Positions 1 through 64,000 of a DNA stretch of 64,000 bases are shown here, piece by piece. How positions within the stretch are numbered: position 1 is the first letter of the stretch; each line of letters begins with the position of its first letter. The notes under the pieces were generated by a model. It was not told the DNA's origin and searched no databases. It was given only the letters and a program-made list of their open reading frames with translations. Made by a program: the position numbers and the translations under genes. The DNA comes from an uncultured Bacteroides sp. (GTDB lineage Bacteria > Bacteroidota > Bacteroidia > Bacteroidales > Bacteroidaceae), in contig CASFPE010000034.1 of NCBI GenBank assembly GCA_949296575.1, positions 116,062 to 180,061 on the forward strand, read 5' to 3'.

Positions 1-70
1 CCGCATCATTATCCACGTGATTCGGTGAATAACACCCGCCCCTGCTGATCCCAAGCATGGAAATCTTCAT
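1..70 (-). CDS. hypothetical protein, N-terminal fragment (gene runs off window start)
   Basis: ATG at 70..68 overlaps the stop (69..67) of the upstream minus-strand gene in an ATGA arrangement. Only ~23 codons (MKISMLGISRGG...) are visible. Confidence 0.3.
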   Translation of the reverse strand, partial: MKISMLGISRGGCYSPNHVDNDA

Positions 71-777
71 CGCAACATATCCTTTCCTGACAAAAAACGC
101 TCCGCCTTTGCAATGTCTCCCACATGGTCCACATCCAATATCTTCGTAAAAGGGTAAGCCACAAGGTCTGCGCCTTGCCGCACTAATTCCTTCTGGAAGT
201 TCCGCATTCGCGACATGCCCTTTTCTACACAAGCAGCCAAAATGTCCAAGGAAAAAGGGCGCAAACAATAAATTCCTCCGGAAATGTACTTGCAATCCCT
301 TTCTGCGTCATCATGGAAACCCGTAATGCGCAAATCCGTCCCCGTAGAAACGTACAAAGGTTTTTCATCGTCTATGTAATCCGTGACAGCCATGTAACCA
401 TCTGCCTGCGAAGCCTGGAAAGCTTTAATGTAGGCCGAAAACTCACTTTCTTTGAAGATTGTGTCTACCGTAGTCAAGCAAAAATCATCTCCTTCCAACA
501 AAGGAGCCAGCTCATGGAAACTATGCATAGAACTCGGGGTCGTCTTCACAACGACATCCAAAGGCAGTTCCTTCTGCAAAGAATGCAAAAAGGCACTCAC
601 TTCACTGCTCTCACGGCTGATAATCACCGCAACAGAAGATGCACCGTTCGCAATGAATATCCGTATCAGGCGTTCTATCATCACAACGCCATTCAAAAGG
701 GTCAAAGGCTTAGGGCGGACAGCTCCTTCCTTCAACAACCTGGAACCTTCCCCGGCAGATATGACGGCATACTTCAT
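67..777 (-). CDS. sugar-phosphate nucleotidyltransferase family protein
   Basis: 236-aa ORF. The N-terminus MKYAVISAGEGSRL...KPL resembles the GxGxR NTP-binding loop of NTP_transferase-fold enzymes. Confidence 0.6.
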   Translation of the reverse strand: MKYAVISAGEGSRLLKEGAVRPKPLTLLNGVVMIERLIRIFIANGASSVAVIISRESSEVSAFLHSLQKELPLDVVVKTTPSSMHSFHELAPLLEGDDFCLTTVDTIFKESEFSAYIKAFQASQADGYMAVTDYIDDEKPLYVSTGTDLRITGFHDDAERDCKYISGGIYCLRPFSLDILAACVEKGMSRMRNFQKELVRQGADLVAYPFTKILDVDHVGDIAKAERFLSGKDMLR

Positions 778-792
778 CCGATGGATTCTTTC

Positions 793-1890
793 TTATGCAT
801 CATCTTCCACAGCATCCAGCTTCAGCTTGTCGCTATCATCTTTCTTCTCGTAATACTGCTTTTGAAGCGGATTCATTCGAATCGCTTTCTCGCAGACACG
901 ATGGCGATACACATCAATCGCATCATACACAGCTTGACGGAAAGAATCCTCACGCGCAATTCCCTGCCCCACAATGTCACAAGCCATCCCATGAGCTGGA
1001 GAAGTCAACACGACCGGCAAGCCTGCCGTGTAAACCACACTGTTCTCTGACAATGCCTTGAGCGGCAACAGCCCTTGATCGTGATACATCGCCAATATCC
1101 CGTCAAAACGGGCATAATTCCCGGAACCTATCAAGCCATCCGCAGAATAAGGGCCGAAACACTGCACACCCTCACTAATCATCTGCTTAATGGCCGGCGA
1201 AATCACTTCTTCTTCTTCTTTTCCCATCAAGCCATTGTCCCCCGCATGCGGGTTCAACGACAAAACAGCAATACGCGGGGCAGCAATTCCAAAGTCAAAT
1301 TTCAATGACTTATTGAAAGCCGACAGCTTGCCTTTCAGCAAATCAACGGTCAACGATGCGGCCACCTCACGCAACGGGAGATGTTCTGTAGCCAAAGCAA
1401 TCCGAAGGCCATTGCCCAGCAAGATTGCCAAAGCATCTCCTTTCTGAGCAAGCCTGTTCTCCAGATATTCCGGACATGCACGAAAATGAAATTCATCCGA
1501 CTGCAAAAGATGCAGTGTCATCGGAGCAGCCACAAGCACATCGATGAATCCCCCCTCATAGTCGGCTACAGCCTTTTCCAATGCCTGCAAAGCAGCCATG
1601 GCTGTTTTCTGCGTCGGCTTTGAAGACTCCACTTTCACCTCGTCGTCCACACAATTCACAATACTCAGCTTATTATGGGCTGCTTCAGAGGCAGATGCCA
1701 CAATCCCGAAATTGGCAGGCAGTTCCAATGCCTTGCGGTAATACGCCGCTATCTTAGGGGAGCCATATATAATAGGTGTACACAAGTCAAGCATCAATGG
1801 TTCGGAAAAAGTCTTCAGAATCACCTCATAACCAATGCCACTGATATCGCCATGCGCAATACCTACTCTGATTTTCCTATTTTCTTCCAT
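793..1890 (-). CDS. pdxA: 4-hydroxythreonine-4-phosphate dehydrogenase PdxA
   Basis: 365-aa ORF with PdxA-like motifs: GDISGIG near the N-terminus, LNPHAGDNG, HDQG and TSPAHG. Confidence 0.85.
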   Translation of the reverse strand: MEENRKIRVGIAHGDISGIGYEVILKTFSEPLMLDLCTPIIYGSPKIAAYYRKALELPANFGIVASASEAAHNKLSIVNCVDDEVKVESSKPTQKTAMAALQALEKAVADYEGGFIDVLVAAPMTLHLLQSDEFHFRACPEYLENRLAQKGDALAILLGNGLRIALATEHLPLREVAASLTVDLLKGKLSAFNKSLKFDFGIAAPRIAVLSLNPHAGDNGLMGKEEEEVISPAIKQMISEGVQCFGPYSADGLIGSGNYARFDGILAMYHDQGLLPLKALSENSVVYTAGLPVVLTSPAHGMACDIVGQGIAREDSFRQAVYDAIDVYRHRVCEKAIRMNPLQKQYYEKKDDSDKLKLDAVEDDA

Positions 1891-1922
1891 CCTATTTTAT
1901 ATTACACAGATTCACTTTCACC

Positions 1923-2945
1923 TCATTCTTTTGCCATCGAAACTTCTGCAGCAGGCAGCTTCAACGTGTAAAGCGATGCCTCCAAACGCCGCATGATGTC
2001 GCGCTTCAATTTATCCGGAGAATACACGAACACTTCAGCCACGACCACACAGCCATGAGTCGTGTCCACACAGGAATGAGCCACAAAAGGGCCGCCCATC
2101 ATGTCGCCTTCCACCTGCCACAATCCTCTGGCCTCCTGCACATATCCTCCATTCACCGACAAATCCTTTACTTCTACGGAAAGAGTGTCCGTGGCCATGT
2201 ACATTCCCTCTTGCGCGCCCGGAATGTTAACTTTCATCACAGAGTCACGTTTATGTATGTAATACTCCTTCGTGAATGTATCCTTGTCGCGATAAGGATA
2301 AGAATACATCACAAAATTCATATCGGCCGTAGCCGCATTGGTAGAGAACCACAAGAAATGCTTTCCTGCCTTCGAACTAATCAACTCTGCCGGCAACCAA
2401 ATGTCGCAACCAAACATTTCCTTTACCCGTGTTGAAATGTCCACGCTATGCTTTTCTTTCAAGAATGCCACTTGGCGGTTCATCTCCGCCCGCACGAAGA
2501 AATCAATGATGGTCTGCCCGTTCTGGCTCACATATTCACGGAAAGATTCCTCGTCCGGAGCCTGAATAGTCATAATCATTTGAGGAACGGCATGCACATT
2601 CGTCGCATATTTCAACTTGGGCTGCGTATAGATATCTTGAATATCCACTATAATAATATTGCGGAATATTTTTAATACTTGGTCATAATATCGAGGGTCT
2701 GTATCCGAAATACGGAACGAACGTTCCGACTGAGGCAGTCCTGGCACATCCGTGTCCAGCACATGAAACAAAGCCCGCCCTGCCGGCCTTTCCCATAAAC
2801 CTTGGTCTACCACCACCAACACCTCATAAGGGCGTCCACTGGAAGTAGGGGTGAACACCGTTTTCTTGTTCTTTGAATTAGAGCAAGCTCCCGTCACAAC
2901 AAGAAGCACTGCCAACAGTCCAAAAATCTTAGCCAAATATTTCAT
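1923..2945 (-). CDS. lipoprotein of unknown function (possibly DUF4837 family)
   Basis: ORF 1923..3011 trimmed to the ATG at 2945, which gives the lipoprotein signal MKYLAKIFGLLAVLLVVTGAC. The family name is from memory only. Confidence 0.5.
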   Translation of the reverse strand: MKYLAKIFGLLAVLLVVTGACSNSKNKKTVFTPTSSGRPYEVLVVVDQGLWERPAGRALFHVLDTDVPGLPQSERSFRISDTDPRYYDQVLKIFRNIIIVDIQDIYTQPKLKYATNVHAVPQMIMTIQAPDEESFREYVSQNGQTIIDFFVRAEMNRQVAFLKEKHSVDISTRVKEMFGCDIWLPAELISSKAGKHFLWFSTNAATADMNFVMYSYPYRDKDTFTKEYYIHKRDSVMKVNIPGAQEGMYMATDTLSVEVKDLSVNGGYVQEARGLWQVEGDMMGGPFVAHSCVDTTHGCVVVAEVFVYSPDKLKRDIMRRLEASLYTLKLPAAEVSMAKE

Positions 2946-2968
2946 AACCGTCTGTTTTTTTTTGTTTC

Positions 2969-3991
2969 CTATAAACTGTCTTTCCCTTGCATGGTCGAAA
3001 GCATGCCGCATGCCGCAAAAACATCTTCACCCCGCGAAGCACGAATTGTGGCAAAAACGCCATGCTTGGTCAGATAATCCCTGAACGCCAGCATTATTTC
3101 CATGTCCACTCCTTCCAGATCCACACCCGGGATGGCATGAAAGCGAATCAAATTAACCCGGCAAGCCACGCCTCTCAATATTTTAACCAGTTCTTTTGCA
3201 TAAACCAAGCTATCATTCACCCCCTTGAAAAGGATGTACTCAAATGAAAGCCGCCGCTGCTTGCTGAAATCATAATTCCGCACCACGTCAATTATTTCCG
3301 TCAAAGAATATCCTTTCTCAGCAGGCATCAATGAAGCCCTTTGTGCGGGAAAAGGCGAATGCAAACTCACCGCCACATGGCAGGAAGTTTGTTCAATGAA
3401 ACGGCGGAATGCCTTACGCACTCCCACAGTGGAAACCGTTATCCGTTTCGGGCTCCATCTGTATCCATAATCCGCTGTCAATATTTCCAGCACTTTCAGC
3501 AATTCATCCAAATTGTCCAACGGTTCTCCCATCCCCATGAACACGATATTTGTCAGCCGGTCGCGTTCTGGGACAGAATATATCTGGTTCAGGATTTGGT
3601 TCGCAGTCAGGTTGGAGGAGAAACCCTGCTTCCCTGTCATGCAGAATTTGCAGTTCATCCGGCATCCCACTTGTGAAGACACGCACAGCGTGGCCCTGTT
3701 TTCCTCCGGGATGTACACCGTCTCCACAAATTCTTTATCTGACACTTGGAAAAGATATTTCACCGTCCCGTCCTGCGAACGCGCAGCATTCACGGGTGCC
3801 GAAGCGCCCAATTCATACCGTTCTTTCAAACGTTCGCGAAAAGCCAGCGACAAATTGCTCATTTCGTCTATGGATGAAATTTTCTTGTCATACAGCCAAG
3901 CGGTGATTTGTTTTGCCGCAAAACCCGGCATGCCCAAATCCTTTGCCACCTGCTGCATCTCCTCATATTTCATTCCCAGCAACTTGTCCAT
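2969..3991 (-). CDS. rlmN: 23S rRNA (adenine2503-C2)-methyltransferase RlmN (radical SAM)
   Basis: 340-aa ORF with the radical-SAM cluster motif CRMNCKFCMTG and RlmN/Cfr-like overall layout and length. Confidence 0.85.
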   Translation of the reverse strand: MDKLLGMKYEEMQQVAKDLGMPGFAAKQITAWLYDKKISSIDEMSNLSLAFRERLKERYELGASAPVNAARSQDGTVKYLFQVSDKEFVETVYIPEENRATLCVSSQVGCRMNCKFCMTGKQGFSSNLTANQILNQIYSVPERDRLTNIVFMGMGEPLDNLDELLKVLEILTADYGYRWSPKRITVSTVGVRKAFRRFIEQTSCHVAVSLHSPFPAQRASLMPAEKGYSLTEIIDVVRNYDFSKQRRLSFEYILFKGVNDSLVYAKELVKILRGVACRVNLIRFHAIPGVDLEGVDMEIMLAFRDYLTKHGVFATIRASRGEDVFAACGMLSTMQGKDSL

Positions 3992-4127
3992 TCGCTCACA
4001 TTTTTATAATCGGAATCATTTTGCAAACATAAACAAATTTGGCGGATTAAGAGAAGCGTTGGAAGAAAAACTTCCTTTTATAACATGTTTTATAGCAAAG
4101 CATGCCCTTTCTATCCGATTCTTTCCA

Positions 4128-4135
4128 TAGATTTG
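4128..4135 (+). promoter_or_regulatory. Bacteroidetes-type -7 box (TAGATTTG)
   Basis: Matches the TAnnTTTG consensus 17 nt upstream of the ATG at 4152. Confidence 0.4.
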
Positions 4136-4151
4136 CAAATAAAAAGAGGTT

Positions 4152-4853
4152 ATGAAAAACGGAGTAAAAGAAGCGGCCATCATTGCCGTCGGGTTAATTG
4201 TTTTAGGCATTTGCATCCAGCGCGGGCTAAGCAGCTTCAGCGAGAAAGAACGCCTCGTCACCGTCAAGGGGCTGGCTGAAATGGAGGTTCCTGCCAACAA
4301 AGTCACATGGCCGTTGGTTTACAAAGAAGTGGGCAACGACCTAATCAGCCTGTACAACAAAATCAACACCACCAACAAAGCCATCATCCGGTTCCTGGAA
4401 AGCAACGGCATCTCCGAACAAGAAATCACCATCAACGCCCCGGAAATCATCGACATGCAGGCCGAACGCTACAGCAACGAGAGGAAAGATTACCGTTACA
4501 ATGTCACCTCCGTCATCACCGTCACCTCCCAACAGGTGGACAAAGTGCGGGAACTGATCAACGAACAGAGTGAACTCCTCAAGCAAGGCATTGCCGTCAT
4601 AGGAGGCGACTACCGATACAATATCCAATATGACTACACGGACCTGAACAGCATCAAGCCCCAAATGATAGAAGAAGCCACCCGCAAAGCACGCGAAGCC
4701 GGCGAGAAATTCGCTAAAGACTCCGATAGCCAACTTGGCAAAATCAAACGGGCCTACCAAGGGCAGTTCACCATCACCGATCGGGATGCCAACACGCCCT
4801 ACATCAAAAAAGTGAGGGTTGTCACCACCATCGATTATTTCCTGAAAGACTAA
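4152..4853 (+). CDS. SIMPL (DUF541) domain-containing membrane-anchored protein
   Basis: 233-aa ORF with an N-terminal TM helix. Overall similarity to SIMPL/DUF541 proteins is recalled from memory. Confidence 0.55.
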   Translation: MKNGVKEAAIIAVGLIVLGICIQRGLSSFSEKERLVTVKGLAEMEVPANKVTWPLVYKEVGNDLISLYNKINTTNKAIIRFLESNGISEQEITINAPEIIDMQAERYSNERKDYRYNVTSVITVTSQQVDKVRELINEQSELLKQGIAVIGGDYRYNIQYDYTDLNSIKPQMIEEATRKAREAGEKFAKDSDSQLGKIKRAYQGQFTITDRDANTPYIKKVRVVTTIDYFLKD

Positions 4854-4961
4854 GGATTTTCACACAAAGCTGAAACTATCAGAACCGCCTAAGAAAAAAG
4901 CTGAATTCAACCATCAACTACCCCCATATAGATTCATCAACAAGCCTAAGACATTGCATAC

Positions 4962-6914
4962 ATGACAAACAGCAATATGCCCCTTTTTCCTGAAATGAAG
5001 ATGGATAAGGAAGCTGATAACATGAAATCGATCTGCTCAACCCTTGGAGTGCAAGTCAACACTCCAGGATGGCCTGATGCATTCGGTGAAAAGCTTCATC
5101 AATATATTCTTTCAAAGAATATACCTTCCATTAGAACCTTGAGCCTGTTTTCAGGCGCAGGCGGATTAGACATCGGGTTTCACGACTTAGGATTTGAAAT
5201 TGTCAGCTCCGTTGAAATCGAGAACAAATTTTGTGAGACATTAGAACTGAATTCCGGCAAAGGCAAATATTTCCCTTGTTCCAAAGTGAATTGCATTGAC
5301 ATCAGGCAATTCACAGGAGATGGTTTAGAAAATATCGATTGGATAATAGGAGGTCCTCCATGCCAAACATTCAGTGCCGCAGGGCGCCGGGCATCGGGCG
5401 TATTAGGCACATCCGATGCCAGAGGTGTATTGTTTCTCGAATATGTCCGCCTGCTTAAGAAATTAAAGCCCAAAGGTTTCTTGTTTGAGAATGTTTATGG
5501 CATCATTGGCGCACAAAACGGCAAGCCATGGGAAGAAATTGTAAAAGCATTTAAGGACGCTGGCTACATTCTATTCTACCGTGTCCTTGATGCAGCAGAT
5601 TACGGCGTTCCACAACATCGGGAAAGACTTATAATCATCGGCATCCAAAAAGGCACTTTCTTATTCCCAAGGCCAACAAACGGGCCTGATTCAATGGATG
5701 AAATGCCATTCTATAATGCCGGCACAGCAGTGAAAGGCGTTTCTTTAACAGAAGACGAAAGCAAAACCGGGATAAACGGAAGATATGGACATCTTTTAAA
5801 CGAAATACCGCCAGGCCTCAATTACAGTTTTTTCACAAAAGAGATGGGCCATCCCCGACCTATCTTTGCATGGAGAAGCAAATTTTCAGATTTCCTCTAC
5901 AAAGCAGACCCCAATGCGCCCGTAAGAACCATCAAAGCTTCTGGAGGCCAATATACAGGTCCGTTAAGTTGGGAAAACCGCTACTTTTCTTATCAAGAAT
6001 ATAAAAGGCTGCAAACATTCCCTGATACATACAATATAAGCGGCACAAAACAAATTGCGGTAAAACAGATTGGGAACTCTGTTCCTCCGCAACTTGCCAG
6101 AATGCTGGCTTTAGCCATCAGAATACAGATTTTCAACACAAAATTTCCATTCAAACTTGCAACAATACCAGAGAACTTTCACCTTTCGTTCAGAAGGAAA
6201 AAAAGGGAACTAACAAAACAATACCGGGAGAAAGCCCAAATTGCACTTGCAAACGAAAGGAAAAATGCCTCATCCTGCATACATAAAAAAGAATCTTTCT
6301 ATTTGTCCATCGGCGAACGATTTGAATATATCCGAACGGAAGAAAATGGCGACTACAAAGTAAACGTCCGTTGGACAAACGAACATCTTGACATAAAAAT
6401 ATGTCCTTCAATAGCCCCTGAAAGCCCTAAATTCATACACATTAACATTAGGCCAAGGACATCATGGTCGCTCCCTATAAGCAACATACAATTATCCGCC
6501 TTAAGAACAGAAGATTGGCACGCCATTACCGCAGCTTGGAAAGTACTGGAGCAAGAACTCATGCTGAACAGCCTGAAAGCAGATTTAACGCAATTAAACG
6601 GTTATTACCAAAGTACATCACAAATCGAATGCCAGCTTATCACCAATGTACAAAACGATGCAAACATATTAAGCCCCATCCTCAATGGAGAATGCACGCA
6701 ACGCAATATAAAAACTGAAGATTTGGCATTTATATGGAATATCAGCAAGAATGACGTATTGGCCAAAGCAATCATGCTAAAAAAATTAGGTTATGAAGTA
6801 AGGAACATCCACACAAATCCCTTGATGAATGAAGACGAATGGCTTATCCCCTATAAATTTCCGACGTTAGTACCGCAAAGTGTACAATTATATAAAAAAT
6901 TGCAACAACAATAA
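4962..6914 (+). CDS. DNA (cytosine-5)-methyltransferase with long C-terminal extension
   Basis: 650-aa ORF. C5-MTase motifs appear in order: I LFSGAGGLDIGF, IV GGPPCQTFS, VI ENV, VIII QHRERLIIIG, X GNSVPPQLA. About 250 further residues follow motif X. Confidence 0.9.
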   Translation: MTNSNMPLFPEMKMDKEADNMKSICSTLGVQVNTPGWPDAFGEKLHQYILSKNIPSIRTLSLFSGAGGLDIGFHDLGFEIVSSVEIENKFCETLELNSGKGKYFPCSKVNCIDIRQFTGDGLENIDWIIGGPPCQTFSAAGRRASGVLGTSDARGVLFLEYVRLLKKLKPKGFLFENVYGIIGAQNGKPWEEIVKAFKDAGYILFYRVLDAADYGVPQHRERLIIIGIQKGTFLFPRPTNGPDSMDEMPFYNAGTAVKGVSLTEDESKTGINGRYGHLLNEIPPGLNYSFFTKEMGHPRPIFAWRSKFSDFLYKADPNAPVRTIKASGGQYTGPLSWENRYFSYQEYKRLQTFPDTYNISGTKQIAVKQIGNSVPPQLARMLALAIRIQIFNTKFPFKLATIPENFHLSFRRKKRELTKQYREKAQIALANERKNASSCIHKKESFYLSIGERFEYIRTEENGDYKVNVRWTNEHLDIKICPSIAPESPKFIHINIRPRTSWSLPISNIQLSALRTEDWHAITAAWKVLEQELMLNSLKADLTQLNGYYQSTSQIECQLITNVQNDANILSPILNGECTQRNIKTEDLAFIWNISKNDVLAKAIMLKKLGYEVRNIHTNPLMNEDEWLIPYKFPTLVPQSVQLYKKLQQQ

Positions 6915-6933
6915 CTTTTAAGCAACAATTATC

Positions 6934-8224
6934 ATGGATAAAGAAATGCATCTCGATATATACCAAGACAGAAGCATACTTTATGAAAATGGCTACAAGC
7001 AAGAATTCATAGAAGGGCCACAAGACGAAACAACCCAAAAGAATATGGAAAAAAATCAAAGCAGCCCTTGACAAAGGTTTCCTTGAATGCCTCATAACAA
7101 ATGTCCATTCTTATGATTTTTCCTCTCTTGACAAAAACACAAAATCTCTAATTGATTCCGTTGTAGCAAAGGTCACAAGCGAAGTTGGCCGCGCACTCGT
7201 CGGGTTGACTTTTTTGCAGTTAACAATCAAAAGCATAGTGCCTGAACAATGCATCAGGCTACATAAAGGAAGCATTAGAAGTGGTGCTTTTTCTTGGAAG
7301 AAAGGCATCTCTATGCGAACCCTCGACAAACAATACAACACCCCATTCCTCAGAAGGCACGGACTGGTGAATCTTAATGCTGACGGTTTAATGATGACAA
7401 GGTCTTTAGCCGAGAATTACCCGTATTCCCGACTTTATAAAGCCGAAATGCGAGGACCATTTCATGAATGGATTTCCATCGTTGACCATCTTGAAGACGG
7501 AACAATGAATCCAACACAAGGGCTTCATTATCTTCTTTCTGTTTTAATAAACCGTTCCGAAAGAATATTCAAATTAGGCGAATTGGCTTGCCAAATAGCA
7601 AGCAACATTAAAACAATTCCTTATCACGCTTGCTATGCAATGTTAACCAAATTTTTCACTAATACAAGATACTCTGCCAGAGCCTTCGAAGTCGTAATTC
7701 ATGCTTTCATGCAAGCATGCATGGAAATGAACTTCACAGAACTTGAGCTCTCACCTATGTCGCAGATGCGTTCAGCAAACAAAAAACATGGTAATATCGG
7801 CGACATTGAACTTAAAGAAGGCCAACGCATCATCGAAGCATGGGACGCAAAATTTGGCAAGCCATACCTTTATGAAGAAATAGGGGAACTTTGTGAAAAA
7901 TTAGACACCTATCCCGGCGTAGAAATAGCTGGTTTCATTGTGGACAAAGAGGCCAACAGATCTGCTGACATATTAGAAAGGCTTGAAGATGCAAAAGCAT
8001 TGACAGGGACTGACATCAGAATATTCAATTTCTCAGAATGGACAGAATTCAAGCTCAAAAATGTAGACGGGCAAAGCCGGGATGAATTTGGCAGAAGATG
8101 GCTGACGGCCACCATTGAATCTTTTACAAGAAAAAGGATAGACCTTGCCCCGATAGATGAGCCATGCGACGGATGGCTTACAGACTTAATCAATATACTA
8201 CGCCCTTATAAAATAAATGAATAA
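6934..8224 (+). pseudogene. candidate type II restriction endonuclease, split by +1 frameshift in an A7 tract
   Basis: ATG 6934 opens a 45-codon ORF that ends at 7071. A second frame, open from 7013 to 8224, reads ...KIKAALDKGFLECL... and has no ATG before 7310. Removing one A from 7049..7055 fuses them into ~430 codons. The gene starts 20 nt after the methyltransferase stop. A GDIEL...EAWDAK segment looks PD-(D/E)xK-like. Confidence 0.55.
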
Positions 8225-8332
8225 CCTTTCATCCTGCTGCGTCAAGTCCGCAATTCTCTAATGTCATCCAGCAGTTTTTCAATCCGTCTCAAATTTTCCA
8301 CCCGCCCCCTTTGCCATTCAGGAAATTAATCC

Positions 8333-8340
8333 TACCTTTG
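8333..8340 (+). promoter_or_regulatory. Bacteroidetes-type -7 box (TACCTTTG) for rpsA
   Basis: TAnnTTTG match 63 nt upstream of the rpsA ATG. Confidence 0.5.
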
Positions 8341-8402
8341 CGCCCGATTGCATTATCAATATAATGTCTAATTCAATTTATTATTAAACAACAATTTAAT
8401 TA

Positions 8403-10187
8403 ATGGAAAATTTAAAAGAAGTTGCTCCTATTGAAGATTTCAACTGGGATGCGTACGAAAACGGCGAAGCCACAACAGAGGCAAGCCACGAAGAATTGGA
8501 AAAAGCGTACGACAACACGCTGAACAAAATCAACGACCGCGAGGTCGTAGACGGCACCGTCATCGCAATGAACAAACGCGAAGTGGTGGTCAACATTGGT
8601 TACAAGTCAGACGGAATCATCCCGTTGAGCGAATTCCGTTATAATCCGGACTTGAAAGTGGGCGACACAGTAGAAGTGTACATCGAGAACCAAGAAGACA
8701 AAAAAGGACAATTGGTGCTGTCGCACAAGAAAGCACGTGCCACACGTTCTTGGGATCGTGTCAATGCTGCGCTCGACAACAACGAAATCATCAAGGGTTA
8801 CATCAAGTGCCGCACGAAAGGCGGCATGATTGTCGACGTGTTCGGCATCGAAGCATTCTTGCCGGGTTCTCAAATCGACGTGAAACCCATCCGCGACTAC
8901 GATGTATTCGTAGGCAAGACTATGGAATTCAAAGTTGTGAAAATCAACCAAGAATTCAAGAATGTGGTGGTTTCGCACAAAGCACTCATCGAAGCAGAGC
9001 TTGAGCAACAGAAAAAAGAAATCATCAGCAAACTCGAAAAAGGACAAGTACTGGAAGGTACGGTTAAAAATATCACCTCTTACGGCGTATTCATCGACTT
9101 GGGCGGCGTAGACGGCTTGATTCACATCACCGACTTGTCGTGGGGACGTGTGAGCGACCCGCATGAAGTGGTAGAATTGGATCAAAAGTTGAATGTCGTT
9201 ATCCTCGACTTCGACGACGAAAAGAAACGCATTGCCCTCGGCTTAAAGCAACTCACGCCGCATCCTTGGGATGCCCTCGACCCGAACTTGAAGGTAGGCG
9301 ACCATGTGAAAGGCAAAGTAGTGGTAATGGCCGACTATGGCGCGTTCATCGAAATCGCGCCGGGCGTGGAAGGATTGATTCACGTGTCCGAAATGTCTTG
9401 GTCGCAGCACTTGCGTTCCGCACAGGACTTCATGAAAGTGGGCGACGAAGTAGAAGCTGTCATCCTGACCCTCGACCGCGAAGAACGCAAGATGTCTTTG
9501 GGCATCAAGCAACTGAAGCCGGATCCATGGGAAACCATCGAAGAAAAATACCCGGTTGGTTCCAAGCACACAGCCAAAGTGCGCAACTTCACCAACTTCG
9601 GCGTATTCGTGGAAATCGAAGAAGGCGTGGACGGATTGATCCATATCTCCGACCTTTCTTGGACAAAGAAAATCAAACATCCTTCTGAATTCACGCAAAT
9701 CGGTGCCGACATCGAAGTCATCGTGCTTGAAATAGACAAGGAAAACCGCCGCTTGAGCTTAGGCCACAAGCAATTGGAAGAAAATCCTTGGGATGTGTTT
9801 GAAACGGTGTTCACCGTAGGCTCCGTCCACGAAGGCACCATCATCGAGATGTTGGACAAAGGCGCAGTCGTAGCCCTTCCTTACGGAGTAGAAGGCTTTG
9901 CCACGCCGAAGCACCTTGTGAAAGAAGACGGCACACAGGCACAGTTGGACGAAAAACTGCCGTTCAAGGTCATCGAGTTCAACAAAGATGCCAAGAGAAT
10001 CATCGTTTCCCACAGCCGCATCTTCGAAGACGCTGCAAAGGCAGAAGAAAGAGCCGAGAAGAAGGCAGCCAAGAAAGCCAAGAAAGAAGAAACGCCGGTC
10101 ATCACCAACCAGGCTGCTTCCACTACCCTTGGCGACATCGATGCCCTTGCTGCATTGAAAGAACAATTGGAGAAAAACAAAGAATAA
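8403..10187 (+). CDS. rpsA: 30S ribosomal protein S1
   Basis: 594-aa ORF with six S1 repeats (recurrent G..V.G.V......G.F....G..GL.H.S pattern) and a Lys/Glu-rich tail. Confidence 0.95.
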   Translation: MENLKEVAPIEDFNWDAYENGEATTEASHEELEKAYDNTLNKINDREVVDGTVIAMNKREVVVNIGYKSDGIIPLSEFRYNPDLKVGDTVEVYIENQEDKKGQLVLSHKKARATRSWDRVNAALDNNEIIKGYIKCRTKGGMIVDVFGIEAFLPGSQIDVKPIRDYDVFVGKTMEFKVVKINQEFKNVVVSHKALIEAELEQQKKEIISKLEKGQVLEGTVKNITSYGVFIDLGGVDGLIHITDLSWGRVSDPHEVVELDQKLNVVILDFDDEKKRIALGLKQLTPHPWDALDPNLKVGDHVKGKVVVMADYGAFIEIAPGVEGLIHVSEMSWSQHLRSAQDFMKVGDEVEAVILTLDREERKMSLGIKQLKPDPWETIEEKYPVGSKHTAKVRNFTNFGVFVEIEEGVDGLIHISDLSWTKKIKHPSEFTQIGADIEVIVLEIDKENRRLSLGHKQLEENPWDVFETVFTVGSVHEGTIIEMLDKGAVVALPYGVEGFATPKHLVKEDGTQAQLDEKLPFKVIEFNKDAKRIIVSHSRIFEDAAKAEERAEKKAAKKAKKEETPVITNQAASTTLGDIDALAALKEQLEKNKE

Positions 10188-10209
10188 GAATATTCTCCCA
10201 ATTCTGAAG

Positions 10210-10246
10210 AAAAGGCCGCCCATTATTTCGGCGGCCTTTTCTTTTT
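10210..10246 (+). terminator. rho-independent terminator after rpsA
   Basis: 11-bp stem AAAAGGCCGCC / GGCGGCCTTTT with a 9-nt loop, followed by CTTTTT. Confidence 0.75.
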
Positions 10247-10249
10247 CCC

Positions 10250-10257
10250 TACCTTTG
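10250..10257 (+). promoter_or_regulatory. Bacteroidetes-type -7 box (TACCTTTG) for rnz
   Basis: TAnnTTTG match 25 nt upstream of the ATG at 10282. Confidence 0.45.
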
Positions 10258-10281
10258 CCTTGCAAAACGGCACTCGGAAAC

Positions 10282-11196
10282 ATGGAGAAATTTGAAGTCA
10301 ACATTTTAGGTTGCGGCTCTGCCCTGCCCACCACCAAGCATTTTCCCACCTCGCAAATCCTCAATATCCGGGAAAAACTCTACATGATCGATTGCGGCGA
10401 AGGGGCGCAATTGCAGATGCGCCGCTCCAAACTGAAGTTCTCACGCCTGAACCACATCTTCATATCCCACCTGCATGGCGACCATTGCTTCGGGTTGCCG
10501 GGGCTCATCTCCACCTTCGGCATGCTCAACCGCACGGCACAACTGCACATCCATGCCCACGCCGACCTAGAGCCGTTGCTCTCCGCGCAGTTGGATTACT
10601 TCTGCCAGCACTTGCCTTACCAAGTATGTTTCCATGCCATCGACCCGGCACGCAAAGACATCATCTACGAAGACCGCAGCATCACCGTGCAAACCATCCC
10701 TTTGCGCCACCGCATCCCCTGCTGCGGTTTCCTGTTTTCCGAGAAACCGCGCCCCAACCATCTCCTGCGCGAAATGATTGATTTCTACCAAATCCCCATC
10801 CACGAACTGAACAAGATAAAAGACGGCGCCGACTATGTGACGGCCGACGGGCAAACCATCCCCAACCATCGCCTGACGCGCCCCGCCGAACCTCCCCGGC
10901 GTTACGCTTACTGCTCGGACACCATCTTCAAAAAAGACATTGCGGAGCAGATACACGGCGTGGACCTTTTGTTCCACGAAGCCACATTTGCCGAATGCGA
11001 CTTGCCAAGAGCCAAAGAGACATTCCACACCACGGCACGACAAGCCGCGCAAATGGCGCAGATGGCCGAAGCGAAACAGCTGGTCATCGGCCACTTCTCT
11101 GCCCGCTACGACGACGAAAGCACGCTCTTGGAGGAAGCTTCTGAAATATTCCCGAAATGCAGATTGGCAAAAGAAAACCTTTGCATCGCAATTTAA
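10282..11196 (+). CDS. rnz: ribonuclease Z
   Basis: ORF trimmed to MEKFEVNILGCGSALPT. It has the metallo-beta-lactamase motif HLHGDHCFGLPGL and typical RNase Z length. Confidence 0.85.
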   Translation: MEKFEVNILGCGSALPTTKHFPTSQILNIREKLYMIDCGEGAQLQMRRSKLKFSRLNHIFISHLHGDHCFGLPGLISTFGMLNRTAQLHIHAHADLEPLLSAQLDYFCQHLPYQVCFHAIDPARKDIIYEDRSITVQTIPLRHRIPCCGFLFSEKPRPNHLLREMIDFYQIPIHELNKIKDGADYVTADGQTIPNHRLTRPAEPPRRYAYCSDTIFKKDIAEQIHGVDLLFHEATFAECDLPRAKETFHTTARQAAQMAQMAEAKQLVIGHFSARYDDESTLLEEASEIFPKCRLAKENLCIAI

Positions 11197-11308
11197 GCAA
11201 GTTTCACCATCCAAACGATTCCATCTCAAAAGAAACCGCTATCTTTGAAACGATGAAAAACATATGTGCAGACATTCATTTATTTATTCACTTAATAATT
11301 AAAAGCGT

Positions 11309-12709
11309 ATGAAAAAGTTTACACTGACTTTAATGGCAATGTTCCTGATGCTGGCAGGCACCACAGGATTTGCAGCCAACCAAGTGGCCACCACTTTTGA
11401 TGGCGAATGGACTCCTGCCCTCCCCACAAAAAATGTGCAGGAAGAAAGCACGCACACCGCACCCAACGGGACGGAATGGGTTATCTTTAACGGGAAACTG
11501 AACACGTACGGTGATGCAGCCAACCTGTATTTAGCCAAACAATCGGGATACATCATCCTCCCGAAAGTGGATTTCCCGGTAGGAAACATTGTAGTAACCA
11601 GTGGTGAAGGCAGCATTTCCTTCACGGCAGAAATCGGCCTTTTCATCGGGAAAGAAGAGAATGGAAGCATCACTTGGGAAGAAGAACCTGTGGACACCAA
11701 AGTGACTGCAGAAGCAGCTACGGACTATACCTTCCTCTTGTCGAACCAAGAAGCAGGCGTGCGCTACAAACTGGCCGCAACCAACAGCAAGAATGCCCAA
11801 GTGATGAGAATCACCATCAACGAAGCATCTGCAGACCCCTCCCTTTCATTCAGCGATGAAAGTGACGTAGTTTACGGCACAGGACTGAACGGCACGCAAA
11901 CAAAGGCCGTGAAAGTCGTGGCAGAAAACCTCAGCAGCGACATTGAAGTAGCCATCAGCGGCGACAACGCTGCCATGTTCGCAGCCGATGTGGCCACATT
12001 GCCTGCAGCAGGCGGCGACATAAACGTGACGTACACAGGCAGTGCAGCAGGCACAGCCAACGCAGTCCTCACCATCAGCAATGGCTCACTCACCAAGAGC
12101 CTGAACCTGACAGCCACCACAGTGGAAAGGGCAGGAACGGCTGCCGACCCCTTCAACTTGAGCGACGTAGTGGCATTGAACAACACTACGGAAGGCGAGT
12201 TTTGGGTGAAAGGCACTATCAAAGGCTGCGCCACACAGACAAGCGAGACGAACCTTTCAGGCATTGCTGAAGAAAACACAGCTTCAAACATCGCCTTGGG
12301 AGAAGACGGGCTTGAAGTGACTGTTCCCGTGGAACTGAAAAGCGGAAGCGACATCCGCACAGCTTTGAACCTTCAGGACAATCCCGGCAACTTGAACAAG
12401 GAAGTATACGTTTGCGGCAGCTTGGAACTGTACTTCGGGCGCACCGGCATCAAGAACCTTACGGCTTATTCATGGGAAGACCCCAGCTCCATCTCCACCG
12501 CAACGGCTGAGGGCGTTTCCATCTACGCTGCCGACGGCGTGGTTTACGTGACGGCACCGGCCGGCGAAAACATCACCGTGATGAACATCGCCGGGCAAAC
12601 AGTAGCCAACATCAAGGCCGATGGCGGAAAGACTGCCATCAGCAACCTGCCTGCCAACCAAATCCTGTTGGTGAAAGCAGGCAACCAAGTAGCAAAAGTG
12701 GTTCGCTAA
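11309..12709 (+). CDS. secreted protein with T9SS C-terminal sorting domain
   Basis: 466-aa ORF with a signal peptide (MKKFTLTLMAMFLMLAG...). The last ~80 aa (SIYAADGVVYVTAPAGENITVMNIAGQTV...LLVKAGNQVAKVV) resemble a type A Por/T9SS CTD. Confidence 0.7.
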   Translation: MKKFTLTLMAMFLMLAGTTGFAANQVATTFDGEWTPALPTKNVQEESTHTAPNGTEWVIFNGKLNTYGDAANLYLAKQSGYIILPKVDFPVGNIVVTSGEGSISFTAEIGLFIGKEENGSITWEEEPVDTKVTAEAATDYTFLLSNQEAGVRYKLAATNSKNAQVMRITINEASADPSLSFSDESDVVYGTGLNGTQTKAVKVVAENLSSDIEVAISGDNAAMFAADVATLPAAGGDINVTYTGSAAGTANAVLTISNGSLTKSLNLTATTVERAGTAADPFNLSDVVALNNTTEGEFWVKGTIKGCATQTSETNLSGIAEENTASNIALGEDGLEVTVPVELKSGSDIRTALNLQDNPGNLNKEVYVCGSLELYFGRTGIKNLTAYSWEDPSSISTATAEGVSIYAADGVVYVTAPAGENITVMNIAGQTVANIKADGGKTAISNLPANQILLVKAGNQVAKVVR

Positions 12710-12740
12710 AAGCACCACTTATATTGAAGTTCATACATAA

Positions 12741-12770
12741 GCCGGGGCAGTGACTGCCTCGGCTTTTTTT
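12741..12770 (+). terminator. rho-independent terminator
   Basis: GCCGGGGCAG tga CTGCCTCGGC hairpin (one G-U pair) followed by T7. Confidence 0.8.
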
Positions 12771-12805
12771 ATGTTTCTTTCTCTCTTTTTCAGATTTCAA
12801 ATCCC

Positions 12806-12813
12806 TAACTTTG
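12806..12813 (+). promoter_or_regulatory. Bacteroidetes-type -7 box (TAACTTTG)
   Basis: TAnnTTTG match upstream of the ECF sigma factor gene. Confidence 0.4.
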
Positions 12814-12880
12814 CCCGCATCATTGCCCGAAATTGCCTTTAACAGGGGAAAACACCTTTAAGAACGAAGAAGAAAACACC

Positions 12881-13432
12881 ATGGACGCTTACAACGAAAA
12901 AGAAGTCATACAGCTGCTCCACGACAAAGAACACCAGAAAGAAGCGTTCGCCTGCATCGTCAGGCAATACAGCGAACCTCTGTACTGGCAAATCCGAAGG
13001 ATGGTGCTGACGCATGACGACGCCAACGACCTCCTGCAAAACACCTTCATCAAGGCGTGGCTCAACATCGACTATTTCCGCGCCGAGGCCCGGATGTCCA
13101 CGTGGCTCTACCGCATCGCCCTCAACGAATGCCTCACCTTCCTGAAGAAAGAAGAAGGGCGGGCCACTGTTTCCATCGACGACCCTGAGGCCGACATCAC
13201 CCAACGGTTGGAAAGCGACCCTTACTTCTCCGGCAACCGGACACAAGTCCTGTTCCAACAAGCACTGGCAACGCTCCCGGAAAAGCAACGGATTGTCTTC
13301 AACCTGAAATACTTCCAAGAGATGACTTACGAGGAGATTGCCGACATCACCGGCACTTCCATCGGTGCATTGAAAGCCTCCTACCACCATGCCGTGAAGA
13401 AAATCGAAAACTTTTTGAGGGAACATGTTTAA
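12881..13432 (+). CDS. RNA polymerase ECF-type sigma-70 factor
   Basis: ORF trimmed to MDAYNEKE. Region 2 (DDANDLLQNTFIKAW...TWLYRIALN) and a region 4 HTH (YEEIADITGTSIGALKASYHHAVKKI) are present. Confidence 0.85.
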   Translation: MDAYNEKEVIQLLHDKEHQKEAFACIVRQYSEPLYWQIRRMVLTHDDANDLLQNTFIKAWLNIDYFRAEARMSTWLYRIALNECLTFLKKEEGRATVSIDDPEADITQRLESDPYFSGNRTQVLFQQALATLPEKQRIVFNLKYFQEMTYEEIADITGTSIGALKASYHHAVKKIENFLREHV

Positions 13433-13479
13433 ACCTTTTGCCTCCCCGGAAGTCTAAACAAACAGAAAGGAGAGAACAA

Positions 13480-13863
13480 ATGAAAGAGGAAGACCGCATC
13501 TTGAAAGAAATAGGCAAAGAGAATCCTTTCACTGTGCCTGAAAACTACTTCGACGATGCTTGCAAAGAAATCGTCGGAAGACTTCCTGAAAAAGAATTCC
13601 TGCCCGCCGAAACTCCCTCTGCATGGGAGAAAATACGCCCATGGCTCTACATGGCCGCCATGTTCGTGGCCATCCTGCTGCCCATACGCTTCATGATGGA
13701 ACGCACCTCCCCCGCAAGCGGCGAAGGCATCCCCGCAAACGAATACGGGGCCTTGTCCGTAGACGAATGCATCGACTACGCCATCCTGAACCAAGCCATC
13801 GCCATGGACGACTACAGTTTCTATGAATACATGGACGAAGAATATGAAGAAAACAACGATTAA
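13480..13863 (+). CDS. single-pass membrane protein, putative anti-sigma factor
   Basis: Lies immediately downstream of the ECF sigma gene. One TM helix (WLYMAAMFVAILLPIRFMM). Start chosen at MKEEDRIL. Confidence 0.5.
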   Translation: MKEEDRILKEIGKENPFTVPENYFDDACKEIVGRLPEKEFLPAETPSAWEKIRPWLYMAAMFVAILLPIRFMMERTSPASGEGIPANEYGALSVDECIDYAILNQAIAMDDYSFYEYMDEEYEENND

Positions 13864-13876
13864 CAAACGGCATGCC

Positions 13877-14329
13877 ATGAAAAAAACAAGCATCTTGCTG
13901 CTCACCGCCCTGCTGGCCGCAGGAAACGTCTGCGCACAGGGAAAAGACAACCAACGCCTCAGCAAAGAGGAATTCCGGGAAAAGCAAAAGACGTTCATCA
14001 CGCAACGGGCGGAACTCACCCCGGAAGAAGCCCAAAAGTTCTTCCCTCTGTTCTACGAACTGCAAGACAAAAAGAAGCTGCTCAACGACTCCGTGCGGTG
14101 GAACATCCGGCAGATCAAGCGGATGAAAGCCGTGCCGGCCGCACAATATGAGAAAGCGTTGGACCAAATGTACGACACGCGCATCCGCGCCGCACAGATG
14201 GACAAGGAATACTACCTCAAGTTCAAAAGCGTGCTGCCCGCGCAGAAAATCTACAAAGTGCAACGGGCGGAGATGTGCTTCAAGCGGGACATCGTGAAAG
14301 AGAAAATGGAGAAGGAGAAAAAAGACTGA
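13877..14329 (+). CDS. periplasmic helical protein (Spy/CpxP-like guess)
   Basis: Signal peptide MKKTSILLLTALLAAGNVCAQ followed by Lys/Glu-rich helical sequence. Third gene of the sigma cluster. Confidence 0.45.
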   Translation: MKKTSILLLTALLAAGNVCAQGKDNQRLSKEEFREKQKTFITQRAELTPEEAQKFFPLFYELQDKKKLLNDSVRWNIRQIKRMKAVPAAQYEKALDQMYDTRIRAAQMDKEYYLKFKSVLPAQKIYKVQRAEMCFKRDIVKEKMEKEKKD

Positions 14330-14355
14330 AGGAAAGGCAGAAACCTTTCCCAATG

Positions 14356-14393
14356 AAATGGCGGATTTTACCCAATAAAATCCGCCATTTTTT
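14356..14393 (+). terminator. rho-independent terminator
   Basis: 14-bp stem AAATGGCGGATTTT / AAAATCCGCCATTT with a 7-nt loop, running into a T-run. Confidence 0.75.
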
Positions 14394-14453
14394 CACGTAA
14401 AATTTCAATTTTTACTGCATAAAAAAAGAAGATTCATCAAATAAGGAGGCATT

Positions 14454-14641
14454 ATGAATACTTTGACTTACAAAGGCTACATCGGTTCGGTGTCTTTCAG
14501 CGAAAAAGACAATGTGTTTTTCGCTGAAAGATTTCCCCTGAAACACACAGCCGCATTGCCATTTTGGCCAAGCAGGCAGGAATATCCATCAATGCGTTCA
14601 TCAAGTCCGCAGTAGAAAAGCAAATCGCAACAATGTTGTAA
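14454..14641 (+). pseudogene. HicB-family antitoxin remnant (internally deleted, frame-shifted)
   Basis: The N-terminal frame reads MNTLTYKGYIGSVSFSEKDNVFF, then nonsense, and stops at 14615. A second frame reads ILAKQAGISINAFIKSAVEKQIATML* and ends at 14641. Both ends resemble HicB, and the middle of the gene is missing. Confidence 0.55.
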
Positions 14642-14761
14642 CAAAGCCACAGAATCTTGCGCACCGTGCAGGAAACAGTTCACAGAACATTCCGGAAAAG
14701 TTCAGCAACAATTGCATGAAAGTTCAGGAACTTTTCTGAAAACTTCATAGAACAATCCCCA

Positions 14762-14839
14762 AAAACGTTCCAAGGTTTCACGCAAAACCTTGGAACGTTT
14801 TGCATGAAACCTTGGAAGGATTTTCAAAAACCTTTGGAA
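14762..14839. repeat. cluster of four copies of an AAACCTTGGAA-core motif, including a perfect 17-bp-stem hairpin
   Basis: 14762..14778 pairs perfectly with 14785..14801 (loop CACGCA). Direct copies of AAACCTTGGAA lie at 14785 and 14807, with AAACCTTTGGAA at 14828. Confidence 0.8.
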
Positions 14840-14977
14840 GGATTTCCCAACCCCGCCCGCAAGCATAAAAAAACACTGCCAACGATGCAACAAAAACAAT
14901 AAACCGCCCACCCCGTCCGTTTGTAAAACGATAGGGAACACAGCACCAAAACCGTTCCCGCAGAAAAGGACAAACGT

Positions 14978-15562
14978 ATGATAGAATACATAAAAGGAAA
15001 CATCACGGAAATCACCCCCGCCACCGCCATCCTGGAATGCAACGGCATCGGCTACAGCATCAACATCTCGCTGAACACCTACACAGCCATACAGAATGCG
15101 GGCAGTTGCAGGCTCTACATCCATGAAGCCATCCGCGAGGACGCGCACATCCTCTACGGCTTTGCCGAGAAACAGGAAAGGGAACTGTTCCTGCTGCTCA
15201 TCACCGTGCCGGGAATCGGCGGAAACACCGCAAGAATGATTCTCTCCGCCCTGTCGCCCGACGAACTGTGCAGCGTCATCAGCGCGGGAAACACGAATGC
15301 CTTGAAAACCATCAAAGGCATCGGGCTGAAAACGGCACAGCGCATCATCGTGGACCTGAAAGACAAAATCGCCAACACGGGCGCGACCGGCGCCCTGGCA
15401 CCCACGCCTTTCAGCAACGAAATACAGGAAGAAGCCGTGGCAGCGCTCACCATGCTGGGCTTCAACGCCGCCGCATCGCAGAAAGCCACCACCGCCATCC
15501 TGAAGGAAAGCCCCGCGCTCACGGTGGAACAAGTCATCAAAGAAGCACTGAAAAGACTGTAA
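14978..15562 (+). CDS. ruvA: Holliday junction branch migration protein RuvA
   Basis: 194-aa ORF with MIEYIKG...GIGY N-terminus, the HhH motifs [12 protein letters not shown] and [15 protein letters not shown], and typical length. Confidence 0.9.
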
Positions 15563-15589
15563 AAAAAGGAGCAAACGCCCGCCGAACCG

Positions 15590-18500
15590 ATGAAGCACCC
15601 GTTCCGACATATCGCATGCGCCTTCCTGGCCGCCGCCTGCCTCTGCACGGCAGGAAGCCTGCCTTCCCATGCAGGCGTCCCTGCGGAATACGCGACGGGA
15701 AACGCATCGCTTGCCGGGGAAGACTCCATCCCACCGCGATATTCGGTGCGAAAGACCGCGCCGGAAGTATTAGACGACTTGGAACAACCGCCCGCCGACT
15801 TGCGGGACCCCGAAAACATCAAGACGGAAGTAGAGTACAACGAAGAAAGCAACCTCTACATCATCGGCACAAAAGCGGGCGAGAACTACATCGACGTTCC
15901 CCTCTACCTCACGCCGGAAGAATACGCAGAATGGAGCATGAAGAAGTCGCTGCAAGACTTCTACCGGGCCAAGACCGCTGAACTATTCGCCACAGAAGGG
16001 AAAGAAAAGTTCAACTTTGCCGACATGAAGTTCGACATCGGCCCTGCCGAGAAGATATTCGGCCCGGGAGGCGTGCAGATAAAGACGCAAGGAAGCGCGG
16101 AACTCAGCATAGGAGGCAACATGCAGAACCTGCAAAACCCGTCGCTCCCTGCCCGGAGCCGGAAAACATTCAGCTTCGACTTCGACGAGAAAATCAACAT
16201 CAACGTGAACGGAAAAGTGGGCGACAAGGTGGACATGAACCTGAACTACAACACCGACGCCACGTTCGACTTCGACACACAAAAGATAAAACTGAAATAC
16301 GAAGGCAAGGAAGACGAAATCATCCAACTATTAGAGGCCGGAAACGTCAGCATGCCCACCAACAGTTCCCTCATACGCGGGGCCACCTCCCTGTTCGGCA
16401 TCCGCGCCGACTTGCAGTTCGGCAAGCTGAAGTTGCAGACCGTCGTGTCGCAACAAGAGTCGGAGTCGAAAACCGTCACCTCAAAAGGCGGGGCGCAGAC
16501 CACGGAGTACGAACTGACGGTGGACGACTACGACGAAAACCGCCACTTCTTCCTGGCGCACTATTTCCGCAACACCTACGACAACAACATGAGCCAGCTG
16601 CCCAACGTCATGTCGGGCATCACCATCGGGCGCATCGAAGTGTGGATCACCAACAAGCGGGGCAACTATGACAACCCGCGAAACATCGTCGCCTTCACCG
16701 ACCTGGGCGAACACGACGTGATAGGAAACAGCCAATGGCATCCGGGAAACGAAACGCTCCCCTGCAATGCCGCCAACGACTTGTACACAACCCTCAACTC
16801 CACCTACCCCGGCATCCGCAACGTGGAAAGCGTGACACCCACGTTAGACGGCGTGCTGGAAGCCGGCATGGATTATGAAAAAATAGAAAGCGCCCGCTTG
16901 CTCACTTCGTCGGAATACACATTGAATGAAAAATTAGGCTACATCTCGCTGAAGCAAACCTTGCAGCCGGACGAGGTGCTGGCCGTGGCCTTCGAATACA
17001 CCAAAGGGGGAAGGAGCTACCAAGTGGGAGAATTTGCCACCGACATCACCGACACGAAAAGCTGCCTCGTGGTGAAGCTGCTGAAAAACACATCCAACTC
17101 CCCGTCATCCGCAAGCTGGGACCTGATGATGAAAAACGTGTACTCGCTGAACGCCTACCAGATACAAAAGGAAGATTTCCGCATGGACATCCTCTACCAA
17201 AGCGACACGACGGGCGTCTACATCAACTACATCCCGGAAGGGAAAATAGCCAAGCAGCCCCTGATACGGGTGATGAACCTCGACCGCCTCGACAACAACA
17301 ACCAAAAGCAGCCGAACGGCTTCTTCGACTTTGTGGAGGGATACACCGTCACCGCGCAAAACGGGCGCATCTACTTCCCGGTGGTAGAACCCTTCGGAAG
17401 CCACCTGCGGAAGATGATTGGCGACGATGCCATTGCCGACAAGTATGTCTACCAGGAATTGTATGACTCCACCAAGACAGTGGCACAGCAAATTGCGGAG
17501 AAAAACAAGTTCAAGCTGAAAGGGGAATACAAAGCCTCGTCAGGCGCGGAAATACAATTAGGAGCCATGAACATCCCGGTCGGCTCCGTGCATGTCACGG
17601 CAGGCGGGCAAACACTGACCGAGAATGTGGACTACAGCGTGGACTACACGATGGGCGTGGTCACCATCCTCAACCAAAGCATCATCGATGCCGGCACTTC
17701 CATCAGCGTCAACCTGGAAAGCAACACCAATTACAGCATGCAACGGAAAACAATGGTGGGCATGAACTTCACCTACGACTTCACGAAAAACTTCCAAATC
17801 GGGGGAACCATCATGCACTTGAGCGAAAAACCGTTGACCAGCAAAGTGTCGATGGGCGACGAACCTATCGCCAACACATTGTGGGGGCTCAACACTTCTT
17901 GGAAAACCGAATCGCAATGGCTCACCAACATGCTTGACAAGCTGCCGCTCATCAACGCCACACAACCGTCGAACATCAGCTTCACTGCGGAGTTTGCCCA
18001 ACTCATCCCCGGGCATGCAAAAGGAATACAAGACAATGCTTCCTACATCGACGACTTTGAATCCACCAAAAACGGCATCGACATCCACCAGCCTTCCTAT
18101 TGGATGCTGGCAAGCACGCCGAGCGAGTTTGAAGAATCCAAGCTGAGCAACGACCTGAGATACGGGATGAACCGCGCATTGCTGAGTTGGTACAACATCG
18201 ACCCCCTGTTCACGCGGCGCAACTCCAACCTGACGCCCAGCCACATCAAGAACGACTTGGACCAACTGTCCAACCACTATGTCCGCGAAGTCTACGAAAG
18301 GGAACTCTACCCCAACAAGGACATTTCCAGTTCCATGATGGGTTCGTCCACGCTCACCGTGTTGAATCTCGCCTACTACCCGGACGAGCGCGGCCCGTAC
18401 AACTTGGATACGGACCTCACAAGCGATGGAAAGCTCAACAACCCCGAAAAACGCTGGGGAGGCATCATGAGGAAACTCGACACCAGCGACTTTGAAACGG

Positions 18501-21500
18501 CCAACATTGAGTACATCGAGTTCTGGATGCTGGATCCTTTCATCTACGAGTCCACGAGCGGCAAGCGGCGCGGCGGCTCGTTTGTCATCAACTTGGGCGA
18601 AGTGTCGGAGGACGTGCTGAAAGACGGCAAGAAATTCTACGAAAACGGCATTCCCGTGGACGGCGACATGAGCAAAGTGGACAGCACCGTGTGGGGCCGA
18701 ACGCCCAAAGAAAGAAGCATCGTCTATGCTTTCGACAACCAGAACCGAACCATACAAGACGTGGGATTGGACGGGTTAAGCTCCGCAGACGAACAGACAT
18801 TCAGTTCCTACCAAAACTATCTAAACAGCATACAAGCCGTGGTGTCGGCCGAAACATTCCAACAGTTCCAGAAAGACCCCGCCGCCGACGACTTCCACCA
18901 TTACCGGGGCAGCGACCTCGATGCACGCGAGGCATCCATCCTGGAACGCTACAAGTATTACACCGGCACGGAAGGGAACTCTCTTGCCTCCAGCGAACTG
19001 GCCGCCAAGACAACCCCTGACATAGAGGACATCAACCAAGACAACACGATGAACGAAACAGAAAAATACTACGAATATGTCATCGATTTGGACCCTGCCA
19101 AAATGCAGGTGGGCAGCAACTACATCAGCAATGTCCGCGAAGCATCCGTGAAACTGCGCAACGGCAGCACGGAGACGGTGAAATGGTACCAGTTCAAAGT
19201 GCCCATCAAATCCGGCCGGTCGGTCAACGGCATCAGCGACACCAAGTCCATCCGCTTCATGCGCATGTACCTCACCAACTTTGAAGAACCCACCGTGCTG
19301 CGTTTCGCCACCATGGAGTTGGTGCGCGGCGAGTGGAGAACCTACGAACAACCGCTGTCGGAAACGGCAGCATCGGGCGCCACCCTCGACGTGGCTGCCG
19401 TCAACTTGGAGGAAAACGGCGACAAAGAGCCGGTGAACTACGTCATCCCGCCCGGCATATCCCGTGTGCTCGACCCCAGCCAGCCGCAGTTGGTACAGGA
19501 AAACGAACAGTCCATGAGCCTGAAGGTGATGAACTTAGGCAGCGGCGATGCACGGGCTGTCTACAAAAACACAGCCATGGACATGCGGCAATACCGCCGC
19601 CTGAAAATGTTCGTGCATGCCGAACGTCTCGTGGGCGACATGGCTTTGGAAGATGACTACATCTCTGTGTTCGTCCGCTTGGGTTCTGACTACAAGAACA
19701 ATTACTATGAATATGAAATCCCGTTGAAGCTCACGCCGGAAGGGCAATACTCGGATGCCACGGGAAGGGAAGCCGTGTGGCCGGAAGAAAACATGCTGGA
19801 CTTGCCTTTCACCGTGCTGACCGACCTGAAGAAAGAGCGCAACACCGCCAAGAACCGGGGCGAAGCGGGCGTGAGCTATGCCGCCGTGTACAGTTCCTAC
19901 GACCCGGACAAACCGTCAAACAAAGTCAGCATCATCGGAAACCCCAGCCTGGCAGAGGTGAAAACCATCATGATTGGAATAAGGAACAACTCACGCGCCA
20001 CGCAGTCTGCCGAAATATGGGTGAACGAACTGCGCCTCACCGATTTCAATGAGGACGGCGGATGGGCAGCACAAAGCAACCTGAACGTGCAGTTGTCTGA
20101 CTTGGGCACCATCAATGTGGGAGGGCATGTGGAAACTGCCGGTTTCGGAGGATTGGAACAAAGCGTCAGCGAACGCCGCTTGGACAATTTCTACCAATAC
20201 AACATCACCACCAGCTTTGAATTGGGAAAACTGTTCCCCGCCAAAGCAAAAATCAGCGCGCCCATCTACTATTCTTTCTCCAAAGAAATCACAAGCCCGC
20301 TGTACAACCCTTTGGACCAAGACATCTTATTGGATGACGCCTTGGCAACATTCACCACCAAACACCAGAAGGATTCCTTGAAAAGCATCGCACAAGAAGT
20401 GTCTACCTACAAGAACTTCAGCCTCAGCAACGTGAGAATAGACATCACCAGCAAGACACCCATGCCCTACGACCCCTCCAACTTTACGTTCGGATACTCG
20501 TTCACCAAACTGCACAACCAAGGGAACACCACGGCTTGGGAAATAGACAACAACTGGAATGCCAACTTCGGGTATGCCTATGCACCGGCACTTCCTGCCT
20601 GGGAACCGTTCAAAAAGATAAAAGGAAAGTCCAAATGGCTGAAGATGTTCAAAGAGTTCGGCATCAACTATCTGCCCCAAAGCATTTCTTTCAACACTGA
20701 CATGACGCGCCACTACTATGAATACCAAATGCGCAATCTGGAAAACACATACGGCGCCGACATGGAAATACCTCTTTCCACCTCCAAGGATTTCTTGTGG
20801 AACCGCGACTTCTCCATCCGTTGGGACATCGTGAAAGCATTGAAGCTGAACTTCTCCTCTGCCACGCAGGCAGAGATTGAAGAACCCTACGGGGCGGTCA
20901 ACAAAAACATGTATCCCGATGAATACACGGCATGGAAAGACTCCGTGAAGCGAAGCCTCTTGTCGTTCGGACGGCCATTGGAATACCAGCAATCGTTCAG
21001 CGCCAACTTGCAATTGCCGTTGAACAAACTGCCGCTGCTCGACTGGGTAACAGCTGATGCCCAATTCTCCTCGTCCTATAATTGGGACAGAGGCGTGGAA
21101 TTAGACGACGGGAGTGCCATGAACACCATCACCAACCAACGCTCGTTTGACGTGAACGGGCGGTTCAACTTGGAATTGCTGTACAACAAGGTGCCGTTCC
21201 TCAAGGACACGAACAAGAAATTCGCCTCCAACCGCCGCAGCACCGTGAACAGCCGGGGACGCACCACCACGGCCAAGAAAAAGACGGTGAAGAAGTTCGA
21301 AAAGGAAATACAACTCTACCCCGACACGACCCTTGCCATCCCTCACAAATTAGGAAGCAAGAAGGTGAAGGTGTCCGCACTGACGCAAGAGGGGAAAAGA
21401 TACCCCGTGAAATACAAAGTGAAGGATGCCAACCAGATTCTGCTCACGAGCAACGACTCCATCAAAATAAAGCTTACTGTGCTGCCCGGGCCTAAGCCTG

Positions 21501-22951
21501 AAGACCAAACATGGTACAAACTGGCACAATATGCAGCACGCTTCACCATGATGGTGCGCAACGTCAGCGTCACCTACCGCAACACCTACGCCATGAACAT
21601 CCCCGGATACCTCATGGAAGTGGGCGACATGCTGGGGCAGAAGAAGTACGGCGGCCTGTTCGCACCGGGATTGGATTTTGCTTTCGGCATGCAGGGCGAC
21701 GGCTATTTGGCCAAAGCCGTGCGGAACAACTGGCTGTCGAGAAGCGACTCCATCGTGGATCCTGCCACCACAAACGCCATGCAGGACTTCCAGATACGGG
21801 TAACGTTAGAGCCTTTCCGCGACTTCAAGATAGACCTGAACGCCAACCGCACCGTAAACGACTCGCGGAGCATCCAATACATGTTCTCCGGCATGCCGGA
21901 AACACGGAGCGGCAACTTCAACATGACCGTAATCACCCTCGGCAACGCCTTCACGAAAAGCAAGGCGGGGAACGGCTACCGCTCAAAGACCTTCGACAAG
22001 TTCCTCCGCAACCTCGACGTGTTCCAAAGGCGGGCGGAAGCGCAATATGCCAATGCATATTACCCCGGAACGCAGAACAAGTTCAATCCGGAAAACGGGA
22101 CCATCAACAAATACTCGGCAGACGTGATGGTGCCGGCCTTCTTGGCTACCTACACCGGACGCGACCCGGAAAAAGCCTCCTTGGACTTCTTCCCGAAACT
22201 GCTGTCGATATTGCCGAACTGGAAAATCACATACAGCGGGCTGAGCAAGCTGGAGTTCTTCCAACGCTACTTCAAGAGCTTCAACATCAACCATGCCTAC
22301 CGCAGCACGTACTCCATCGGGTCGTACAGCACGTTCCAGAACTTCTGGCAGTACAGCGGCGACTTGGGCTTCGTGCAAGACATCACCAACGAGGACAATT
22401 ACGTCCCCTCCAGCATGTACGACATCGGAACAGTGTCCATCAACGAGCAATTCTCGCCCCTCATCGGCGTGGACATGACGTTCAAGAACAACCTGACGGC
22501 AAAGGTGGAATACAAGAAAACCCGCGCCATGACGCTGAGCATGGCCGCCGTGCAGATGGTGGAATCGTCGTCGAACGACTTGGTAATCGGCATGGGCTAC
22601 AAGATTGCCGACCTGAAACTGTTCGGTGGCGGCGGAGGCAGCAGCAAGAGCAAAGACAGCAAGGGCAGCAAAGGCAGGAACCCGGTGAGCAATGATTTGA
22701 ACCTGCGCGCCGACTTCACGCTGCGGAACCAATCCGCACTTGCCCGCGACATCCAGGCAGAGACCACGCAGGCCACCAGCGGCAACCGCTCGCTAAAAAT
22801 CTCTTGCTCGGCAGACTACACCCTGTCGCGCCTGCTCACCATCCGGCTGTATTTCGACCGCGAAAAGACCATGCCGCTCGTGTCGTCCACGTCGTACCCC
22901 GTGACGAACACCGACTTCGGCGTTGCTCTAAGATTCTCATTAACCCGATAA
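15590..22951 (+). CDS. sprA: T9SS translocon / gliding motility protein SprA (Sov)
   Basis: 2453-aa ORF with a signal peptide. Size, composition and the conserved ruvA-sprA adjacency are typical of Bacteroidota SprA. Confidence 0.85.
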   Translation: MKHPFRHIACAFLAAACLCTAGSLPSHAGVPAEYATGNASLAGEDSIPPRYSVRKTAPEVLDDLEQPPADLRDPENIKTEVEYNEESNLYIIGTKAGENYIDVPLYLTPEEYAEWSMKKSLQDFYRAKTAELFATEGKEKFNFADMKFDIGPAEKIFGPGGVQIKTQGSAELSIGGNMQNLQNPSLPARSRKTFSFDFDEKININVNGKVGDKVDMNLNYNTDATFDFDTQKIKLKYEGKEDEIIQLLEAGNVSMPTNSSLIRGATSLFGIRADLQFGKLKLQTVVSQQESESKTVTSKGGAQTTEYELTVDDYDENRHFFLAHYFRNTYDNNMSQLPNVMSGITIGRIEVWITNKRGNYDNPRNIVAFTDLGEHDVIGNSQWHPGNETLPCNAANDLYTTLNSTYPGIRNVESVTPTLDGVLEAGMDYEKIESARLLTSSEYTLNEKLGYISLKQTLQPDEVLAVAFEYTKGGRSYQVGEFATDITDTKSCLVVKLLKNTSNSPSSASWDLMMKNVYSLNAYQIQKEDFRMDILYQSDTTGVYINYIPEGKIAKQPLIRVMNLDRLDNNNQKQPNGFFDFVEGYTVTAQNGRIYFPVVEPFGSHLRKMIGDDAIADKYVYQELYDSTKTVAQQIAEKNKFKLKGEYKASSGAEIQLGAMNIPVGSVHVTAGGQTLTENVDYSVDYTMGVVTILNQSIIDAGTSISVNLESNTNYSMQRKTMVGMNFTYDFTKNFQIGGTIMHLSEKPLTSKVSMGDEPIANTLWGLNTSWKTESQWLTNMLDKLPLINATQPSNISFTAEFAQLIPGHAKGIQDNASYIDDFESTKNGIDIHQPSYWMLASTPSEFEESKLSNDLRYGMNRALLSWYNIDPLFTRRNSNLTPSHIKNDLDQLSNHYVREVYERELYPNKDISSSMMGSSTLTVLNLAYYPDERGPYNLDTDLTSDGKLNNPEKRWGGIMRKLDTSDFETANIEYIEFWMLDPFIYESTSGKRRGGSFVINLGEVSEDVLKDGKKFYENGIPVDGDMSKVDSTVWGRTPKERSIVYAFDNQNRTIQDVGLDGLSSADEQTFSSYQNYLNSIQAVVSAETFQQFQKDPAADDFHHYRGSDLDAREASILERYKYYTGTEGNSLASSELAAKTTPDIEDINQDNTMNETEKYYEYVIDLDPAKMQVGSNYISNVREASVKLRNGSTETVKWYQFKVPIKSGRSVNGISDTKSIRFMRMYLTNFEEPTVLRFATMELVRGEWRTYEQPLSETAASGATLDVAAVNLEENGDKEPVNYVIPPGISRVLDPSQPQLVQENEQSMSLKVMNLGSGDARAVYKNTAMDMRQYRRLKMFVHAERLVGDMALEDDYISVFVRLGSDYKNNYYEYEIPLKLTPEGQYSDATGREAVWPEENMLDLPFTVLTDLKKERNTAKNRGEAGVSYAAVYSSYDPDKPSNKVSIIGNPSLAEVKTIMIGIRNNSRATQSAEIWVNELRLTDFNEDGGWAAQSNLNVQLSDLGTINVGGHVETAGFGGLEQSVSERRLDNFYQYNITTSFELGKLFPAKAKISAPIYYSFSKEITSPLYNPLDQDILLDDALATFTTKHQKDSLKSIAQEVSTYKNFSLSNVRIDITSKTPMPYDPSNFTFGYSFTKLHNQGNTTAWEIDNNWNANFGYAYAPALPAWEPFKKIKGKSKWLKMFKEFGINYLPQSISFNTDMTRHYYEYQMRNLENTYGADMEIPLSTSKDFLWNRDFSIRWDIVKALKLNFSSATQAEIEEPYGAVNKNMYPDEYTAWKDSVKRSLLSFGRPLEYQQSFSANLQLPLNKLPLLDWVTADAQFSSSYNWDRGVELDDGSAMNTITNQRSFDVNGRFNLELLYNKVPFLKDTNKKFASNRRSTVNSRGRTTTAKKKTVKKFEKEIQLYPDTTLAIPHKLGSKKVKVSALTQEGKRYPVKYKVKDANQILLTSNDSIKIKLTVLPGPKPEDQTWYKLAQYAARFTMMVRNVSVTYRNTYAMNIPGYLMEVGDMLGQKKYGGLFAPGLDFAFGMQGDGYLAKAVRNNWLSRSDSIVDPATTNAMQDFQIRVTLEPFRDFKIDLNANRTVNDSRSIQYMFSGMPETRSGNFNMTVITLGNAFTKSKAGNGYRSKTFDKFLRNLDVFQRRAEAQYANAYYPGTQNKFNPENGTINKYSADVMVPAFLATYTGRDPEKASLDFFPKLLSILPNWKITYSGLSKLEFFQRYFKSFNINHAYRSTYSIGSYSTFQNFWQYSGDLGFVQDITNEDNYVPSSMYDIGTVSINEQFSPLIGVDMTFKNNLTAKVEYKKTRAMTLSMAAVQMVESSSNDLVIGMGYKIADLKLFGGGGGSSKSKDSKGSKGRNPVSNDLNLRADFTLRNQSALARDIQAETTQATSGNRSLKISCSADYTLSRLLTIRLYFDREKTMPLVSSTSYPVTNTDFGVALRFSLTR

Positions 22952-22957
22952 TATGCA

Positions 22958-24088
22958 ATGATGATGAAAAAACTGTTATTACTGCTGTTCCTCCTGCCGG
23001 CATGCGCAGCCCTGCCCGCACAGGAAGATTCCACCTATCTGGCAGGCGCAGTGCCTGAAACGGAGGGAAAGATAAAGTTCGCATACTCCTTCGACTGCAC
23101 GGGCATCCCGCAGGAAAGGCTGTTCCGCCGCTTGGAGGAATGGTCGGAGAAACGCTTCCGCACTGAAGAAGACAATCAAGGGCGGGTGCTGTACACCAAC
23201 ATGGAGAAAGGGCAGATCGTGAGCCAAGGCTCGGAATACTTGGTGTTCCTGAAGCATGCCTTGGCACTGGACCGCGCACTGTTCAACTACCGCGTCACCT
23301 TCCTGCTCTCGCCGGGGCGGTGCGACATGGAGGTGAGCCACCTCAACTATGTCTATGAAGACCCCACGAAGAAGATTCCCGCCGAGGACATCATCAGCGA
23401 CGAGAACGCGCTCTACCGCAACGGCACGAAACTGATACCCGGCACGAAGAAGTTCCGCATCCGCACCGTGGACCTCGTCCGCAGCCTCCGGCAGGATGTG
23501 GAACAGGCCATTGCCGCCATGCGCCCCGCGAAAGCCGGGCCGCAACCGGCACCGGCAACGCCCGCTCCCGCCGCCGGCATGGAAGGCTTCATCCGCATCG
23601 AGCCTACGGCCATCCCGGGCAACATCATCCGAATGCTCGCCCAAGACTGGATGCTCATCACCGCTTCCCACGAGGGCGGCACGAACATGATGACCGCTTC
23701 GTGGGGAGGATTGGGCCATTTGTACAACCGCCCCGTGGCCTTCTGCTTCATCAACCCCGCCCGCCACACCTACCGCCTCATGGAGAAGGCCGATGCCTAC
23801 ACCCTCACGTTCTACGCGGAGGACTTCCGCGAGGCGCTCCGCTACTGCGGGACGCACTCGGGACGGGACGGCGACAAGATGCAGGCCACAGGGCTGACGC
23901 CCGTAGCCACCCCGTCGGGCGCACCCGCCTTCAAGGAAGCGCGGCTCGTCATCGAATGCCGGAAGATGCTCGCGCAGTCGCTTTCGCCCGACGCCCTCCA
24001 CGATGAAGGGCTGCAAACGGAATGGAGCGGGAAAGCCATGCACAAGATGTACATCGGCGAAATCACCGGCGTTTGGATAAAGCCGTGA
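22958..24088 (+). CDS. secreted fusion protein: DUF4468-like N-domain + flavin reductase-like C-domain
   Basis: Signal peptide MMMKKLLLLLFLLPACAALPAQ. The N-domain has YLAGAVPETEGKIKF as in DUF4468. A Pro/Ala linker (PAKAGPQPAPATPAPAAG) precedes an FMN-binding split-barrel-like region (MLITASHEGGTNMMTASWGG). Confidence 0.6.
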   Translation: MMMKKLLLLLFLLPACAALPAQEDSTYLAGAVPETEGKIKFAYSFDCTGIPQERLFRRLEEWSEKRFRTEEDNQGRVLYTNMEKGQIVSQGSEYLVFLKHALALDRALFNYRVTFLLSPGRCDMEVSHLNYVYEDPTKKIPAEDIISDENALYRNGTKLIPGTKKFRIRTVDLVRSLRQDVEQAIAAMRPAKAGPQPAPATPAPAAGMEGFIRIEPTAIPGNIIRMLAQDWMLITASHEGGTNMMTASWGGLGHLYNRPVAFCFINPARHTYRLMEKADAYTLTFYAEDFREALRYCGTHSGRDGDKMQATGLTPVATPSGAPAFKEARLVIECRKMLAQSLSPDALHDEGLQTEWSGKAMHKMYIGEITGVWIKP

Positions 24089-24179
24089 CCCGCAAAGCAG
24101 GAAGATGCTGCATTGGCTGCCGCTTGGAGCAGCGGCTGCCAATCTCCGGGAACAGGGCGCGGCAACGGGATATTTTCCT

Positions 24180-24187
24180 TACCTTTG
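24180..24187 (+). promoter_or_regulatory. Bacteroidetes-type -7 box (TACCTTTG)
   Basis: TAnnTTTG match 43 nt upstream of the ATG at 24230. Confidence 0.45.
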
Positions 24188-24229
24188 CCGCCTGAAACGG
24201 TTTTTCCACCTCAAAAGCAATAAGGCATC

Positions 24230-24508
24230 ATGTTTGAAGTCATCGGGTTCATGTTCATCGGGACAGGGCTGGGCTGGTTGCTCCGCCGCTTCCCCATCTT
24301 GCAGCAAACGGGGAAATGCATCTCTGCCACCATCTGGCTGATGCTGTTCTTCTTGGGCGCGTCCATCGGCTCCGTGCCGGGCATCCTCCAAAGCATCGGG
24401 CGGTTAGGCGGGCAGGCCGCCTTGCTGGCACTGGCCGGCACGGCGGGCAGCGTCCTTGCCGCTTCGGCCATTTACCGCGCCTTCCGCCGAAAAGAGCCCA
24501 AACCATGA
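24230..24508 (+). CDS. LysO-family (DUF340) membrane protein, small subunit
   Basis: 92-aa hydrophobic ORF. Its stop overlaps the next ATG (ATGA at 24505). This two-gene LysO/DUF340 layout is recalled from Bacteroidetes. Confidence 0.6.
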   Translation: MFEVIGFMFIGTGLGWLLRRFPILQQTGKCISATIWLMLFFLGASIGSVPGILQSIGRLGGQAALLALAGTAGSVLAASAIYRAFRRKEPKP

Positions 24509-25137
24509 AAGGCAGCCTCATCGCCCTTGCCGCTTTCATCGGCGGATGCGCTGCCGGGTGGGCATTCCCCGGGCTAATCCCGGCGCACAGCCTTTCCAAC
24601 ATCCTGCTGCATGCCCTGATGCTGCAAGTGGGCATCAGCATCGGATGCAACGGCAATTTGCGGCAACTCATCGCCCAACTGCATCCCCGCAGCTTCCTGC
24701 TGCCGTTGGGGACGATTGCGGGGACGCTGCTGTTCTCGGCCTTGGCAAGCTTCCTGCTGAGCCAATGGGACGTGGCTGAATGCATGGCCGTGGGGAGCGG
24801 GTTGGGCTATTATTCGCTGTCGTCCATCCTCATCACGCAACTCAAAACGCCCTCCATCGGGTGGCAGCTTGCCGCCGAATTGGGAACGGTTGCCTTGCTG
24901 GCCAACATCTTCCGGGAAATGTTCGTGCTGCTGGGAAGCCCCTTCCTCCGAAAGTGCTTCGGGCCGCTGGCGCCCGTCTCGGCGGCGGGCGCCACCTCTG
25001 CGGATGTCGCCCTGCCTGCCATCGTGGCATGCTCCGGGCGCGGCATGGTGCCGGTGGCCATCCTGCACGGCATCTTGGCGGACTTGTCCGTGCCGTTCTT
25101 CGTGCCGTTCTTCGTGCCGTTCTTCTGCAGCTTGTGA
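24505..25137 (+). CDS. lysine exporter LysO-family (DUF340) membrane protein
   Basis: ORF trimmed to MKGSLIALAAF. It is a polytopic membrane protein translationally coupled to the upstream small subunit. Confidence 0.6.
   Translation: MKGSLIALAAFIGGCAAGWAFPGLIPAHSLSNILLHALMLQVGISIGCNGNLRQLIAQLHPRSFLLPLGTIAGTLLFSALASFLLSQWDVAECMAVGSGLGYYSLSSILITQLKTPSIGWQLAAELGTVALLANIFREMFVLLGSPFLRKCFGPLAPVSAAGATSADVALPAIVACSGRGMVPVAILHGILADLSVPFFVPFFVPFFCSL
25090..25125 (+). repeat. perfect 3 x 12-nt in-frame tandem repeat (VPFF x3)
   Basis: GTGCCGTTCTTC is repeated three times at the 3' end of the LysO-family gene. Confidence 0.9.
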
Positions 25138-25361
25138 AGGAGCGCGCCCCGCCGCAGATTCCATGATTGCGCGCTAAAGGTGCGCCACGCGGAAGGATGC
25201 TGCTTCCGCGCGGGCGGAATAAACGTTCTTTGTGCTTTATTCACCTTCCCTTGCCGGCGTGCGTACGGAAACTTGCCTGCATGCGCATGGAAACTTGCCT
25301 CCGCCCGCATGCATTTTTCGGACGGCGACGCTGTTTGTACGGACAGCGACGCTGTTTCCAC

Positions 25362-25399
25362 AAACAACGACGCTGTTTGTACAAACAGCGTCGTTGTTT
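25362..25399. repeat. perfect 38-bp palindrome within a nested repeat element
   Basis: AAACAACGACGCTGTTTGT|ACAAACAGCGTCGTTGTTT is self-complementary. Two more direct copies of GCGACGCTGTTT lie at 25325 and 25346. Confidence 0.9.
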
Positions 25400-25496
25400 T
25401 GAACCTCCTCCCTTGTCCGCACAAGAATCCCCCCGCATGCCGCCAAGTTTCCGCCCCGGCGGAAGAAAGAACGCCCCGGCGCGGAAGGCGCAAAAC

Positions 25497-25530
25497 AAGG
25501 GCGGGCAAGCCCGATGGCCTGCCCGCCCTT
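25497..25530 (-). terminator. hairpin terminator candidate for the minus-strand redox operon
   Basis: 11-bp stem AAGGGCGGGCA / TGCCCGCCCTT, 21 nt beyond the stop at 25551. On the minus strand it is followed by GTTTTG. Confidence 0.5.
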
Positions 25531-25550
25531 GCCCCCCAGGGGGCCTTTCC

Positions 25551-26066
25551 CTACTTGCGGATGACGTGCTTGACGAGCAAGTAGCCGCCGACGACTTGCA
25601 GCAGCATGCCCGGGATGCCGACGCGGAAGTCCTGGAACGCCGCATGCAGGCTGCCCGTCCATGCCCATTCGAAGCACGACCCTGCCAGCTGGTAGAACAG
25701 GACCACGGCCAGCAGGAGCCGCAGCGACACCGAGCGGAAACGCCCGGCCGCCCATCCTGCCGCCGCCGCCAGCAGCACGGACTTCACCAGGATGGCGGGC
25801 AGCACGGCAGGCGCAGGCATGCCGAAAAGCCACGAATTGAGCAAGGGCGACGCGACCGCCGCCAGCAATCCCACTTTCCAGCCATACTTGTACGCGCCGA
25901 CCAGCGTGAAGAAATAAATCGGCAGCCACGTGGCCCCGCCCTGCGGCGCCAAATGGAACAACTGGGGCAAGGCAATGTTGCCCGCAACGAACAGCAACGC
26001 GGCAAGGTACGTCCTGGCGCTGCCAAACGGCAATGAATAAAGCCGCACACTACTACTTTCCATCAT
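25551..26066 (-). CDS. polytopic membrane protein, ECF-transporter S-component-like
   Basis: 171-aa ORF with ~5 hydrophobic helices. Overlaps the upstream gene by 14 nt. The family assignment is tentative. Confidence 0.45.
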   Translation of the reverse strand: MMESSSVRLYSLPFGSARTYLAALLFVAGNIALPQLFHLAPQGGATWLPIYFFTLVGAYKYGWKVGLLAAVASPLLNSWLFGMPAPAVLPAILVKSVLLAAAAGWAAGRFRSVSLRLLLAVVLFYQLAGSCFEWAWTGSLHAAFQDFRVGIPGMLLQVVGGYLLVKHVIRK

Positions 26067-26520
26067 CTTCTTTCTCCTGTTTTTTAGTTAATATTGTTTC
26101 TTTCCGGTTCACAAACCCGTCTATTGTCTCATATATCTCGTCCAAAGACTCCTTCGCGCAGCACAGCGTCTCCAGCGGGCACCAGCCGGACTGGTCGCGG
26201 TTCATGACGTAAGGCACCAAGCAGCCGCAAGACGCCTCCACGCCCGCCCGTTCAAGCAAGTCCCGCGCCGGCCGGCTCATCACGCCGGCATGCAGCCGCC
26301 TCACCCCGCCCAAAGCCATCAAGGCGGCAGCGGCCTTGCCCACCACCTTGTCGGCCACCAAAGCCCCCCGCAGGAAAGCAGGCTCCTCGCGCAGCAGGCG
26401 GTACAAGTCGGCCACCCCCCGCTGGGTGAACGTCCGCACCACCCCCCTGTTGGCTATCACGCAGGAATAATTCCCCTCGCGCAGCAAACCCGTCAAACGC
26501 TCCATCTGCCCCATCCTCAC
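26053..26520 (-). CDS. DUF1893 (TM1506-like) domain protein
   Basis: 155-aa ORF. The pattern ...ADKVVGKAAA...CGCLVPYVMNRDQSGWCPLE resembles the DUF1893 family as I recall it. Confidence 0.5.
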   Translation of the reverse strand: MRMGQMERLTGLLREGNYSCVIANRGVVRTFTQRGVADLYRLLREEPAFLRGALVADKVVGKAAAALMALGGVRRLHAGVMSRPARDLLERAGVEASCGCLVPYVMNRDQSGWCPLETLCCAKESLDEIYETIDGFVNRKETILTKKQEKEDDGK

Positions 26521-27920
26521 AAAGCCTCCCGCCTCAAGCGTTCCACATACGCGTCGATGCGGCGCAACTCCCCGGGAATGTCAATCAGCTGCGGGCAATG
26601 CGGGTTGCACTGGCCGCACCCGATGCAGTGGCTCGCCTGCCGCAGCTTGGGCACGCTGCGGCCATAGCCCACCAAGTAAGCGCGCCGCGCCTCCCGGTAG
26701 CCCTCCGACTGCGAGCTTAAAGGAATGTTCCCCTCGTTCACGCACTTGTTGTAATGCAGCAGTATCGCCGGGATGTCGATGCCATACGGGCAAGGCATGC
26801 AATACTTGCAATCGTTGCAAGGGATGGTCTTGAACTGCATCATCATCGTGGCCGCGTCCTGCAAGAAAGCAAGCTCCTCCCCCGTCAGAGGCTGCAAGGG
26901 AGAATACGTCCGCAAGTTGTCCAGCAAATGCTCCATGCGCGTCATGCCGCTCAACACCGTCAGCACCCCCGGAAACGTCCCCGCGAAGCGGAACGCCCAC
27001 GAAGCCACGCTGCGCTCCGGCTCCCGCTCCTTCAGCTTCGCCACCACATTGTCCGGCACATTGGACAAGCGTCCGCCCAGCAACGGCTCCATGATGACAG
27101 CAGGGATATGCCGCTTCTCCAACTCGCCATACAAGTACACCGCATTCGTGTTCCTCGGATTTATCTCCTTGGCATACTTCCAGTCCAAGTAATTCAACTG
27201 AATCTGCACGAAATCCCACCGGTAAACATCCTGCATGGAAAGCAGGTAATCAAACACCCGGATGTCGCCATGGTAAGAAAAGCCGAGGTTGCGGATGCGC
27301 CCAGCCTTGCGCTCCTCCAGCAGATAGTCGAGAATGCCGTTGTCGATGTAACGCGCCCGGAACTCCTGCATCGCGTCGCTGCCCATCCCCACGCCATGCA
27401 GCAACAAATAATCAATGTACTCCACTTGCAACTCCTCAAACGAACGATGGTACATCGCAAGCGAAGCCTCCCGGCTCCACGACGACGGAGCGAAGTTCGA
27501 GAGCTTCGTGGCAACAAAATACCGGTCACGAGGGTAACGGCTCAAAGCAATTCCCGTGGCCCGCTCAGAAAGCCCTTTGCAATAAGCAGGCGACGTGTCG
27601 AAATAGTTCACGCCTTGCCGGATGGCCACATCCACCAACTCATTGACCATCTCTTGGTCGATGGCGCTGCCGCCATCCGCCTCGCCATCCTCCTTGAAAG
27701 GAAGCCGCATCATCCCGAATCCCAGCAAAGAAACCTTTTCGCCTGTCTTCGGATTGGCGCGGAGCGTCATCCCGCCTGAAGGCATCTTCCCGCCATCTTG
27801 CGCGTTCCTCTCACGGCCCACGCCGTCGCATGCCGCCAAGCCTGCCGCAGCCAGCCCCGCAGCACCCGCCACCTTGAAGAAATCGCGGCGGCTCATATTG
27901 TCTTTCCCATTCATATGCAC
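26517..27920 (-). CDS. TAT-exported aldo/keto reductase with C-terminal 4Fe-4S domain
   Basis: Twin-arginine signal SRRDFFKVAGAAGLAAAGLAAC, an AKR core (GVNYFDTSPAY), and C-terminal CNDCKYCMPCP and CIGCGQCNPHCP clusters. The start may instead be the MSRRDFF ATG at 27896. Confidence 0.75.
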   Translation of the reverse strand: MHMNGKDNMSRRDFFKVAGAAGLAAAGLAACDGVGRERNAQDGGKMPSGGMTLRANPKTGEKVSLLGFGMMRLPFKEDGEADGGSAIDQEMVNELVDVAIRQGVNYFDTSPAYCKGLSERATGIALSRYPRDRYFVATKLSNFAPSSWSREASLAMYHRSFEELQVEYIDYLLLHGVGMGSDAMQEFRARYIDNGILDYLLEERKAGRIRNLGFSYHGDIRVFDYLLSMQDVYRWDFVQIQLNYLDWKYAKEINPRNTNAVYLYGELEKRHIPAVIMEPLLGGRLSNVPDNVVAKLKEREPERSVASWAFRFAGTFPGVLTVLSGMTRMEHLLDNLRTYSPLQPLTGEELAFLQDAATMMMQFKTIPCNDCKYCMPCPYGIDIPAILLHYNKCVNEGNIPLSSQSEGYREARRAYLVGYGRSVPKLRQASHCIGCGQCNPHCPQLIDIPGELRRIDAYVERLRREAL

Positions 27921-27926
27921 CTATTA

Positions 27927-29453
27927 TTATATTATACGATGAACCTCATGCCCTTCTACGTATATAGCACTGAAAGGACGTGCCGGGCACAAGTACTCGC
28001 ACGCCCCGCAACCGATGCAACGTTCTTCATTGACCACCGGAATCTTCAAAGAACGCTCATCGCCCGGCACTGAATGAACCATCAAGATAGCCCCCGTCGG
28101 GCAATGCCGCGCGCAATTCCCGCACTCCACGCCATCGGTCAGCGGGACACAATTCTCCTTCACCCACACCGCATGCCCTATCTGGATGGCAGTCTTCTCC
28201 TCTACGGTAATAGGCCGTATGGCACCCGCCGGGCATGCTTCGGAACATTTCGTGCATTCCGGCCGGCAATATCCCCGCTCGTAGGACATCTCCGGCTGCA
28301 TCAGCCTTTGCCAATCTGTGGAGGGACGCAACACTTGGTTCTCACAAACAGACACGCACAACTGGCACCCCGTGCAATGCTGGGCAAAATGGCGCGCACT
28401 AACCGCCCCCGGAGGAACGATGGACGTTGCACGTTCCGGCACTTTCTTGTCCTCGATAACAGCCAAGCCGCCATCCACCTTCTTCTCCTGCGCTTTCAAT
28501 GCGGTGCCTGCCGCCAGCAAGGCAACTAAAGAAAGAAACTTCCGGCGCGTCGGTTCCACACATCCCCCTGCTGGATGCTGCATGCCATCATGCTTTCCCT
28601 CCTTCTTCAAACGGCTTTCCCAATGAATTGCGCCATGAGTGCAAACATCGACGCAATCCATGCAGTCCACACAACGGCTATAATCGATGCGGTGGTTCTT
28701 GGAATCAATGCATGAAGCCTTGCACCGCCGTGCGCAAAGGTTGCATGAAACACACTTATCCTTATCAATAGCAAGACGGAACAATGAGTGCTTAGACAGA
28801 AAGCCCAACACCGTACCCACCGGACAAATCGCATTGCAATAGGTACGGCCATTGCGCCATGCCAACACGGCTATCGCAACCAACGTGACAACAGCAATAC
28901 CGAACACAATTCCGCTCCGCAACCACACCTCTGTCTCATAAAAAGCATAGCTCCCGGCACGTTCCGACAAATAAGCCAGCCCATTGTTTGCCCATTGGTA
29001 AACAGGCGCAAAAAGATTGGTTACAATCCGTCCATACGCACTATAAGGTTCCAACAATGCTACAAACGAACCGGCACCACCCAACATCGCCAAGACGAAC
29101 AACGCCAACACCCCGTAACGAAGCCACGACAATGCAGGAGAATAAGAATAACGGTTCTTCTTTCTACGCTTAGGCAGCCATGCAACAAAGTCCTGAAAAA
29201 TGCCCAGCGGGCAGATGACCGAACAATAAATACGCCCGAACAAAAGCGTCAGCACCAGCAAAAAGAAAACCACTCCAGCATTCAACGCCAACAAAGCTGG
29301 CAAGAACTGTATCTTAGCCATCCAGCCTAACCATGCATGAAGCGTCCCGGTAAAGTCCAAAAACAACAATGTAACCATAATGCCCACCAACACTGCAAGC
29401 ACACGCCTAACCTTACGTAACATAAAAGATTTCAATCGGTATATATTAGTCAT
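27927..29453 (-). CDS. membrane-bound polyferredoxin (NapH/MauN-like 4Fe-4S binding protein)
   Basis: N-terminal TM region with the CxxxCP motifs CSVICPLG and CNAICPVG, followed by several CxxCxxCxxxCP ferredoxin motifs. An internal RRKFLSLVALLAAGTAL segment is present. ATG chosen at 29453; a GTG at 29465 is also possible. Confidence 0.7.
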   Translation of the reverse strand: MTNIYRLKSFMLRKVRRVLAVLVGIMVTLLFLDFTGTLHAWLGWMAKIQFLPALLALNAGVVFFLLVLTLLFGRIYCSVICPLGIFQDFVAWLPKRRKKNRYSYSPALSWLRYGVLALFVLAMLGGAGSFVALLEPYSAYGRIVTNLFAPVYQWANNGLAYLSERAGSYAFYETEVWLRSGIVFGIAVVTLVAIAVLAWRNGRTYCNAICPVGTVLGFLSKHSLFRLAIDKDKCVSCNLCARRCKASCIDSKNHRIDYSRCVDCMDCVDVCTHGAIHWESRLKKEGKHDGMQHPAGGCVEPTRRKFLSLVALLAAGTALKAQEKKVDGGLAVIEDKKVPERATSIVPPGAVSARHFAQHCTGCQLCVSVCENQVLRPSTDWQRLMQPEMSYERGYCRPECTKCSEACPAGAIRPITVEEKTAIQIGHAVWVKENCVPLTDGVECGNCARHCPTGAILMVHSVPGDERSLKIPVVNEERCIGCGACEYLCPARPFSAIYVEGHEVHRII

Positions 29454-29655
29454 ATTTCCTGCCACAAAAATAACTTAATCATGCAAAAACGGACAGAGAT
29501 TAAGCAACTATAACACATGTGTAAATTTTCATTTACATGAGATTAAAAAAACAATAACGTTGCAAAAATAACTCCGCACAAAATGCTGTTTCATCAAGAA
29601 ATTACAGATATTTGTACCAATCTTACTGATTATGGAAACACTTTACAAGTATCGC

Positions 29656-31116
29656 ATGAAACAATGTTTTTTCGCCATCGATTTAGGAGCAACAAGCGGA
29701 CGCACAATCTTAGGCTGTTTCACGCCGCAAGGATTGGAAATCGAAGAAATCAACCGCTTTCCGAATCACATCATCGAAACAGGAGGACACTTTTACTGGG
29801 ATATTTATGAACTCTACCGCAATATTTTGGAAGGGCTGAAACAAGCAGCCGCTCGCCAAGACATTGAAATCACTTCCATCGGGATTGACACATGGGGCGT
29901 GGATTTTGTATGCATCGGCAAAGACGGCATATTATTGCGCCAGCCTTATTCCTATCGTGACCCGCATACCGAGAATGCCCCGGCTAAATATTTTGAACGG
30001 ATGCCCCGCAAACGGGTATATGAACTGACCGGCATTCAAGTGATGAACTTCAATTCGCTTTTCCAACTCGACACGATGCGCCGCCACAAGGACAGTGCCT
30101 TGGAAGCAGCCAACAAGATTCTGTTCATTCCCGATACGCTCAGCTATATGCTAACAGGAGAAATGGCATGCGAATACACCATCGCTTCTACGGCTCAATT
30201 AGTGAATGCAAACACGAGAACACTGGAACCAGAGTTATTAAAAAGCATAGGATTGACAAAACAACATTTCGGGCGTTTTGTCTATCCGGGCGAAACGGTA
30301 GGCACGCTCACCGAAGAAGTGCAACGCATCACGGGATTGGGTGTTGTACCCGTCATTGCCGTTGCGGGACACGATACGGCATCGGCGGTAGCGGCTGTTC
30401 CGGCACAGAACAAAAACTTCGCTTACCTGAGCAGTGGAACGTGGTCGCTGATAGGAGTAGAGACCGACGCGCCCGTTATCAACGCTGATACTGAAACAAT
30501 GAACTTCACGAACGAGGGCGGCGTGAACGGCACCATCCGCTTGCTGAAAAACATCTGCGGCATGTGGCTCTTGGAGCGTTGCCGTGCCGGATGGGGCGAG
30601 ACTTCCTATCCCGAACTGATTGCCGAGGCGAATGCCAGCGAGCCTTTCCGCAACCTGATAGCTCCCGATGACCCCGTGTTCGCCAATCCGGCGGATATGG
30701 AAGAAGCCATTAAGTCGTATTGCTTGACGCACAAGCAGCCCGCCATCGAGACACGCGGGCAAATCGTACGCTGTATCTTCGAGAGCCTTGCCTTGCGTTA
30801 CCGCCAGGTATTGGAAAACCTGCAACACCTTTCGCCCAACCCGATTGAAACGCTCCACGTCATCGGAGGCGGAAGCCGGAACGAACTGCTGAACCAATGG
30901 ACGGCAAACGCCATCGGAATCCCCGTCATCGCCGGGCTATCAGAAGCCACCGCCATAGGGAATATAATGCTTCAGGCGTTGGCAGCAGGAAAAGCCACAG
31001 ACTTTCCACAAATGCGCTGTTTCATCGCCCAATCCATTCCGCTCAAAACTTACCAACCGAAAGACAAAGAGGCATGGAATGCAGCTTATCTGCAATTCAA
31101 AAATGTAACGCAATAA
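29656..31116 (+). CDS. rhaB: rhamnulokinase
   Basis: FGGY-kinase N-terminus MKQCFFAIDLGATSGR and rha operon context. An alternative upstream ATG lies at 29632. Confidence 0.85.
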   Translation: MKQCFFAIDLGATSGRTILGCFTPQGLEIEEINRFPNHIIETGGHFYWDIYELYRNILEGLKQAAARQDIEITSIGIDTWGVDFVCIGKDGILLRQPYSYRDPHTENAPAKYFERMPRKRVYELTGIQVMNFNSLFQLDTMRRHKDSALEAANKILFIPDTLSYMLTGEMACEYTIASTAQLVNANTRTLEPELLKSIGLTKQHFGRFVYPGETVGTLTEEVQRITGLGVVPVIAVAGHDTASAVAAVPAQNKNFAYLSSGTWSLIGVETDAPVINADTETMNFTNEGGVNGTIRLLKNICGMWLLERCRAGWGETSYPELIAEANASEPFRNLIAPDDPVFANPADMEEAIKSYCLTHKQPAIETRGQIVRCIFESLALRYRQVLENLQHLSPNPIETLHVIGGGSRNELLNQWTANAIGIPVIAGLSEATAIGNIMLQALAAGKATDFPQMRCFIAQSIPLKTYQPKDKEAWNAAYLQFKNVTQ

Positions 31117-31141
31117 ATCACTCATTATTATAAATACTATC

Positions 31142-32398
31142 ATGAAAGAAAATCTCATAAACAAAGCGTATGAAATCGCGAAAGAACGCTATGCCGCTGT
31201 AGGCGTTGACGTAGAGAAAGTAATGGAAACAATGCAGGACTTCCACCTGTCGCTGCACTGCTGGCAGGCTGACGACGTAATCGGCTTCGAAACCGGAGCT
31301 GGCTCACTGACGGGCGGCATCCAGACCACAGGGAACTATCCCGGACGCGCACGCAACATCGACGAACTACGCCAGGACATCCTGAAAGCCGCTTCGTATA
31401 TCCCCGGAACGCACCGCCTGAACCTGCACGAAATCTACGGCGACTTTCAAGGCGAAGCCGTTGACCGCGACCAGGTAGAGCCGCGTCACTTCCAAAGCTG
31501 GATGGACTGGGGCAAGGAACACAACATGAAGCTCGACTTCAACTCTACTTCCTTCTCGCACCCGAAAAGCGGAAACTTGACTTTGGCTAACCCCGATGAA
31601 AGCATCCGACAATTTTGGATTGAACATACGAAACGTTGCCGTGCCGTGGCGGAAGCGATGGGAGAAGCGCAGGACGACCCCTGTATCATGAACGTATGGG
31701 TACACGACGGAAGCAAGGACATCACCGTCAACCGAATGAAATACCGCGAACTGCTGAAGGACTCGCTCGACCAGATTTTCGCCATCGAATACAAGAACAT
31801 GAAAGACTGCATCGAGTCAAAAGTGTTCGGCATCGGATTAGAAAGTTACACCGTAGGTTCAAACGATTTCTACATCGGCTACGGCGTGCAGCATAACAAG
31901 ATGATTACCCTTGACACGGGCCACTTCCATCCGACTGAAAGCGTAGCCGACAAGGTTTCGTCACTCCTGCTCTATGTGCCTGAACTGATGCTGCACGTCA
32001 GCCGCCCCATCCGTTGGGATTCCGACCACGTGACGATTATGGACGACCCAACATTAGAAATCTTCCAAGAAATCGTGCGTTGCGGCGCACTCGACCGCGT
32101 TCATTACGGCCTCGACTATTTCGATGCTTCTATCAACCGTATCGGTGCATACGTGGTAGGTAGCCGTGCTGCACAGAAATGCATGCTTCGAGCCCTCCTC
32201 GAGCCGCTTGCACAGCTTCGTCAATACGAAGCCAACGGGCAATTGTTCGAACGCCTCGCTCTTTTAGAAGAAGCAAAAGCATTACCTTGGAATGCCGTAT
32301 GGGATATGTTCTGCTTGAAGAACAACGTTCCCATAAGCGAAGAATTCATTCCCGAAGTCGAAAAATACGAAGCAGAGGTTACTTCAAAACGTAATTAA
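31142..32398 (+). CDS. rhaA: L-rhamnose isomerase
   Basis: 418-aa ORF of typical RhaA length and sequence character, placed between rhaB and rhaT. Confidence 0.85.
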   Translation: MKENLINKAYEIAKERYAAVGVDVEKVMETMQDFHLSLHCWQADDVIGFETGAGSLTGGIQTTGNYPGRARNIDELRQDILKAASYIPGTHRLNLHEIYGDFQGEAVDRDQVEPRHFQSWMDWGKEHNMKLDFNSTSFSHPKSGNLTLANPDESIRQFWIEHTKRCRAVAEAMGEAQDDPCIMNVWVHDGSKDITVNRMKYRELLKDSLDQIFAIEYKNMKDCIESKVFGIGLESYTVGSNDFYIGYGVQHNKMITLDTGHFHPTESVADKVSSLLLYVPELMLHVSRPIRWDSDHVTIMDDPTLEIFQEIVRCGALDRVHYGLDYFDASINRIGAYVVGSRAAQKCMLRALLEPLAQLRQYEANGQLFERLALLEEAKALPWNAVWDMFCLKNNVPISEEFIPEVEKYEAEVTSKRN

Positions 32399-32410
32399 TG
32401 CAGATAACTT

Positions 32411-33445
32411 ATGGACATCGCAATCGGATTATTGATTATCGCCATCGGCGCGTTCTGCCAATCAAGCAGTTACGTGCCGATTAATAAGACAAGGAACTGG
32501 AGTTGGGAGTCATATTGGATGGTACAAGGCATATTTGCTTGGTTGGTATTTCCATTGTTAGGCGCACTATTGGCGGTTCCTGCTGGAGAAAGCCTTTTTA
32601 GCTTGTTCGCCCATGCAAAAATGCTCGACATAGGAATGACCATCCTGTTTGGTGTGCTTTGGGGCATTGGCGGACTGACATTCGGGCTTTCCATGCGCTA
32701 CCTTGGCGTAGCGTTAGGGCAAAGCATCTCTTTAGGCACTTGCGCAGGGCTAGGAACAATCTTGGCACCTGTGATGCTGAACTTCTTTTATCCCGAAGCC
32801 CATCACTTAGAAAAGCTGACTGCCTCCGTCATCATTGGCATAATAGTCACCTTGATAGGTATCGCGATTATCGGCGTTGCAGGCAACATGAAGTCGCAAA
32901 GCCTGAGCGAAGAAGAAAAGAAAACGGCGGTAAAGGATTTCAATTTCCCGAAAGGCATTGCTATTGCTTTACTGGCCGGTTTCATGAGCGGATGTTTCAA
33001 CGTGGGGCTGGAGTTCGGTTCATCCATCCATTTTGAAGAATCAACAGATATGTTCAAGACACTTCCAGCTACTCTCTTAGTCACTTTGGGAGGCTTCATG
33101 ACCAATGCCGTCTATTGCCTCTATCAGAACGGGAAGAATTACACATGGGACGATTATCGTAAAGGGAACGTATGGATGAACAACTTGGCCTTCTGTGCAC
33201 TTGCCGGCATGCTTTGGTACAGCCAGTTCTTCGGGTTGGCACTCGGGAAAGGCTTCTTGGCCGAATCTCCCGTCCTGATGACTTTTGCTTTCTGTATCCT
33301 TATGGCACTCAATGTCGTGTTCTCAAATGTGTGGGGCATTATCCTGAAAGAATGGAAAGGATGTTCTTCCAAAACCATTACCGTGCTGGCAATTGGCTTA
33401 GCGACACTCATCGTGTCGTCTTTCCTTCCCCAACTGTTAGGATGA
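32411..33445 (+). CDS. rhaT: L-rhamnose/proton symporter
   Basis: 344-aa ORF with ~10 TM helices, RhaT-like, in the rha operon. Confidence 0.8.
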   Translation: MDIAIGLLIIAIGAFCQSSSYVPINKTRNWSWESYWMVQGIFAWLVFPLLGALLAVPAGESLFSLFAHAKMLDIGMTILFGVLWGIGGLTFGLSMRYLGVALGQSISLGTCAGLGTILAPVMLNFFYPEAHHLEKLTASVIIGIIVTLIGIAIIGVAGNMKSQSLSEEEKKTAVKDFNFPKGIAIALLAGFMSGCFNVGLEFGSSIHFEESTDMFKTLPATLLVTLGGFMTNAVYCLYQNGKNYTWDDYRKGNVWMNNLAFCALAGMLWYSQFFGLALGKGFLAESPVLMTFAFCILMALNVVFSNVWGIILKEWKGCSSKTITVLAIGLATLIVSSFLPQLLG

Positions 33446-33544
33446 AACCAACAACTCTTCGGCTAAAGGAGCACTCTACAGAAAGTATAAAAACAATCAG
33501 TCTTCCCAATCATCATTAACGCTGAAGAATAAACAAACAACAAT

Positions 33545-34354
33545 ATGAAATCAATTTTAAACAACCGCCCAGCATTAAAAACAGAGATTAACAAGGTAGC
33601 AGAAGTGGCTGGCTATCTTTGGCAAAAAGGTTGGGCTGAACGCAACGGTGGAAACATTACCATCAATATTACGGAATACGCGGATGATGGCATTCAAGCA
33701 ATGCCCGCCATCAGCAAAGTGAAACCAATCGGTGCCACGCTCCCGTATCTGAAAGGATGCTACTTCTACTGCAAAGGAACACAAAAACGCATGCGTGATT
33801 TAGCTCGCGACCCAATGGCCAACGGTTCAGTCATCCGCATCCTAGAAGATTGCGCCAGCTATGTCATCATTGCCGATCATCCAGTGAATCCAACCTCAGA
33901 ACTGCCTTCGCATCTGAGTGTACACAATTACCTGATTTCAAAAGGCGTGAATTATAAGGCTTCTTTACACACACATCCTATTGAACTGGTAGCCATGACC
34001 CACAATCAAAAATTTATGGCAAAAGACATAGCCAGCAATCTTTTGTGGAGCATGATTCCGGAAACAAAAGCATTCTGCCCACGCGGTTTAGGCATAGTGC
34101 CTTACAAATTGCCCAGTTCCGTAGAACTGGCGGAAGCCACCATCAAGGAACTGAATGACTATGATGTCGTAATGTGGGAAAAACACGGTGTGTTCGCAGT
34201 AGATACCGATATTATGGCAGCATTCGACCAAGTAGACGTACTCAACAAGTCTGCCTTGATTTACATCGCAGCCAAGAATATGGGATTTGAGCCAGAAGGC
34301 ATGAGCCAAGCCCAGATGAAAGAAATGTCGGAAGCATTCCATCTGCCGAAATAG
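33545..34354 (+). CDS. rhaD: rhamnulose-1-phosphate aldolase
   Basis: 269-aa class II aldolase/adducin-like ORF (NGGNITI, HTHP motifs) in the rha operon. Confidence 0.85.
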   Translation: MKSILNNRPALKTEINKVAEVAGYLWQKGWAERNGGNITINITEYADDGIQAMPAISKVKPIGATLPYLKGCYFYCKGTQKRMRDLARDPMANGSVIRILEDCASYVIIADHPVNPTSELPSHLSVHNYLISKGVNYKASLHTHPIELVAMTHNQKFMAKDIASNLLWSMIPETKAFCPRGLGIVPYKLPSSVELAEATIKELNDYDVVMWEKHGVFAVDTDIMAAFDQVDVLNKSALIYIAAKNMGFEPEGMSQAQMKEMSEAFHLPK

Positions 34355-34383
34355 TGCCGACAGAGAATCCCCAATAACTTTAT

Positions 34384-34420
34384 AAGGACATTCCCGCTTT
34401 TGGGAATGTCCTTCTTTTTA
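34384..34420 (+). terminator. rho-independent terminator after rhaD
   Basis: Perfect 12-bp stem AAGGACATTCCC / GGGAATGTCCTT with loop GCTTTT, followed by CTTTTTTA. Confidence 0.8.
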
Positions 34421-34501
34421 TCCCTGATCACAAAAAAAGTTCACGCCAGTGCAGTATTTGCCTTGCTGATACGTTTTATTTATGTAGCATTTGAATCCTA
34501 T

Positions 34502-34759
34502 ATGATGAACAGACTTGCAAACAAATGCCGGACGGCATGGCTTCTATGGCAAAACAAGATATTATCAAGCATCATCATAGCCATAGGATATGCCCCGCAC
34601 AGCGACAAAGATAAAGATGAAGTAGACATCATTGTGCCGATGTACGGGATGCCATCATCTGTATATAAGAAAAAAGAGGCTACAGCTACTCAAGCGCAGG
34701 CCTCAAAGATGCCTTGCCTGCACATCTTGCCGGAAAAAGAGAGTAGATATGCCGTGTGA
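34502..34759 (+). CDS. small protein overlapping the radical SAM gene (possible rSAM-associated lipoprotein-family relative lacking the lipobox Cys)
   Basis: 85 codons from the ATG at 34502; the upstream part of ORF 34400.. lies inside the rhaD terminator. It has a hydrophobic segment NKILSSIIIAIGYA followed by MYGMPSSVYK. Its stop overlaps the rSAM start by 11 nt. Confidence 0.4.
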   Translation: MMNRLANKCRTAWLLWQNKILSSIIIAIGYAPHSDKDKDEVDIIVPMYGMPSSVYKKKEATATQAQASKMPCLHILPEKESRYAV

Positions 34760-35822
34760 CATTTCTTTACGACAGCGCATCGCCTTGGAAGCCAATGCCA
34801 AAATCCGAAAAAACATGGCTAAACTTCATCCTCTAAGGCAATTGTTTTGGGAATGCACATTACGATGCAACCTCAAATGCCGCCATTGCGGCAGCAATTG
34901 CATGCAGTCTAACCCGCAGAATGACATGCCGTTGAAAGATTTCCTTCACACGATTGATTCCATCACGCCACACATCAATCCTCAAAACACTACCGTTATT
35001 ATCTCCGGAGGAGAACCGCTCCTCCGTAATGATTTGGAAGAATGCGGGCATGAATTATACCAGCGTGGATACTCCTGGGGAATCGTAACAAACGGTTTCA
35101 GCTTGACACGCGAACGGTTAGACAACCTCATGGATGCAGGCATCCGTTCAATGACTATCAGCCTTGACGGACTCAAGGAAGAACATAATTGGCTACGCGG
35201 CCATACGGAAAGCTTTGACCGCGCCGCCAATGCTATCCAGATGTTGGCAAAAGACGATAAGTTGCTTTGGGATGTCGTCACCTGCATCCATAGGAAAAAT
35301 TACCCTGCCCTTGTCAGCTTTCGTAACCATCTTGTAAACATAGGCGTACGCAATTGGAGGATATTTACTATTTTTCCAATGGGACGGGCTGCCCACATGC
35401 CGGAATTACAACTCACAAACGAAGAGTTCACCGGCCTGATGGAATTCATAAAGAAAATGAGAAGAACCGGAGGAATTCACATCGACTTTGCCTGCGAAGG
35501 TTTTTTAGGAAAATACGAAGGAGAAGTTCGCGACCACTTCTACTCCTGCAATGCAGGCATATGCATTGCATCTATCTTGGCAGACGGCACCATATCTGCC
35601 TGTCCCAGCATTCGAAGCCATATTTTCCACCAAGGAAACATCTATAACGACGATTTCATGGAAACATGGGAACATAAATTCCAACCGTTCCGTAACCGGC
35701 AATGGGCACACAAAGGAATTTGTGCCGACTGTTCTTTCTTCCGCTATTGTGAAGGAAACGGCATCCATCTGCACGATGAAGACGGCAATCTGCTAACTTG
35801 CCATCTTCACAAGTTGCTCTGA
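34749..35822 (+). CDS. radical SAM protein with SPASM-type C-terminal domain
   Basis: Radical-SAM cluster CNLKCRHCGSNC near the N-terminus. C-terminal Cys-rich region (CNAGICIASILADGTISACP ... CADCSFFRYCEGNG) is typical of SPASM/twitch domains. Confidence 0.8.
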   Translation: MPCDISLRQRIALEANAKIRKNMAKLHPLRQLFWECTLRCNLKCRHCGSNCMQSNPQNDMPLKDFLHTIDSITPHINPQNTTVIISGGEPLLRNDLEECGHELYQRGYSWGIVTNGFSLTRERLDNLMDAGIRSMTISLDGLKEEHNWLRGHTESFDRAANAIQMLAKDDKLLWDVVTCIHRKNYPALVSFRNHLVNIGVRNWRIFTIFPMGRAAHMPELQLTNEEFTGLMEFIKKMRRTGGIHIDFACEGFLGKYEGEVRDHFYSCNAGICIASILADGTISACPSIRSHIFHQGNIYNDDFMETWEHKFQPFRNRQWAHKGICADCSFFRYCEGNGIHLHDEDGNLLTCHLHKLL

Positions 35823-35825
35823 TTA

Positions 35826-37364
35826 TCAGCCTGCCCAGTCACTTCGGTCCAAACTTCTGTAACTGATGGCCTCAGCCACATGGGAAACTCCGATATTTTC
35901 ACAACCCTCCAAATCGGCTATCGTTCGCGACACTTTCAAAATACGGTTGTATGCACGGGCAGACAAGTTCAACTTATGCATGGCATTTTTGAGCAACCGC
36001 AAACTCCCCTCATCCAGTTGTGCAAACCGGGAAAGCAATTTGGGAGTCATCTGTGCATTGCAATAAATGCCTTCGCATTCCTCAAACCGTACTGCCTGGC
36101 ACTGCCTTGCCCGCACCACACGCTCACGGATCACACTGCTGGGCTCACCCGACTTGCGTTCTGCCATCTTGTCAAAAGGCACCGGAGCAATCTCCACTTG
36201 AATGTCAATGCGGTCAAACAAAGGACCGGATATATGGTGAAGATATTTCTGCACTTGGCCGGGACTACACACACAGCGCTTCGTGGGATGATTATAATAA
36301 CCGCACGGGCATGGATTCATGGATGCCACCAACATAAAGCTTGAGGGATAATCCACACTATAACGCGCCCGCGAAATGGTTATATGCCGGTCTTCCAAAG
36401 GCTGCCGCAAAACTTCAAGCACCGTCCGGTTAAACTCTGGCAATTCATCCAAGAACAGGACACCGTTATGCGCCAGACTGATCTCTCCCGGTTGGGGGAA
36501 CGTACCCCCTCCTACCATAGCCACTTGGGAAATCGTGTGGTGAGGACCTCGGAACGGACGCCGGGCTATCAACGATGTATCCTGCCCCAACTTTCCGGAC
36601 ACAGAATGTATTTTGGTAGTCTCAAGGCTCTCCCCAAGCGTAAGAGGCGGCAATATAGAAGGCAAGCATTTGGCCATCATTGACTTTCCGCTTCCAGGCG
36701 CACCAATCATAATGATATTATGGCCGCCTGCGGCTGCCACCTCCAAAGCACGTTTCACGCTTTCTTGCCCTTTCACATCGGCAAAATCCGACTCAAAATC
36801 CTGCTGTTGCCCATAAAATGCCTCTTGCACATCCACTGCCGTCGGCAACAATGTCCCCGTTCCATTCAAGAAATCAATTACCTCCTTGATATTCTCCGCG
36901 CCATATACTTCAAGATGATCCACAATGGCCGCCTCACGGGCATTCTGCTTTGGCAAAATAATCCCTTTGTAACCATCCGTACGAGCTTTTATCGCAATAG
37001 GCAAAGCCCCCTTGATACTTTGCAGGCTGCCATCCAAACTCAATTCACCAATAATGACATATTTGCCAAGATTCTCTGCCGAGATTGACTGTGAGGCCGC
37101 CAACATGCCGATGGCAAGCGGCAAATCGTAAACAGAACCTTCCTTGCGCAAATCCGCAGGTGCCATATTGATGATAACCTGCTGCGTCGGAAACTTATAA
37201 CCATTCACCTGCAAGGCCGAGATGATTCGTTCATGGCCTTCCTTCACTTCTGGAGCAGGCAAGCCTACCAGATTGAACTTACAGCCACGCGAACAATTCA
37301 CCTCTATCGTAATATCTACTGCATCAACTCCTTGGACTGCCGCACTAAAAACTTTTACAAGCAT
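35826..37364 (-). CDS. YifB/ComM family Mg-chelatase-like AAA+ ATPase
   Basis: 512-aa ORF with a Lon-protease-like N-domain, Walker A GAPGSGKSM, and VLFLDELPEF. Confidence 0.85.
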   Translation of the reverse strand: MLVKVFSAAVQGVDAVDITIEVNCSRGCKFNLVGLPAPEVKEGHERIISALQVNGYKFPTQQVIINMAPADLRKEGSVYDLPLAIGMLAASQSISAENLGKYVIIGELSLDGSLQSIKGALPIAIKARTDGYKGIILPKQNAREAAIVDHLEVYGAENIKEVIDFLNGTGTLLPTAVDVQEAFYGQQQDFESDFADVKGQESVKRALEVAAAGGHNIIMIGAPGSGKSMMAKCLPSILPPLTLGESLETTKIHSVSGKLGQDTSLIARRPFRGPHHTISQVAMVGGGTFPQPGEISLAHNGVLFLDELPEFNRTVLEVLRQPLEDRHITISRARYSVDYPSSFMLVASMNPCPCGYYNHPTKRCVCSPGQVQKYLHHISGPLFDRIDIQVEIAPVPFDKMAERKSGEPSSVIRERVVRARQCQAVRFEECEGIYCNAQMTPKLLSRFAQLDEGSLRLLKNAMHKLNLSARAYNRILKVSRTIADLEGCENIGVSHVAEAISYRSLDRSDWAG

Positions 37365-37390
37365 CTGTTCCTCCTTTCAACATCGAACGC

Positions 37391-38428
37391 CTATTTCGTT
37401 TTCTTCACCGGCTTCAAGAACTCCTCTATTTGCCGGCATAATTCTTCTTCTCCTTGGTTGAAACCATGAATCCGGTTCTCTGCATCCGTCACAAAATAAA
37501 AAGGCAAACGTTCTACCCTGAAGTTCCGGGCAATATCGCTATCAAAACCCTCCATCTCCAAAGCCTGTTGCCACATCAGCGAATCTTTCTCTATGGCTTC
37601 TTCCCATGCTTTCTTGTCCACATCAAATGAAACACCCAACATTTTAAACCCTTCCTTTTTCCCAAAACGCGCATAAATGCGTTTGAACATCGCCATTCTT
37701 TCCATCGAATCCTTGTCCCAAGTAGCCCAAAAGTACAAGAGAAGCACTTTCCTCCGAAAGACGGAAGACATGACGATGCTTCCATCTTGCGAAGCCAAGC
37801 TGAAGCTGGGCATGTACTTCAACGTGCTGCCCTTATAAGCCTTTGCTTGTTTGCCCAGACGTTGCACATAAAGCAAATCTTGGATGCTCCCCTCCATCTG
37901 CCCAATGATATCCACTACTTCTTGGTAGTTTACCGAATCTTCAGCCACGAAATAACGCTGCAGCAAATACAAGTTCGCATAGGATGCCGGATGCCGCGAA
38001 ATAAAGCCTTTTGCAAACAACCGTATCGAATCGGCATCAGACATTCCACGTATGCTGTCATTAAAACGATTCAAATCTTCATTATGCATACCGCCTTCTA
38101 CCCGGAAAGAAGAAAGGTCTGCCATATCGCCTACTATGGTGCTTTCCTGCCCCTTATCGGCATAAACAGGATAAACGAACTTCCCGTCGATCAGCAAAGA
38201 AAGAGGGGTCAAAGTATCAATTTCCGCCCTGTATGTGAATTGCCCATTGCCTGCTACAATCGTGTCCAACCGATATTCGGCTGTAAATTCGTTTAGGACC
38301 AACAATGTGTCGCTTCCCAGATGGGCAAGCGTCCCGCGCAACACAAAAGAAGAATCATCGTGGCGGCACGCCAACAAGCAGCACAACAAAGGAAACAAGA
38401 GAAACAAATTCCGCATATGCACAAACAT
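37391..38428 (-). CDS. TlpA/thioredoxin-fold lipoprotein with DUF4369-like N-domain
   Basis: Lipoprotein signal LLFPLLCCLLAC. The C-terminal thioredoxin-like region (VLLLYFWATWDKDS) has the CxxC motif replaced. Confidence 0.6.
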   Translation of the reverse strand: MFVHMRNLFLLFPLLCCLLACRHDDSSFVLRGTLAHLGSDTLLVLNEFTAEYRLDTIVAGNGQFTYRAEIDTLTPLSLLIDGKFVYPVYADKGQESTIVGDMADLSSFRVEGGMHNEDLNRFNDSIRGMSDADSIRLFAKGFISRHPASYANLYLLQRYFVAEDSVNYQEVVDIIGQMEGSIQDLLYVQRLGKQAKAYKGSTLKYMPSFSLASQDGSIVMSSVFRRKVLLLYFWATWDKDSMERMAMFKRIYARFGKKEGFKMLGVSFDVDKKAWEEAIEKDSLMWQQALEMEGFDSDIARNFRVERLPFYFVTDAENRIHGFNQGEEELCRQIEEFLKPVKKTK

Positions 38429-38500
38429 CTTTTTCCGCGAAAGTAGTTAAAATATTTTCGCAGGAAGCATTTTCGAGCGAATATTTTAACCTCCTTCAAC

Positions 38501-38539
38501 AAAAAAATCCCTGAAGGCAATTCATCCTTCAGGGATTTT
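38501..38539 (-). terminator. rho-independent terminator for the TPR lipoprotein gene
   Basis: 14-bp stem AAAATCCCTGAAGG / CCTTCAGGGATTTT, followed by a T7 run on the minus strand. Confidence 0.75.
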
Positions 38540-38568
38540 CCTACTAAAATCTATTTATTATGAATGCA

Positions 38569-40254
38569 TTACTTCACAATGCCGCTGATATCGTATTTTG
38601 CGAACTCAATATCTGTTTCAGCATATTTAGCCAAAGCTGCATCTTTCTTCACTGCGCTTGACAAGCTGTTGGTCACCATCGTGCTATTGTTGGTTCTTGC
38701 GCCCACGATAGCCATCAAGTAATCAGTGTAAGCATCCGGAGTTTCAACGGCAGACAATGTAGACTTGGCCTTATTGTAATCTTTTGCCAAAATCTGGGCA
38801 AGAGCAGCACTATTGGTCTTAGCATCACCAAAAGCATTCACAGCTCTCTCATATTGTCCTTGTGCGATATAAAGGTTGCCCATCGCTTCATTCAGGTTTT
38901 CTGCACCAGAAGCCTTTCCAAAACAAGCTTCAGCCGTAGCTTTATCACCCTTTGCCAAAGCGACCAAACCAAGGTTCATGTTCACTTCAGGAGCATTGCC
39001 ATTGATGTTGGCAGCCTTCTTCCCGTAAGATTCTGCTTGGTCGTAGTTGCCGTTCTGGTAGTAGACTTCACACAAGTTGTTATACGCACGGTAATCATTC
39101 GGGTACTGGCTTACAGCCAATTTGTAGATCTTTTCTCTCTTAGCGTTGTCATTTGTCAACGTCCCTGCATAAAGCAATTCTTCCACATTCAGTTGTTTCG
39201 GGTCTGAATCTACGAATTGCATGATTTCTTCGTCAGACTTGCCAATCAAATCATAGTTCAAGGTCAAGCGAGAACGACGCAACTGAGGCAGGATTTCGTC
39301 TGCCAAAGTCTTGTAAACAGAAGAAATGTTCTTGATTTCCGTCTCTCTTTGTTCCGGGTCTTGATACATGGAAAGGACACGAAGAATCAGTTCTTTGTCT
39401 TGGATATCGGATGCAGAGACCAATTCTTGGAAACCTTCCCAGTCTTGAGCCGTGGCATTGGATTCAACAGCCGCTTCCACTTCAGCCTTCTTCAACTGCT
39501 TGTTCACATACTTCACGGTGTTTTCTTCACGATTTTCTGACAAACCAGTGTTCAACTTCACGCCGCCATCCGGAGATGCATAAGCCGAAATCTCGATATT
39601 GTTGATTTTCTTGCCCTTCTTGTCTGCATACACATCCGACACAGTTTGGTTGAATTCCTTGATTTGGTCAGAGTTCAGCTCGCTTGAACGGAGGTTGGCC
39701 TGCTGGATAAGGAACATGATGTTCGCCTCTTTCTCTTGAGCGATGATGCGTTGGAACTTGTCCTTGGAATCAGCCGTATTGGCAGTTGCCACTGTCTTGT
39801 TGACCAATTCAGAAGTAGAAACCACGCCATCAGCAATCTTGATGGCAGGGATGTCTACCGTCTTCTTGCCGAATTTTGCATCGAACTCCAACCACAATTC
39901 AGACTTCGCCATCTCAGGAATATAGTTGAACGTGGTCTTCATAGTCACGTTGCCGCCCATCTTATAAGAGATGGTCGGATTGTTCCCTTCCACTTTCTCG
40001 CCTTGGTAAGTGAACACGTCGCCCTTGGCCTCGCCACCGTTCCATTTCAACACCGGAGTCACTTTGATTACGCCTTTCTTCTTTAAGAATTTCTCAGGGA
40101 ATGTCCCATTGATTGTAACAGGAACCTTGCCAGCAACAGCCTCCAACACTTGAGGATTCGTTGTGAAATATTCCGGTTTCAATTCCGGTTTGCCGCAAGA
40201 TGCAAATGCGACAACCAACGCCATCAGCAATGGCAAATGTAACTTCTTAATCAT
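38569..40254 (-). CDS. lipoprotein with C-terminal tetratricopeptide repeats
   Basis: 561-aa ORF with lipobox LVVAFASCG. TPR-like repeats occupy the last ~200 aa (YRAYNNLCEVYYQNGNYDQAESYGKKA...). Confidence 0.6.
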   Translation of the reverse strand: MIKKLHLPLLMALVVAFASCGKPELKPEYFTTNPQVLEAVAGKVPVTINGTFPEKFLKKKGVIKVTPVLKWNGGEAKGDVFTYQGEKVEGNNPTISYKMGGNVTMKTTFNYIPEMAKSELWLEFDAKFGKKTVDIPAIKIADGVVSTSELVNKTVATANTADSKDKFQRIIAQEKEANIMFLIQQANLRSSELNSDQIKEFNQTVSDVYADKKGKKINNIEISAYASPDGGVKLNTGLSENREENTVKYVNKQLKKAEVEAAVESNATAQDWEGFQELVSASDIQDKELILRVLSMYQDPEQRETEIKNISSVYKTLADEILPQLRRSRLTLNYDLIGKSDEEIMQFVDSDPKQLNVEELLYAGTLTNDNAKREKIYKLAVSQYPNDYRAYNNLCEVYYQNGNYDQAESYGKKAANINGNAPEVNMNLGLVALAKGDKATAEACFGKASGAENLNEAMGNLYIAQGQYERAVNAFGDAKTNSAALAQILAKDYNKAKSTLSAVETPDAYTDYLMAIVGARTNNSTMVTNSLSSAVKKDAALAKYAETDIEFAKYDISGIVK

Positions 40255-40321
40255 TGTTGCTATAATTTAAAGTTTATAAATTAAAATTCTCTCTCTGAAT
40301 TTTCGGCATTACTTCTCCGGG

Positions 40322-40329
40322 CAAAGATA
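40322..40329 (-). promoter_or_regulatory. Bacteroidetes-type -7 box (TATCTTTG on minus strand)
   Basis: TAnnTTTG match 68 nt upstream of the ATG at 40254. Confidence 0.4.
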
Positions 40330-40582
40330 TTAAAAACTTCAATCGGTCTTTCATTCCAATGCAAAAATTATAATAATTTATAGGATAAAACCTGTTAAAG
40401 GATTTGAAACAACACCGTTTGCACTTACCGCCCGCAGCAGATGCGCATCCAATACTGCATATGCAACAACCATGCCATCCGCGCTTCCCTGCCCAAGCAA
40501 TTACAAGCCCGACAAGGCAATAATAAAATATGTGTAAAAGAACATTGGCAAAAGCCCATAATGCCTCAAGCGGCACACCTGC

Positions 40583-41518
40583 TCACTCCGTCCTTTCCTG
40601 CCTTTCCCCGTAATGAATGTTGCGAGGATGATGCGCTATGATTTCACTACGGAGCATGCTTCGGTCAACATGAGTGTAGATTTCTGTCGTGGCAATATCC
40701 TCATGTCCCAGCATGCACTGTATGGCTTTCAAGTTGGCCCCGCCTTCCAACAAATGGGTGGCAAACGAATGGCGGAAAGTATGCGGGCTAACATTCTTGA
40801 CAATCCCTGCGGCTTGCACCTGTTCTTTGACAATATGGAAAACCATGATGCGCGACATCTTCGTGCCGCGCCGGCTCAAAAAAAGGTAGTCTTCTTGGCC
40901 CTTCTTCGCAGGAACGGCATTGCGGTCGTAAAAATACAGCCGGATTTCCTTTATCGCCCTCGGAGAAATCGGCACCAGCCGTTGCTTGCTTCCTTTGCCT
41001 TCCACCTTGATGAAACCTTCGTCGAAATACAGTTCTGAAAGTTTCAGGTTCACCAATTCGGATACACGAAGGCCGCAACTGTACAACGTTTCCAAAATAG
41101 CCCGGTTGCGTTGCCCTTCGCTCTTGCTCAAGTCCACTGTCGAAATGATACGGTCGATTTCCTCCAACGTCAACACTTCAGGAATCTTGAAACCGATTTT
41201 GGGAGATTCCAACAGTTCCGTAGGGTCAGACTCAATGGAACCGTCCAACAACAAAAAGCGGAAAAACGATTTGATGCCCGAAATAACCCGCGCCTGCGAA
41301 CGGGGATGGATGCCCACGTCATGCAAGCCGGCAGCAAATCCATGCAAAACGTCCAATGTGACATTCTTCACTCCTATGCCTTCCAATAGCAGGTAGGACA
41401 GCAACTTGTCCAAATCGGCCAAATAAGCATCCCGTGTGTTCGCTGAAAGAGAGCGCTCTAACCGCAAGTATTGCTTGTACCTCCGCACCAACTCATTATT
41501 TTCATCCTTATCCACCAT
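40583..41518 (-). CDS. xerD: site-specific tyrosine recombinase XerD
   Basis: 311-aa ORF with a SAM-like N-domain and catalytic residues in context (R..., HTFRHSFATHLLEGG, GH..I.TTEIYTH). It lies among housekeeping genes. Confidence 0.8.
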   Translation of the reverse strand: MVDKDENNELVRRYKQYLRLERSLSANTRDAYLADLDKLLSYLLLEGIGVKNVTLDVLHGFAAGLHDVGIHPRSQARVISGIKSFFRFLLLDGSIESDPTELLESPKIGFKIPEVLTLEEIDRIISTVDLSKSEGQRNRAILETLYSCGLRVSELVNLKLSELYFDEGFIKVEGKGSKQRLVPISPRAIKEIRLYFYDRNAVPAKKGQEDYLFLSRRGTKMSRIMVFHIVKEQVQAAGIVKNVSPHTFRHSFATHLLEGGANLKAIQCMLGHEDIATTEIYTHVDRSMLRSEIIAHHPRNIHYGERQERTE

Positions 41519-41608
41519 TTTTTCCGCTATTCAATTTCTTTTTATTAATTTTGCCACACGATTTCATTCACTGCAAAAATATCAAAAACATTTGTAATCT
41601 CATTACAT

Positions 41609-42055
41609 ATGAAAATACAAATACTGAACGGACCCAACATCAACCTTTTGGGGAAACGTGAACCCTCTGTTTACGGAAACCGCTCATTCGAGGACTATTT
41701 AGAAGAACTCAAAAGCCGGTATCCGAACGTGGAATTCGGCTGCTTCCAGTCCAACATAGAGGGGGAATTGGTCAACAAACTGCAAGAAACGGGATTCACA
41801 GCCGACGGAATCATCCTGAACGCTGGAGCTTACACGCACACATCCATCGCGCTCCAGGATGCCATCCGCGCTATCACGGCCCCGGTGATAGAGGTGCATA
41901 TCTCCAACGTACATGCACGCGAACCGTTCCGCCACACATCGATGATAGCCAGTGCCTGCATGGGCGTCGTCTGCGGCTTCGGGCTTCAGTCCTACCAACT
42001 GGCAACCGAAGCACTGATTCTGAAAACAAGCAATGCCACTAATATAATAAGGTAA
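41609..42055 (+). CDS. aroQ: type II 3-dehydroquinate dehydratase
   Basis: MKIQILNGPNINLLGKREP...NAGAYTHTSIA...EVHISN are canonical AroQ motifs. Confidence 0.9.
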   Translation: MKIQILNGPNINLLGKREPSVYGNRSFEDYLEELKSRYPNVEFGCFQSNIEGELVNKLQETGFTADGIILNAGAYTHTSIALQDAIRAITAPVIEVHISNVHAREPFRHTSMIASACMGVVCGFGLQSYQLATEALILKTSNATNIIR

Positions 42056-42061
42056 TACAAC

Positions 42062-43525
42062 ATGATGCTGAAACAAACAAAAATCGTAGCGTCCATTTCC
42101 GACCTGCGATGCGAAGTAGACTTCATACGCCAACTATTCGAGGCCGGCATGAACGTGGTGCGCATGAACACCGCACACGCCAGCCGCGAAGGCTTTGAGA
42201 AACTAATAACAAACGTGCGCACTGTCTCCAACCGGATTGCCATCTTGATGGACACCAAAGGACCGGAAGTGAGAACCACCCCACTGAAAGGCGGCGCACC
42301 CATCGACTACAAGTCCGGGGACAAAGTAAAAATAGTCGGCGACCCCGATGCAGAAACATCCCGCGAATGCATTGCCGTGTCATACCCCCATTTCGTACAG
42401 GACCTATCCATCGGAAGCGATATCTTGATAGACGACGGCGACCTTGCACTGAAAGTCTTGGGAAAAACAGACGGCGCACTGCTCTGCGAAGTGCAGAACG
42501 ACGCCACCTTGGGAAACAGGAAAAGCGTGAATGTGCCGGGCGTGCGCATCAACCTTCCGTCACTTACCGAAAAAGACAAAAACAACATCCTCTACGCCAT
42601 CGAAAAAAACATCGATTTCATCGCCCACTCTTTCGTGCGCAACAAGCAGGACGTGCTGGACATACGGGACATTCTCGACGCACACGGCAGCGACATCAAA
42701 ATCATTGCCAAGATAGAAAACCAAGAAGGTGTCGACAATATCGATGAAATCATAGAAGTTGCCGACGGCATCATGGTGGCGCGAGGCGACCTTGGCATAG
42801 AAGTTCCCCAAGAACGGATTCCCGGCATCCAACGAATCCTGATACGCAAATGCGTGATGGCCCGGAAACCCGTCATCGTAGCCACGCAGATGCTGCACAC
42901 CATGATCAACAATCCGCGTCCCACCCGTGCAGAAGTCACCGACATCGCAAACGCCATCTACTACCGCACGGACGCACTCATGCTCAGCGGGGAAACCGCC
43001 TACGGGAAATACCCCGTGGAAGCCGTGAAAACCATGACAAAAGTAGCGGCACAAGCGGAAAAAGACAAGCTATGGGAAAACGACATCCGCATTCCTTTGG
43101 AAGAAAACAGCACGGATGTCACCGCCTTCCTTGCCAAACAAGCCGTGAAAGCCACCTACAAGCTCAAAATCCGCGCCATCATCACCGACAGTTACAGCGG
43201 GAGAACCGCCCGCAACTTGGCTGCATTCCGGGGCAGATACCCGGTGCTGGCCATCTGCTACAAGGAAAAAACGATGCGCCAACTGGCATTGTCCTACGGA
43301 GTAGAAGCCATCTACATGCCGGAACTGGCCAACGGCCAGCAATACTATTTCGCTGCATTGAGGAAACTGCTGAAAGACGGCGTGCTGAAAGAAACAGACA
43401 TGGTGGCCTACTTGAGCAGCGGGAAAGAAGGGACGCAGACATCCTTTTTGGAAATCAACGTGGTGGCCGACGTGTTGAAATACGCCGACGACTACGTGCT
43501 GCCCAACAGCAACCGCTACTTGTAA
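42062..43525 (+). CDS. pyk: pyruvate kinase
   Basis: 487-aa ORF with TKIVASI, MNVVRMN.AH, MVARGDLG and an allosteric C-domain. Confidence 0.9.
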   Translation: MMLKQTKIVASISDLRCEVDFIRQLFEAGMNVVRMNTAHASREGFEKLITNVRTVSNRIAILMDTKGPEVRTTPLKGGAPIDYKSGDKVKIVGDPDAETSRECIAVSYPHFVQDLSIGSDILIDDGDLALKVLGKTDGALLCEVQNDATLGNRKSVNVPGVRINLPSLTEKDKNNILYAIEKNIDFIAHSFVRNKQDVLDIRDILDAHGSDIKIIAKIENQEGVDNIDEIIEVADGIMVARGDLGIEVPQERIPGIQRILIRKCVMARKPVIVATQMLHTMINNPRPTRAEVTDIANAIYYRTDALMLSGETAYGKYPVEAVKTMTKVAAQAEKDKLWENDIRIPLEENSTDVTAFLAKQAVKATYKLKIRAIITDSYSGRTARNLAAFRGRYPVLAICYKEKTMRQLALSYGVEAIYMPELANGQQYYFAALRKLLKDGVLKETDMVAYLSSGKEGTQTSFLEINVVADVLKYADDYVLPNSNRYL

Positions 43526-43538
43526 CCAACAACCAGCC

Positions 43539-44165
43539 ATGGAAGAAGCAATCGGCGAATACATATTAAGGCACATCGACGAAGAAGGCGAATACCTCCA
43601 CGCCCTTTACCGGGACACCAATATCAAGTTGCTCCGCCCCCGCATGGCATCAGGCCACTTGCAGGGACGGCTGTTGAAGATGCTTGTGCGGATGATCCGC
43701 CCGAAAAACATCGTGGAAATCGGGACATACAGCGGCTACTCTGCCTTGTCCATGGCCGAAGGCCTGGAGGAAGGAAGCATGATACACACCTTTGAAATCA
43801 ACGATGAACAGGAAGACTTCACCCGCCCATGGATAGAAAACTCGGCATACGCCGACAAGATACAGTTCTACATCGGGGACGCACTGGAACTGGTTCCCCA
43901 AATGAATTTGGCTTTTGAAATGGCCTTCGTCGACGGCGACAAGCGAAAGTACACCGATTATTATGACATGCTCCTGCCCCGCCTCCCACATGGCGGCTAT
44001 ATCATTGCCGACAACACCCTGTGGGACGGGCATGTGCTGGAAAACAGCCGCGACCGGCAAACGACAGGAATCCAAATGTTCAACGAACAGGTCGCAGCAG
44101 ACAACAGGGTGGAAAAGGTCATCCTGCCCGTCAGAGACGGCCTAACCATCATTCGGAAGAAATAA
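43539..44165 (+). CDS. class I SAM-dependent O-methyltransferase (family 3)
   Basis: 208-aa ORF with the SAM motif IVEIGTYSGYS and FVDGDK, as in caffeoyl-CoA OMT-like enzymes. Confidence 0.75.
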   Translation: MEEAIGEYILRHIDEEGEYLHALYRDTNIKLLRPRMASGHLQGRLLKMLVRMIRPKNIVEIGTYSGYSALSMAEGLEEGSMIHTFEINDEQEDFTRPWIENSAYADKIQFYIGDALELVPQMNLAFEMAFVDGDKRKYTDYYDMLLPRLPHGGYIIADNTLWDGHVLENSRDRQTTGIQMFNEQVAADNRVEKVILPVRDGLTIIRKK

Positions 44166-44188
44166 CGAACTTGACAAATCAAAAAAAT

Positions 44189-44524
44189 ATGGAAACAACC
44201 CGCCAAAACAAGATTGCCCGCTTGATACAAAAAGAATTAAGCGACATGTTCTTGCTGCAAACCAAAGCCATGAGCGGAGTGCTTGTGTCTGTCAGCGTCG
44301 TAAGAATCAGCCCCGACATGAGCGTGGCCAAGGCATACTTGAGCATCTTCCCTTCCAGCAAGAGCGAAGAAATCATCCAGAACATCAACGCGAATGCCAA
44401 AAGCATTCGGTTCGAGTTAGGCACACGGTTGCGCCACCAACTGCGCATCATCCCCGAACTGAAGTTTTTCATCGACGATTCTTTGGATTACATCGAAAAA
44501 ATCGACCAGTTATTGCGCCAGTAG
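44189..44524 (+). CDS. rbfA: ribosome-binding factor A
   Basis: ORF trimmed to METTRQNKIARLIQKELSDMF. The 111-aa length is RbfA-like. Confidence 0.85.
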   Translation: METTRQNKIARLIQKELSDMFLLQTKAMSGVLVSVSVVRISPDMSVAKAYLSIFPSSKSEEIIQNINANAKSIRFELGTRLRHQLRIIPELKFFIDDSLDYIEKIDQLLRQ

Positions 44525-45754
44525 TTGAACTTGCCTTTCTACATAGCGTGGCGTTACCTGTTCTCGAAAAAATCGCACAATGCCATCAACATCATTTCGG
44601 GAATATCGGTCTGCGGCATATCATTGGCCACATTGGCCATGGTATGCACGCTGTCTGTCATCAACGGTTTCCAGGAAATGGTGGAACAGTTCTTCACGGC
44701 ATTCGACCCTGAACTGAAAATCACCTCAACAAAAGGCAAGAAATTTGCCATCACCGACGCACAGATACAAAGCATTAAAAGCATGCCCGAGGTGGAAGTA
44801 TTCATGGGCACCCTGGAAAAACAAGTCATGCTGCAATACAAAGAACGCCAGATGACAGCCGTCATAAAAGGCGTAGAAGACAATTTCGAGCAACTCACTG
44901 CCATCGACAGCATCCTGTACGGGACAGGGCAATTCATCCTGCACGACGAAGTAGCCGATTATGGCATTCCCGGTGCCGAACTGATGACCATATTGGGTAC
45001 AGGCGTAGAGTTCATCGACCCTATCCGCGTCTATGCGCCACGACGCGACCGCACAATCAACGCCGCCAACCCTGCCAATTCATTCACCACCGGACGGCTT
45101 TTCTCGCCCGGAGTCATCTTTGCCGTCAACCAACAAGAATACGATGCCAACTACATTCTCGCTTCATTGGCCTTTGTGCGGAAACTTTTCAACTACCAAG
45201 ACGAAGTAACAGCCGTGGAACTGCGCCTGCATCCGCAGGCCAACACCGCCCAAGTACAAAAACGCATCCAAGAAAAGTTGGGCAACAACTTCAAGGTAAT
45301 GAACCGCTACGAACAGCAGGAAGACGTGTTCCGCATCATGAAAGTAGAAAAACTGGTTTCCTACCTTTTCCTCACCTTCATCCTGCTCATTGCCTCGTTC
45401 AACATCATGGGTTCCATCTCCATGCTGGTCATCGACAAGAAAGACGATGCAATGACCCTCCGCAACTTGGGCGCTTCCAACCGCCTCATCGGCAGAATCT
45501 TCCTGTTCGAAGGGTGGCTCATATCCGCCGCAGGGGCTGTGACAGGCATCATTGCCGGACTCGCGCTCTGCCTGCTCCAACAACATTTCGGAATCATCAA
45601 GTTAGGGAACGGAGAAAACACCTTTGTCATCGACACCTATCCTGTCAGCGTGGAAACGGCAGATGTCATTCTCGTTGCCGCCACTGTCTTGGCGATAGGC
45701 TTCTTGGCCATACGGTATCCCGTTCGTTACTTTTGCCGCCGCCTGCTCCCTTGA
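44525..45754 (+). CDS. FtsX/LolE-like ABC transporter permease
   Basis: 409-aa ORF from a TTG start. The N-terminus FYIAWRYLFSKKSHNAINIIS is typical of LolC/E-family permeases, with a C-terminal FtsX domain. Confidence 0.75.
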   Translation: MNLPFYIAWRYLFSKKSHNAINIISGISVCGISLATLAMVCTLSVINGFQEMVEQFFTAFDPELKITSTKGKKFAITDAQIQSIKSMPEVEVFMGTLEKQVMLQYKERQMTAVIKGVEDNFEQLTAIDSILYGTGQFILHDEVADYGIPGAELMTILGTGVEFIDPIRVYAPRRDRTINAANPANSFTTGRLFSPGVIFAVNQQEYDANYILASLAFVRKLFNYQDEVTAVELRLHPQANTAQVQKRIQEKLGNNFKVMNRYEQQEDVFRIMKVEKLVSYLFLTFILLIASFNIMGSISMLVIDKKDDAMTLRNLGASNRLIGRIFLFEGWLISAAGAVTGIIAGLALCLLQQHFGIIKLGNGENTFVIDTYPVSVETADVILVAATVLAIGFLAIRYPVRYFCRRLLP

Positions 45755-45799
45755 GGGAAAAACAAAGACAAATCCCATCCTTTTCCCGGAAAAATCCTT

Positions 45800-45807
45800 T
45801 ATCTTTG
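45800..45807 (+). promoter_or_regulatory. Bacteroidetes-type -7 box (TATCTTTG)
   Basis: TAnnTTTG match 34 nt upstream of the ATG at 45841. Confidence 0.45.
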
Positions 45808-45840
45808 CCCGCATGTCACATATACAAAAATAATCTCATC

Positions 45841-47370
45841 ATGAAAACAACACTCTTTTCAATGGCGGCACTGCTCCTGATGGCATCCTGCGCATCCAAT
45901 CTTCCCAAGGACGTGCGGCTTTCACCCGCTCCCGATGCGGAAAATATCAACCCCGACACACACTTGGCACTCCTTTTCAAAGAAAAGCCCATTGTGAACG
46001 ATTCTGGAATGATCCGCATCTACGAGGCCGGCACACACCGTTTGATAGACAGCCTCGACCTGAGCATCCCCGCAGGCCCCACGGAAAGCCGGACCTATGG
46101 GCCGGAATGCGACTACACAAAGATTCCATATGATTACACACGCACCTATGTCCCGACCAACAAGAATACCCGTCCAGGCACGCCGTCGGGCATGGCAGAA
46201 CCCACATCCCATGAATACCAACTGAACATCATCGGCGGGTTCACCGACGCTTTCCACTTCCATCCCGTCATCGTGCGCGACTCCATCGCCACCATCTACC
46301 CGCACAACAACATGCTGGAATACGGGAAAACCTATTACGTGACCATCGATGAAGGCGCCATCACCCTTCCAAGCGGAAAATTCAAAGGCATCACAAAGCC
46401 CAATGCATGGACATTCACCACCAAGGCCGCCGCGCCTGCATCCACCGACACCCTGATTGTGGATGCCAGCGGAAAGGGAGATTTCAACACGGTGCAAGGA
46501 GCGCTGGACTTCATCCCCGACTTTTCGGAACAAACGACCGTCATCCTCGTGCGCCCCGGCGACTATGAAGAAATCGTTTATGCCCGCAACAAAACGAACA
46601 TAAAAATAAAAGGAGCCGGCATGGACTGCACCCGCGTGCATTATGCCAACAACGAAGTGTTCAACCCCCACCCCATGAACGTGAAAACCAACGAATGGCC
46701 CGGCACATTCCCTTCGCGCCGTGCAGCCTTCATGCTCGACAACTGCCACGACATCACCTTGGAAGACATCACCATCGCCACAACCTTGAAAGGACAAGCC
46801 GAAGGACTGTTGCTGAACGGCGAACGCATCGCCCTCTACCGTGTGCATGTCATCGGGTCGGGAGATGCCCTGCAAGCCAACGGCACCATCTATATGGAAG
46901 CCTGCCAGATTGACGGCGATGGCGACACCATACTGGGACGAGGCAGCCTGTTTGCTTATCGGTGCGACTTGCGCAACAGCGGAGGGCCTTTCTCTTGGGT
47001 AAGGAACACAGCCGGGAACCACGGGGACGTGTTCGTGGAATGCACGTTCTCCTGCCCCGACGGACACATGGGCGACTACGGGCGCACGAAAACAAACCAC
47101 GGTTCTTCCTATCCCGACGCTGAATTTGTAGTGATAGACTGCCGCGTGAAAAACATCATCCCTGAGGGCTGGAGCAGCATCGGCGAAAGAACGGCACGGA
47201 TGTATGAACACAACACCCGCGACCTCGACACAGGAAAGCCCGTTGACGTGTCGCGCCGCCACCCCTACTCCCGCCAGTTAGATGCCGTAAGGGATGCGGC
47301 CTTGCTCCGCAACTACCGCAACCCGGCCTTCGTGTTGAAGGGATGGCAACCGCAAAGCCAACTGCAATAA
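45841..47370 (+). CDS. pectinesterase-like (CE8) lipoprotein
   Basis: ORF 45514.. trimmed to MKTTLFSMAALLLMASC (lipobox). The C-terminal half has a pectinesterase-like beta-helix with FNTVQGALDFIP, GSGDALQ and DGDGDTILG in place of the QDT/DFIFG motifs. Confidence 0.65.
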   Translation: MKTTLFSMAALLLMASCASNLPKDVRLSPAPDAENINPDTHLALLFKEKPIVNDSGMIRIYEAGTHRLIDSLDLSIPAGPTESRTYGPECDYTKIPYDYTRTYVPTNKNTRPGTPSGMAEPTSHEYQLNIIGGFTDAFHFHPVIVRDSIATIYPHNNMLEYGKTYYVTIDEGAITLPSGKFKGITKPNAWTFTTKAAAPASTDTLIVDASGKGDFNTVQGALDFIPDFSEQTTVILVRPGDYEEIVYARNKTNIKIKGAGMDCTRVHYANNEVFNPHPMNVKTNEWPGTFPSRRAAFMLDNCHDITLEDITIATTLKGQAEGLLLNGERIALYRVHVIGSGDALQANGTIYMEACQIDGDGDTILGRGSLFAYRCDLRNSGGPFSWVRNTAGNHGDVFVECTFSCPDGHMGDYGRTKTNHGSSYPDAEFVVIDCRVKNIIPEGWSSIGERTARMYEHNTRDLDTGKPVDVSRRHPYSRQLDAVRDAALLRNYRNPAFVLKGWQPQSQLQ

Positions 47371-47419
47371 AACAGCAAAGGCTTGGACAGGAGTCCAAGC
47401 CTTTGCGCATTTCAAGCGG
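47316..47419. repeat. left copy of 104-nt direct repeat flanking the type I RM island
   Basis: Matches 56110..56213 at 99/104 positions by hand alignment. It covers the last ~17 codons and stop of the pectinesterase-like gene plus a hairpin. Confidence 0.9.
47376..47405. terminator. hairpin (13-bp stem) after the pectinesterase-like gene
   Basis: CAAAGGCTTGGAC agga GTCCAAGCCTTTG. There is no strong T-run. A second copy at 56170..56199 has loop GAAT. Confidence 0.5.
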
Positions 47420-47518
47420 CAAGAGATGAATTATTTTGTCGCTTAATGCCTCCCCATATCAGACGCACAATCAAAGCAAGGATAACGCTCGTAATCCACA
47501 CCTACGTAAACGTCCTCT

Positions 47519-47653
47519 TTAGGGAATAGTGGTTTTGCCACTACCATTACGGCCATAGATTACACTTAAAGCATCTTTTTTGAAAAGCTCTAATTCCGTT
47601 TCGCTATCAAAGCAGCCTCCTTTTATCTTGATTGTTTTAAAATTTTCAAACAT
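47519..47653 (-). pseudogene. 44-codon stub of a P-loop (Walker A) ATPase
   Basis: MFENFKTIKIKGGCFDSETELELFKKDALSVIYGRNGSGKTTIP* ends two residues after the Walker A motif. It starts 23 nt downstream of the hsdR stop. Confidence 0.5.
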
Positions 47654-47676
47654 ACTATTTATAGGTTGATATAAAT

Positions 47677-50600
47677 TTACGGCTCTGCCGCCATTGAGGG
47701 ATAATCATTATTGAGTATCTCATAAGGTCTAACCGATGTAACTTGAGGTATCGAAATCTCCATTTTAAAATCTTCGAGGAACATTTCCTTATTCTCATCA
47801 ATCAGTTTCTTGACTTTCGCATCATTTGTCTGACGAAGATAACGCCGAAGAAGTTTGTTGTATTCCTTTTCTATATCCTCTCGTGAAAAATTGGGACTAC
47901 GAAGCATTGCCACAAATTTTCCGTCCTCACGGAAAAAGGTAAAAAGCTGTTCCATTTGACCAAGCCAAAACTGCATTTCCTGTTCACGTTCTTCTTCCGT
48001 AGCATTCATTCTGGCAAGTTGATCAAAAATACTAACGAGGCCGGATGTAACACGTTTCTTTCCTGATGGAGGCGTCTGTGTTCCCGATTCACCACCATCC
48101 AATTCACTTGGTTCTTCAACTTCTATTTCCTCACTGACAAGCAAACCTAAACTGCCGTCATAAGAAGTAGATATAAAACCGATTGCGCTCTGACTTTCAA
48201 ACATAGAACGATAGATATTACAATATCGTTGCCAAAAATCAATAAATACCGCGTCAGAGAATTTTGGATCAATCTCAATAACTCCTTGTAAAAGCAAAAG
48301 TTTAGAATTATATCTGCCGATAGCTTTACGCAACGCTTTAGCTGCATCATCTGCATGAGTTTGATCTACTTGTTCTCCACGAGTTTCTACTTCTTGAATA
48401 TACCGGGCATGAGCATCAATCATATTTCTAATCCATATCCGTATATCTGCATCCATTTCAAGGCAAAGAGTCATATTGGTTTCTTTGTTCGATAATGAGT
48501 TACGGTAGCGATCAAACCATTTGGTATAAACAGGTTGCGCCAATAGTCCCCGATGTATTTCTGCAATAACAGCCTTTTCGCGAATTGGGTCAAAATCGGA
48601 TATTAATATGCCACAAAATTCAGCAAAGGCATCTCGGATATTCTTTTCGTTGACGTTCTTAAATGAGAAATCTACGATGTGGCATTCTTCCTTGTATTTT
48701 GTAGTACGATTGACACGTGAAATAGTCTGAATGGCATTGATGCCGCGAATTTCTTTGTCAAGGAAAAGCGTATGGAGCTTAGGCTCGTCAAAACCAGTCT
48801 GAAGTTTGTCTACGACAATAATAATTCCATTCTTGGCAGTTTTAAAGTTATCAATAACCCTATCCTCTGCTACATTGTCATTCATTGACGCACATTTTTC
48901 GTATTTCTGATTGTCAGAATATACAATCGCAACGGGGGCATCAGCATATTTCGCAAATGACCCAGTTGCTGTTTTTTCAGCCATCATATGCCGGATAGCT
49001 TTGCAATACTCTATTGCAATCGGAATGGAACTAACTGCAAGCATGGCTTTGCCTGTTCCTCTTATTTTTCCATAAACCTGCGACAACAAACGATTGACTA
49101 TGAACTTAGAAATAGCCAATATGCGCTCATGGTTTTCATAAACCTTACGTTTGGCCATTGATACTTTATCTTCACGCCCTTCCTGAATAGCCTGCGCCAC
49201 CGCTTGGGAAAGTGCAGTCGGCATATCAAAATGCATTTTTACGTTAACAGGAATAATATGCTTCGCCGGATCAAGGATATATCCGTCAGCTATAGCTTCT
49301 TTCATTGTGTAAGCATCAAACGGCTTCCACAATTGGTTGAAATTAGCACCACGATGAAACTCTCCGAAGCGTGCAAGCACTCGCTGACTTGGCGTTGCCG
49401 TAAAACCTACGATAAGATTCTTCTTAGTAGAGCCACGAGTAAGGAAACCGCCATCCTCGTCAAAAATATCCTGAAGTTCATCAAATGCAGAGAACATTTC
49501 CTGATGGACATCGTCTGTATTGGAACGGTGAACCTCATCTATCAGAAATGCCACACGCAAATTCTTAAAGTCTTTCCCTGCCTTGGTTATCGCATTTTTC
49601 AGTTCCCAGAACTTCTGTATATTCACCACAATGATGCGTCGTTTGTCACTAAGAGCCTTAACAAAAGTATCTTGATCGGTTGCCTCCACAAACATCGCCT
49701 TGTCAATATTCATGTTGAGCATCATGGAATCAAGTTGGTCGCGTAACTGCAAACGGTCAACAACAAGCAAAATCTTGTCATAAACCCATGCTCCGTTATA
49801 GCGCATATCTTTAAGTTGCAACGCAGTCCACCCAATGATGTTGCTCTTTCCGAACCCTGCCGCATATTGCAACAAAAGGGAATAGACATATTTGTTATTG
49901 CAATAACTGTCACGCTCTGCCACAATTCGTTCTATTACATCTTGTGGAGCGTTCATTGCCGTGAGTTCAGCACGAAGTTTCTCAATGAAGTAGTTTGGCT
50001 CGCCTTCATGAGCAAGAAATTCCTGAATGCGGTCAACGATGCGATCGCAGCCGAATTTCTGCTTCGGGCGTGGACACATTAATCTGCCGGTCTTGTCTTT
50101 ATATTCTTTCTTATGTACTTTACGCCCATTCTCTGTTACAGTAATGGTTTTATACGTATAAGCCATAAAGTTATAATAGAGAATCTCTTTCTCTATCATC
50201 TTCTTTGAATAAAGGGAGCGCATTGCCTCCTCAAATCTGGCACGGGGTTCAACGTCATCACCAGCCATAGTCGGCAAGGATTTAAATTCTTTTTCAACCA
50301 CAGGACGATATGATGAGATGGAAATCAGATTTTCCTGAAATCCTTTTTTCACATCTTCAAAGAATTGCCCCGGATTACGGAGTACGTATGTGCTGTTAAT
50401 GTCCGTTGTGACAAGGTGAATGGATTTCTCAAATGGACGAAGCATGGAACGGCGCAATGATTGTTGTGCATCATTTCCATTGGCTATTTTGGTATATTCC
50501 CAAACAGCCTCCAGATAGTCGGTAATCACCTTGGTACGTCCGTTCCTTTTTGCCGTCTGATTGGTAAAATTACTCTTCAGTTCGGCATATCCCAAGAATA

Positions 50601-51078
50601 TGCCGTTTACAAAGAATGACAGGTCTGGACGGAATGCAAAAATTCTTTTTCCTCCATGATGGAAAGAATAAGTCATTTCCTCCACGGCAGAAAAAATATT
50701 CTTCTCAAAATCTTCATCGCCGCGAAGTTCCGTGCCACTGACATACAAAAGTTTTAATGTCTCGCCGCCGAAAGAATAGGGCTTGTTTTTTGTGGTGCTG
50801 TTCAAGAATATGGCGACATTGGCACTTGTTTCTATTTTACACCTGATGTCATCCATGATATCACGAAGCAGCTTCTGCTCATCGCCATCATACTCATTGC
50901 GCCGAAGCAGATTGTTCCAACTGACACGTGAATTTTCTTTCAAGAATTCCTTTAAGTCGGCGGGTATGAAAATATCAGGCGTGACGGTATTATTCTTCAC
51001 CTCACGGAATCCAAGTCCATCGCTACGGCGGCAGAAGAAATCCATTACATATTCGCCTTGCAGTTCAAGTTCAGTCAT
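47677..51078 (-). CDS. hsdR: type I restriction endonuclease subunit R
   Basis: 1133-aa ORF with an N-terminal PD-(D/E)xK (RPDLSFFVNGIFLGYAELK). SF2 helicase motifs are AAGFGKSN, LIDEVHRS, FTATP and QTISRVNR. Confidence 0.9.
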   Translation of the reverse strand: MTELELQGEYVMDFFCRRSDGLGFREVKNNTVTPDIFIPADLKEFLKENSRVSWNNLLRRNEYDGDEQKLLRDIMDDIRCKIETSANVAIFLNSTTKNKPYSFGGETLKLLYVSGTELRGDEDFEKNIFSAVEEMTYSFHHGGKRIFAFRPDLSFFVNGIFLGYAELKSNFTNQTAKRNGRTKVITDYLEAVWEYTKIANGNDAQQSLRRSMLRPFEKSIHLVTTDINSTYVLRNPGQFFEDVKKGFQENLISISSYRPVVEKEFKSLPTMAGDDVEPRARFEEAMRSLYSKKMIEKEILYYNFMAYTYKTITVTENGRKVHKKEYKDKTGRLMCPRPKQKFGCDRIVDRIQEFLAHEGEPNYFIEKLRAELTAMNAPQDVIERIVAERDSYCNNKYVYSLLLQYAAGFGKSNIIGWTALQLKDMRYNGAWVYDKILLVVDRLQLRDQLDSMMLNMNIDKAMFVEATDQDTFVKALSDKRRIIVVNIQKFWELKNAITKAGKDFKNLRVAFLIDEVHRSNTDDVHQEMFSAFDELQDIFDEDGGFLTRGSTKKNLIVGFTATPSQRVLARFGEFHRGANFNQLWKPFDAYTMKEAIADGYILDPAKHIIPVNVKMHFDMPTALSQAVAQAIQEGREDKVSMAKRKVYENHERILAISKFIVNRLLSQVYGKIRGTGKAMLAVSSIPIAIEYCKAIRHMMAEKTATGSFAKYADAPVAIVYSDNQKYEKCASMNDNVAEDRVIDNFKTAKNGIIIVVDKLQTGFDEPKLHTLFLDKEIRGINAIQTISRVNRTTKYKEECHIVDFSFKNVNEKNIRDAFAEFCGILISDFDPIREKAVIAEIHRGLLAQPVYTKWFDRYRNSLSNKETNMTLCLEMDADIRIWIRNMIDAHARYIQEVETRGEQVDQTHADDAAKALRKAIGRYNSKLLLLQGVIEIDPKFSDAVFIDFWQRYCNIYRSMFESQSAIGFISTSYDGSLGLLVSEEIEVEEPSELDGGESGTQTPPSGKKRVTSGLVSIFDQLARMNATEEEREQEMQFWLGQMEQLFTFFREDGKFVAMLRSPNFSREDIEKEYNKLLRRYLRQTNDAKVKKLIDENKEMFLEDFKMEISIPQVTSVRPYEILNNDYPSMAAEP

Positions 51079-51176
51079 AATATAGTGTTCTAATAGAATT
51101 GTGATTTTCTATGCAAATAAAAACTGATTAAATATCAATATGTTACAAGTTGTGTGGATTTTCTTTGAAAATAAGA

Positions 51177-52637
51177 TTACGCATAGAAGGGTACATAAGT
51201 TGAGAACTTCTTTGAGATGCTGTCTTCGTCCGCTGGTTTTATTAGTTTCTCTGTTATTGTATCTGCAATGATACGTGAGGCGGCAGCAGATTGATTCTTA
51301 TTCAGACCAAAACGCTCCCGGACAGATTGGTTGTTGGTGGCAATATTGTCCTCGAACATCAGGCAGGCATGTTGGTAACAAGCCATGATTTTCTCTCGTT
51401 TTGTCATTTCCGCAAGAGTTTTTTGAGGGAACAAAGACACACGGGTGTAATCTTCAAGAGATTGGAATTTAACAGGCGGAAGAAACATCTTTTCTATAGC
51501 TTCAATTGCCCTGTCCACTCCACTTCCTCTCCGTTCACACAATCCAAGCAAAAGCATGGATTGTGCTAACTTTTCATTTCTTGAGCGAGGAGGCAAATCT
51601 ATCAACCGTGCGATATTGTTTAGAGGTGCGCCGGGATTTGTAATCACAAGGCGATTGCTGAATATCTCGATTGTTATGGGTGAACCGTCAATGGCAAAAT
51701 CCTGGTGTATAAGCGCATTGGCTACAAATTCCCTAATGGCGACATTCGGGTAAATCGGTTCAATGCTTCGTGAAACGTCTATAACCTCTTTCCCGGTATT
51801 GCGCATGATAAAATCAATTAGTCCTTCAAAGCCTGCCGCATAACCAAGGCTTTCATGTTGCTCAAATTGCAATTGCCTGTTATTTTGCCCTTCGTATTTG
51901 CGAACCACAACTTCACGGCCGCTTAAAGATGGAAATCTTTTCAGAGAACGGGCGAATAAAATTGCTCCAAGATTTGTTATAGTCCATTTCCCGTTCGTTT
52001 CCGTACAATATCCCATCTCTTTAAGCAAGGAAGCAATTGTATCCGTGGACTTAGGAACATTCCTGTCAAGCAAGCTATAAAGTGCTTGGTAATCCAACAA
52101 ATCAAGCACTTGATTTTGCGTCAAATCATCAAGAGCGGAACTTTCTTCAAAAGAAATACCTTTTGATTTAGCTATCAGTACCTGAACTTGTTTTGGAGAC
52201 ATTTTCAAGGTCTGTCCTCCTGAACGATAATAAGATGCATAAATATCTTTACCTCTTAAATGTACAGGTTTCTCTGCTTCCTCTGGGATATATACAAACA
52301 GTAAGTTATGCCCCTCATAACATTGAACAGAATGCTCAATCTGAATATGGCTTGAAAGATTGTTATAGGCAATATTACCCAGTTTCTTGACTATTCCGTC
52401 GATCTGTTCTTTAGTCAGAGAAAATAATGTTCCATCATCGTTGACACCATATACAAGCATACCGCCATATAAATGATTGGCAAAAGCCGAAATGTGCTGT
52501 GCCAGTCTGTCCGTCTTGTCTGACAACCCGCTTTTCCAATCTATCTCGTTCAGTTCACAGGGGACTGGTTCAAGACTATCTTTTAATAATTGTAAAGCTC
52601 TTTCTGTCCAATGCATTTTTTCATTAATTAATGGCAC
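51177..52637 (-). CDS. AlbA_2 (Schlafen-like) + HATPase_c_4 domain protein embedded in the type I RM operon
   Basis: 486-aa ORF. The N-domain has HISAFANHLYGGMLVYGVNDDG, as in AlbA_2 / 'putative DNA-binding' domains. The C-domain has FVANALIHQDF...ITNPG...CERRGSGVDR, as in the HATPase_c_4 / RecG-C-like family. A GTG start at 52637 overlaps hsdS by 14 nt; an alternative ATG lies at 52616. Confidence 0.75.
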   Translation of the reverse strand: MPLINEKMHWTERALQLLKDSLEPVPCELNEIDWKSGLSDKTDRLAQHISAFANHLYGGMLVYGVNDDGTLFSLTKEQIDGIVKKLGNIAYNNLSSHIQIEHSVQCYEGHNLLFVYIPEEAEKPVHLRGKDIYASYYRSGGQTLKMSPKQVQVLIAKSKGISFEESSALDDLTQNQVLDLLDYQALYSLLDRNVPKSTDTIASLLKEMGYCTETNGKWTITNLGAILFARSLKRFPSLSGREVVVRKYEGQNNRQLQFEQHESLGYAAGFEGLIDFIMRNTGKEVIDVSRSIEPIYPNVAIREFVANALIHQDFAIDGSPITIEIFSNRLVITNPGAPLNNIARLIDLPPRSRNEKLAQSMLLLGLCERRGSGVDRAIEAIEKMFLPPVKFQSLEDYTRVSLFPQKTLAEMTKREKIMACYQHACLMFEDNIATNNQSVRERFGLNKNQSAAASRIIADTITEKLIKPADEDSISKKFSTYVPFYA

Positions 52638-53784
52638 GTTGGCCGGTTACTACTTCGTTTATCAGTGAACGTTTCAGTTCTTTCAATAGCTCTATTTTAG
52701 ATTCTATCATCTTAATGATTGCGTCTATCTTATTGCACTTGTCATCGAGATAGGCAACATCTTTTAATTGTTCTTCGATAGGTGGAAGATATATTGGCAT
52801 ATTGGTCAATTCTACCATATCAACAGCAGCAAAAGTTGTTACTCTACATCCACGTTTACAATACTCATCAATATGGAAGAATTTATAAAACATCCATTTA
52901 ATCGACACTTTTTCTTTCAGCGATTTACGAATTTTAAAATTCGTAAATTGCTGATTCGCAAGCGAATCAGCAATTAGCCAAGCATGTTCGCCAATTGTAG
53001 CAGTAGTAGTAAGTATGAAAGAATTAGCTTCGAATAATCCTGCTGTTTTTATAGCTTCTTGCGTAATATGTTGAATCGAATCAGAAAGAATACGTCCATT
53101 TTTTCGTATATCCTCCATCCTAAACCATGGGATAGTTCCCCCTTCCCAAAATTCATTAACCGCTTTTGATGGTGTATATCCATTTCGCAATTCAAATACA
53201 TCTTTCAAGCGGTATGCATGATAGTTTGGGTTCTTTTGTGTAACTGTTTTTATTATTAGAGAATGACGTAGGTTACGGTAACAATCAACCTTTCGTTCCA
53301 ACAAACCAATCTCCTTCCCAATCTTTCCGCACTCCTTATCTAAATAAGCCACTATCGCTTCTTGCTCAGCAATAAGTGGAAGAGATAACGACACACTTCC
53401 TACTTGCAAAGCATTAGTCCGAGGCATCTTCACTCCAGCTACTTGATTTTTAATGTAGCTAATAAATGAACAGGAAAGAAGGAAATAGAGGAGAAATTTA
53501 TTATTAACCAAATCATTAGGACGTAGAACAATAAATTCTGGTGAACAAATAGAGTCATGTGTGGGAATATATCCCTTGGCAAGGTACGGACGAAGCTTGC
53601 CAAACAGGACATCCCCAGTTTTACAGACATTACTATTCCCATCTGAGGCCGAATCAGATGGAATATAAGTACTATCCCAACTGACAATGTTATCCAAAGC
53701 GATATATGGCAATGAACAATCATTCGCCTTTTCGCTTATAAACTTGGCAACATCTTTAATGCGATAGGTTTGCCACTTATTCAT
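52624..53784 (-). CDS. hsdS: type I restriction-modification specificity subunit S
   Basis: 386-aa ORF with two target-recognition halves separated by conserved helices (LPLIAEQEAIVAYLDKECGKI and LPPIEEQLKDVAYLDDKCNKI). Confidence 0.9.
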   Translation of the reverse strand: MNKWQTYRIKDVAKFISEKANDCSLPYIALDNIVSWDSTYIPSDSASDGNSNVCKTGDVLFGKLRPYLAKGYIPTHDSICSPEFIVLRPNDLVNNKFLLYFLLSCSFISYIKNQVAGVKMPRTNALQVGSVSLSLPLIAEQEAIVAYLDKECGKIGKEIGLLERKVDCYRNLRHSLIIKTVTQKNPNYHAYRLKDVFELRNGYTPSKAVNEFWEGGTIPWFRMEDIRKNGRILSDSIQHITQEAIKTAGLFEANSFILTTTATIGEHAWLIADSLANQQFTNFKIRKSLKEKVSIKWMFYKFFHIDEYCKRGCRVTTFAAVDMVELTNMPIYLPPIEEQLKDVAYLDDKCNKIDAIIKMIESKIELLKELKRSLINEVVTGQRAIN

Positions 53785-55796
53785 AGTTCTATCTCCTTTT
53801 CAAGATTAGCCAATTCCGCATCAATCTCCGCTATTTCCGCAAGGATAGCGTCAACCGGTTCTACCGTTTCAGGCACATAAAACTCCTTGTTAAAGTTTAC
53901 TTCTACCCCTACTGTATTGTCGAGCAGGCGGTAGGGCTTGGAAATATACCGACGCATAAATGCAAGAATGCCTTCGCCGTTCTGTGCAGAATCCGGATGA
54001 TAAGGGATAATCTCAAAATCCTTGTATGTAGAATCTGCTATCTTTACCGTACAGGTCTTATCGCCTCTCCGGGTACGATTGTATGTCACAGTGATACTTC
54101 CCACACCAAGTGCCTCGTGCATTCCTGTAGCAACGGATGTGCGCATAATCGCCCCATTTGCATCATCTGCCCAATAAAAATACTCTGCTGTGGAAACAAT
54201 GGTTGAACCCGTAATTTGGCGAAGACGGATCATTTCCTCTTGATTCTTCCATTCCTTCTCGTCATCAAGAGGCCACTCCCAACTGCCGGAAGCATAAACA
54301 GCCACAATGTCCGCATCCTTTATTTTAAATGTTTCACCTGCGCAACCAAGCGATTGGCTTACGTAACGACCATTCTTATCTACTTCCGTAAGCTGTATTT
54401 GCTGCTTATTAAAGTAAAAATGCCATTTGTCGAAAACCTTGGAAATATCGTTGTCCTCAAAGCGCACAAGGGAATCCACAATCCGTTTGCGGTGTTCTGC
54501 ATTCATCTCTTTCCGCTTGGAACCTTTGTTCTTTTTCAATGGCTGCCAAAGGTCGGAAGCGTTGATAAGAATCACCTTATCCTTGCGCTCGGCTGGCTTT
54601 TTCTTATTCAGTATCCAAAGATAAGTGACAATGCCCGTATTGAAGAACTCATCGGAAGGCATCTGGACAATTGCTTCCACCCAGTCATTGTCAAAAAGGT
54701 ATTTGCGAATGTTGCTTTCGCCACTGCCGGCATCTCCACTAAACAGGGAACTGCCATTGTTGACCTCAACCACAATACCGCTATTTTCATGAAGCATCCA
54801 AGCATTGTGCTGAAGGAATAAAAGCTGTCCGTCGCTGACAGATGGGAAAAACGCAAATTGTCCGGTTTGGTCATTGCGTATTTCTTTTTCATACCCTTTC
54901 CACGGAATGCCGTATGGAGGATTTGCAACAACCACATCAAACTCTTTGTCTTTAAACGGCAATGTGGTTAACGTATTGCCATATTTAACTTCTGCTTCTT
55001 CGCGGAATAGAGATTCAATTTTAGCCAAAGCGAAAAGAGCATCGTTCCACTCACTGCCGTTAGCGGCAACATATTTATAGCCAGCCTTATTGAGACGGTC
55101 TGCTACCCCGAACAGGAGATTGGCACCTCCACAAGTCGGGTCATAAATATGCACATAATCATCATGACTGATGTTTATTTTCGCCGTCACAATCTCAGCA
55201 ATCAGTGCAATAATGTCTTCCGGCGTATATTGTTCTCCGGCTGTTTCAGCAGAAATATCCGCCCACTTGCGCTTGATATGCTCTTCAAGAGTCGTTATTT
55301 CAGAGTTATTGTATGGAGAAAGGTCGATTTGTGCCCACTTGGTTACATACTGCAGAAGCACCCCTTTCTTGCGAAGCTCGGCAACAATGCCGTCAAGATT
55401 CAAGAATTTACTGTCATCTGTTCCTCGTTCTATTCCAAGCAATTCCTTTAACACTCCATCGAAACCGGCAAGATAGTGGCGGAAATCATCTTCAAACGTC
55501 TTGTCATTGTTGCAGATGTCAGACAGCGTCTTGCCATCCTTGACAATATATTCATTGTATCCGCAATCCCTGTCTTTGAATGCTTCCACAAATTCTTCCG
55601 GATTATCTTTTCTGCTTAGTCCTTCTGTCCGCTCTATGTCAACCATCTCATTGCGCATACGCCCTTCCAGCATAACCAACGCAAAGAAGGGCATCATGTG
55701 TTTCGGGAAATCGCTTTGTTTGATTCCCGTAGAAATAAGAAGGTCTGCACAAGACCATATATCCGATTCGTATGATAGTATATCTTTCATAATCAT
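53781..55796 (-). CDS. hsdM: type I restriction-modification methyltransferase subunit M
   Basis: 671-aa ORF with an HsdM N-domain, SAM motif YDPTCGGANLLF and catalytic VVANPPYG. ATGA overlaps occur at both ends. Confidence 0.9.
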   Translation of the reverse strand: MIMKDILSYESDIWSCADLLISTGIKQSDFPKHMMPFFALVMLEGRMRNEMVDIERTEGLSRKDNPEEFVEAFKDRDCGYNEYIVKDGKTLSDICNNDKTFEDDFRHYLAGFDGVLKELLGIERGTDDSKFLNLDGIVAELRKKGVLLQYVTKWAQIDLSPYNNSEITTLEEHIKRKWADISAETAGEQYTPEDIIALIAEIVTAKINISHDDYVHIYDPTCGGANLLFGVADRLNKAGYKYVAANGSEWNDALFALAKIESLFREEAEVKYGNTLTTLPFKDKEFDVVVANPPYGIPWKGYEKEIRNDQTGQFAFFPSVSDGQLLFLQHNAWMLHENSGIVVEVNNGSSLFSGDAGSGESNIRKYLFDNDWVEAIVQMPSDEFFNTGIVTYLWILNKKKPAERKDKVILINASDLWQPLKKNKGSKRKEMNAEHRKRIVDSLVRFEDNDISKVFDKWHFYFNKQQIQLTEVDKNGRYVSQSLGCAGETFKIKDADIVAVYASGSWEWPLDDEKEWKNQEEMIRLRQITGSTIVSTAEYFYWADDANGAIMRTSVATGMHEALGVGSITVTYNRTRRGDKTCTVKIADSTYKDFEIIPYHPDSAQNGEGILAFMRRYISKPYRLLDNTVGVEVNFNKEFYVPETVEPVDAILAEIAEIDAELANLEKEIEL

Positions 55797-56005
55797 TCAT
55801 TATTACCGCCATTAATAAGCTGGCGAGGGTCTACATTCAAAAGCTTTGCAATCTTCACAAGCGTATCAAGAGAGGGTTGCATTTTGTTGGAACACCAACG
55901 AGAAACAGTTGCTTCGTTTTTTCCAATCTGTTCCGCTAACCATTTCCCTGTTTTGCCATTCTCCACCAAAACAACTTTTAGTCTATTGATTTTTTGAGAT
56001 TCCAT
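55793..56005 (-). CDS. XRE-family helix-turn-helix protein, first gene of the RM operon
   Basis: 70-aa ORF with the HTH KWLAEQIGKNEATVSRWCSNKMQPSLDTLVKIAKLLNV. Its stop overlaps the hsdM ATG (ATGA). Confidence 0.8.
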   Translation of the reverse strand: MESQKINRLKVVLVENGKTGKWLAEQIGKNEATVSRWCSNKMQPSLDTLVKIAKLLNVDPRQLINGGNNE

Positions 56006-56049
56006 ATGCTTTGAATTGCCTGCTAATTACAATACCTTGATTTATAACG

Positions 56050-56057
56050 CAAATATA
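56050..56057 (-). promoter_or_regulatory. Bacteroidetes-type -7 box (TATATTTG on minus strand) for the XRE-hsd operon
   Basis: TAnnTTTG match 45 nt upstream of the ATG at 56005. Confidence 0.45.
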
Positions 56058-56109
56058 AGCATAACATTTGGAAATGCCGCCTTAATCCACAGAATTTATC
56101 CAGATTGCT

Positions 56110-56213
56110 CCGCAACCCCGCCTTCGTGTTGAAGGGATGGCAACCGCAAAGCCAACTGCAATAAAACAGCAAAGGCTTGGACGAATGTCCAAGCCTTTGC
56201 GCATTTCAAGCGG
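56110..56213. repeat. right copy of 104-nt direct repeat flanking the island
   Basis: See 47316..47419. It retains an in-frame remnant (...NPAFVLKGWQPQSQLQ*) of the pectinesterase-like C-terminus and the hairpin 56170..56199. Confidence 0.9.
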
Positions 56214-56224
56214 GAACCGCCGGT

Positions 56225-56782
56225 TTATTTGTCGCCGAAATAGCGGTTGTACAAGCCCTCGAATCCTTTTCCGTGGCGGGCTTCGTCCTTGCACATTTCA
56301 TGAACCGTGTCGTGGATGGCATCCAAGTTCAAAGCCTTTGCACGGGTAGCGATGCGCTTCTTGTCCTCGCAAGCGCCTTGCTCTGCATCTTTGCGCTTCT
56401 GCAAGTTGGTCTTTGTGTCCCACACGCAGTCGCCCAGCAGTTCGGCAAACTTGGCAGCATGTTCTGCCTCTTCCCAAGCATAGCGCTTGAAAGCCTCGGC
56501 CACTTCGGGATAACCCTCGCGGTCGGCCTGGCGGCTCATGGCCAAGTACATGCCCACTTCCGTGCATTCGCCCATGAAATGGTTGTTCAGGTCCTTGATC
56601 ATTTCTTCGTCGCAGCCTTTGGCCACGCCGATGACGTGTTCGTCAGCAAAGGTGAGAGGGCCGTTCTCGCTCTCTGTGATTTCCACGAACTTGCTGGCCG
56701 GAGCCTTGCACATAGGGCATTTCTCAGGGGCTGCGTCGCCTTCGTACACATAACCGCAAACTGTACATCTAAACTTTTTCAT
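56225..56782 (-). CDS. rbr: reverse rubrerythrin (N-terminal rubredoxin-like + ferritin-like domain)
   Basis: 185-aa ORF with CTVCGYVY...CPMCKAP at the N-terminus, then diiron ExxH motifs ([18 protein letters not shown]). Confidence 0.8.
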
Positions 56783-56820
56783 ACTCGTAATTTTAAATTA
56801 GTCAGTTAATAATTTATCAC

Positions 56821-57243
56821 TTAGTCACAATTCTCATTCAAACATTCCCGGCACACGCCTTTGTAATACTGGTGGACTTCGGACACGGCATGCCCTTCCA
56901 TCCCCGCCGCCATTGCCAAAGATGCGTCCAAAGGCAGGTCGTAAATCTTCCCGCACTTCTTGCAAAGGAAGTGGGCGTGGCGCGAAGTGTTGCCGTCGTA
57001 GCAAACGTTCTTCCCGTCGATTGTCAGCATCTGCACCGCGCCTTGTTCGGCAAAGAGCTTCAGCGTGTTGTAAATGGTGGTCCTCGACAACGTGGGCATC
57101 ACGGTGTTCAGCTCGGCATAAATGGCCTCCACCGAGGGGTGCGTGCAGTGGCTCAACAGGTAGTCCATGATGGCTATGCGCTGTTGTGAAGGCTTGATGC
57201 CATATTGGAGCAACTGGTTGTATGCGTTCGTTGTGGAAACCAT
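56821..57243 (-). CDS. Fur-family transcriptional regulator (PerR-like by context)
   Basis: 140-aa ORF with a winged-helix N-domain, HAHFLCKKCGKIYD and CRECL metal-site motifs. It lies adjacent to rubrerythrin. Confidence 0.75.
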   Translation of the reverse strand: MVSTTNAYNQLLQYGIKPSQQRIAIMDYLLSHCTHPSVEAIYAELNTVMPTLSRTTIYNTLKLFAEQGAVQMLTIDGKNVCYDGNTSRHAHFLCKKCGKIYDLPLDASLAMAAGMEGHAVSEVHQYYKGVCRECLNENCD

Positions 57244-57387
57244 TTTTGAATATCCGTTTTACAGATTTGCAATTATTACAATTTTATATCGCTTGCAAAG
57301 ATAAAAGGTTTAGCGGAACGAGCCAACACTTCTGCTCGTTTTTCATATAATTTAAGAGTAAATCCGGCCTGTTTCATTAATAATCCC

Positions 57388-57395
57388 TACATTTG
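57388..57395 (+). promoter_or_regulatory. Bacteroidetes-type -7 box (TACATTTG) for nadE
   Basis: TAnnTTTG match 26 nt upstream of the ATG at 57421. Confidence 0.45.
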
Positions 57396-57420
57396 CAACA
57401 ACGTCTAAACAGAAAGAACG

Positions 57421-59349
57421 ATGAAATACGGTTTTGTGAAAGTGGCTGCTGCGGTGCCATCCGTCAAAGTGGCCGACTGCAAGTACAATGCTGAGCAAAT
57501 AGAAAGCCTGATAGCCGTGGCTGCGGGCAAGGGAGTGCAAATCATCGCTTTCCCGGAATTGTGCATCACGGCCTACACATGCGGCGACCTTTTTGCGCAA
57601 CAACTGCTGCAAGGGAAAGCGGAAATGGCCCTGCTGCAATTGGTGAACGACACGAGGCACCTCGACATCATCAGCATCGTGGGGCTTCCCGTGGCCGTGA
57701 ACGCTGCCTTGCTCAACGCGGCAGCCGTGTTCCAAAAAGGCAAGATATTGGGCATCGTGCCGAAAACGTACCTCCCCAACTACAAGGAATTTTACGAAAT
57801 GCGCTGGTTCGCCCCCGCTGCAAGCGTGAAGGAAACCAGCATCCGGCTGTGCGGGCAACAAGTGCCGATCGGGAGGAACTTGCTGTTCCACGCCTCAGAC
57901 ACTTGCTTCGGCATCGAAATTTGCGAAGACCTTTGGGCGCCCATACCGCCCAGTTCCGTCCTGTCGCTCAAAGGGGCGGAAATCATTTTCAACCTTTCTG
58001 CCGACAACGAAAGCGCAGGAAAGCACGCTTACCTCCGCTCCCTCGTCTGCCAGCAATCGGCACGCACGCTGTCGGGCTACGTGTTTGCATCCTGCGGCTT
58101 CGGGGAATCCACCACGGATGTCGTGTTCGGAGGCAACGGGCTCATCTATGAGAACGGCCGCCTGCTGGCTGCATCCGAACGGTTCCAAATGAAAGAGCAA
58201 TTGGTGGCTGCCGAAATCGACGTGGAATTCCTGAGAGGGGAAAGGCTCGCCAACACGACCTTCACCGCCAACCAAGCCTGCTGTCCGGACAAAGACACCG
58301 TGGACATCAGCACCGAATTGGTGAACAGCCACTTGGAGCAGGAATTGGAACGCGCCGTCTGCCCGATGCCGTTCATCCCGTCGCCCGATGCCATGGACGA
58401 ACGCTGCGAAGAAATCATCAACATACAATGCACCGGGCTGGCGCAACGCATGGCGCACACTGGCTGCCGCACGGCCGTCATCGGCATATCCGGCGGGCTG
58501 GATTCCACGCTGGCGCTCTTGGTGTGCGCCAAAACATTCGACAAACTGAAGCTGAACCGCAAGAACATCATCGGCATCACCATGCCGGGATTCGGCACCA
58601 CCAACCGCACCTACCAGAACGCCATCCGCATGATGCAGCTCCTCGGCATCACAACGCGGGAAATCAGCATCAAAGATGCATGCGTGCAGCACTTCAAGGA
58701 CATCCGCCACGACATCAACGTACACGACACGACATACGAAAACGCGCAGGCGCGCGAAAGGACGCAAATCCTCATGGACGTGGCCAACCAAGAGGGCGGA
58801 CTCGTCATCGGCACCGGCGACCTGTCGGAATTGGCCCTGGGATGGGCAACTTACAACGGGGACCACATGTCGAACTACGGCGTGAATGCCAGCGTGCCGA
58901 AAACATTGGTGAAATATTTAGTGGAATGGATGGCGCGCAACAGCGCGGACAACGACATACGCCGCACCCTGCTCGACGTGATTTCCACCCCCATCAGCCC
59001 GGAACTGACCCCGGCCGACGAGAACGGCGACATCCATCAAAAGACAGAAGACCTGGTAGGGCCGTATGAACTGCACGACTTCTTCCTGTACCACTTCATG
59101 CGCTCCCGCTTCCGCCCGTCCAAAATATTCTACCTCGCCACGAAAGCCTTCGGCGGGAGTTACGATGAGGAAACAATCAAGAAATGGATGAAAACGTTCT
59201 TCCGCCGCTTCTTCAGCCAGCAATTCAAGCGTTCGTGCCTCCCCGACGGCCCCAAAGTCGGGTCGATAGCCCTGAGCCCAAGGGGCGACTGGCGCATGCC
59301 CAGCGATGCTTCCGCCGCATTGTGGCTCAAGGAATGCGACGACTTGTGA
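57421..59349 (+). CDS. nadE: glutamine-dependent NAD+ synthetase
   Basis: 642-aa ORF with an N-terminal CN-hydrolase domain (FPELCITAY, EICEDLW) and a C-terminal synthetase with the SGGLDS P-loop. Confidence 0.9.
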   Translation: MKYGFVKVAAAVPSVKVADCKYNAEQIESLIAVAAGKGVQIIAFPELCITAYTCGDLFAQQLLQGKAEMALLQLVNDTRHLDIISIVGLPVAVNAALLNAAAVFQKGKILGIVPKTYLPNYKEFYEMRWFAPAASVKETSIRLCGQQVPIGRNLLFHASDTCFGIEICEDLWAPIPPSSVLSLKGAEIIFNLSADNESAGKHAYLRSLVCQQSARTLSGYVFASCGFGESTTDVVFGGNGLIYENGRLLAASERFQMKEQLVAAEIDVEFLRGERLANTTFTANQACCPDKDTVDISTELVNSHLEQELERAVCPMPFIPSPDAMDERCEEIINIQCTGLAQRMAHTGCRTAVIGISGGLDSTLALLVCAKTFDKLKLNRKNIIGITMPGFGTTNRTYQNAIRMMQLLGITTREISIKDACVQHFKDIRHDINVHDTTYENAQARERTQILMDVANQEGGLVIGTGDLSELALGWATYNGDHMSNYGVNASVPKTLVKYLVEWMARNSADNDIRRTLLDVISTPISPELTPADENGDIHQKTEDLVGPYELHDFFLYHFMRSRFRPSKIFYLATKAFGGSYDEETIKKWMKTFFRRFFSQQFKRSCLPDGPKVGSIALSPRGDWRMPSDASAALWLKECDDL

Positions 59350-59356
59350 TGCCGGC

Positions 59357-60274
59357 TCAGCCGCACGACTGGTTGCGGCAATGCGTTTCGGGCGTCTCCA
59401 TCTCCAACGTGGAATGGCAGATGCCCATCTCTTTCAAATGCTGCTTCAACGCTTTCCGGGTGGCATCCATCGCCGACACGTCGTCTATCACCACATGGGC
59501 CGTGAGGGCCACGTCCGTCGTGCTGATGGCCCACACATGCACATGATGGACATTCACCACATGGTCGCAACCGGACAGGAGCGCATCCACCTTGTCCACG
59601 TCAATCTTTTCGGGAACAGCGTCCAACGACAAACGCAAGCTCTCGGAAAGGAGCCTCCACGTGGAAGCCAGAATCACCACAGCAATCACCAAGCTGACGA
59701 TGGGGTCTATCAGCGAAATACCGGTGAAAGCAATGACAATGCCGGAAACCACCACGCCCACCGACACCAACGTGTCGGCAAGCATATGCAGGAAAGCGCC
59801 ACGGATGTTCAAATCCTCCTTCTGGTCCTTCATCAGGAGCCAGGCCGTCAGCCCGTTCACCACGATGCCTGCACCCGCCGTCCAAGACACAGCCACCCCG
59901 TCCACCGGCTGCGGATGCGTGAACTTGTGGATGCTTTCCACCATGATGGCGCCCACCGCCACCAAAAGGATGATGGCGTTCAGCAGCGATATCAGCACCG
60001 TGCTTTTCTTGTACCCATACGTGAAACGCTTGTTGCTGTGGAGCTTTGCCAAACGGAACGCCACCAACGACAACGCCAAGCTGAACACGTCCCCCAGATT
60101 GTGGCCCGCATCCGACAGGAGGCCCAACGAATTGCTCCAGAAACCCACGCCCGCCTCCACGCAGACAAACAAGGCGTTCAACACAATGGCCACGACAAAA
60201 ATGCCGTTCACCGACTCCAAACGATGCACGTGCCCATGCACATGCCCGTGATGAGGATGAGAATGTTCTTCCAT
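59357..60274 (-). CDS. cation diffusion facilitator (CzcD/ZitB-like) transporter
   Basis: 305-aa ORF with a His-rich N-terminus, six TM helices, and HMLADTL and DAGHNLGD motifs. Confidence 0.8.
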   Translation of the reverse strand: MEEHSHPHHGHVHGHVHRLESVNGIFVVAIVLNALFVCVEAGVGFWSNSLGLLSDAGHNLGDVFSLALSLVAFRLAKLHSNKRFTYGYKKSTVLISLLNAIILLVAVGAIMVESIHKFTHPQPVDGVAVSWTAGAGIVVNGLTAWLLMKDQKEDLNIRGAFLHMLADTLVSVGVVVSGIVIAFTGISLIDPIVSLVIAVVILASTWRLLSESLRLSLDAVPEKIDVDKVDALLSGCDHVVNVHHVHVWAISTTDVALTAHVVIDDVSAMDATRKALKQHLKEMGICHSTLEMETPETHCRNQSCG

Positions 60275-60447
60275 GACATCTGATTTTTATACGGCAAATT
60301 TACGGCGCATCCCGTGCAACCGGGTTGCAAATTGCCGTTGGGCAGGCAACATCCTCTGCAAAAACATCCGCACCCCTCCCCTCCCATCCACAGCCGCTTC
60401 CGTGAAAACATTTGTCAATGACTGTTGCAAAACAGCAATTTTTTCCG

Positions 60448-60455
60448 TATATTTG
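60448..60455 (+). promoter_or_regulatory. Bacteroidetes-type -7 box (TATATTTG)
   Basis: TAnnTTTG match ~160 nt upstream of the HU-like gene. Confidence 0.4.
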
Positions 60456-60478
60456 CAGGCAGCTTCAGGAAGAATTTC

Positions 60479-60547
60479 CTGCACGATTAATAATCGTCAA
60501 GCCGGAAGATTAATAATCGTCATCGTGTACGATTATTAATCGTGCAG
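60479..60547 (+). promoter_or_regulatory. 19-bp inverted repeat plus third direct copy: three 15-nt sites at 23-nt spacing
   Basis: 60479..60497 (CTGCACGATTAATAATCGT) is the perfect reverse complement of 60529..60547. GATTAATAATCGTCA occurs directly at 60485 and 60508 and inverted at ~60531. Confidence 0.8.
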
Positions 60548-60612
60548 AAACAACCTCCTAAAGCAACAATGAAAAGCATTCTGCCAATCAAAAACATTAA
60601 TCTTTACAAATC

Positions 60613-61062
60613 ATGATCAAGTACAGTTTAGTCATGCGGGGAGAGCCGAGAAACCCGGAAAAGCCAAAGAAAGTTTACGCCTCGGCACAATGCGCCCAAA
60701 CACTCACTTTGGAAGAATTGGCCCGGCACATCCAGTCGCACGGCTGCGTTTACAGCGTGGCCGACTTCGTGGCCGTCACTAAAATGCTGGCCGAAGCCAC
60801 AACCCGGATGCTGCAAGAAGGCTGCCGTGTGGAGTTGGACGAGTTAGGCACGTTCTATCCCACCTTAGGATGCGAAGGCGCGGAAAGCATGGACGCCTTC
60901 CAACCCGACAAACATATCAAGGAAGTAAGGGCGAACTGGAAGCCCGGCAAAGCATTCAGGAACCTCCGCGACGGCATCGAGTTCGAGGAGAACATGAACC
61001 GCCGCACGGAACGCAAGCTGCTCGCTGCAGAACGCAAAGGGGAAAACAAAATGGAACTGTAA
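60613..61062 (+). CDS. HU-related DNA-binding protein (Bacteroidetes HU_rel type)
   Basis: 149-aa ORF. MIKYSLVMRGEPRNPEKPKKVYA...TLTLEELARHI resembles the Bacteroides histone-like family that I recall as common in accessory regions. Confidence 0.65.
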   Translation: MIKYSLVMRGEPRNPEKPKKVYASAQCAQTLTLEELARHIQSHGCVYSVADFVAVTKMLAEATTRMLQEGCRVELDELGTFYPTLGCEGAESMDAFQPDKHIKEVRANWKPGKAFRNLRDGIEFEENMNRRTERKLLAAERKGENKMEL

Positions 61063-61241
61063 AGACCCCTTCCGCATATAAACGCAAAAAAGCATCAGGG
61101 AGGTTCTCATCCCCATATAGCACTTGCATGCCATCTGCTTTTACTTTCGATGACAAAGGCAAGGAATGTGCTTTACTGAGAGATTTCTTCCAAATCCGCT
61201 TTTATTCATCCCTTCTGAACGGGGGAATGAACTTTTTTATG

Positions 61242-61249
61242 TATGTTTG
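61242..61249 (+). promoter_or_regulatory. Bacteroidetes-type -7 box (TATGTTTG)
   Basis: TAnnTTTG match 45 nt upstream of the ATG at 61294. It lies inside the 5' extension of ORF 61243.., which argues for the downstream start. Confidence 0.45.
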
Positions 61250-61293
61250 TAGATGACATTGGAATATTGCACCCTCACAACAACGAGAAAATC

Positions 61294-62925
61294 ATGCAGA
61301 TACACGATAACAGACTTATAGCAGAATGTACATCTTACGATTTCAAGGAGATGCTGGAACGCAAGAAAGTGAAGTCGTGGCTCAAATCCGTGTCGGCTTT
61401 TGCCAATACGGATGGCGGCAGCTTGTTCTATGGCGTAAACGATGAAGGTGAAGTTGTGGGCTTGGAGAACCCGCAGGCGGATGCCGACTTTATCAGCGAA
61501 ATGATAAAGGCACGGCTTGACCCTGTGCCGGAAGTGCAGCTTATACCGATGGAGTACGAAGGACGCACCCTGCTTGAAGTGAAAGTCAAGGCCGGAGTGC
61601 TGACACCTTATTACTATTATCAAGACGGAACACGCACGGCTTTTGTCAGGGTAGGCAATGAAAGTGTGGAATGCAATGCGCAACAACTCCTCTCGTTGGT
61701 GCTGAAAGGCACGCACATGACGTGGGATTCGCTCCCTACTCAAGTGGATGCCCACAAGCACTCTTTCATCATCCTTGCCAATACATTCCGCGAACAGACG
61801 CATCAGGAATGGAACGACAAGCATTTGGAGTCGTTCGGGCTGGTCACGTCTGACGGCAAGCTGACCAATGCCGGACTGCTGTTTGTGGACAACTGCACCG
61901 TGTTCCAGTCGCGCATTTTCTGCACCCGTTGGACGGGGCTTTATAAAGACGATGCCATCAGCTCGGTAGAACACCGTGCCAACCTCGTCCTGCTTTTAAA
62001 GTACGGCATGGACTTCATCAAGAACTACACGATGAGCGGATGGGTGAAGATGCCAAACTACCGCCTCAATCTGCCCGACTATTCCGACCGGGCTATCTTT
62101 GAAGGACTGGTCAACCACCTTATCCATCGGGATTATACGGTAATGGGCGGCGAGGTGCATATCGACATTTACGATGATCGTGTAGAACTGGTGTCGCCCG
62201 GTGCGATGCTCGACGGCACACAGATTCAAGACCGCGACATCTACAATGTGCCGTCCATACGCCGCAACCCCGTCATTGCCGATATGTTTACCCAGCTTGA
62301 CTACATGGAGAAACGTGGCTCCGGCCTCCGCAAGATGCGCGAACTGACCGAGAAGCTGCCCAACTTTCTGCCCGGCAAGGAGCCCCGTTACAAGACCGAA
62401 GCCTCCTCGTTCTTCACCACTTTCTATAACTTGAATTGGGGCGAGAACGGTAGAATCCCCGTAGAAGAGGTGGCCGACAGGGTAAACAGTACCCTCAAAA
62501 AGTGCCCTGTAAACGAAGAAAGTTCGGAGAAGAAGTTCGGTGAAAACGGAAAAAGTTCGGAGAAGAAGTTCGGTGAAAACGGAAAAAGTTCGGTGAAAAC
62601 CTTCGGTGATTCACAAAAATCTTCGGTGGAAAAGTTCGGAGACAGCAGCCTAAGTTCGGAGACAAGGTTCGGAAACAACAGTGAAAGTTCGGAAACAAGG
62701 TTCGGAAAGGTTGCAAATGAGAATAAAAGTGTTGGAAAGACCGCACAAAAAATCATAGACTTAGTTATTTCCGACCCTTCCATTTCTGCCGAAGCTATGG
62801 CTTATCGTATAGGTGTCAGTTCGAGAGCAGTAGAAAAACAAATTGCCAAACTGCGTTCTATGGGGATTTTAACTCGTGAGGGCGCAACCTTTGGTGGTTA
62901 TTGGCGCATCATAGTAAAACCATAA
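61294..62925 (+). CDS. AlbA_2 (Schlafen-like) + HATPase_c_4 + repeat linker + C-terminal winged-helix protein
   Basis: N-domain has SVSAFANTDGGSLFYGVNDEGEVVG and the middle has LVNHLIHRDY...VSPG...MEKRGSGLRKM. Six 11-aa SSxxxFG repeats follow. The C-terminus ISAEAMAYRIGVSSRAVEKQIAKLRSMGILTREG is wHTH-like. Confidence 0.75.
   Translation: MQIHDNRLIAECTSYDFKEMLERKKVKSWLKSVSAFANTDGGSLFYGVNDEGEVVGLENPQADADFISEMIKARLDPVPEVQLIPMEYEGRTLLEVKVKAGVLTPYYYYQDGTRTAFVRVGNESVECNAQQLLSLVLKGTHMTWDSLPTQVDAHKHSFIILANTFREQTHQEWNDKHLESFGLVTSDGKLTNAGLLFVDNCTVFQSRIFCTRWTGLYKDDAISSVEHRANLVLLLKYGMDFIKNYTMSGWVKMPNYRLNLPDYSDRAIFEGLVNHLIHRDYTVMGGEVHIDIYDDRVELVSPGAMLDGTQIQDRDIYNVPSIRRNPVIADMFTQLDYMEKRGSGLRKMRELTEKLPNFLPGKEPRYKTEASSFFTTFYNLNWGENGRIPVEEVADRVNSTLKKCPVNEESSEKKFGENGKSSEKKFGENGKSSVKTFGDSQKSSVEKFGDSSLSSETRFGNNSESSETRFGKVANENKSVGKTAQKIIDLVISDPSISAEAMAYRIGVSSRAVEKQIAKLRSMGILTREGATFGGYWRIIVKP
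62521..62718 (+). repeat. six in-frame 33-nt tandem repeats (first two identical)
   Basis: AGTTCGGAGAAGAAGTTCGGTGAAAACGGAAAA occurs at 62521 and 62554, followed by four diverged units that each encode SSxxxFGxxxx. Confidence 0.9.
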
Positions 62926-62942
62926 CAGGGAGGACGTGACAC

Positions 62943-63647
62943 ATGACAATCTTTATCTTGACCTCCATCTTATTGGTCGCAGCTTTGGCGATAGCCTTGC
63001 TTATGGGCGTTTCTCCTGCGAGCCAAAAGGTCAAAGTCTGGTCGATGTATGTCGGAGCTGCGCTTATGCTCGTAATTGCTCTTATCGTCTGCGACTATAT
63101 TGATGCTTTGCCGGATTTTCCGTCCAAGTTCCGATTCCATGCGGTATTGGTGCTTACCATAACCGTAGGTTATCTCTGTATTTCCATTGCCTTTATGGAA
63201 AAGAACAATGTTCTAAAGCGTAAAAACCGCATACTTGAAAATGCTCTTACTGAGAAAGAGCAAGAGAAAGTATCCATTCTGATGGAGCGCCAAAGCGAAC
63301 AGCAACAAGCGCTCCAAAAAGGAGAACTTGAATGGTTTGCCGAGAAAATAAAGATGTTCAGCGAGGAGGAACAGAAGGCTATTCTTGCCAGTGCCTACGC
63401 ATTTGCAGAACACGATTTGATTCTTCCACCTTCAATTACAATCCAACCTAATGATATGTGCAGTCAGCAAGAACTCATGTATTTCGTTTACTCCGCTTTC
63501 TCCAACATGGGCAAGAAGCGCAGCGACATTGTGAGTTTCTTATGTCAGGTTTTCAAGGCATACTTTCCTACTGGTGAGAGTGCTGTATCAAAGAAGATGC
63601 CGGGATTGGATAAGGTTAAGGAGAGAAGGGAGAATGAATGTAACTAG
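62943..63647 (+). CDS. membrane protein (3 TM + coiled coil + C-terminal domain), unknown function
   Basis: 234-aa ORF starting 17 nt after the upstream stop. Three hydrophobic helices occupy residues ~1-85, followed by a Glu/Gln/Lys-rich helix and a ~90-aa C-domain I do not recognise. Confidence 0.6.
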   Translation: MTIFILTSILLVAALAIALLMGVSPASQKVKVWSMYVGAALMLVIALIVCDYIDALPDFPSKFRFHAVLVLTITVGYLCISIAFMEKNNVLKRKNRILENALTEKEQEKVSILMERQSEQQQALQKGELEWFAEKIKMFSEEEQKAILASAYAFAEHDLILPPSITIQPNDMCSQQELMYFVYSAFSNMGKKRSDIVSFLCQVFKAYFPTGESAVSKKMPGLDKVKERRENECN

Positions 63648-63681
63648 ATGATGTATTTCAATATTATAGAATAGAGTTAAC

Positions 63682-64000
63682 ATGAACAATACACTCATAG
63701 ATAATTCCATAGAAGCACTTTCGATGACAATCACATTACGGAAGTGTATATCGACCGACGGTGTGAAGACCATTAGTTTTGCTACTGGTTATTGGGACAT
63801 ACCCGGTCTTGCCATATTGCAAGAAGAATTAAGGCATTTCCTGGAAAAAGAAGGGACAGTGCTCCGTTTACTTATCGGGAAAGACCCTTATGTATACGTC
63901 AATCAGTTGAAGTCACCCAAATACAAAGACGCAAACTATCCACAGGATTTTATCAGAACAGATATCCATGAACTTGATGTCGTTGAGGAATACAAAGCGG
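63682..64000 (+). CDS. PLD-like (NgoFVII/Bfi-type nuclease fold) domain protein, N-terminal fragment
   Basis: Open frame from the ATG at 63682 to the window end (MNNTLIDNSIEAL...ISFATGYWDIPGLAILQEEL...LRLLIGKDP). This pattern resembles N-terminal PLD-like domains of helicase/nuclease defence proteins. It is absent from the ORF track because no stop falls in the window. Confidence 0.45.
   Translation, partial: MNNTLIDNSIEALSMTITLRKCISTDGVKTISFATGYWDIPGLAILQEELRHFLEKEGTVLRLLIGKDPYVYVNQLKSPKYKDANYPQDFIRTDIHELDVVEEYKA

Follow-up and report, generated by a model that had tools for sequence, protein, structure and literature searches.

We identified a type I restriction-modification (RM) island between a pectinesterase-like gene and a rubrerythrin gene in a 64,000-nucleotide stretch of DNA (the window) from an uncultured Bacteroides sp. 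(GCA_949296575.1 CASFPE010000034.1:116062-180061). The best overall explanation of the locus, to which we give a probability of roughly 0.6, is that the RM operon was acquired horizontally, that the 104-nt direct repeats bounding it stem from a single founding target duplication, and that the interior of the island has since been turned over by recombination.

The enclosed segment (47420-56109, 8,690 bp) is AT-rich, with a GC content of 0.407 against 0.525 and 0.552 in the flanks and 0.51 in the rest of the window. As annotated with Pfam, PADLOC and the ORF list, all of its genes are encoded on the minus strand. The operon opens with a gene (55793..56005) for a 70-aa XRE-family HTH protein (Pfam HTH_26/HTH_3). 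It is followed by hsdM, encoding a 671-aa type I methyltransferase (53781..55796; Pfam N6_Mtase; full-length match to PADLOC MTase_I PDLC03029, E 2.7e-115), and by hsdS, encoding a 386-aa specificity subunit with two target-recognition domains (52624..53784; Pfam Methylase_S twice; PADLOC Specificity_I). An accessory gene with Pfam AlbA_2 (Schlafen-like) and HATPase_c_4 domains (51177..52637) separates hsdS from hsdR, which encodes the 1133-aa restriction subunit (47677..51078; Pfam HSDR_N, ResIII, SWI2_SNF2 and T1R_D3-like; PADLOC REase_I). With hsdM, a two-TRD hsdS and an hsdR that combines nuclease and SF2 motor domains, the island is predicted to encode a type I RM system. The match of hsdR to TIGR00348 was below cutoff, and since the TIGR matches of hsdM and hsdR both lie under the curated cutoffs, the system belongs to a divergent subfamily. 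The AlbA_2 cassette (51079-52626) is missing from one variant of the island, where a Logan contig of run X3 joins 51078 to 52627 with 11 nt between them.

At the distal end of the operon, a truncated ATPase stub of 44 aa (47519..47653, minus strand) retains in translation the Walker A motif GRNGSGKT. The stub matches the start of an AAA_13 gene located 3' of hsdR in two island contigs from the fabD site (L096 and L098), with 88% nucleotide identity over 47522-47709. In the alignment it is joined out of frame to a 37-aa ORF (47443..47556, minus strand; ORF list) that BLAST and tail alignment identify as the remnant of a tail gene. Pfam, PADLOC and NCBIfam searches of all island ORFs returned no integrase or transposase domain, and the island had no megablast match among PLSDB plasmids or INPHARED phages. 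An earlier note on this DNA had described an AT-rich, integrase-less island with this set of minus-strand genes, and that description holds.

The same note had aligned the two repeats by hand, and the computed alignment agrees with it: the left copy (47316..47419) and the right copy (56110..56213) are identical at 99/104 positions. As had been claimed, they differ by one substitution and the four loop bases (47389-47392; AGGA versus GAAT); the substitution, at 47325 (G/C), is synonymous within the pectinesterase gene. The next-best direct repeats within 13.5 kb reach at most 30 nt at about 70% identity. Each copy includes a hairpin (47375..47406 with loop AGGA; 56169..56200 with loop GAAT) that folds at about -31 kcal/mol (left copy -30.9, z -6.0) with a stem of 14 bp, rather than the 13 bp given previously. 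In the window this hairpin pattern is found exactly two times, with an expectation of 0 from shuffles. In the left copy the stem is followed, on the minus strand, by UGUUUUAUU, and the hairpin probably functions as an intrinsic terminator. The last 17 codons and the stop of the pectinesterase gene fall within the left repeat, while the right repeat consists of a non-coding pectinesterase 3' fragment and the terminator that would serve rubrerythrin. No Rfam family matched in the region.

The limits of the repeat are less sharp than its core. BLAST extends the pair to 127 nt at 89.8% identity (47316-47442 versus 56110-56235), up to the region of the rubrerythrin stop codon; this extension, which about 1% of shuffles match, is only suggestive of a decayed part of the repeat. 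In the other direction, the earlier note had proposed that TTGCTCCGCAAC also matches if a 9-nt gap is allowed. This is a weak match: the pectinesterase gene has CCGCAAC as a tandem heptamer, and thus only TTGCT counts as extra. TTGCT (56105-56109), which reads TTTCT in about half of the alleles, may extend the right repeat if a 9-nt deletion is granted. We also rejected a degenerate extension that would run leftward from the right repeat into the promoter region of the XRE gene, since that stretch belongs to a head module conserved at unrelated sites. No inverted repeat links the two ends of the island.

Both flanking genes belong to the core genome. The pectinesterase-like gene (45862..47370, plus strand; 502 aa in public assemblies; Pfam PF01095 and Big_5; gene call) adjoins ftsX in L066, L092 and L201. 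The rubrerythrin gene (56225..56782, minus strand; Pfam) keeps its place in all related loci and is followed by a Fur/PerR-family gene (56821-57243). The exact pectinesterase and hsdR proteins were found only on the window's own scaffold. No tRNA is present anywhere in the window. A neighboring tyrosine recombinase (40583-41515), 5.8 kb from the island, was considered as the island's recombinase and rejected; it is the housekeeping XerD and occupies the same place in the species where the site is empty.

The arrangement that had been postulated as ancestral, a pectinesterase gene and a rubrerythrin gene converging on one hairpin, is found with a single repeat copy both within the same species and in a sister species. 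In L007 the single copy is 100% identical to the window's right repeat and contiguous with the pectinesterase gene. Also in the same species, a 686-nt Logan contig of run X4 joins 47315 to 56110, and the depth over the island is 0. In the sister species, a MAG (L066) shows the order ftsX, pectinesterase, rubrerythrin, fur.

Other strains carry different cargo at this site, a possibility that the earlier note had suggested checking; the number of unrelated cargos is at least five, and each begins with the same XRE gene. The window and L095 contain hsdMSR plus AlbA_2 (cargo A), and L006 contains an 89%-identical hsdM with a different S gene and Asp23. A 1284-1309-aa fusion of MTase, Eco57I and S with DUF5131 (cargo B) is present in L092, L099, L005 and L201, and a 613-616-aa MTase with S and nSTAND3 is found in L002 and L100. 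As in a core defence hotspot, what lies between the same two core genes varies with the strain, from unrelated defence cargos to nothing. Both repeats are present in 3/3 complete occupied alleles (window, 99/104; L092, 99/99; L201, approximately 102/107); the sample comprises these three alleles and three empty observations, all from metagenome assemblies, in which repeats of such length can confuse assemblers, and sequencing runs are represented by Logan contigs, which break at the repeat.

The occupied alleles share a common frame. The junction between the right repeat and the head, ...TCCAGATT(G/T)CT|CCGCAAC with a 9-nt unit missing, is the same in every one of them. At the other end, 57 nt of cargo A (47470-47526) match, at 93-95% identity, the middle of a 113-aa tail gene that adjoins the left repeat in the cargo-B alleles L201 and L092, and in cargo A the Walker-A codons of AAA_13 are fused to this middle part. 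In Logan contigs of runs X6 and X10, the 3' end of the tail gene is joined to an intact upstream part. L092 differs from L201 by a 64-nt deletion at the junction of tail and left repeat. Three different junctions of this kind lie within about 10 nt of one another; we attribute them to deletions bounded by the terminator, although they could reflect a site-directed process. Within the frame, one haplotype of head and right repeat carries cargo A in the window and cargo B in L005, and cargo B is also found behind a second haplotype (L092, L099), indicating that the head haplotype is decoupled from the cargo.

Given the one shared repeat-to-XRE junction and the shared tail remnants, we interpret the repeats as a scar left by one old insertion, and a single origin of the duplication appears probable. 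The many alternative cargos within one frame of XRE head and tail gene suggest that the long duplication was a one-off event and that the cargo was later turned over by recombination. The earlier note had offered three options, mobilization in trans, exchange by homologous recombination through the flanks, and loss of the integrase. Exchange by homologous recombination is favored for the present-day turnover, while repeated attL/attR integration is not supported as stated.

The XRE gene and its upstream region form the constant part of the frame. The upstream part (56006..56098, minus strand), defined by aligning heads from 35 upstream classes, is a promoter/operator region with a TAnnTTTG-like box; judged by the established Bacteroidetes promoter consensus, this is probably the -7 box. 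The region is conserved at many genomic sites as far as the TTTTCTGA motif, and only about 6-10 nt lie between the head bounded by TTTTCTGA and the right repeat. The head recurs at other loci and in other genera with at least 90% nucleotide identity (fabD site; 35 upstream classes), and identical XRE proteins head unrelated cargos at the present site and at the fabD site. Among 4762 XRE homologs, those at 89-100% identity stand at the head of type I RM islands across the Bacteroidales. The homology among variants ends at 55788-55795, with a common scar, ATGATTATGGCAAA, after the XRE stop. The 70-aa XRE/Cro-type HTH protein probably regulates the operon. Exact-pattern scans of JGI metagenome contigs and IMG/VR gave no occurrence of the head.

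The fabD-site island contigs (L093, L096-L098) stop short of the far border, and most other XRE-headed islands exceed the 10-kb flank, so a missing repeat there is uninformative. At a tRNA-Phe site in human-gut contigs, a similar integrase-less, XRE-headed island is bounded by 74-nt repeats. The repeat boundary of this tRNA-Phe island lies in the T-loop and the island shows tandem accretion; both are hallmarks of integrase action and count against the explanation favored here.

In the history that we propose, 47420-56109 would be a type I RM operon acquired horizontally into the pectinesterase/rubrerythrin terminator region of a chicken-gut Bacteroidaceae species. The 104-nt repeats, originally possibly about 120-140 nt, would be the scar of one old target-duplicating insertion, with a duplicated target that comprised roughly the final 17 codons of the pectinesterase gene, the 14-bp terminator hairpin shared by both genes and the spacer to the rubrerythrin stop. 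Such a duplication would have kept every transcription unit complete: the left copy would end and terminate the pectinesterase gene and also face the end of the island operon, and the right copy would terminate rubrerythrin. Later the locus would have become a defence hotspot with a fixed frame, running from the right repeat and XRE head to the tail gene and left repeat. Its interior would be swapped by recombination, in which incoming Bacteroidales RM operons bring the conserved XRE head as homology on one side. The far side would be resolved through homology in the tail, the left repeat or the flank, or through illegitimate joining and deletion. Empty alleles would then be either ancestral or products of recombination between the two repeats. 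As for the founding event, the literature on RM genes inserted with a long duplication of the target holds no established mechanism; the simplest candidate is single-crossover (Campbell-type) integration of a circle carrying a copy of the target.

Among the alternatives, the one that fares best, though we consider it unlikely, is that the repeats are the functional attL and attR sites of a non-autonomous island that is moved repeatedly by a tyrosine or serine recombinase acting in trans, or whose integrase was recently lost. Direct repeats that rebuild the 3' end of a gene are the classical signature of such elements, and the integrase-less XRE-headed islands at tRNA-Phe, with a 74-nt repeat from the tRNA T-loop and a tandem second island in L138, fit the same scheme. 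The window's left copy is also relevant here. All four of its loop bases and an 11-nt patch just past the core are unlike those of the right copy, and its AGGA loop and CAAGAGATGAA patch look more like another lineage's allele than like drift in place. In the att model these loop and spacer differences could be element-borne; such a foreign-looking copy is as compatible with a site copy brought in by the element, under a Campbell or an att model, as with an old duplication that later underwent partial gene conversion. Against repeated integration, all occupied alleles share one junction, including the 9-nt deletion, and cargos A and B share tail remnants, as a single event predicts. Left-repeat alleles track the strain rather than the cargo, and the two copies are identical in L092. 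Integrase, excisionase and relaxase are absent from all three complete alleles (window, L092, L201), the sole nearby recombinase is the core XerD, and the 6-10 nt or so between the right repeat and the XRE promoter module leave no space for arm-type sites. In the source sample, the depth of the island (18.1) equals that of the flanks (16.9-17.7), which gives no indication of loss, and the plasmid and phage collections hold no match to the island.

We regard as improbable a second alternative, in which the island is a RecA-dependent cassette: a circle with one target copy of about 110-140 nt would form by recombination between the repeats and re-enter empty sites by single homologous crossover after transfer, which would make the repeats the device of mobility. 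No simpler route to long, variable target duplications that needs no dedicated enzyme is known than single crossover with a circle, and the length and 95-100% identity of the repeats suffice for RecA-dependent recombination. Empty and occupied alleles coexist within one species, and the donor-like patch that ends the left copy fits a site copy from another lineage. The scheme corresponds to the virus-like RM life cycle put forward by the Kobayashi group. PMC2853133 reports experimental amplification of RM units via flanking repeats; experimental backing for release and reinfection is absent from the literature. At the present locus, however, the depth ratio is about 1, and circular, tandem or amplified forms are not visible in contigs, the sole data type. 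The model leaves unexplained how the first circle acquired its copy of the target, and the shared frame is equally well explained by descent and ordinary allelic recombination.

It is very unlikely that the terminator region was duplicated in tandem first, by slippage or unequal crossing-over, and that the island landed between the copies by chance. This order of events is compatible with the end-state sequences and corresponds to the third class of the published classification, as given in the available passages of PMC2853133. However, related contigs include no allele with adjacent copies and no insert, two independent rare events would be needed at one spot, and the same architecture appears again at tRNA-Phe. 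Finally, metagenomic mis-joining as the source of the repeat or of the empty site is barely credible, even though metagenome contigs were used throughout and Logan contigs break at the repeat: three scaffolds obtained independently from separate samples (window/L001, L092, L201) show both junction types, as do unitig-level contigs from further runs, the positions at which the repeat copies differ are fixed, a different species in another study's assembly (L066) also has the empty state, and a chimera in L007 would require a switch inside the first 9 nt of the repeat.

Other classes of mobile element were also considered and rejected. For a Xer-exploiting element (IMEX) at dif, the site of chromosome dimer resolution in the replication terminus, the cumulative GC skew declines steadily between 40 and about 62 kb without inflecting at 47.3 or 56.2 kb, and inspection of the repeat found no pair of 11-nt arms around a 6-8-nt spacer, as in a dif-like site. 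For a transposon or IS, there are no terminal inverted repeats and no transposase domain, and the duplication is 104 nt long.

The movement of defence genes without an integrase or transposase is at issue in defence hotspots as well as in the 25-year-old class of RM insertions that carry a long target duplication. To this the present locus adds a Bacteroidota example of unusually wide natural variation, in which empty sites, at least five cargos, nested gain and loss of cassettes, and decayed junctions occur within one species in chicken guts. A two-step picture is suggested, with a rare founding insertion that duplicates a terminator and then frequent replacement anchored on a conserved regulator gene. 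If this picture holds, the small conserved head regulators of RM operons would matter for gene flow as well as for regulation, and such loci could predict where new defence systems arrive in gut Bacteroidales. More tentatively, and with doubt prevailing, the XRE-headed RM and defence cassettes of Bacteroidales might form a family of integrase-free mobile units, in which gene-3'-end and terminator repeats of 74 to about 120 nt would be working substrates for RecA-type single crossover or an unlinked recombinase, and the XRE head would provide portable homology with which every cassette of the family could dock into every resident one. The present and tRNA-Phe loci would then be two instances, and RM mobility with long target duplication would be testable in a natural population with empty, occupied and swapped alleles.

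Several known systems resemble this locus in part. Islands placed by an integrase at the 3' end of a tRNA or protein gene are alike in their repeats that restore the 3' end, their foreign composition and the empty site in relatives. In contrast, the present locus lacks a tRNA and has no integrase inside or next to the island, its head end leaves no space for arm sites, and its alleles have one junction in common.

The type I RM island of EPEC controlled by RptR (PMC12255303) also has a small regulator gene directly upstream of hsdM and an extra defence gene between hsdS and hsdR, an interval described in that study as a potential recombination hotspot. In our island the AlbA_2 cassette fills this slot, and one variant lacks it. 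RptR is a 79-aa bZIP-like protein of Gammaproteobacteria, whereas the regulator here is a 70-aa XRE/Cro-type HTH protein of Bacteroidales, and we rejected homology between the two.

The P. aeruginosa hotspots cDHS1/2 (PMC10250203) and the E. coli hotspots (PMC10121019) share with the present locus fixed core flanks, highly variable defence cargo and low GC. Many of the occupied sites lack any recognizable mode of mobilization; homologous recombination mediated by the flanks has been proposed for core defence hotspots (PMC10250203, PMC10121019). The present locus differs from them in that it is small (7-9 kb), centered on RM and bounded by a long direct target repeat, and in that the XRE head, which it has in common with islands of other genera and at other loci, provides a conserved internal anchor.

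The closest counterpart is the insertion of RM genes with a long duplication of the target (Nobusato et al. 2000; Furuta, Abe and Kobayashi 2010, PMC2853133), and all four defining features in the available passages of the latter are found here. Homologs of R and M lie inside the insert (hsdR, 47677-51078; hsdM, 53781-55796), together with hsdS. The insert, with 8,690 bp between the repeats, is below 20 kb. The repeat exceeds 30 bp, at 104 nt, and is single at the related empty sites (L007, L066 and the X4 contig). Genes of mobile elements are not linked to it, the nearest recombinase being the core XerD at 5.8 kb. The GC content of the inserts described in those passages differs from that of the host, as it does here, and in their type I case from H. 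influenzae, hsdMSR encloses a regulator as well as an ATP-binding protein and the repeat overlaps the 3' end of a neighboring gene. Compared with the duplications reported there, the present repeat takes in an entire convergent terminator and the ends of both genes, and its host belongs to Bacteroidota, a group absent from the taxa that those passages name. The locus is a real example of the integrase-free entry of RM systems into genomes that these authors described, at a site that holds multiple cargos.

Of the 104 positions in the segments at 47316-47419 and 56110-56213, 99 are identical. The mismatches comprise one synonymous change in the third position of a codon, at 47325, and all four bases of the hairpin loop (47389-47392); an earlier note had arrived at the same identity by hand alignment. 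Within 13.5 kb no other direct repeat is longer than 30 nt, and these run at about 70% identity; chance gives nothing comparable to the 104-nt pair. A BLAST alignment runs on to 127 nt with 89.8% identity (47316-47442 against 56110-56235), reaching the rubrerythrin stop region; because about 1% of shuffles yield such a match, we regard the extension as suggestive. The leftward match across a 9-nt gap, also proposed earlier, proved weak, as CCGCAAC is a tandem heptamer within the pectinesterase gene and the extension adds only TTGCT, for which roughly half of the alleles have TTTCT.

Each copy carries the expected hairpin, with a stem of 14 bp and not the 13 bp first reported (about -31 kcal/mol, z about -6). 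Its pattern occurs exactly twice in the window, where shuffles predict 0 occurrences. Since a U-rich run follows on the minus strand, the hairpin is predicted to terminate rubrerythrin transcription well and, as the left copy, that of the island operon too; read on the plus strand, it would close the pectinesterase gene. The 4-nt loop is far more variable than the remainder of the repeat: GAAT, AGGA, GTTC, GAAC and TTCC were found on comparing 47389-47392 and 56183-56186 with the homologous positions in the related contigs L002, L010, L066, L092 and L201. The reverse-complement relation of GAAC and GTTC suggests that template switching inside the palindrome has flipped the loop.

An exact look-up of the rubrerythrin protein returned ten contexts. 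In one of these, L007, the pectinesterase gene passes through one segment copy directly into rubrerythrin; this copy matches the right repeat at 100% identity and still has the 9-nt unit. A Logan contig from sequencing run X4 joins 47315 to 56110, with zero island depth there. L066, a Bacteroidaceae MAG and the closest genome in the GTDB-representative collection (pectinesterase 93% identical), has the order ftsX-pectinesterase-hairpin-rubrerythrin-fur with a single diverged copy. These single-copy sites bear out the ancestral arrangement proposed in the earlier note, in which an empty convergent terminator is the original state.

All other rubrerythrin contexts are occupied; in each, the first gene is the same XRE, at a constant distance from rubrerythrin. 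Downstream of XRE the cargo varies, being hsdMSR in the window, an hsdM 89% identical to the window's with a different hsdS and an Asp23 gene, a 1284-1309-aa MTase/Eco57I/S fusion with DUF5131, or a 613-616-aa MTase with S and an nSTAND3 protein. Thus different cargo at the same site, which had been named earlier as something to look for, is present in relatives. Nucleotide homology to the window ends at 55788-55795, within the first codons past the XRE stop, and the scar ATGATTATGGCAAA at this breakpoint is common to several unrelated cargos. In the occupied contig L092, a 33-nt deletion between two AGCGG motifs at the rubrerythrin 3' end (~9780-9800) removes the stop codon, so that the ORF runs on across the terminator hairpin and is called as 241 aa versus 185.

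The enclosed segment of the window (47420-56109; 8,690 bp) has a GC content of 0.407, versus 0.525 and 0.552 in the flanks. Its genes lie without exception on the minus strand and comprise a 70-aa XRE/Cro-type HTH gene, hsdM (671 aa), hsdS with two recognition domains, an AlbA_2 and HATPase_c_4 gene, hsdR (1133 aa) and a 44-aa Walker-A stub. The stub matches the beginning of an AAA_13 gene located after hsdR in related islands, and is fused with a 37-aa remnant of another gene. Restriction-modification (RM) activity, regulation by XRE and a possible defence role for the AlbA_2 gene are predicted from domains only. Domain searches of the island found no integrase, transposase or relaxase, the whole window holds no tRNA, and the region gave no Rfam match; the earlier picture of an AT-rich, single-strand island devoid of such genes therefore stands. 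The AlbA_2/HATPase_c_4 gene (51079-52626) behaves as a separate cassette, as a contig from run X3 represents a window-type variant without it, with hsdS joined directly to hsdR (51078 to 52627, with 11 other nt in between). A tyrosine recombinase at 40583-41515 was considered as the island's recombinase and rejected; it has an XerD equivalog score and is taken as housekeeping because it occupies the same position in the species with the empty site. The remaining window genes are those of ordinary core metabolism.

Three occupied alleles are complete, and both repeats are present in all three: the window (8.7-kb insert, repeats 99/104), L092 (6.8 kb, 99/99) and L201 (~7.0 kb, ~102/107, with loops GAAC versus GTTC, the reverse-complement pair). 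The right repeat meets the XRE head in the same way in every occupied allele, the 9-nt unit being absent from each. At the other end, a 113-aa gene of unknown family adjoins the left repeat in alleles carrying the MTase/Eco57I/S fusion (cargo B). The window retains 57 nt of this tail gene (47470-47526; 93-95% identity), with the ATPase Walker-A codons joined to its middle, and in other runs the window-type tail 3' end is joined to an intact upstream part. Comparison of L092 with L201 shows a 64-nt deletion in which the tail end and 5-8 nt of the repeat were lost. Because the head junction and tail remnants are common to unrelated interiors, the alleles are best explained by a single founding insertion, the interior of which was then replaced and eroded.

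Cargo is decoupled from the haplotype that the rubrerythrin end, right repeat and head make up. One haplotype over ~1 kb is common to the window (hsdMSR, cargo A) and to L005 and L008 (cargo B); cargo B in L092 and L099 lies behind another haplotype, which cargo C has too. The head also occurs, at ≥90% nucleotide identity, before unrelated hsdMSR operons at other places, including beside a fabD terminator, with ~35 different upstream contexts among chicken- and human-gut contigs. These islands were examined with 10-kb flanks, and their far borders mostly lie beyond. In L093, L096, L097 and L098 (first ~400 nt), the head (92% nucleotide identity) follows a fabD-like gene directly after its terminator hairpin; the hsdMSR behind the head is unrelated and comes with SIR2_2 or AAA_13, and this is a second terminator-adjacent insertion site, in contigs that stop short of the far border. 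Conservation upstream of XRE stops at the TTTTCTGA motif, ~105 nt before the start codon and, in the window, 6-10 nt from the right repeat. XRE homologs number 4,762 at E≤1e-10; the best 120 of these are 75-100% identical to the window protein, all but one at least 87%, with source names from Bacteroidaceae, Phocaeicola and Alloprevotella. We infer that head-anchored recombination brings in new RM operons. Incoming operons would recombine on one side via the shared XRE head, and on the opposite side via the tail, left repeat or flank, or by illegitimate joining. A tyrosine recombinase does lie between several hsdS genes in an XRE-headed type I RM locus with Fic and DUF1016 (L203-L205; ~4434-12070 in L203); this appears to be a shufflon-type locus of phase-variable specificity, and the integrase there would therefore serve hsdS inversion and not island mobility.

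The repeats had first been read as attL/attR-like, and movement of an att-type element by a trans-acting recombinase is in our view unlikely. The window's left copy does differ at every loop base and in a spacer patch of 11 nt immediately outside the core, and so resembles an allele of another lineage, and integrase-less XRE-headed islands bounded by 74-nt repeats also occur at tRNA-Phe in human-gut contigs. However, no recombinase is present, the head end leaves no space for arm sites, and one junction is common to all alleles. Furthermore, repeat alleles follow strain and not cargo (the L092 pair is identical), island and flank depth are equal in the source sample (18.1 against 16.9-17.7), and no relatives of the island were found in plasmids or phages. 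The original finding is real and well described, and its interpretation partly right. The tRNA-Phe islands (L133, L138, L141 and L143) are 10.6 kb with the order RhuM-XRE-hsdM-hsdS-AAA_21-hsdR, and their repeats (97% identical; 8640-8712 and 19310-19383 in L143) consist of the final 18 nt of the tRNA, from the T-loop, then its terminator hairpin and a further ~15 nt; in L138 the start of a second island follows the distal repeat (tandem accretion). A RecA-dependent Campbell-type cassette we hold to be improbable, and chance insertion between the copies of a pre-existing tandem duplication very improbable. The whole analysis rests on metagenome assemblies (the window is identical to ENA scaffold ERZ16268095 scaffold_105, and runs containing it are chicken-gut or bird metagenomes). 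Recurrence of the structure in independent assemblies and in unitig-level contigs makes an assembly artefact unlikely. Should the repeats or the XRE head be active in integrase-free mobility, the locus would gain in interest.

A second variable defence hotspot follows the HU-HIG gene (60613-61062), where strain homology stops at ~61093. The window carries there (61093-64000) an AlbA_2/HATPase_c_4/wHTH gene (61243-62925), a 234-aa ORF and a PLD-SNF2 helicase; L005 has SMODS and SLATT with a type I RM system, L092 has HTH, hsdR and T5orf172, and L002-L004 and L201 lead directly to dnaK. At 62483-62705, within the coding region of the 560-aa AlbA_2/HATPase_c_4 gene, a 33-nt unit is repeated in tandem in at least 5 copies of 69-100% identity. 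An AT-rich stretch between rlmN and rpsA (4962-8224; GC 0.37-0.44), in which a 339-aa ORF without a Pfam match adjoins a 650-aa C-5 cytosine DNA methylase, is probably another acquired RM system; a long flanking direct repeat was sought there and none was found.

The island agrees on every point with the "insertion with long target duplication" that Furuta, Abe and Kobayashi (PMC2853133) defined for RM systems: R and M genes lie inside, the insert is <20 kb, the repeat is >30 bp and aligns once with the empty site, and mobility genes are absent. Their H. influenzae type I case likewise has a regulator and an ATP-binding protein within the operon and a repeat overlapping a gene 3' end. Their account leaves the mechanism open; it suggests a connection with double-strand breaks and also a virus-like cycle, of whose steps amplification alone has been shown. 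The locus likewise matches core defence hotspots described as lacking recognisable mobile elements, where transfer via conserved flanks has been put forward (PMC10250203, PMC10121019). A functional parallel is the RptR island of EPEC, with a small regulator upstream of hsdM and defence genes between hsdS and hsdR, although RptR is not an XRE protein whereas the regulator here is. Taken together, the locus is a Bacteroidota addition to a known, mechanistically unexplained class of RM insertions, and its population-level variation points to a duplication at the founding event and to later replacement of cassettes anchored on the head.

Follow-up and report, generated by a model that had tools for sequence, protein, structure and literature searches.

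A type I restriction-modification (RM) operon in an uncultured Bacteroides sp. carries, in the slot that separates hsdS from hsdR, a gene whose product, a bacterial relative of the antiviral, RNA-cutting human Schlafens, joins a single-lobe Schlafen (AlbA_2) domain to a GHKL (HATPase_c_4) ATPase-like domain and probably ends in a winged helix-turn-helix (wHTH). The orthologue group to which it belongs has been nested time and again within restriction systems of three or more unrelated architectures, yet it is also found without them. The reading that we favour, with moderate confidence, is that the protein would act as a self-contained and portable 'Schlatpase' effector (pSlfn HisKinase-HTH class), providing a second, abortive layer of defence through the cleavage of RNA.

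In the window, that is, the whole stretch of 64,000 nucleotides that was analysed, the open reading frame (ORF) called at 51177..52637 lies on the minus strand. A GTG start at 52637 gives 486 amino acids and a 14-nt overlap with the hsdS stop codon (52624-52626), and an in-frame ATG at 52616 gives 479 amino acids and begins 7 nt past that stop. The ATG is likely to be the true start, because nearly all of the 120 close homologues are 479 amino acids long. The initial annotation had placed a gene between hsdS and hsdR, coupled to hsdS in one or the other of these two ways and separated from hsdR by 98 nt; all of this holds, with the minus strand to be added, Pfam matches confirming the three hsd genes and the hsdR ATG lying at 51078. 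The gene order hsdM-hsdS-X-hsdR, where X is the Schlafen-GHKL gene, is that of the slot occupied by prrC. The operon and its surroundings comprise the following features:

47316..47436, plus strand: left copy of the direct repeat, with a terminator-like hairpin at 47375-47406
47677..51078, minus strand: hsdR, 1133 amino acids (Pfam HSDR_N, ResIII, SWI2_SNF2 and T1R_D3-like; PADLOC REase_I)
51079..51176, minus strand: AT-rich 98-nt spacer before hsdR, holding the conserved block TTTTTATTTGCATAGAAAATCAC
51177..52616, minus strand: Schlafen(AlbA_2)-GHKL(HATPase_c_4)-probable wHTH gene, 479 amino acids (ORF, Pfam, homologue length, AF2, Foldseek)
52624..53784, minus strand: hsdS, 386 amino acids (Pfam Methylase_S, 4.6e-35, two stretches; PADLOC Specificity_I, 2.4e-59)
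53781..55796, minus strand: hsdM, 671 amino acids with an NPPY motif (Pfam N6_Mtase, 1.1e-46; PADLOC MTase_I, full-length, 2.7e-115)
55793..56005, minus strand: 70-amino-acid XRE/HTH_3 gene, whose stop overlaps the hsdM start (ATGA; ORF and sequence)
56050..56057, minus strand: TATATTTG, a match to the -7 promoter consensus that precedes the XRE ATG by about 45 nt (by position)
56110..56230, plus strand: right copy of the direct repeat, whose hairpin at 56169-56200 doubles as the terminator on the rubrerythrin side

The operon is held in a low-GC cassette of 8.7 kb (GC 0.37-0.44, versus 0.50-0.58 in the flanks), flanked by a direct repeat of about 105-121 nt. Since its GC content falls below that of the flanks and the direct repeat brackets it, the five-gene cassette XRE-hsdM-hsdS-X-hsdR is, judged by composition and borders, a horizontally acquired unit that moves as one; no tRNA gene or integrase marking the island was found. 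Neither the direct repeat around the cassette nor the 70-amino-acid XRE gene had been recorded in the initial annotation. This small gene, assigned through a Pfam HTH_3 match on an identical gene in a related locus (L090) and through PADLOC RmrA-like HTH matches, likely encodes the controller of the operon. A second candidate site of control is the spacer before hsdR, in which TTTTTATTTGCATAGAAAATCAC precedes the hsdR ATG by about 30 nt; this 23-nt block is shared, upon alignment, by the spacers of operons that are 89-94% identical, and it could possibly represent an internal promoter or a regulatory site. The terminator scan found no terminator-like site in the 98-nt spacer. The promoter consensus of Bacteroidota at -7 is TAnnTTTG; the hsdR spacer holds no exact copy of it, and across the window its 46 matches, against 37.6 expected, are no enrichment. 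Likewise, a scan of the window for sigma-70 promoters and terminators gave the same counts as in shuffled sequences.

The protein can be divided into four parts, whose motifs and coordinates are:

52167..52616, minus strand: single-lobe Schlafen/AlbA_2 domain, a predicted nuclease, residues 1-150 of 479 (Pfam, PDB profile, AF2)
52533..52556, minus strand: predicted catalytic motif E21-L-N-E-I-D26-W-K28, of the form E-x4-(D/E)-x-K, residues 21-28 (translation)
Residues 43-47 of the 479-amino-acid protein: SAFAN box (ISAFAN, 42-47; translation)
51792..52166, minus strand: middle helix/strand domain, residues 151-275 (AF2, block pLDDT mostly 73-95)
51417..51791, minus strand: GHKL/Bergerat ATPase-like domain, residues 276-400 (Pfam HATPase_c_4; region covered by the 3lmm profile match)
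Within residues 276-400: GHKL motifs E296-x3-N300, N327-P-G329 and R363-G-S-G366 (translation)
51180..51416, minus strand: C-terminal helical domain, residues 401-479 (AF2, block pLDDT 66-90, with three helices and then short strands)

Both domain assignments of the initial annotation were borne out by the HMM scan, in which matches far above chance were obtained for SLFN_AlbA_2 (residues 29-146 of the 486-amino-acid ORF; E 9e-16, 58.9 bits against a Pfam gathering cut-off of 25.3) and for HATPase_c_4 (PF13749; residues 318-402 of the same ORF; E 1.6e-19, 70.1 bits against 26). In addition, the SLFN-pAgo model of PADLOC spans both domains, with an alignment over residues 35-340, and NCBIfam holds no family for either of the two Schlafen paralogues of the window. 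The AF2 model has a mean pLDDT of 78; its N-terminal Schlafen domain is modelled mostly at a block pLDDT of 75-95, and the GHKL part poorly, with 40-60 in the putative ATP-lid segments. The suggested likeness to Schlafen cores was recovered when this model was searched with Foldseek, which matched SLFN12 (E 1e-4), SLFN13 (4e-4) and SLFN11 (1.4e-3) as well as 3lmm, 2kyy and the SAMD9 DBD, while the family profile run against the PDB matched the nuclease C-lobe of SLFN11/5/12/13, and again 3lmm. Unlike the eukaryotic SLFN5/11/12/13/14, which are bilobed (N-lobe and C-lobe), the protein has one AlbA_2 stretch, and its PDB profile matches cover the SLFN C-lobe only. Its best PDB matches, DIP2311 of Corynebacterium diphtheriae (PDB 3lmm) and 2kyy (Foldseek E 6e-17; profile E 1e-10), share the same multi-domain layout at an identity of only about 13-16%, and are structural-genomics entries without an assigned function. 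As for the C-terminal domain, the model suggests that it is probably a wHTH; weak Foldseek matches to MarR and Z-alpha wHTH proteins were obtained, unmapped to any one domain, and no Pfam HTH family matches the protein itself, the paralogue having HTH_24 at the equivalent end.

Conservation was compared among orthologues that are only 50-89% identical. Within this set, E21, D26, K28 and N47 are invariant wherever the residue is present (78 of 79 aligned sequences, with one gap), as are E296, N300, G329 and G364-G366 across the alignment. The motif of the nuclease, as defined in 10.64898/2026.05.29.728809 and in 10.1101/2025.07.24.666596, is kept by both paralogues of the window, and the middle domain is the most variable region of the protein (mean entropy 1.76, the highest of the four). 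Of the three acidic residues in the Schlafen triad, the last can be placed by alignment only tentatively, with D61 as the candidate: N59 and D60 face the 'DD' of SLFN11, whereas the conserved acidic position is D61 (95% of the orthologues). The name 'RecG-like helicase' or plain regulator, which the initial annotation had called into question, is indeed inadequate for a Schlafen fold joined to a GHKL domain, both with intact motifs.

Proteins of this class, and their embedding in RM and BREX loci, have already been described in 2025-2026 (10.64898/2026.05.29.728809; PMC12839542; 10.1101/2025.07.24.666596). Thus, the general idea is no longer new, bacterial Schlafens acting as anti-phage tRNases, SLFN-GHKL proteins in type I RM operons and a backup effector embedded in BREX all having been described. 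SLFN-GHKL proteins account for over half of all prokaryotic Schlafens: 58.6% of 103,533 proteins according to Kuzmenko et al., and, according to Taboada et al. (10.1101/2025.07.24.666596), who describe the prokaryotic Schlafens pSlfn1-55, the commonest classes of their set are Slfn-HisKinase (34.0%) and Slfn-HisKinase-HTH (19.2%). The present protein resembles pSlfn1-55 in nuclease domain and motif, in its HisKinase(-HTH) architecture and in its association with defence islands.

One of the closest known systems is RzAgo of Runella zeae, whose SLFN+GHKL module tetramerises in an ATP-driven step and then cuts tRNA (10.64898/2026.05.29.728809). In both proteins an N-terminal single-lobe SLFN_AlbA_2 domain is followed by a PF13749 GHKL domain, with E-x4-(D/E)-x-K, SAFAN and E-x3-N in common, and, going by the latter motif, E296 and N300 would be the equivalents of E314 and N318 of RzAgo. 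Unlike RzAgo, the protein studied here ends in a short winged-helix-like domain and has no Argonaute sensor, and the trigger of RzAgo, a guide-RNA filament meeting its DNA target, is therefore inapplicable. A second precedent is RorSlfn5, a phage-activated tRNase with an Ig-like sensor of a T5 tail-assembly chaperone (10.1101/2025.07.24.666596). In the same study only two of seven bacterial Schlafens tested protected E. coli; one was fused to DUF262 and the other to an Ig-like domain, and the Schlafen-GHKL-wHTH architecture differs from both of these protective constructs. ATP-dependent oligomerisation and tRNA cleavage are known only for RzAgo and RorSlfn5 (10.64898/2026.05.29.728809; 10.1101/2025.07.24.666596).

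In analogy with RzAgo and RorSlfn5, two single-lobe Schlafen domains would be paired into an active bilobed RNase, which would cut tRNA or other RNA and thereby halt translation and arrest the infected cell; such an arrest would constitute a second, abortive layer of defence once DNA restriction has failed. As the protein appears to be portable between unrelated host systems, its sensor is most likely intrinsic, residing in the winged-helix or middle domains more than in a contact with HsdMSR. Nesting would then mean that the gene is expressed and transferred together with the restriction system. The locus, with its five genes and defined borders, offers a compact and apparently intact natural test case, suited also to asking whether single-lobe Schlafen domains generally assemble under the control of ATP, as they do in RzAgo.

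The genomic contexts of the family were surveyed in 78 species-level orthologous loci, whose ±1 neighbours were all labelled by Pfam and PADLOC scans (giving counts, not per-locus labels) and then by seeded phmmer. As the initial annotation had anticipated, the family is enriched in and beside restriction operons. Specifically, Hsd-like genes make up 13.8% of the ±1 neighbours versus 1.4% of the genes at least four positions away (odds ratio 11, p=3e-8, about 10-fold), and in about 20 of the 78 loci the gene lies within a type I, split type ISP/IIG-like or McrBC-like operon and points the same way as its genes. These 20 embedded copies have 40 neighbours, every one of them transcribed in the direction of the copy; the median gap is 19 nt upstream and about 110 nt downstream. 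The type I embeddings take the orders M-S-X-R, R-S-X-M and R-M-X-S; the others are M-X-[GIY-YIG helicase], split type ISP and McrB-like-X-McrC-like. In the remaining loci, which are the majority, no recognised restriction gene adjoins the Schlafen gene and several copies lie among housekeeping genes, with the reservation that neighbour annotation was crude (simple ORF calling, partial contigs) and that unrecognised defence genes may be present in this 'not embedded' class. Non-obligate embedding may be compatible with a functional dependence on restriction systems elsewhere in the genome. It is because most orthologues are un-nested, because embedded and non-embedded copies are interleaved on the tree, and because very abundant 65%-identical copies with identical motifs sit amid housekeeping genes, that a self-contained, portable effector is preferred. 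When the neighbour proteins were clustered by BLAST, hardly any but tiny clusters formed, the contexts being so varied. Large PglX-like methyltransferases upstream in some loci were considered as a BREX context, which was rejected, as they are type ISP/IIG-like.

PrrC of the E. coli prr (EcoprrI) locus combines an ABC-ATPase with an anticodon-nuclease domain. On a guard model in the style of PrrC, HsdM and HsdS, possibly with HsdR, could bind and silence the Schlafen protein until a phage anti-restriction factor, such as a DNA mimic or a Stp-like peptide, sets it free. We hold such guarding to be unlikely, even if several observations speak for it: the prrC slot is occupied, 7 nt past hsdS; embedded copies invariably share the direction of their neighbours and lie close to them; the tree points to repeated, independent embedding in restriction operons; and, in Poribacteria, a Schlatpase occurs in type I RM operons either alone or fused directly to HsdS (10.64898/2026.05.29.728809). 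Moreover, some bacterial Schlafens, of unspecified class in the text of 10.1101/2025.07.24.666596, failed to protect when expressed alone, perhaps for want of a partner. With RNA cleavage and abortive infection, the outcome predicted for the protein would also be that of PrrC. However, the fold is unrelated, and no PrrC or RloC homology was found with Pfam (AlbA_2 and HATPase_c_4 families only), NCBIfam (nothing) or PADLOC (pAgo/Ago-associated models only). PrrC is almost exclusively embedded in type I systems (10.1101/2024.01.29.577857), whereas the Schlafen-GHKL family lies mostly outside them and nests in other restriction types too, with M/S/R embedding in just about 6 of the 78 loci. Type I, ISP/IIG-like and McrBC-like hosts have no common subunit to bind, free and embedded copies adjoin on the tree, and the 65%-identical orthologues among housekeeping genes carry the same motifs. 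Of the RM-guarded Schlafen RNase proposed in the initial annotation, the Schlafen-GHKL identity and the enrichment in restriction operons therefore stand, and a PrrC-like latency under the type I enzyme is not supported. Since related loci carry the same orthologue within four kinds of restriction operon as well as on its own, they would allow guarding to be distinguished from co-transfer.

A broader version, quite unlikely in our judgement, would make Schlafen-GHKL-wHTH proteins a universal portable guard of unrelated restriction systems (type I, ISP/IIG-like, McrBC-like, BREX-related), fired by a common failure signal, for example DNA-mimic anti-restriction proteins acting on the winged-helix domains, or unrestricted foreign DNA. 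If true, the absence of a cognate context or trigger could explain why some bacterial Schlafens were unprotective when expressed alone.

Very unlikely is a DNA-binding regulator, whose winged helix would bind operon DNA, such as the block in the hsdR spacer, and whose GHKL domain would serve as a ligand or ATP switch timing hsdR expression after transfer to a new host, the Schlafen domain being a module that binds nucleic acid and no nuclease. Database names ('predicted HTH transcriptional regulator', 'putative DNA binding domain-containing protein'), the likely C-terminal wHTH with HTH_24 in the paralogue, the conserved 23-nt block, the downstream gap of about 110 nt typical of embedded copies and the position of many of them just upstream of the nuclease subunit would fit such a role. 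Nevertheless, an invariant nuclease motif and ATPase residues are unexpected in a mere DNA binder, a dedicated XRE gene already heads the operon, the nuclease is not always downstream (R-S-X-M, R-M-X-S, and ISP operons with the R/M part before X), and copies that stand alone lack a cognate operon to control. Genetics of TrlG of Photorhabdus laumondii, an AlbA_2+HATPase_c_4 protein likened here by architecture, also point to a growth-arresting activity: its loss relieves a growth arrest triggered by a temperature up-shift (10.1101/2020.06.02.129163, PMC7554251). In both cases a small regulator gene heads the operon; unlike the present protein, which is partnered with an RM system, TrlG is partnered with a PHP-type 'histidinol phosphatase' gene.

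Equally improbable is a selfish hitch-hiker or stress-linked growth controller, namely a toxin-like growth-arrest module, comparable to the temperature-restriction locus of Photorhabdus, whose transfer and retention would be tied to a selected system by lodging in restriction cassettes, with no anti-phage benefit of its own. The contexts are variable and include a position beside polA, like trlG (10.1101/2020.06.02.129163), the entire cassette travels as one unit, and a selfish benefit of embedding has been discussed by Payne et al. (10.1101/2024.01.29.577857). Against this, non-RM neighbours of the orthologues include known defence genes (HEPN_Swt1, AriA-like, MADS, HerA-like), related Schlafen fusions defend against phage (10.64898/2026.05.29.728809; 10.1101/2025.07.24.666596), and viral contigs carry very few copies, a scan of them yielding only 3 relatives, all close to contig ends. 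On this count a typical phage gene was rejected as well. A C-protein-like RM controller was rejected, as the protein has 479 amino acids with enzyme domains and the 70-amino-acid XRE gene fills that position.

The initial annotation had also reported a paralogue 9 kb away, at the head of another accessory cassette. The paralogue is present with the same two domains, but the start given for it, 61294, is the internal Met18 of an ORF that runs from 61243. The corresponding features are:

61243..62925, plus strand: paralogue SLFN-GHKL-HTH_24, 560 amino acids, 25% identical (Pfam, both domains and HTH_24)
62943-63647, plus strand: 234-amino-acid gene of the paralogue operon, without a family match
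From 63681, plus strand, ending beyond the window (64000): HKD/PLD+Snf2 helicase, its N-terminus close to a 1153-amino-acid protein of the related locus L093

In L093-L095, a PLDc_2+helicase gene ('HKD+Snf2', BrxH/DrmD-like) is followed by a type IIG/PglX-like methyltransferase, and this order supports the view that the paralogue heads a second, methyltransferase-based restriction-like operon, in keeping with the reported accessory cassette. For BREX loci, a Schlafen-HisK-wHTH protein has been proposed, computationally, as a backup effector (PMC12839542). The hsdMSR-nested copy shares that architecture and the notion of an embedded second-layer effector, its role being likewise computational, and differs in lying in a type I operon, while the paralogue appears to head an HKD-Snf2 helicase and PglX-like methyltransferase operon of the BREX-related kind.

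The gene embedded between hsdS and hsdR (here X) encodes a Schlafen(AlbA_2)-GHKL(HATPase_c_4)-wHTH protein and forms part of an 8.7 kb cassette, with the following features:

47316-47436 and 56110-56230: direct repeat, ~105-121 nt, bracketing the five cassette genes
47677-51078, minus strand: hsdR (Pfam HSDR_N, ResIII, SWI2_SNF2, T1R_D3-like; PADLOC agrees)
51177-52637, minus strand: X (ORF call, GTG start)
52624-53784, minus strand: hsdS (Pfam Methylase_S, E 4.6e-35; PADLOC agrees)
53781-55796, minus strand: hsdM (Pfam N6_Mtase, E 1.1e-46; PADLOC agrees)
55793-56005, minus strand: 70-aa XRE/HTH_3 gene, its stop overlapping the hsdM ATG

The open reading frame of X is real, and its coupling to hsdS is as the initial annotation had described it. 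Specifically, X read from the GTG shares 14 nt with the end of hsdS (stop at 52624-52626); the alternative start, an in-frame ATG at 52616, comes 7 nt past that stop. Since nearly all 120 of the best homologues in the database have 479 aa, the ATG is the likely start, and residues are numbered from it. A 98-nt spacer (51079-51176, minus strand) separates X from the hsdR start at 51078; it contains a block, TTTTTATTTGCATAGAAAATCAC, conserved with the spacers of 89-94%-identical operons, which could be an internal promoter or operator. At the other end of the operon, the XRE/HTH_3 protein, absent from the initial annotation, probably controls the type I genes; a metagenomic operon identical to this one (L090) has the same gene, on which Pfam calls HTH_3. 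A TATATTTG box at 56050-56057 (minus strand), supported by its position ~45 nt 5′ of the XRE gene, fits the Bacteroidota -7 promoter consensus; the -7 motif is not enriched across the window. Among these otherwise 89-94%-identical operons hsdS is the variable element, with an HsdS of 386 aa in the window, 434 aa in L092 and, in one of them (L001/L010), two half-genes (183 + 208 aa).

The GC content is 0.37-0.44 over ~47.5-56.0 kb vs 0.50-0.58 in the flanks, which are occupied by housekeeping genes: pyruvate kinase, O-methyltransferase, FtsX-like permease and pectinesterase on one side, Fur and NAD synthase on the other. The ORF adjoining the right repeat was read as rubrerythrin from its sequence. 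Exactly two copies of the direct repeat, which contains a terminator-like hairpin, occur in the window, 90% identical over 121 nt. No tRNA gene is found in the window, and no integrase was seen in the cassette. The cassette is a mobile unit and, in view of its low GC, bracketing repeat and housekeeping flanks, X arrived together with the RM genes.

Both domains assigned to X at the outset are recovered by Pfam above the cut-offs (SLFN_AlbA_2, 58.9 bits against 25.3; HATPase_c_4, 70.1 bits against 26), and the PADLOC best match, the N-terminal part of a pAgo model, extends across both. The AF2 model (mean pLDDT 78) is mostly well predicted in the N-terminal and middle domains and poorly in the putative GHKL lid regions; the C-terminal ~80 residues are modelled as a small domain of helices resembling a winged helix. 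Foldseek against the PDB matches this model to 3lmm (E 6e-17), 2kyy, SLFN12, SLFN13, SLFN11 and the SAMD9 DNA-binding domain. A family profile (A4) built from 41 sequences matches 3lmm and 2kyy, together with the nuclease lobe of SLFN11, SLFN5, SLFN12 and SLFN13. X has a single Schlafen lobe, like RzAgo and unlike mammalian Schlafens. The Schlafen E-x4-(D/E)-x-K motif reads E21-L-N-E-I-D26-W-K28, the SAFAN box occupies residues 43-47, and the GHKL motifs are E296-x3-N300 and R363-G-S-G366. Across 78 orthologues (50-89% identical), E21, D26, K28, N47, E296, N300 and G364-G366 show no variation, conservation at D61 is 95%, and the middle domain (residues 151-275) is the most variable region.

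Genomic contexts were compared by a one-genome-per-species scan, which returned 415 relatives; the analysis took in the best 80 of these 415 loci, almost all from Bacteroidota and 50-89% identical, and 78 of them had a Schlafen gene that could be placed. Relatives 89-100% identical share the same M-S-X-R operon with a varying HsdS. Contexts differ once identity is 65%: one such orthologue (P0116), very abundant with 264 contigs, is flanked by fumarase/TSCPD and a gene for methionine-sulfoxide reductase, another (P0105) adjoins a HEPN_Swt1 gene. Pfam families of the 73 immediate upstream neighbours were Eco57I (10), N6_Mtase (9), Methylase_S (5), AAA_5 (4), ResIII (3), ISP_coupler (2), MmeI and Mrr domains (1 each), the rest belonging to housekeeping families that each occur singly, DNA pol I, gyrase, TsaD and TatC among them; downstream (72 proteins) they were ResIII (7), T5orf172/MUG113 (5), HSDR_N (4), Type_ISP_C (2) and DUF2357 + PDDEXK_7 (2). 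Looked at locus by locus, the gene is nested between subunits in these arrangements:

L010, L026, L048, L057, L082, L087: type I nesting, orders M-S-X-R, R-S-X-M, R-M-X-S (locus inspection)
L030, L033, L034, L036, L037: methyltransferase-X-[GIY-YIG-like + helicase] (locus inspection)
L029 4497-10964, L040 13-6119: apparently split type ISP, [Mrr nuclease-helicase-coupler-MTase]-X-[Type_ISP_C TRD]
L021, L056: ISP-like methyltransferase directly upstream of the Schlafen gene
L046 4618-11874, L053 2492-8657: McrB-like (weak AAA_5 match)-X-McrC-like (DUF2357 + PDDEXK_7)
L059, L062, L064: AAA_5-X-unannotated partner, related to the McrBC-like arrangement

The unannotated partner in L059 and L062 is 737 aa long, and L063 (4746-9437) holds a tandem pair of 479-aa Schlafen-GHKL genes. 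The anticipated enrichment near RM genes is borne out: Hsd-like genes make up 13.8% of ±1 neighbours, compared with 1.4% of genes at a distance of at least four (odds ratio 11, Fisher p=3e-8). In the 20 embedded copies all 40 neighbours are co-directional, with median gaps of 19 nt upstream and ~110 nt downstream, the latter similar to the 98-nt spacer of the window. In a neighbour-joining tree embedded and non-embedded copies interleave; type I-embedded copies fall into no fewer than four distinct clades, ISP-embedded ones into four. In other words, embedding in restriction operons recurs, takes in varied host systems and is facultative.

Proteins like X have been described before, by computation and, in the case of related fusions, by experiment. 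Bacterial Schlafens have been shown to act as anti-phage tRNases, with Slfn-HisKinase (34.0%) and Slfn-HisKinase-HTH (19.2%) as the commonest architectures and activity demonstrated only for a DUF262 and an Ig-like fusion (Taboada et al., bioRxiv 10.1101/2025.07.24.666596). The SLFN+GHKL pair has been named 'Schlatpase', in which ATP-driven tetramerisation rebuilds a bilobed nuclease cutting tRNA; in Poribacteria type I operons its genes are stand-alone or fused to HsdS (Kuzmenko et al., bioRxiv 10.64898/2026.05.29.728809). Schlafen-HisK-wHTH is also listed as a widespread 'backup suicidal effector' within BREX and BREX-related loci (2026 NAR, PMC12839542), 'guilt by embedding' has been formalised for type I RM, BREX and DISARM (Payne et al., bioRxiv 10.1101/2024.01.29.577857), and the embedded Vibrio TgvAB is able to work alone (PMC11411939). 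The present locus offers a clean test of the putative activity and the trigger of this commonest prokaryotic Schlafen class.

With slightly better than even confidence, we propose that X would be a self-contained, ATP-gated Schlafen RNase, working on its own and giving an abortive second layer behind DNA restriction, its embedding in the type I cassette serving co-expression and co-transfer. The architecture, the motif conservation and the genomic pattern are observed; RNase activity, a tRNA substrate, ATP-driven assembly and an anti-phage role are predicted by analogy. The initial annotation had proposed an RM-guarded Schlafen-type RNA nuclease or sensor in the slot of PrrC: the Schlafen-type nuclease, by its motifs, and the RM enrichment stand, whereas PrrC-like dependence does not. 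Latency of X imposed by HsdMSR is rather unlikely given the non-obligate, multi-system distribution of its orthologues; the embedding of PrrC itself is almost exclusively type I (Payne et al., 10.1101/2024.01.29.577857). A purely regulatory X could account for the block conserved in the spacer before hsdR; it is nonetheless improbable in the face of invariant catalytic residues, a separate XRE gene and the phenotype of Photorhabdus TrlG. TrlG combines AlbA_2 and HATPase_c_4, and without it growth arrest at 36 °C is relieved (bioRxiv 10.1101/2020.06.02.129163), the only genetic phenotype found in the literature for stand-alone proteins with this domain pair. That X is a selfish or stress-linked growth controller conferring no defence benefit seems equally hard to credit.

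The window holds a second Schlafen-GHKL gene, which, as had been suggested, heads another cassette, which in L093-L095 is a four-gene restriction-like operon:

61243-62925, plus strand: paralogue, SLFN-GHKL-HTH, 560 aa, 25% identical to X
62943-63647, plus strand: second gene, 234 aa, no family match
from 63681, plus strand: third gene, HKD/PLD + Snf2 helicase (PADLOC 'HKD+Snf2', BrxH/DrmD-like), of which the first ~106 codons precede the end of the window (64000)
in L093-L095: fourth gene, type IIG/PglX-like methyltransferase

This operon resembles BREX-related or DISARM-like systems. Each of the two Schlafen-GHKL genes of the window thus shares an operon with a methylation-based restriction system. 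The paralogue carries Pfam HTH_24 at the end equivalent to the winged-helix-like domain of X, and its abundant Bacteroides relatives are annotated 'ATP-binding protein'. In the linker before its HTH, 33-bp tandem repeats (62511-62708, ~3 + 2.6 copies) encode 11-aa SSEKKFGENGK-like units; given homologues of ~480-590 aa, the linker probably varies in length. Elsewhere in the window, an ORF as long as 2453 aa spans 15590-22951 (plus strand).
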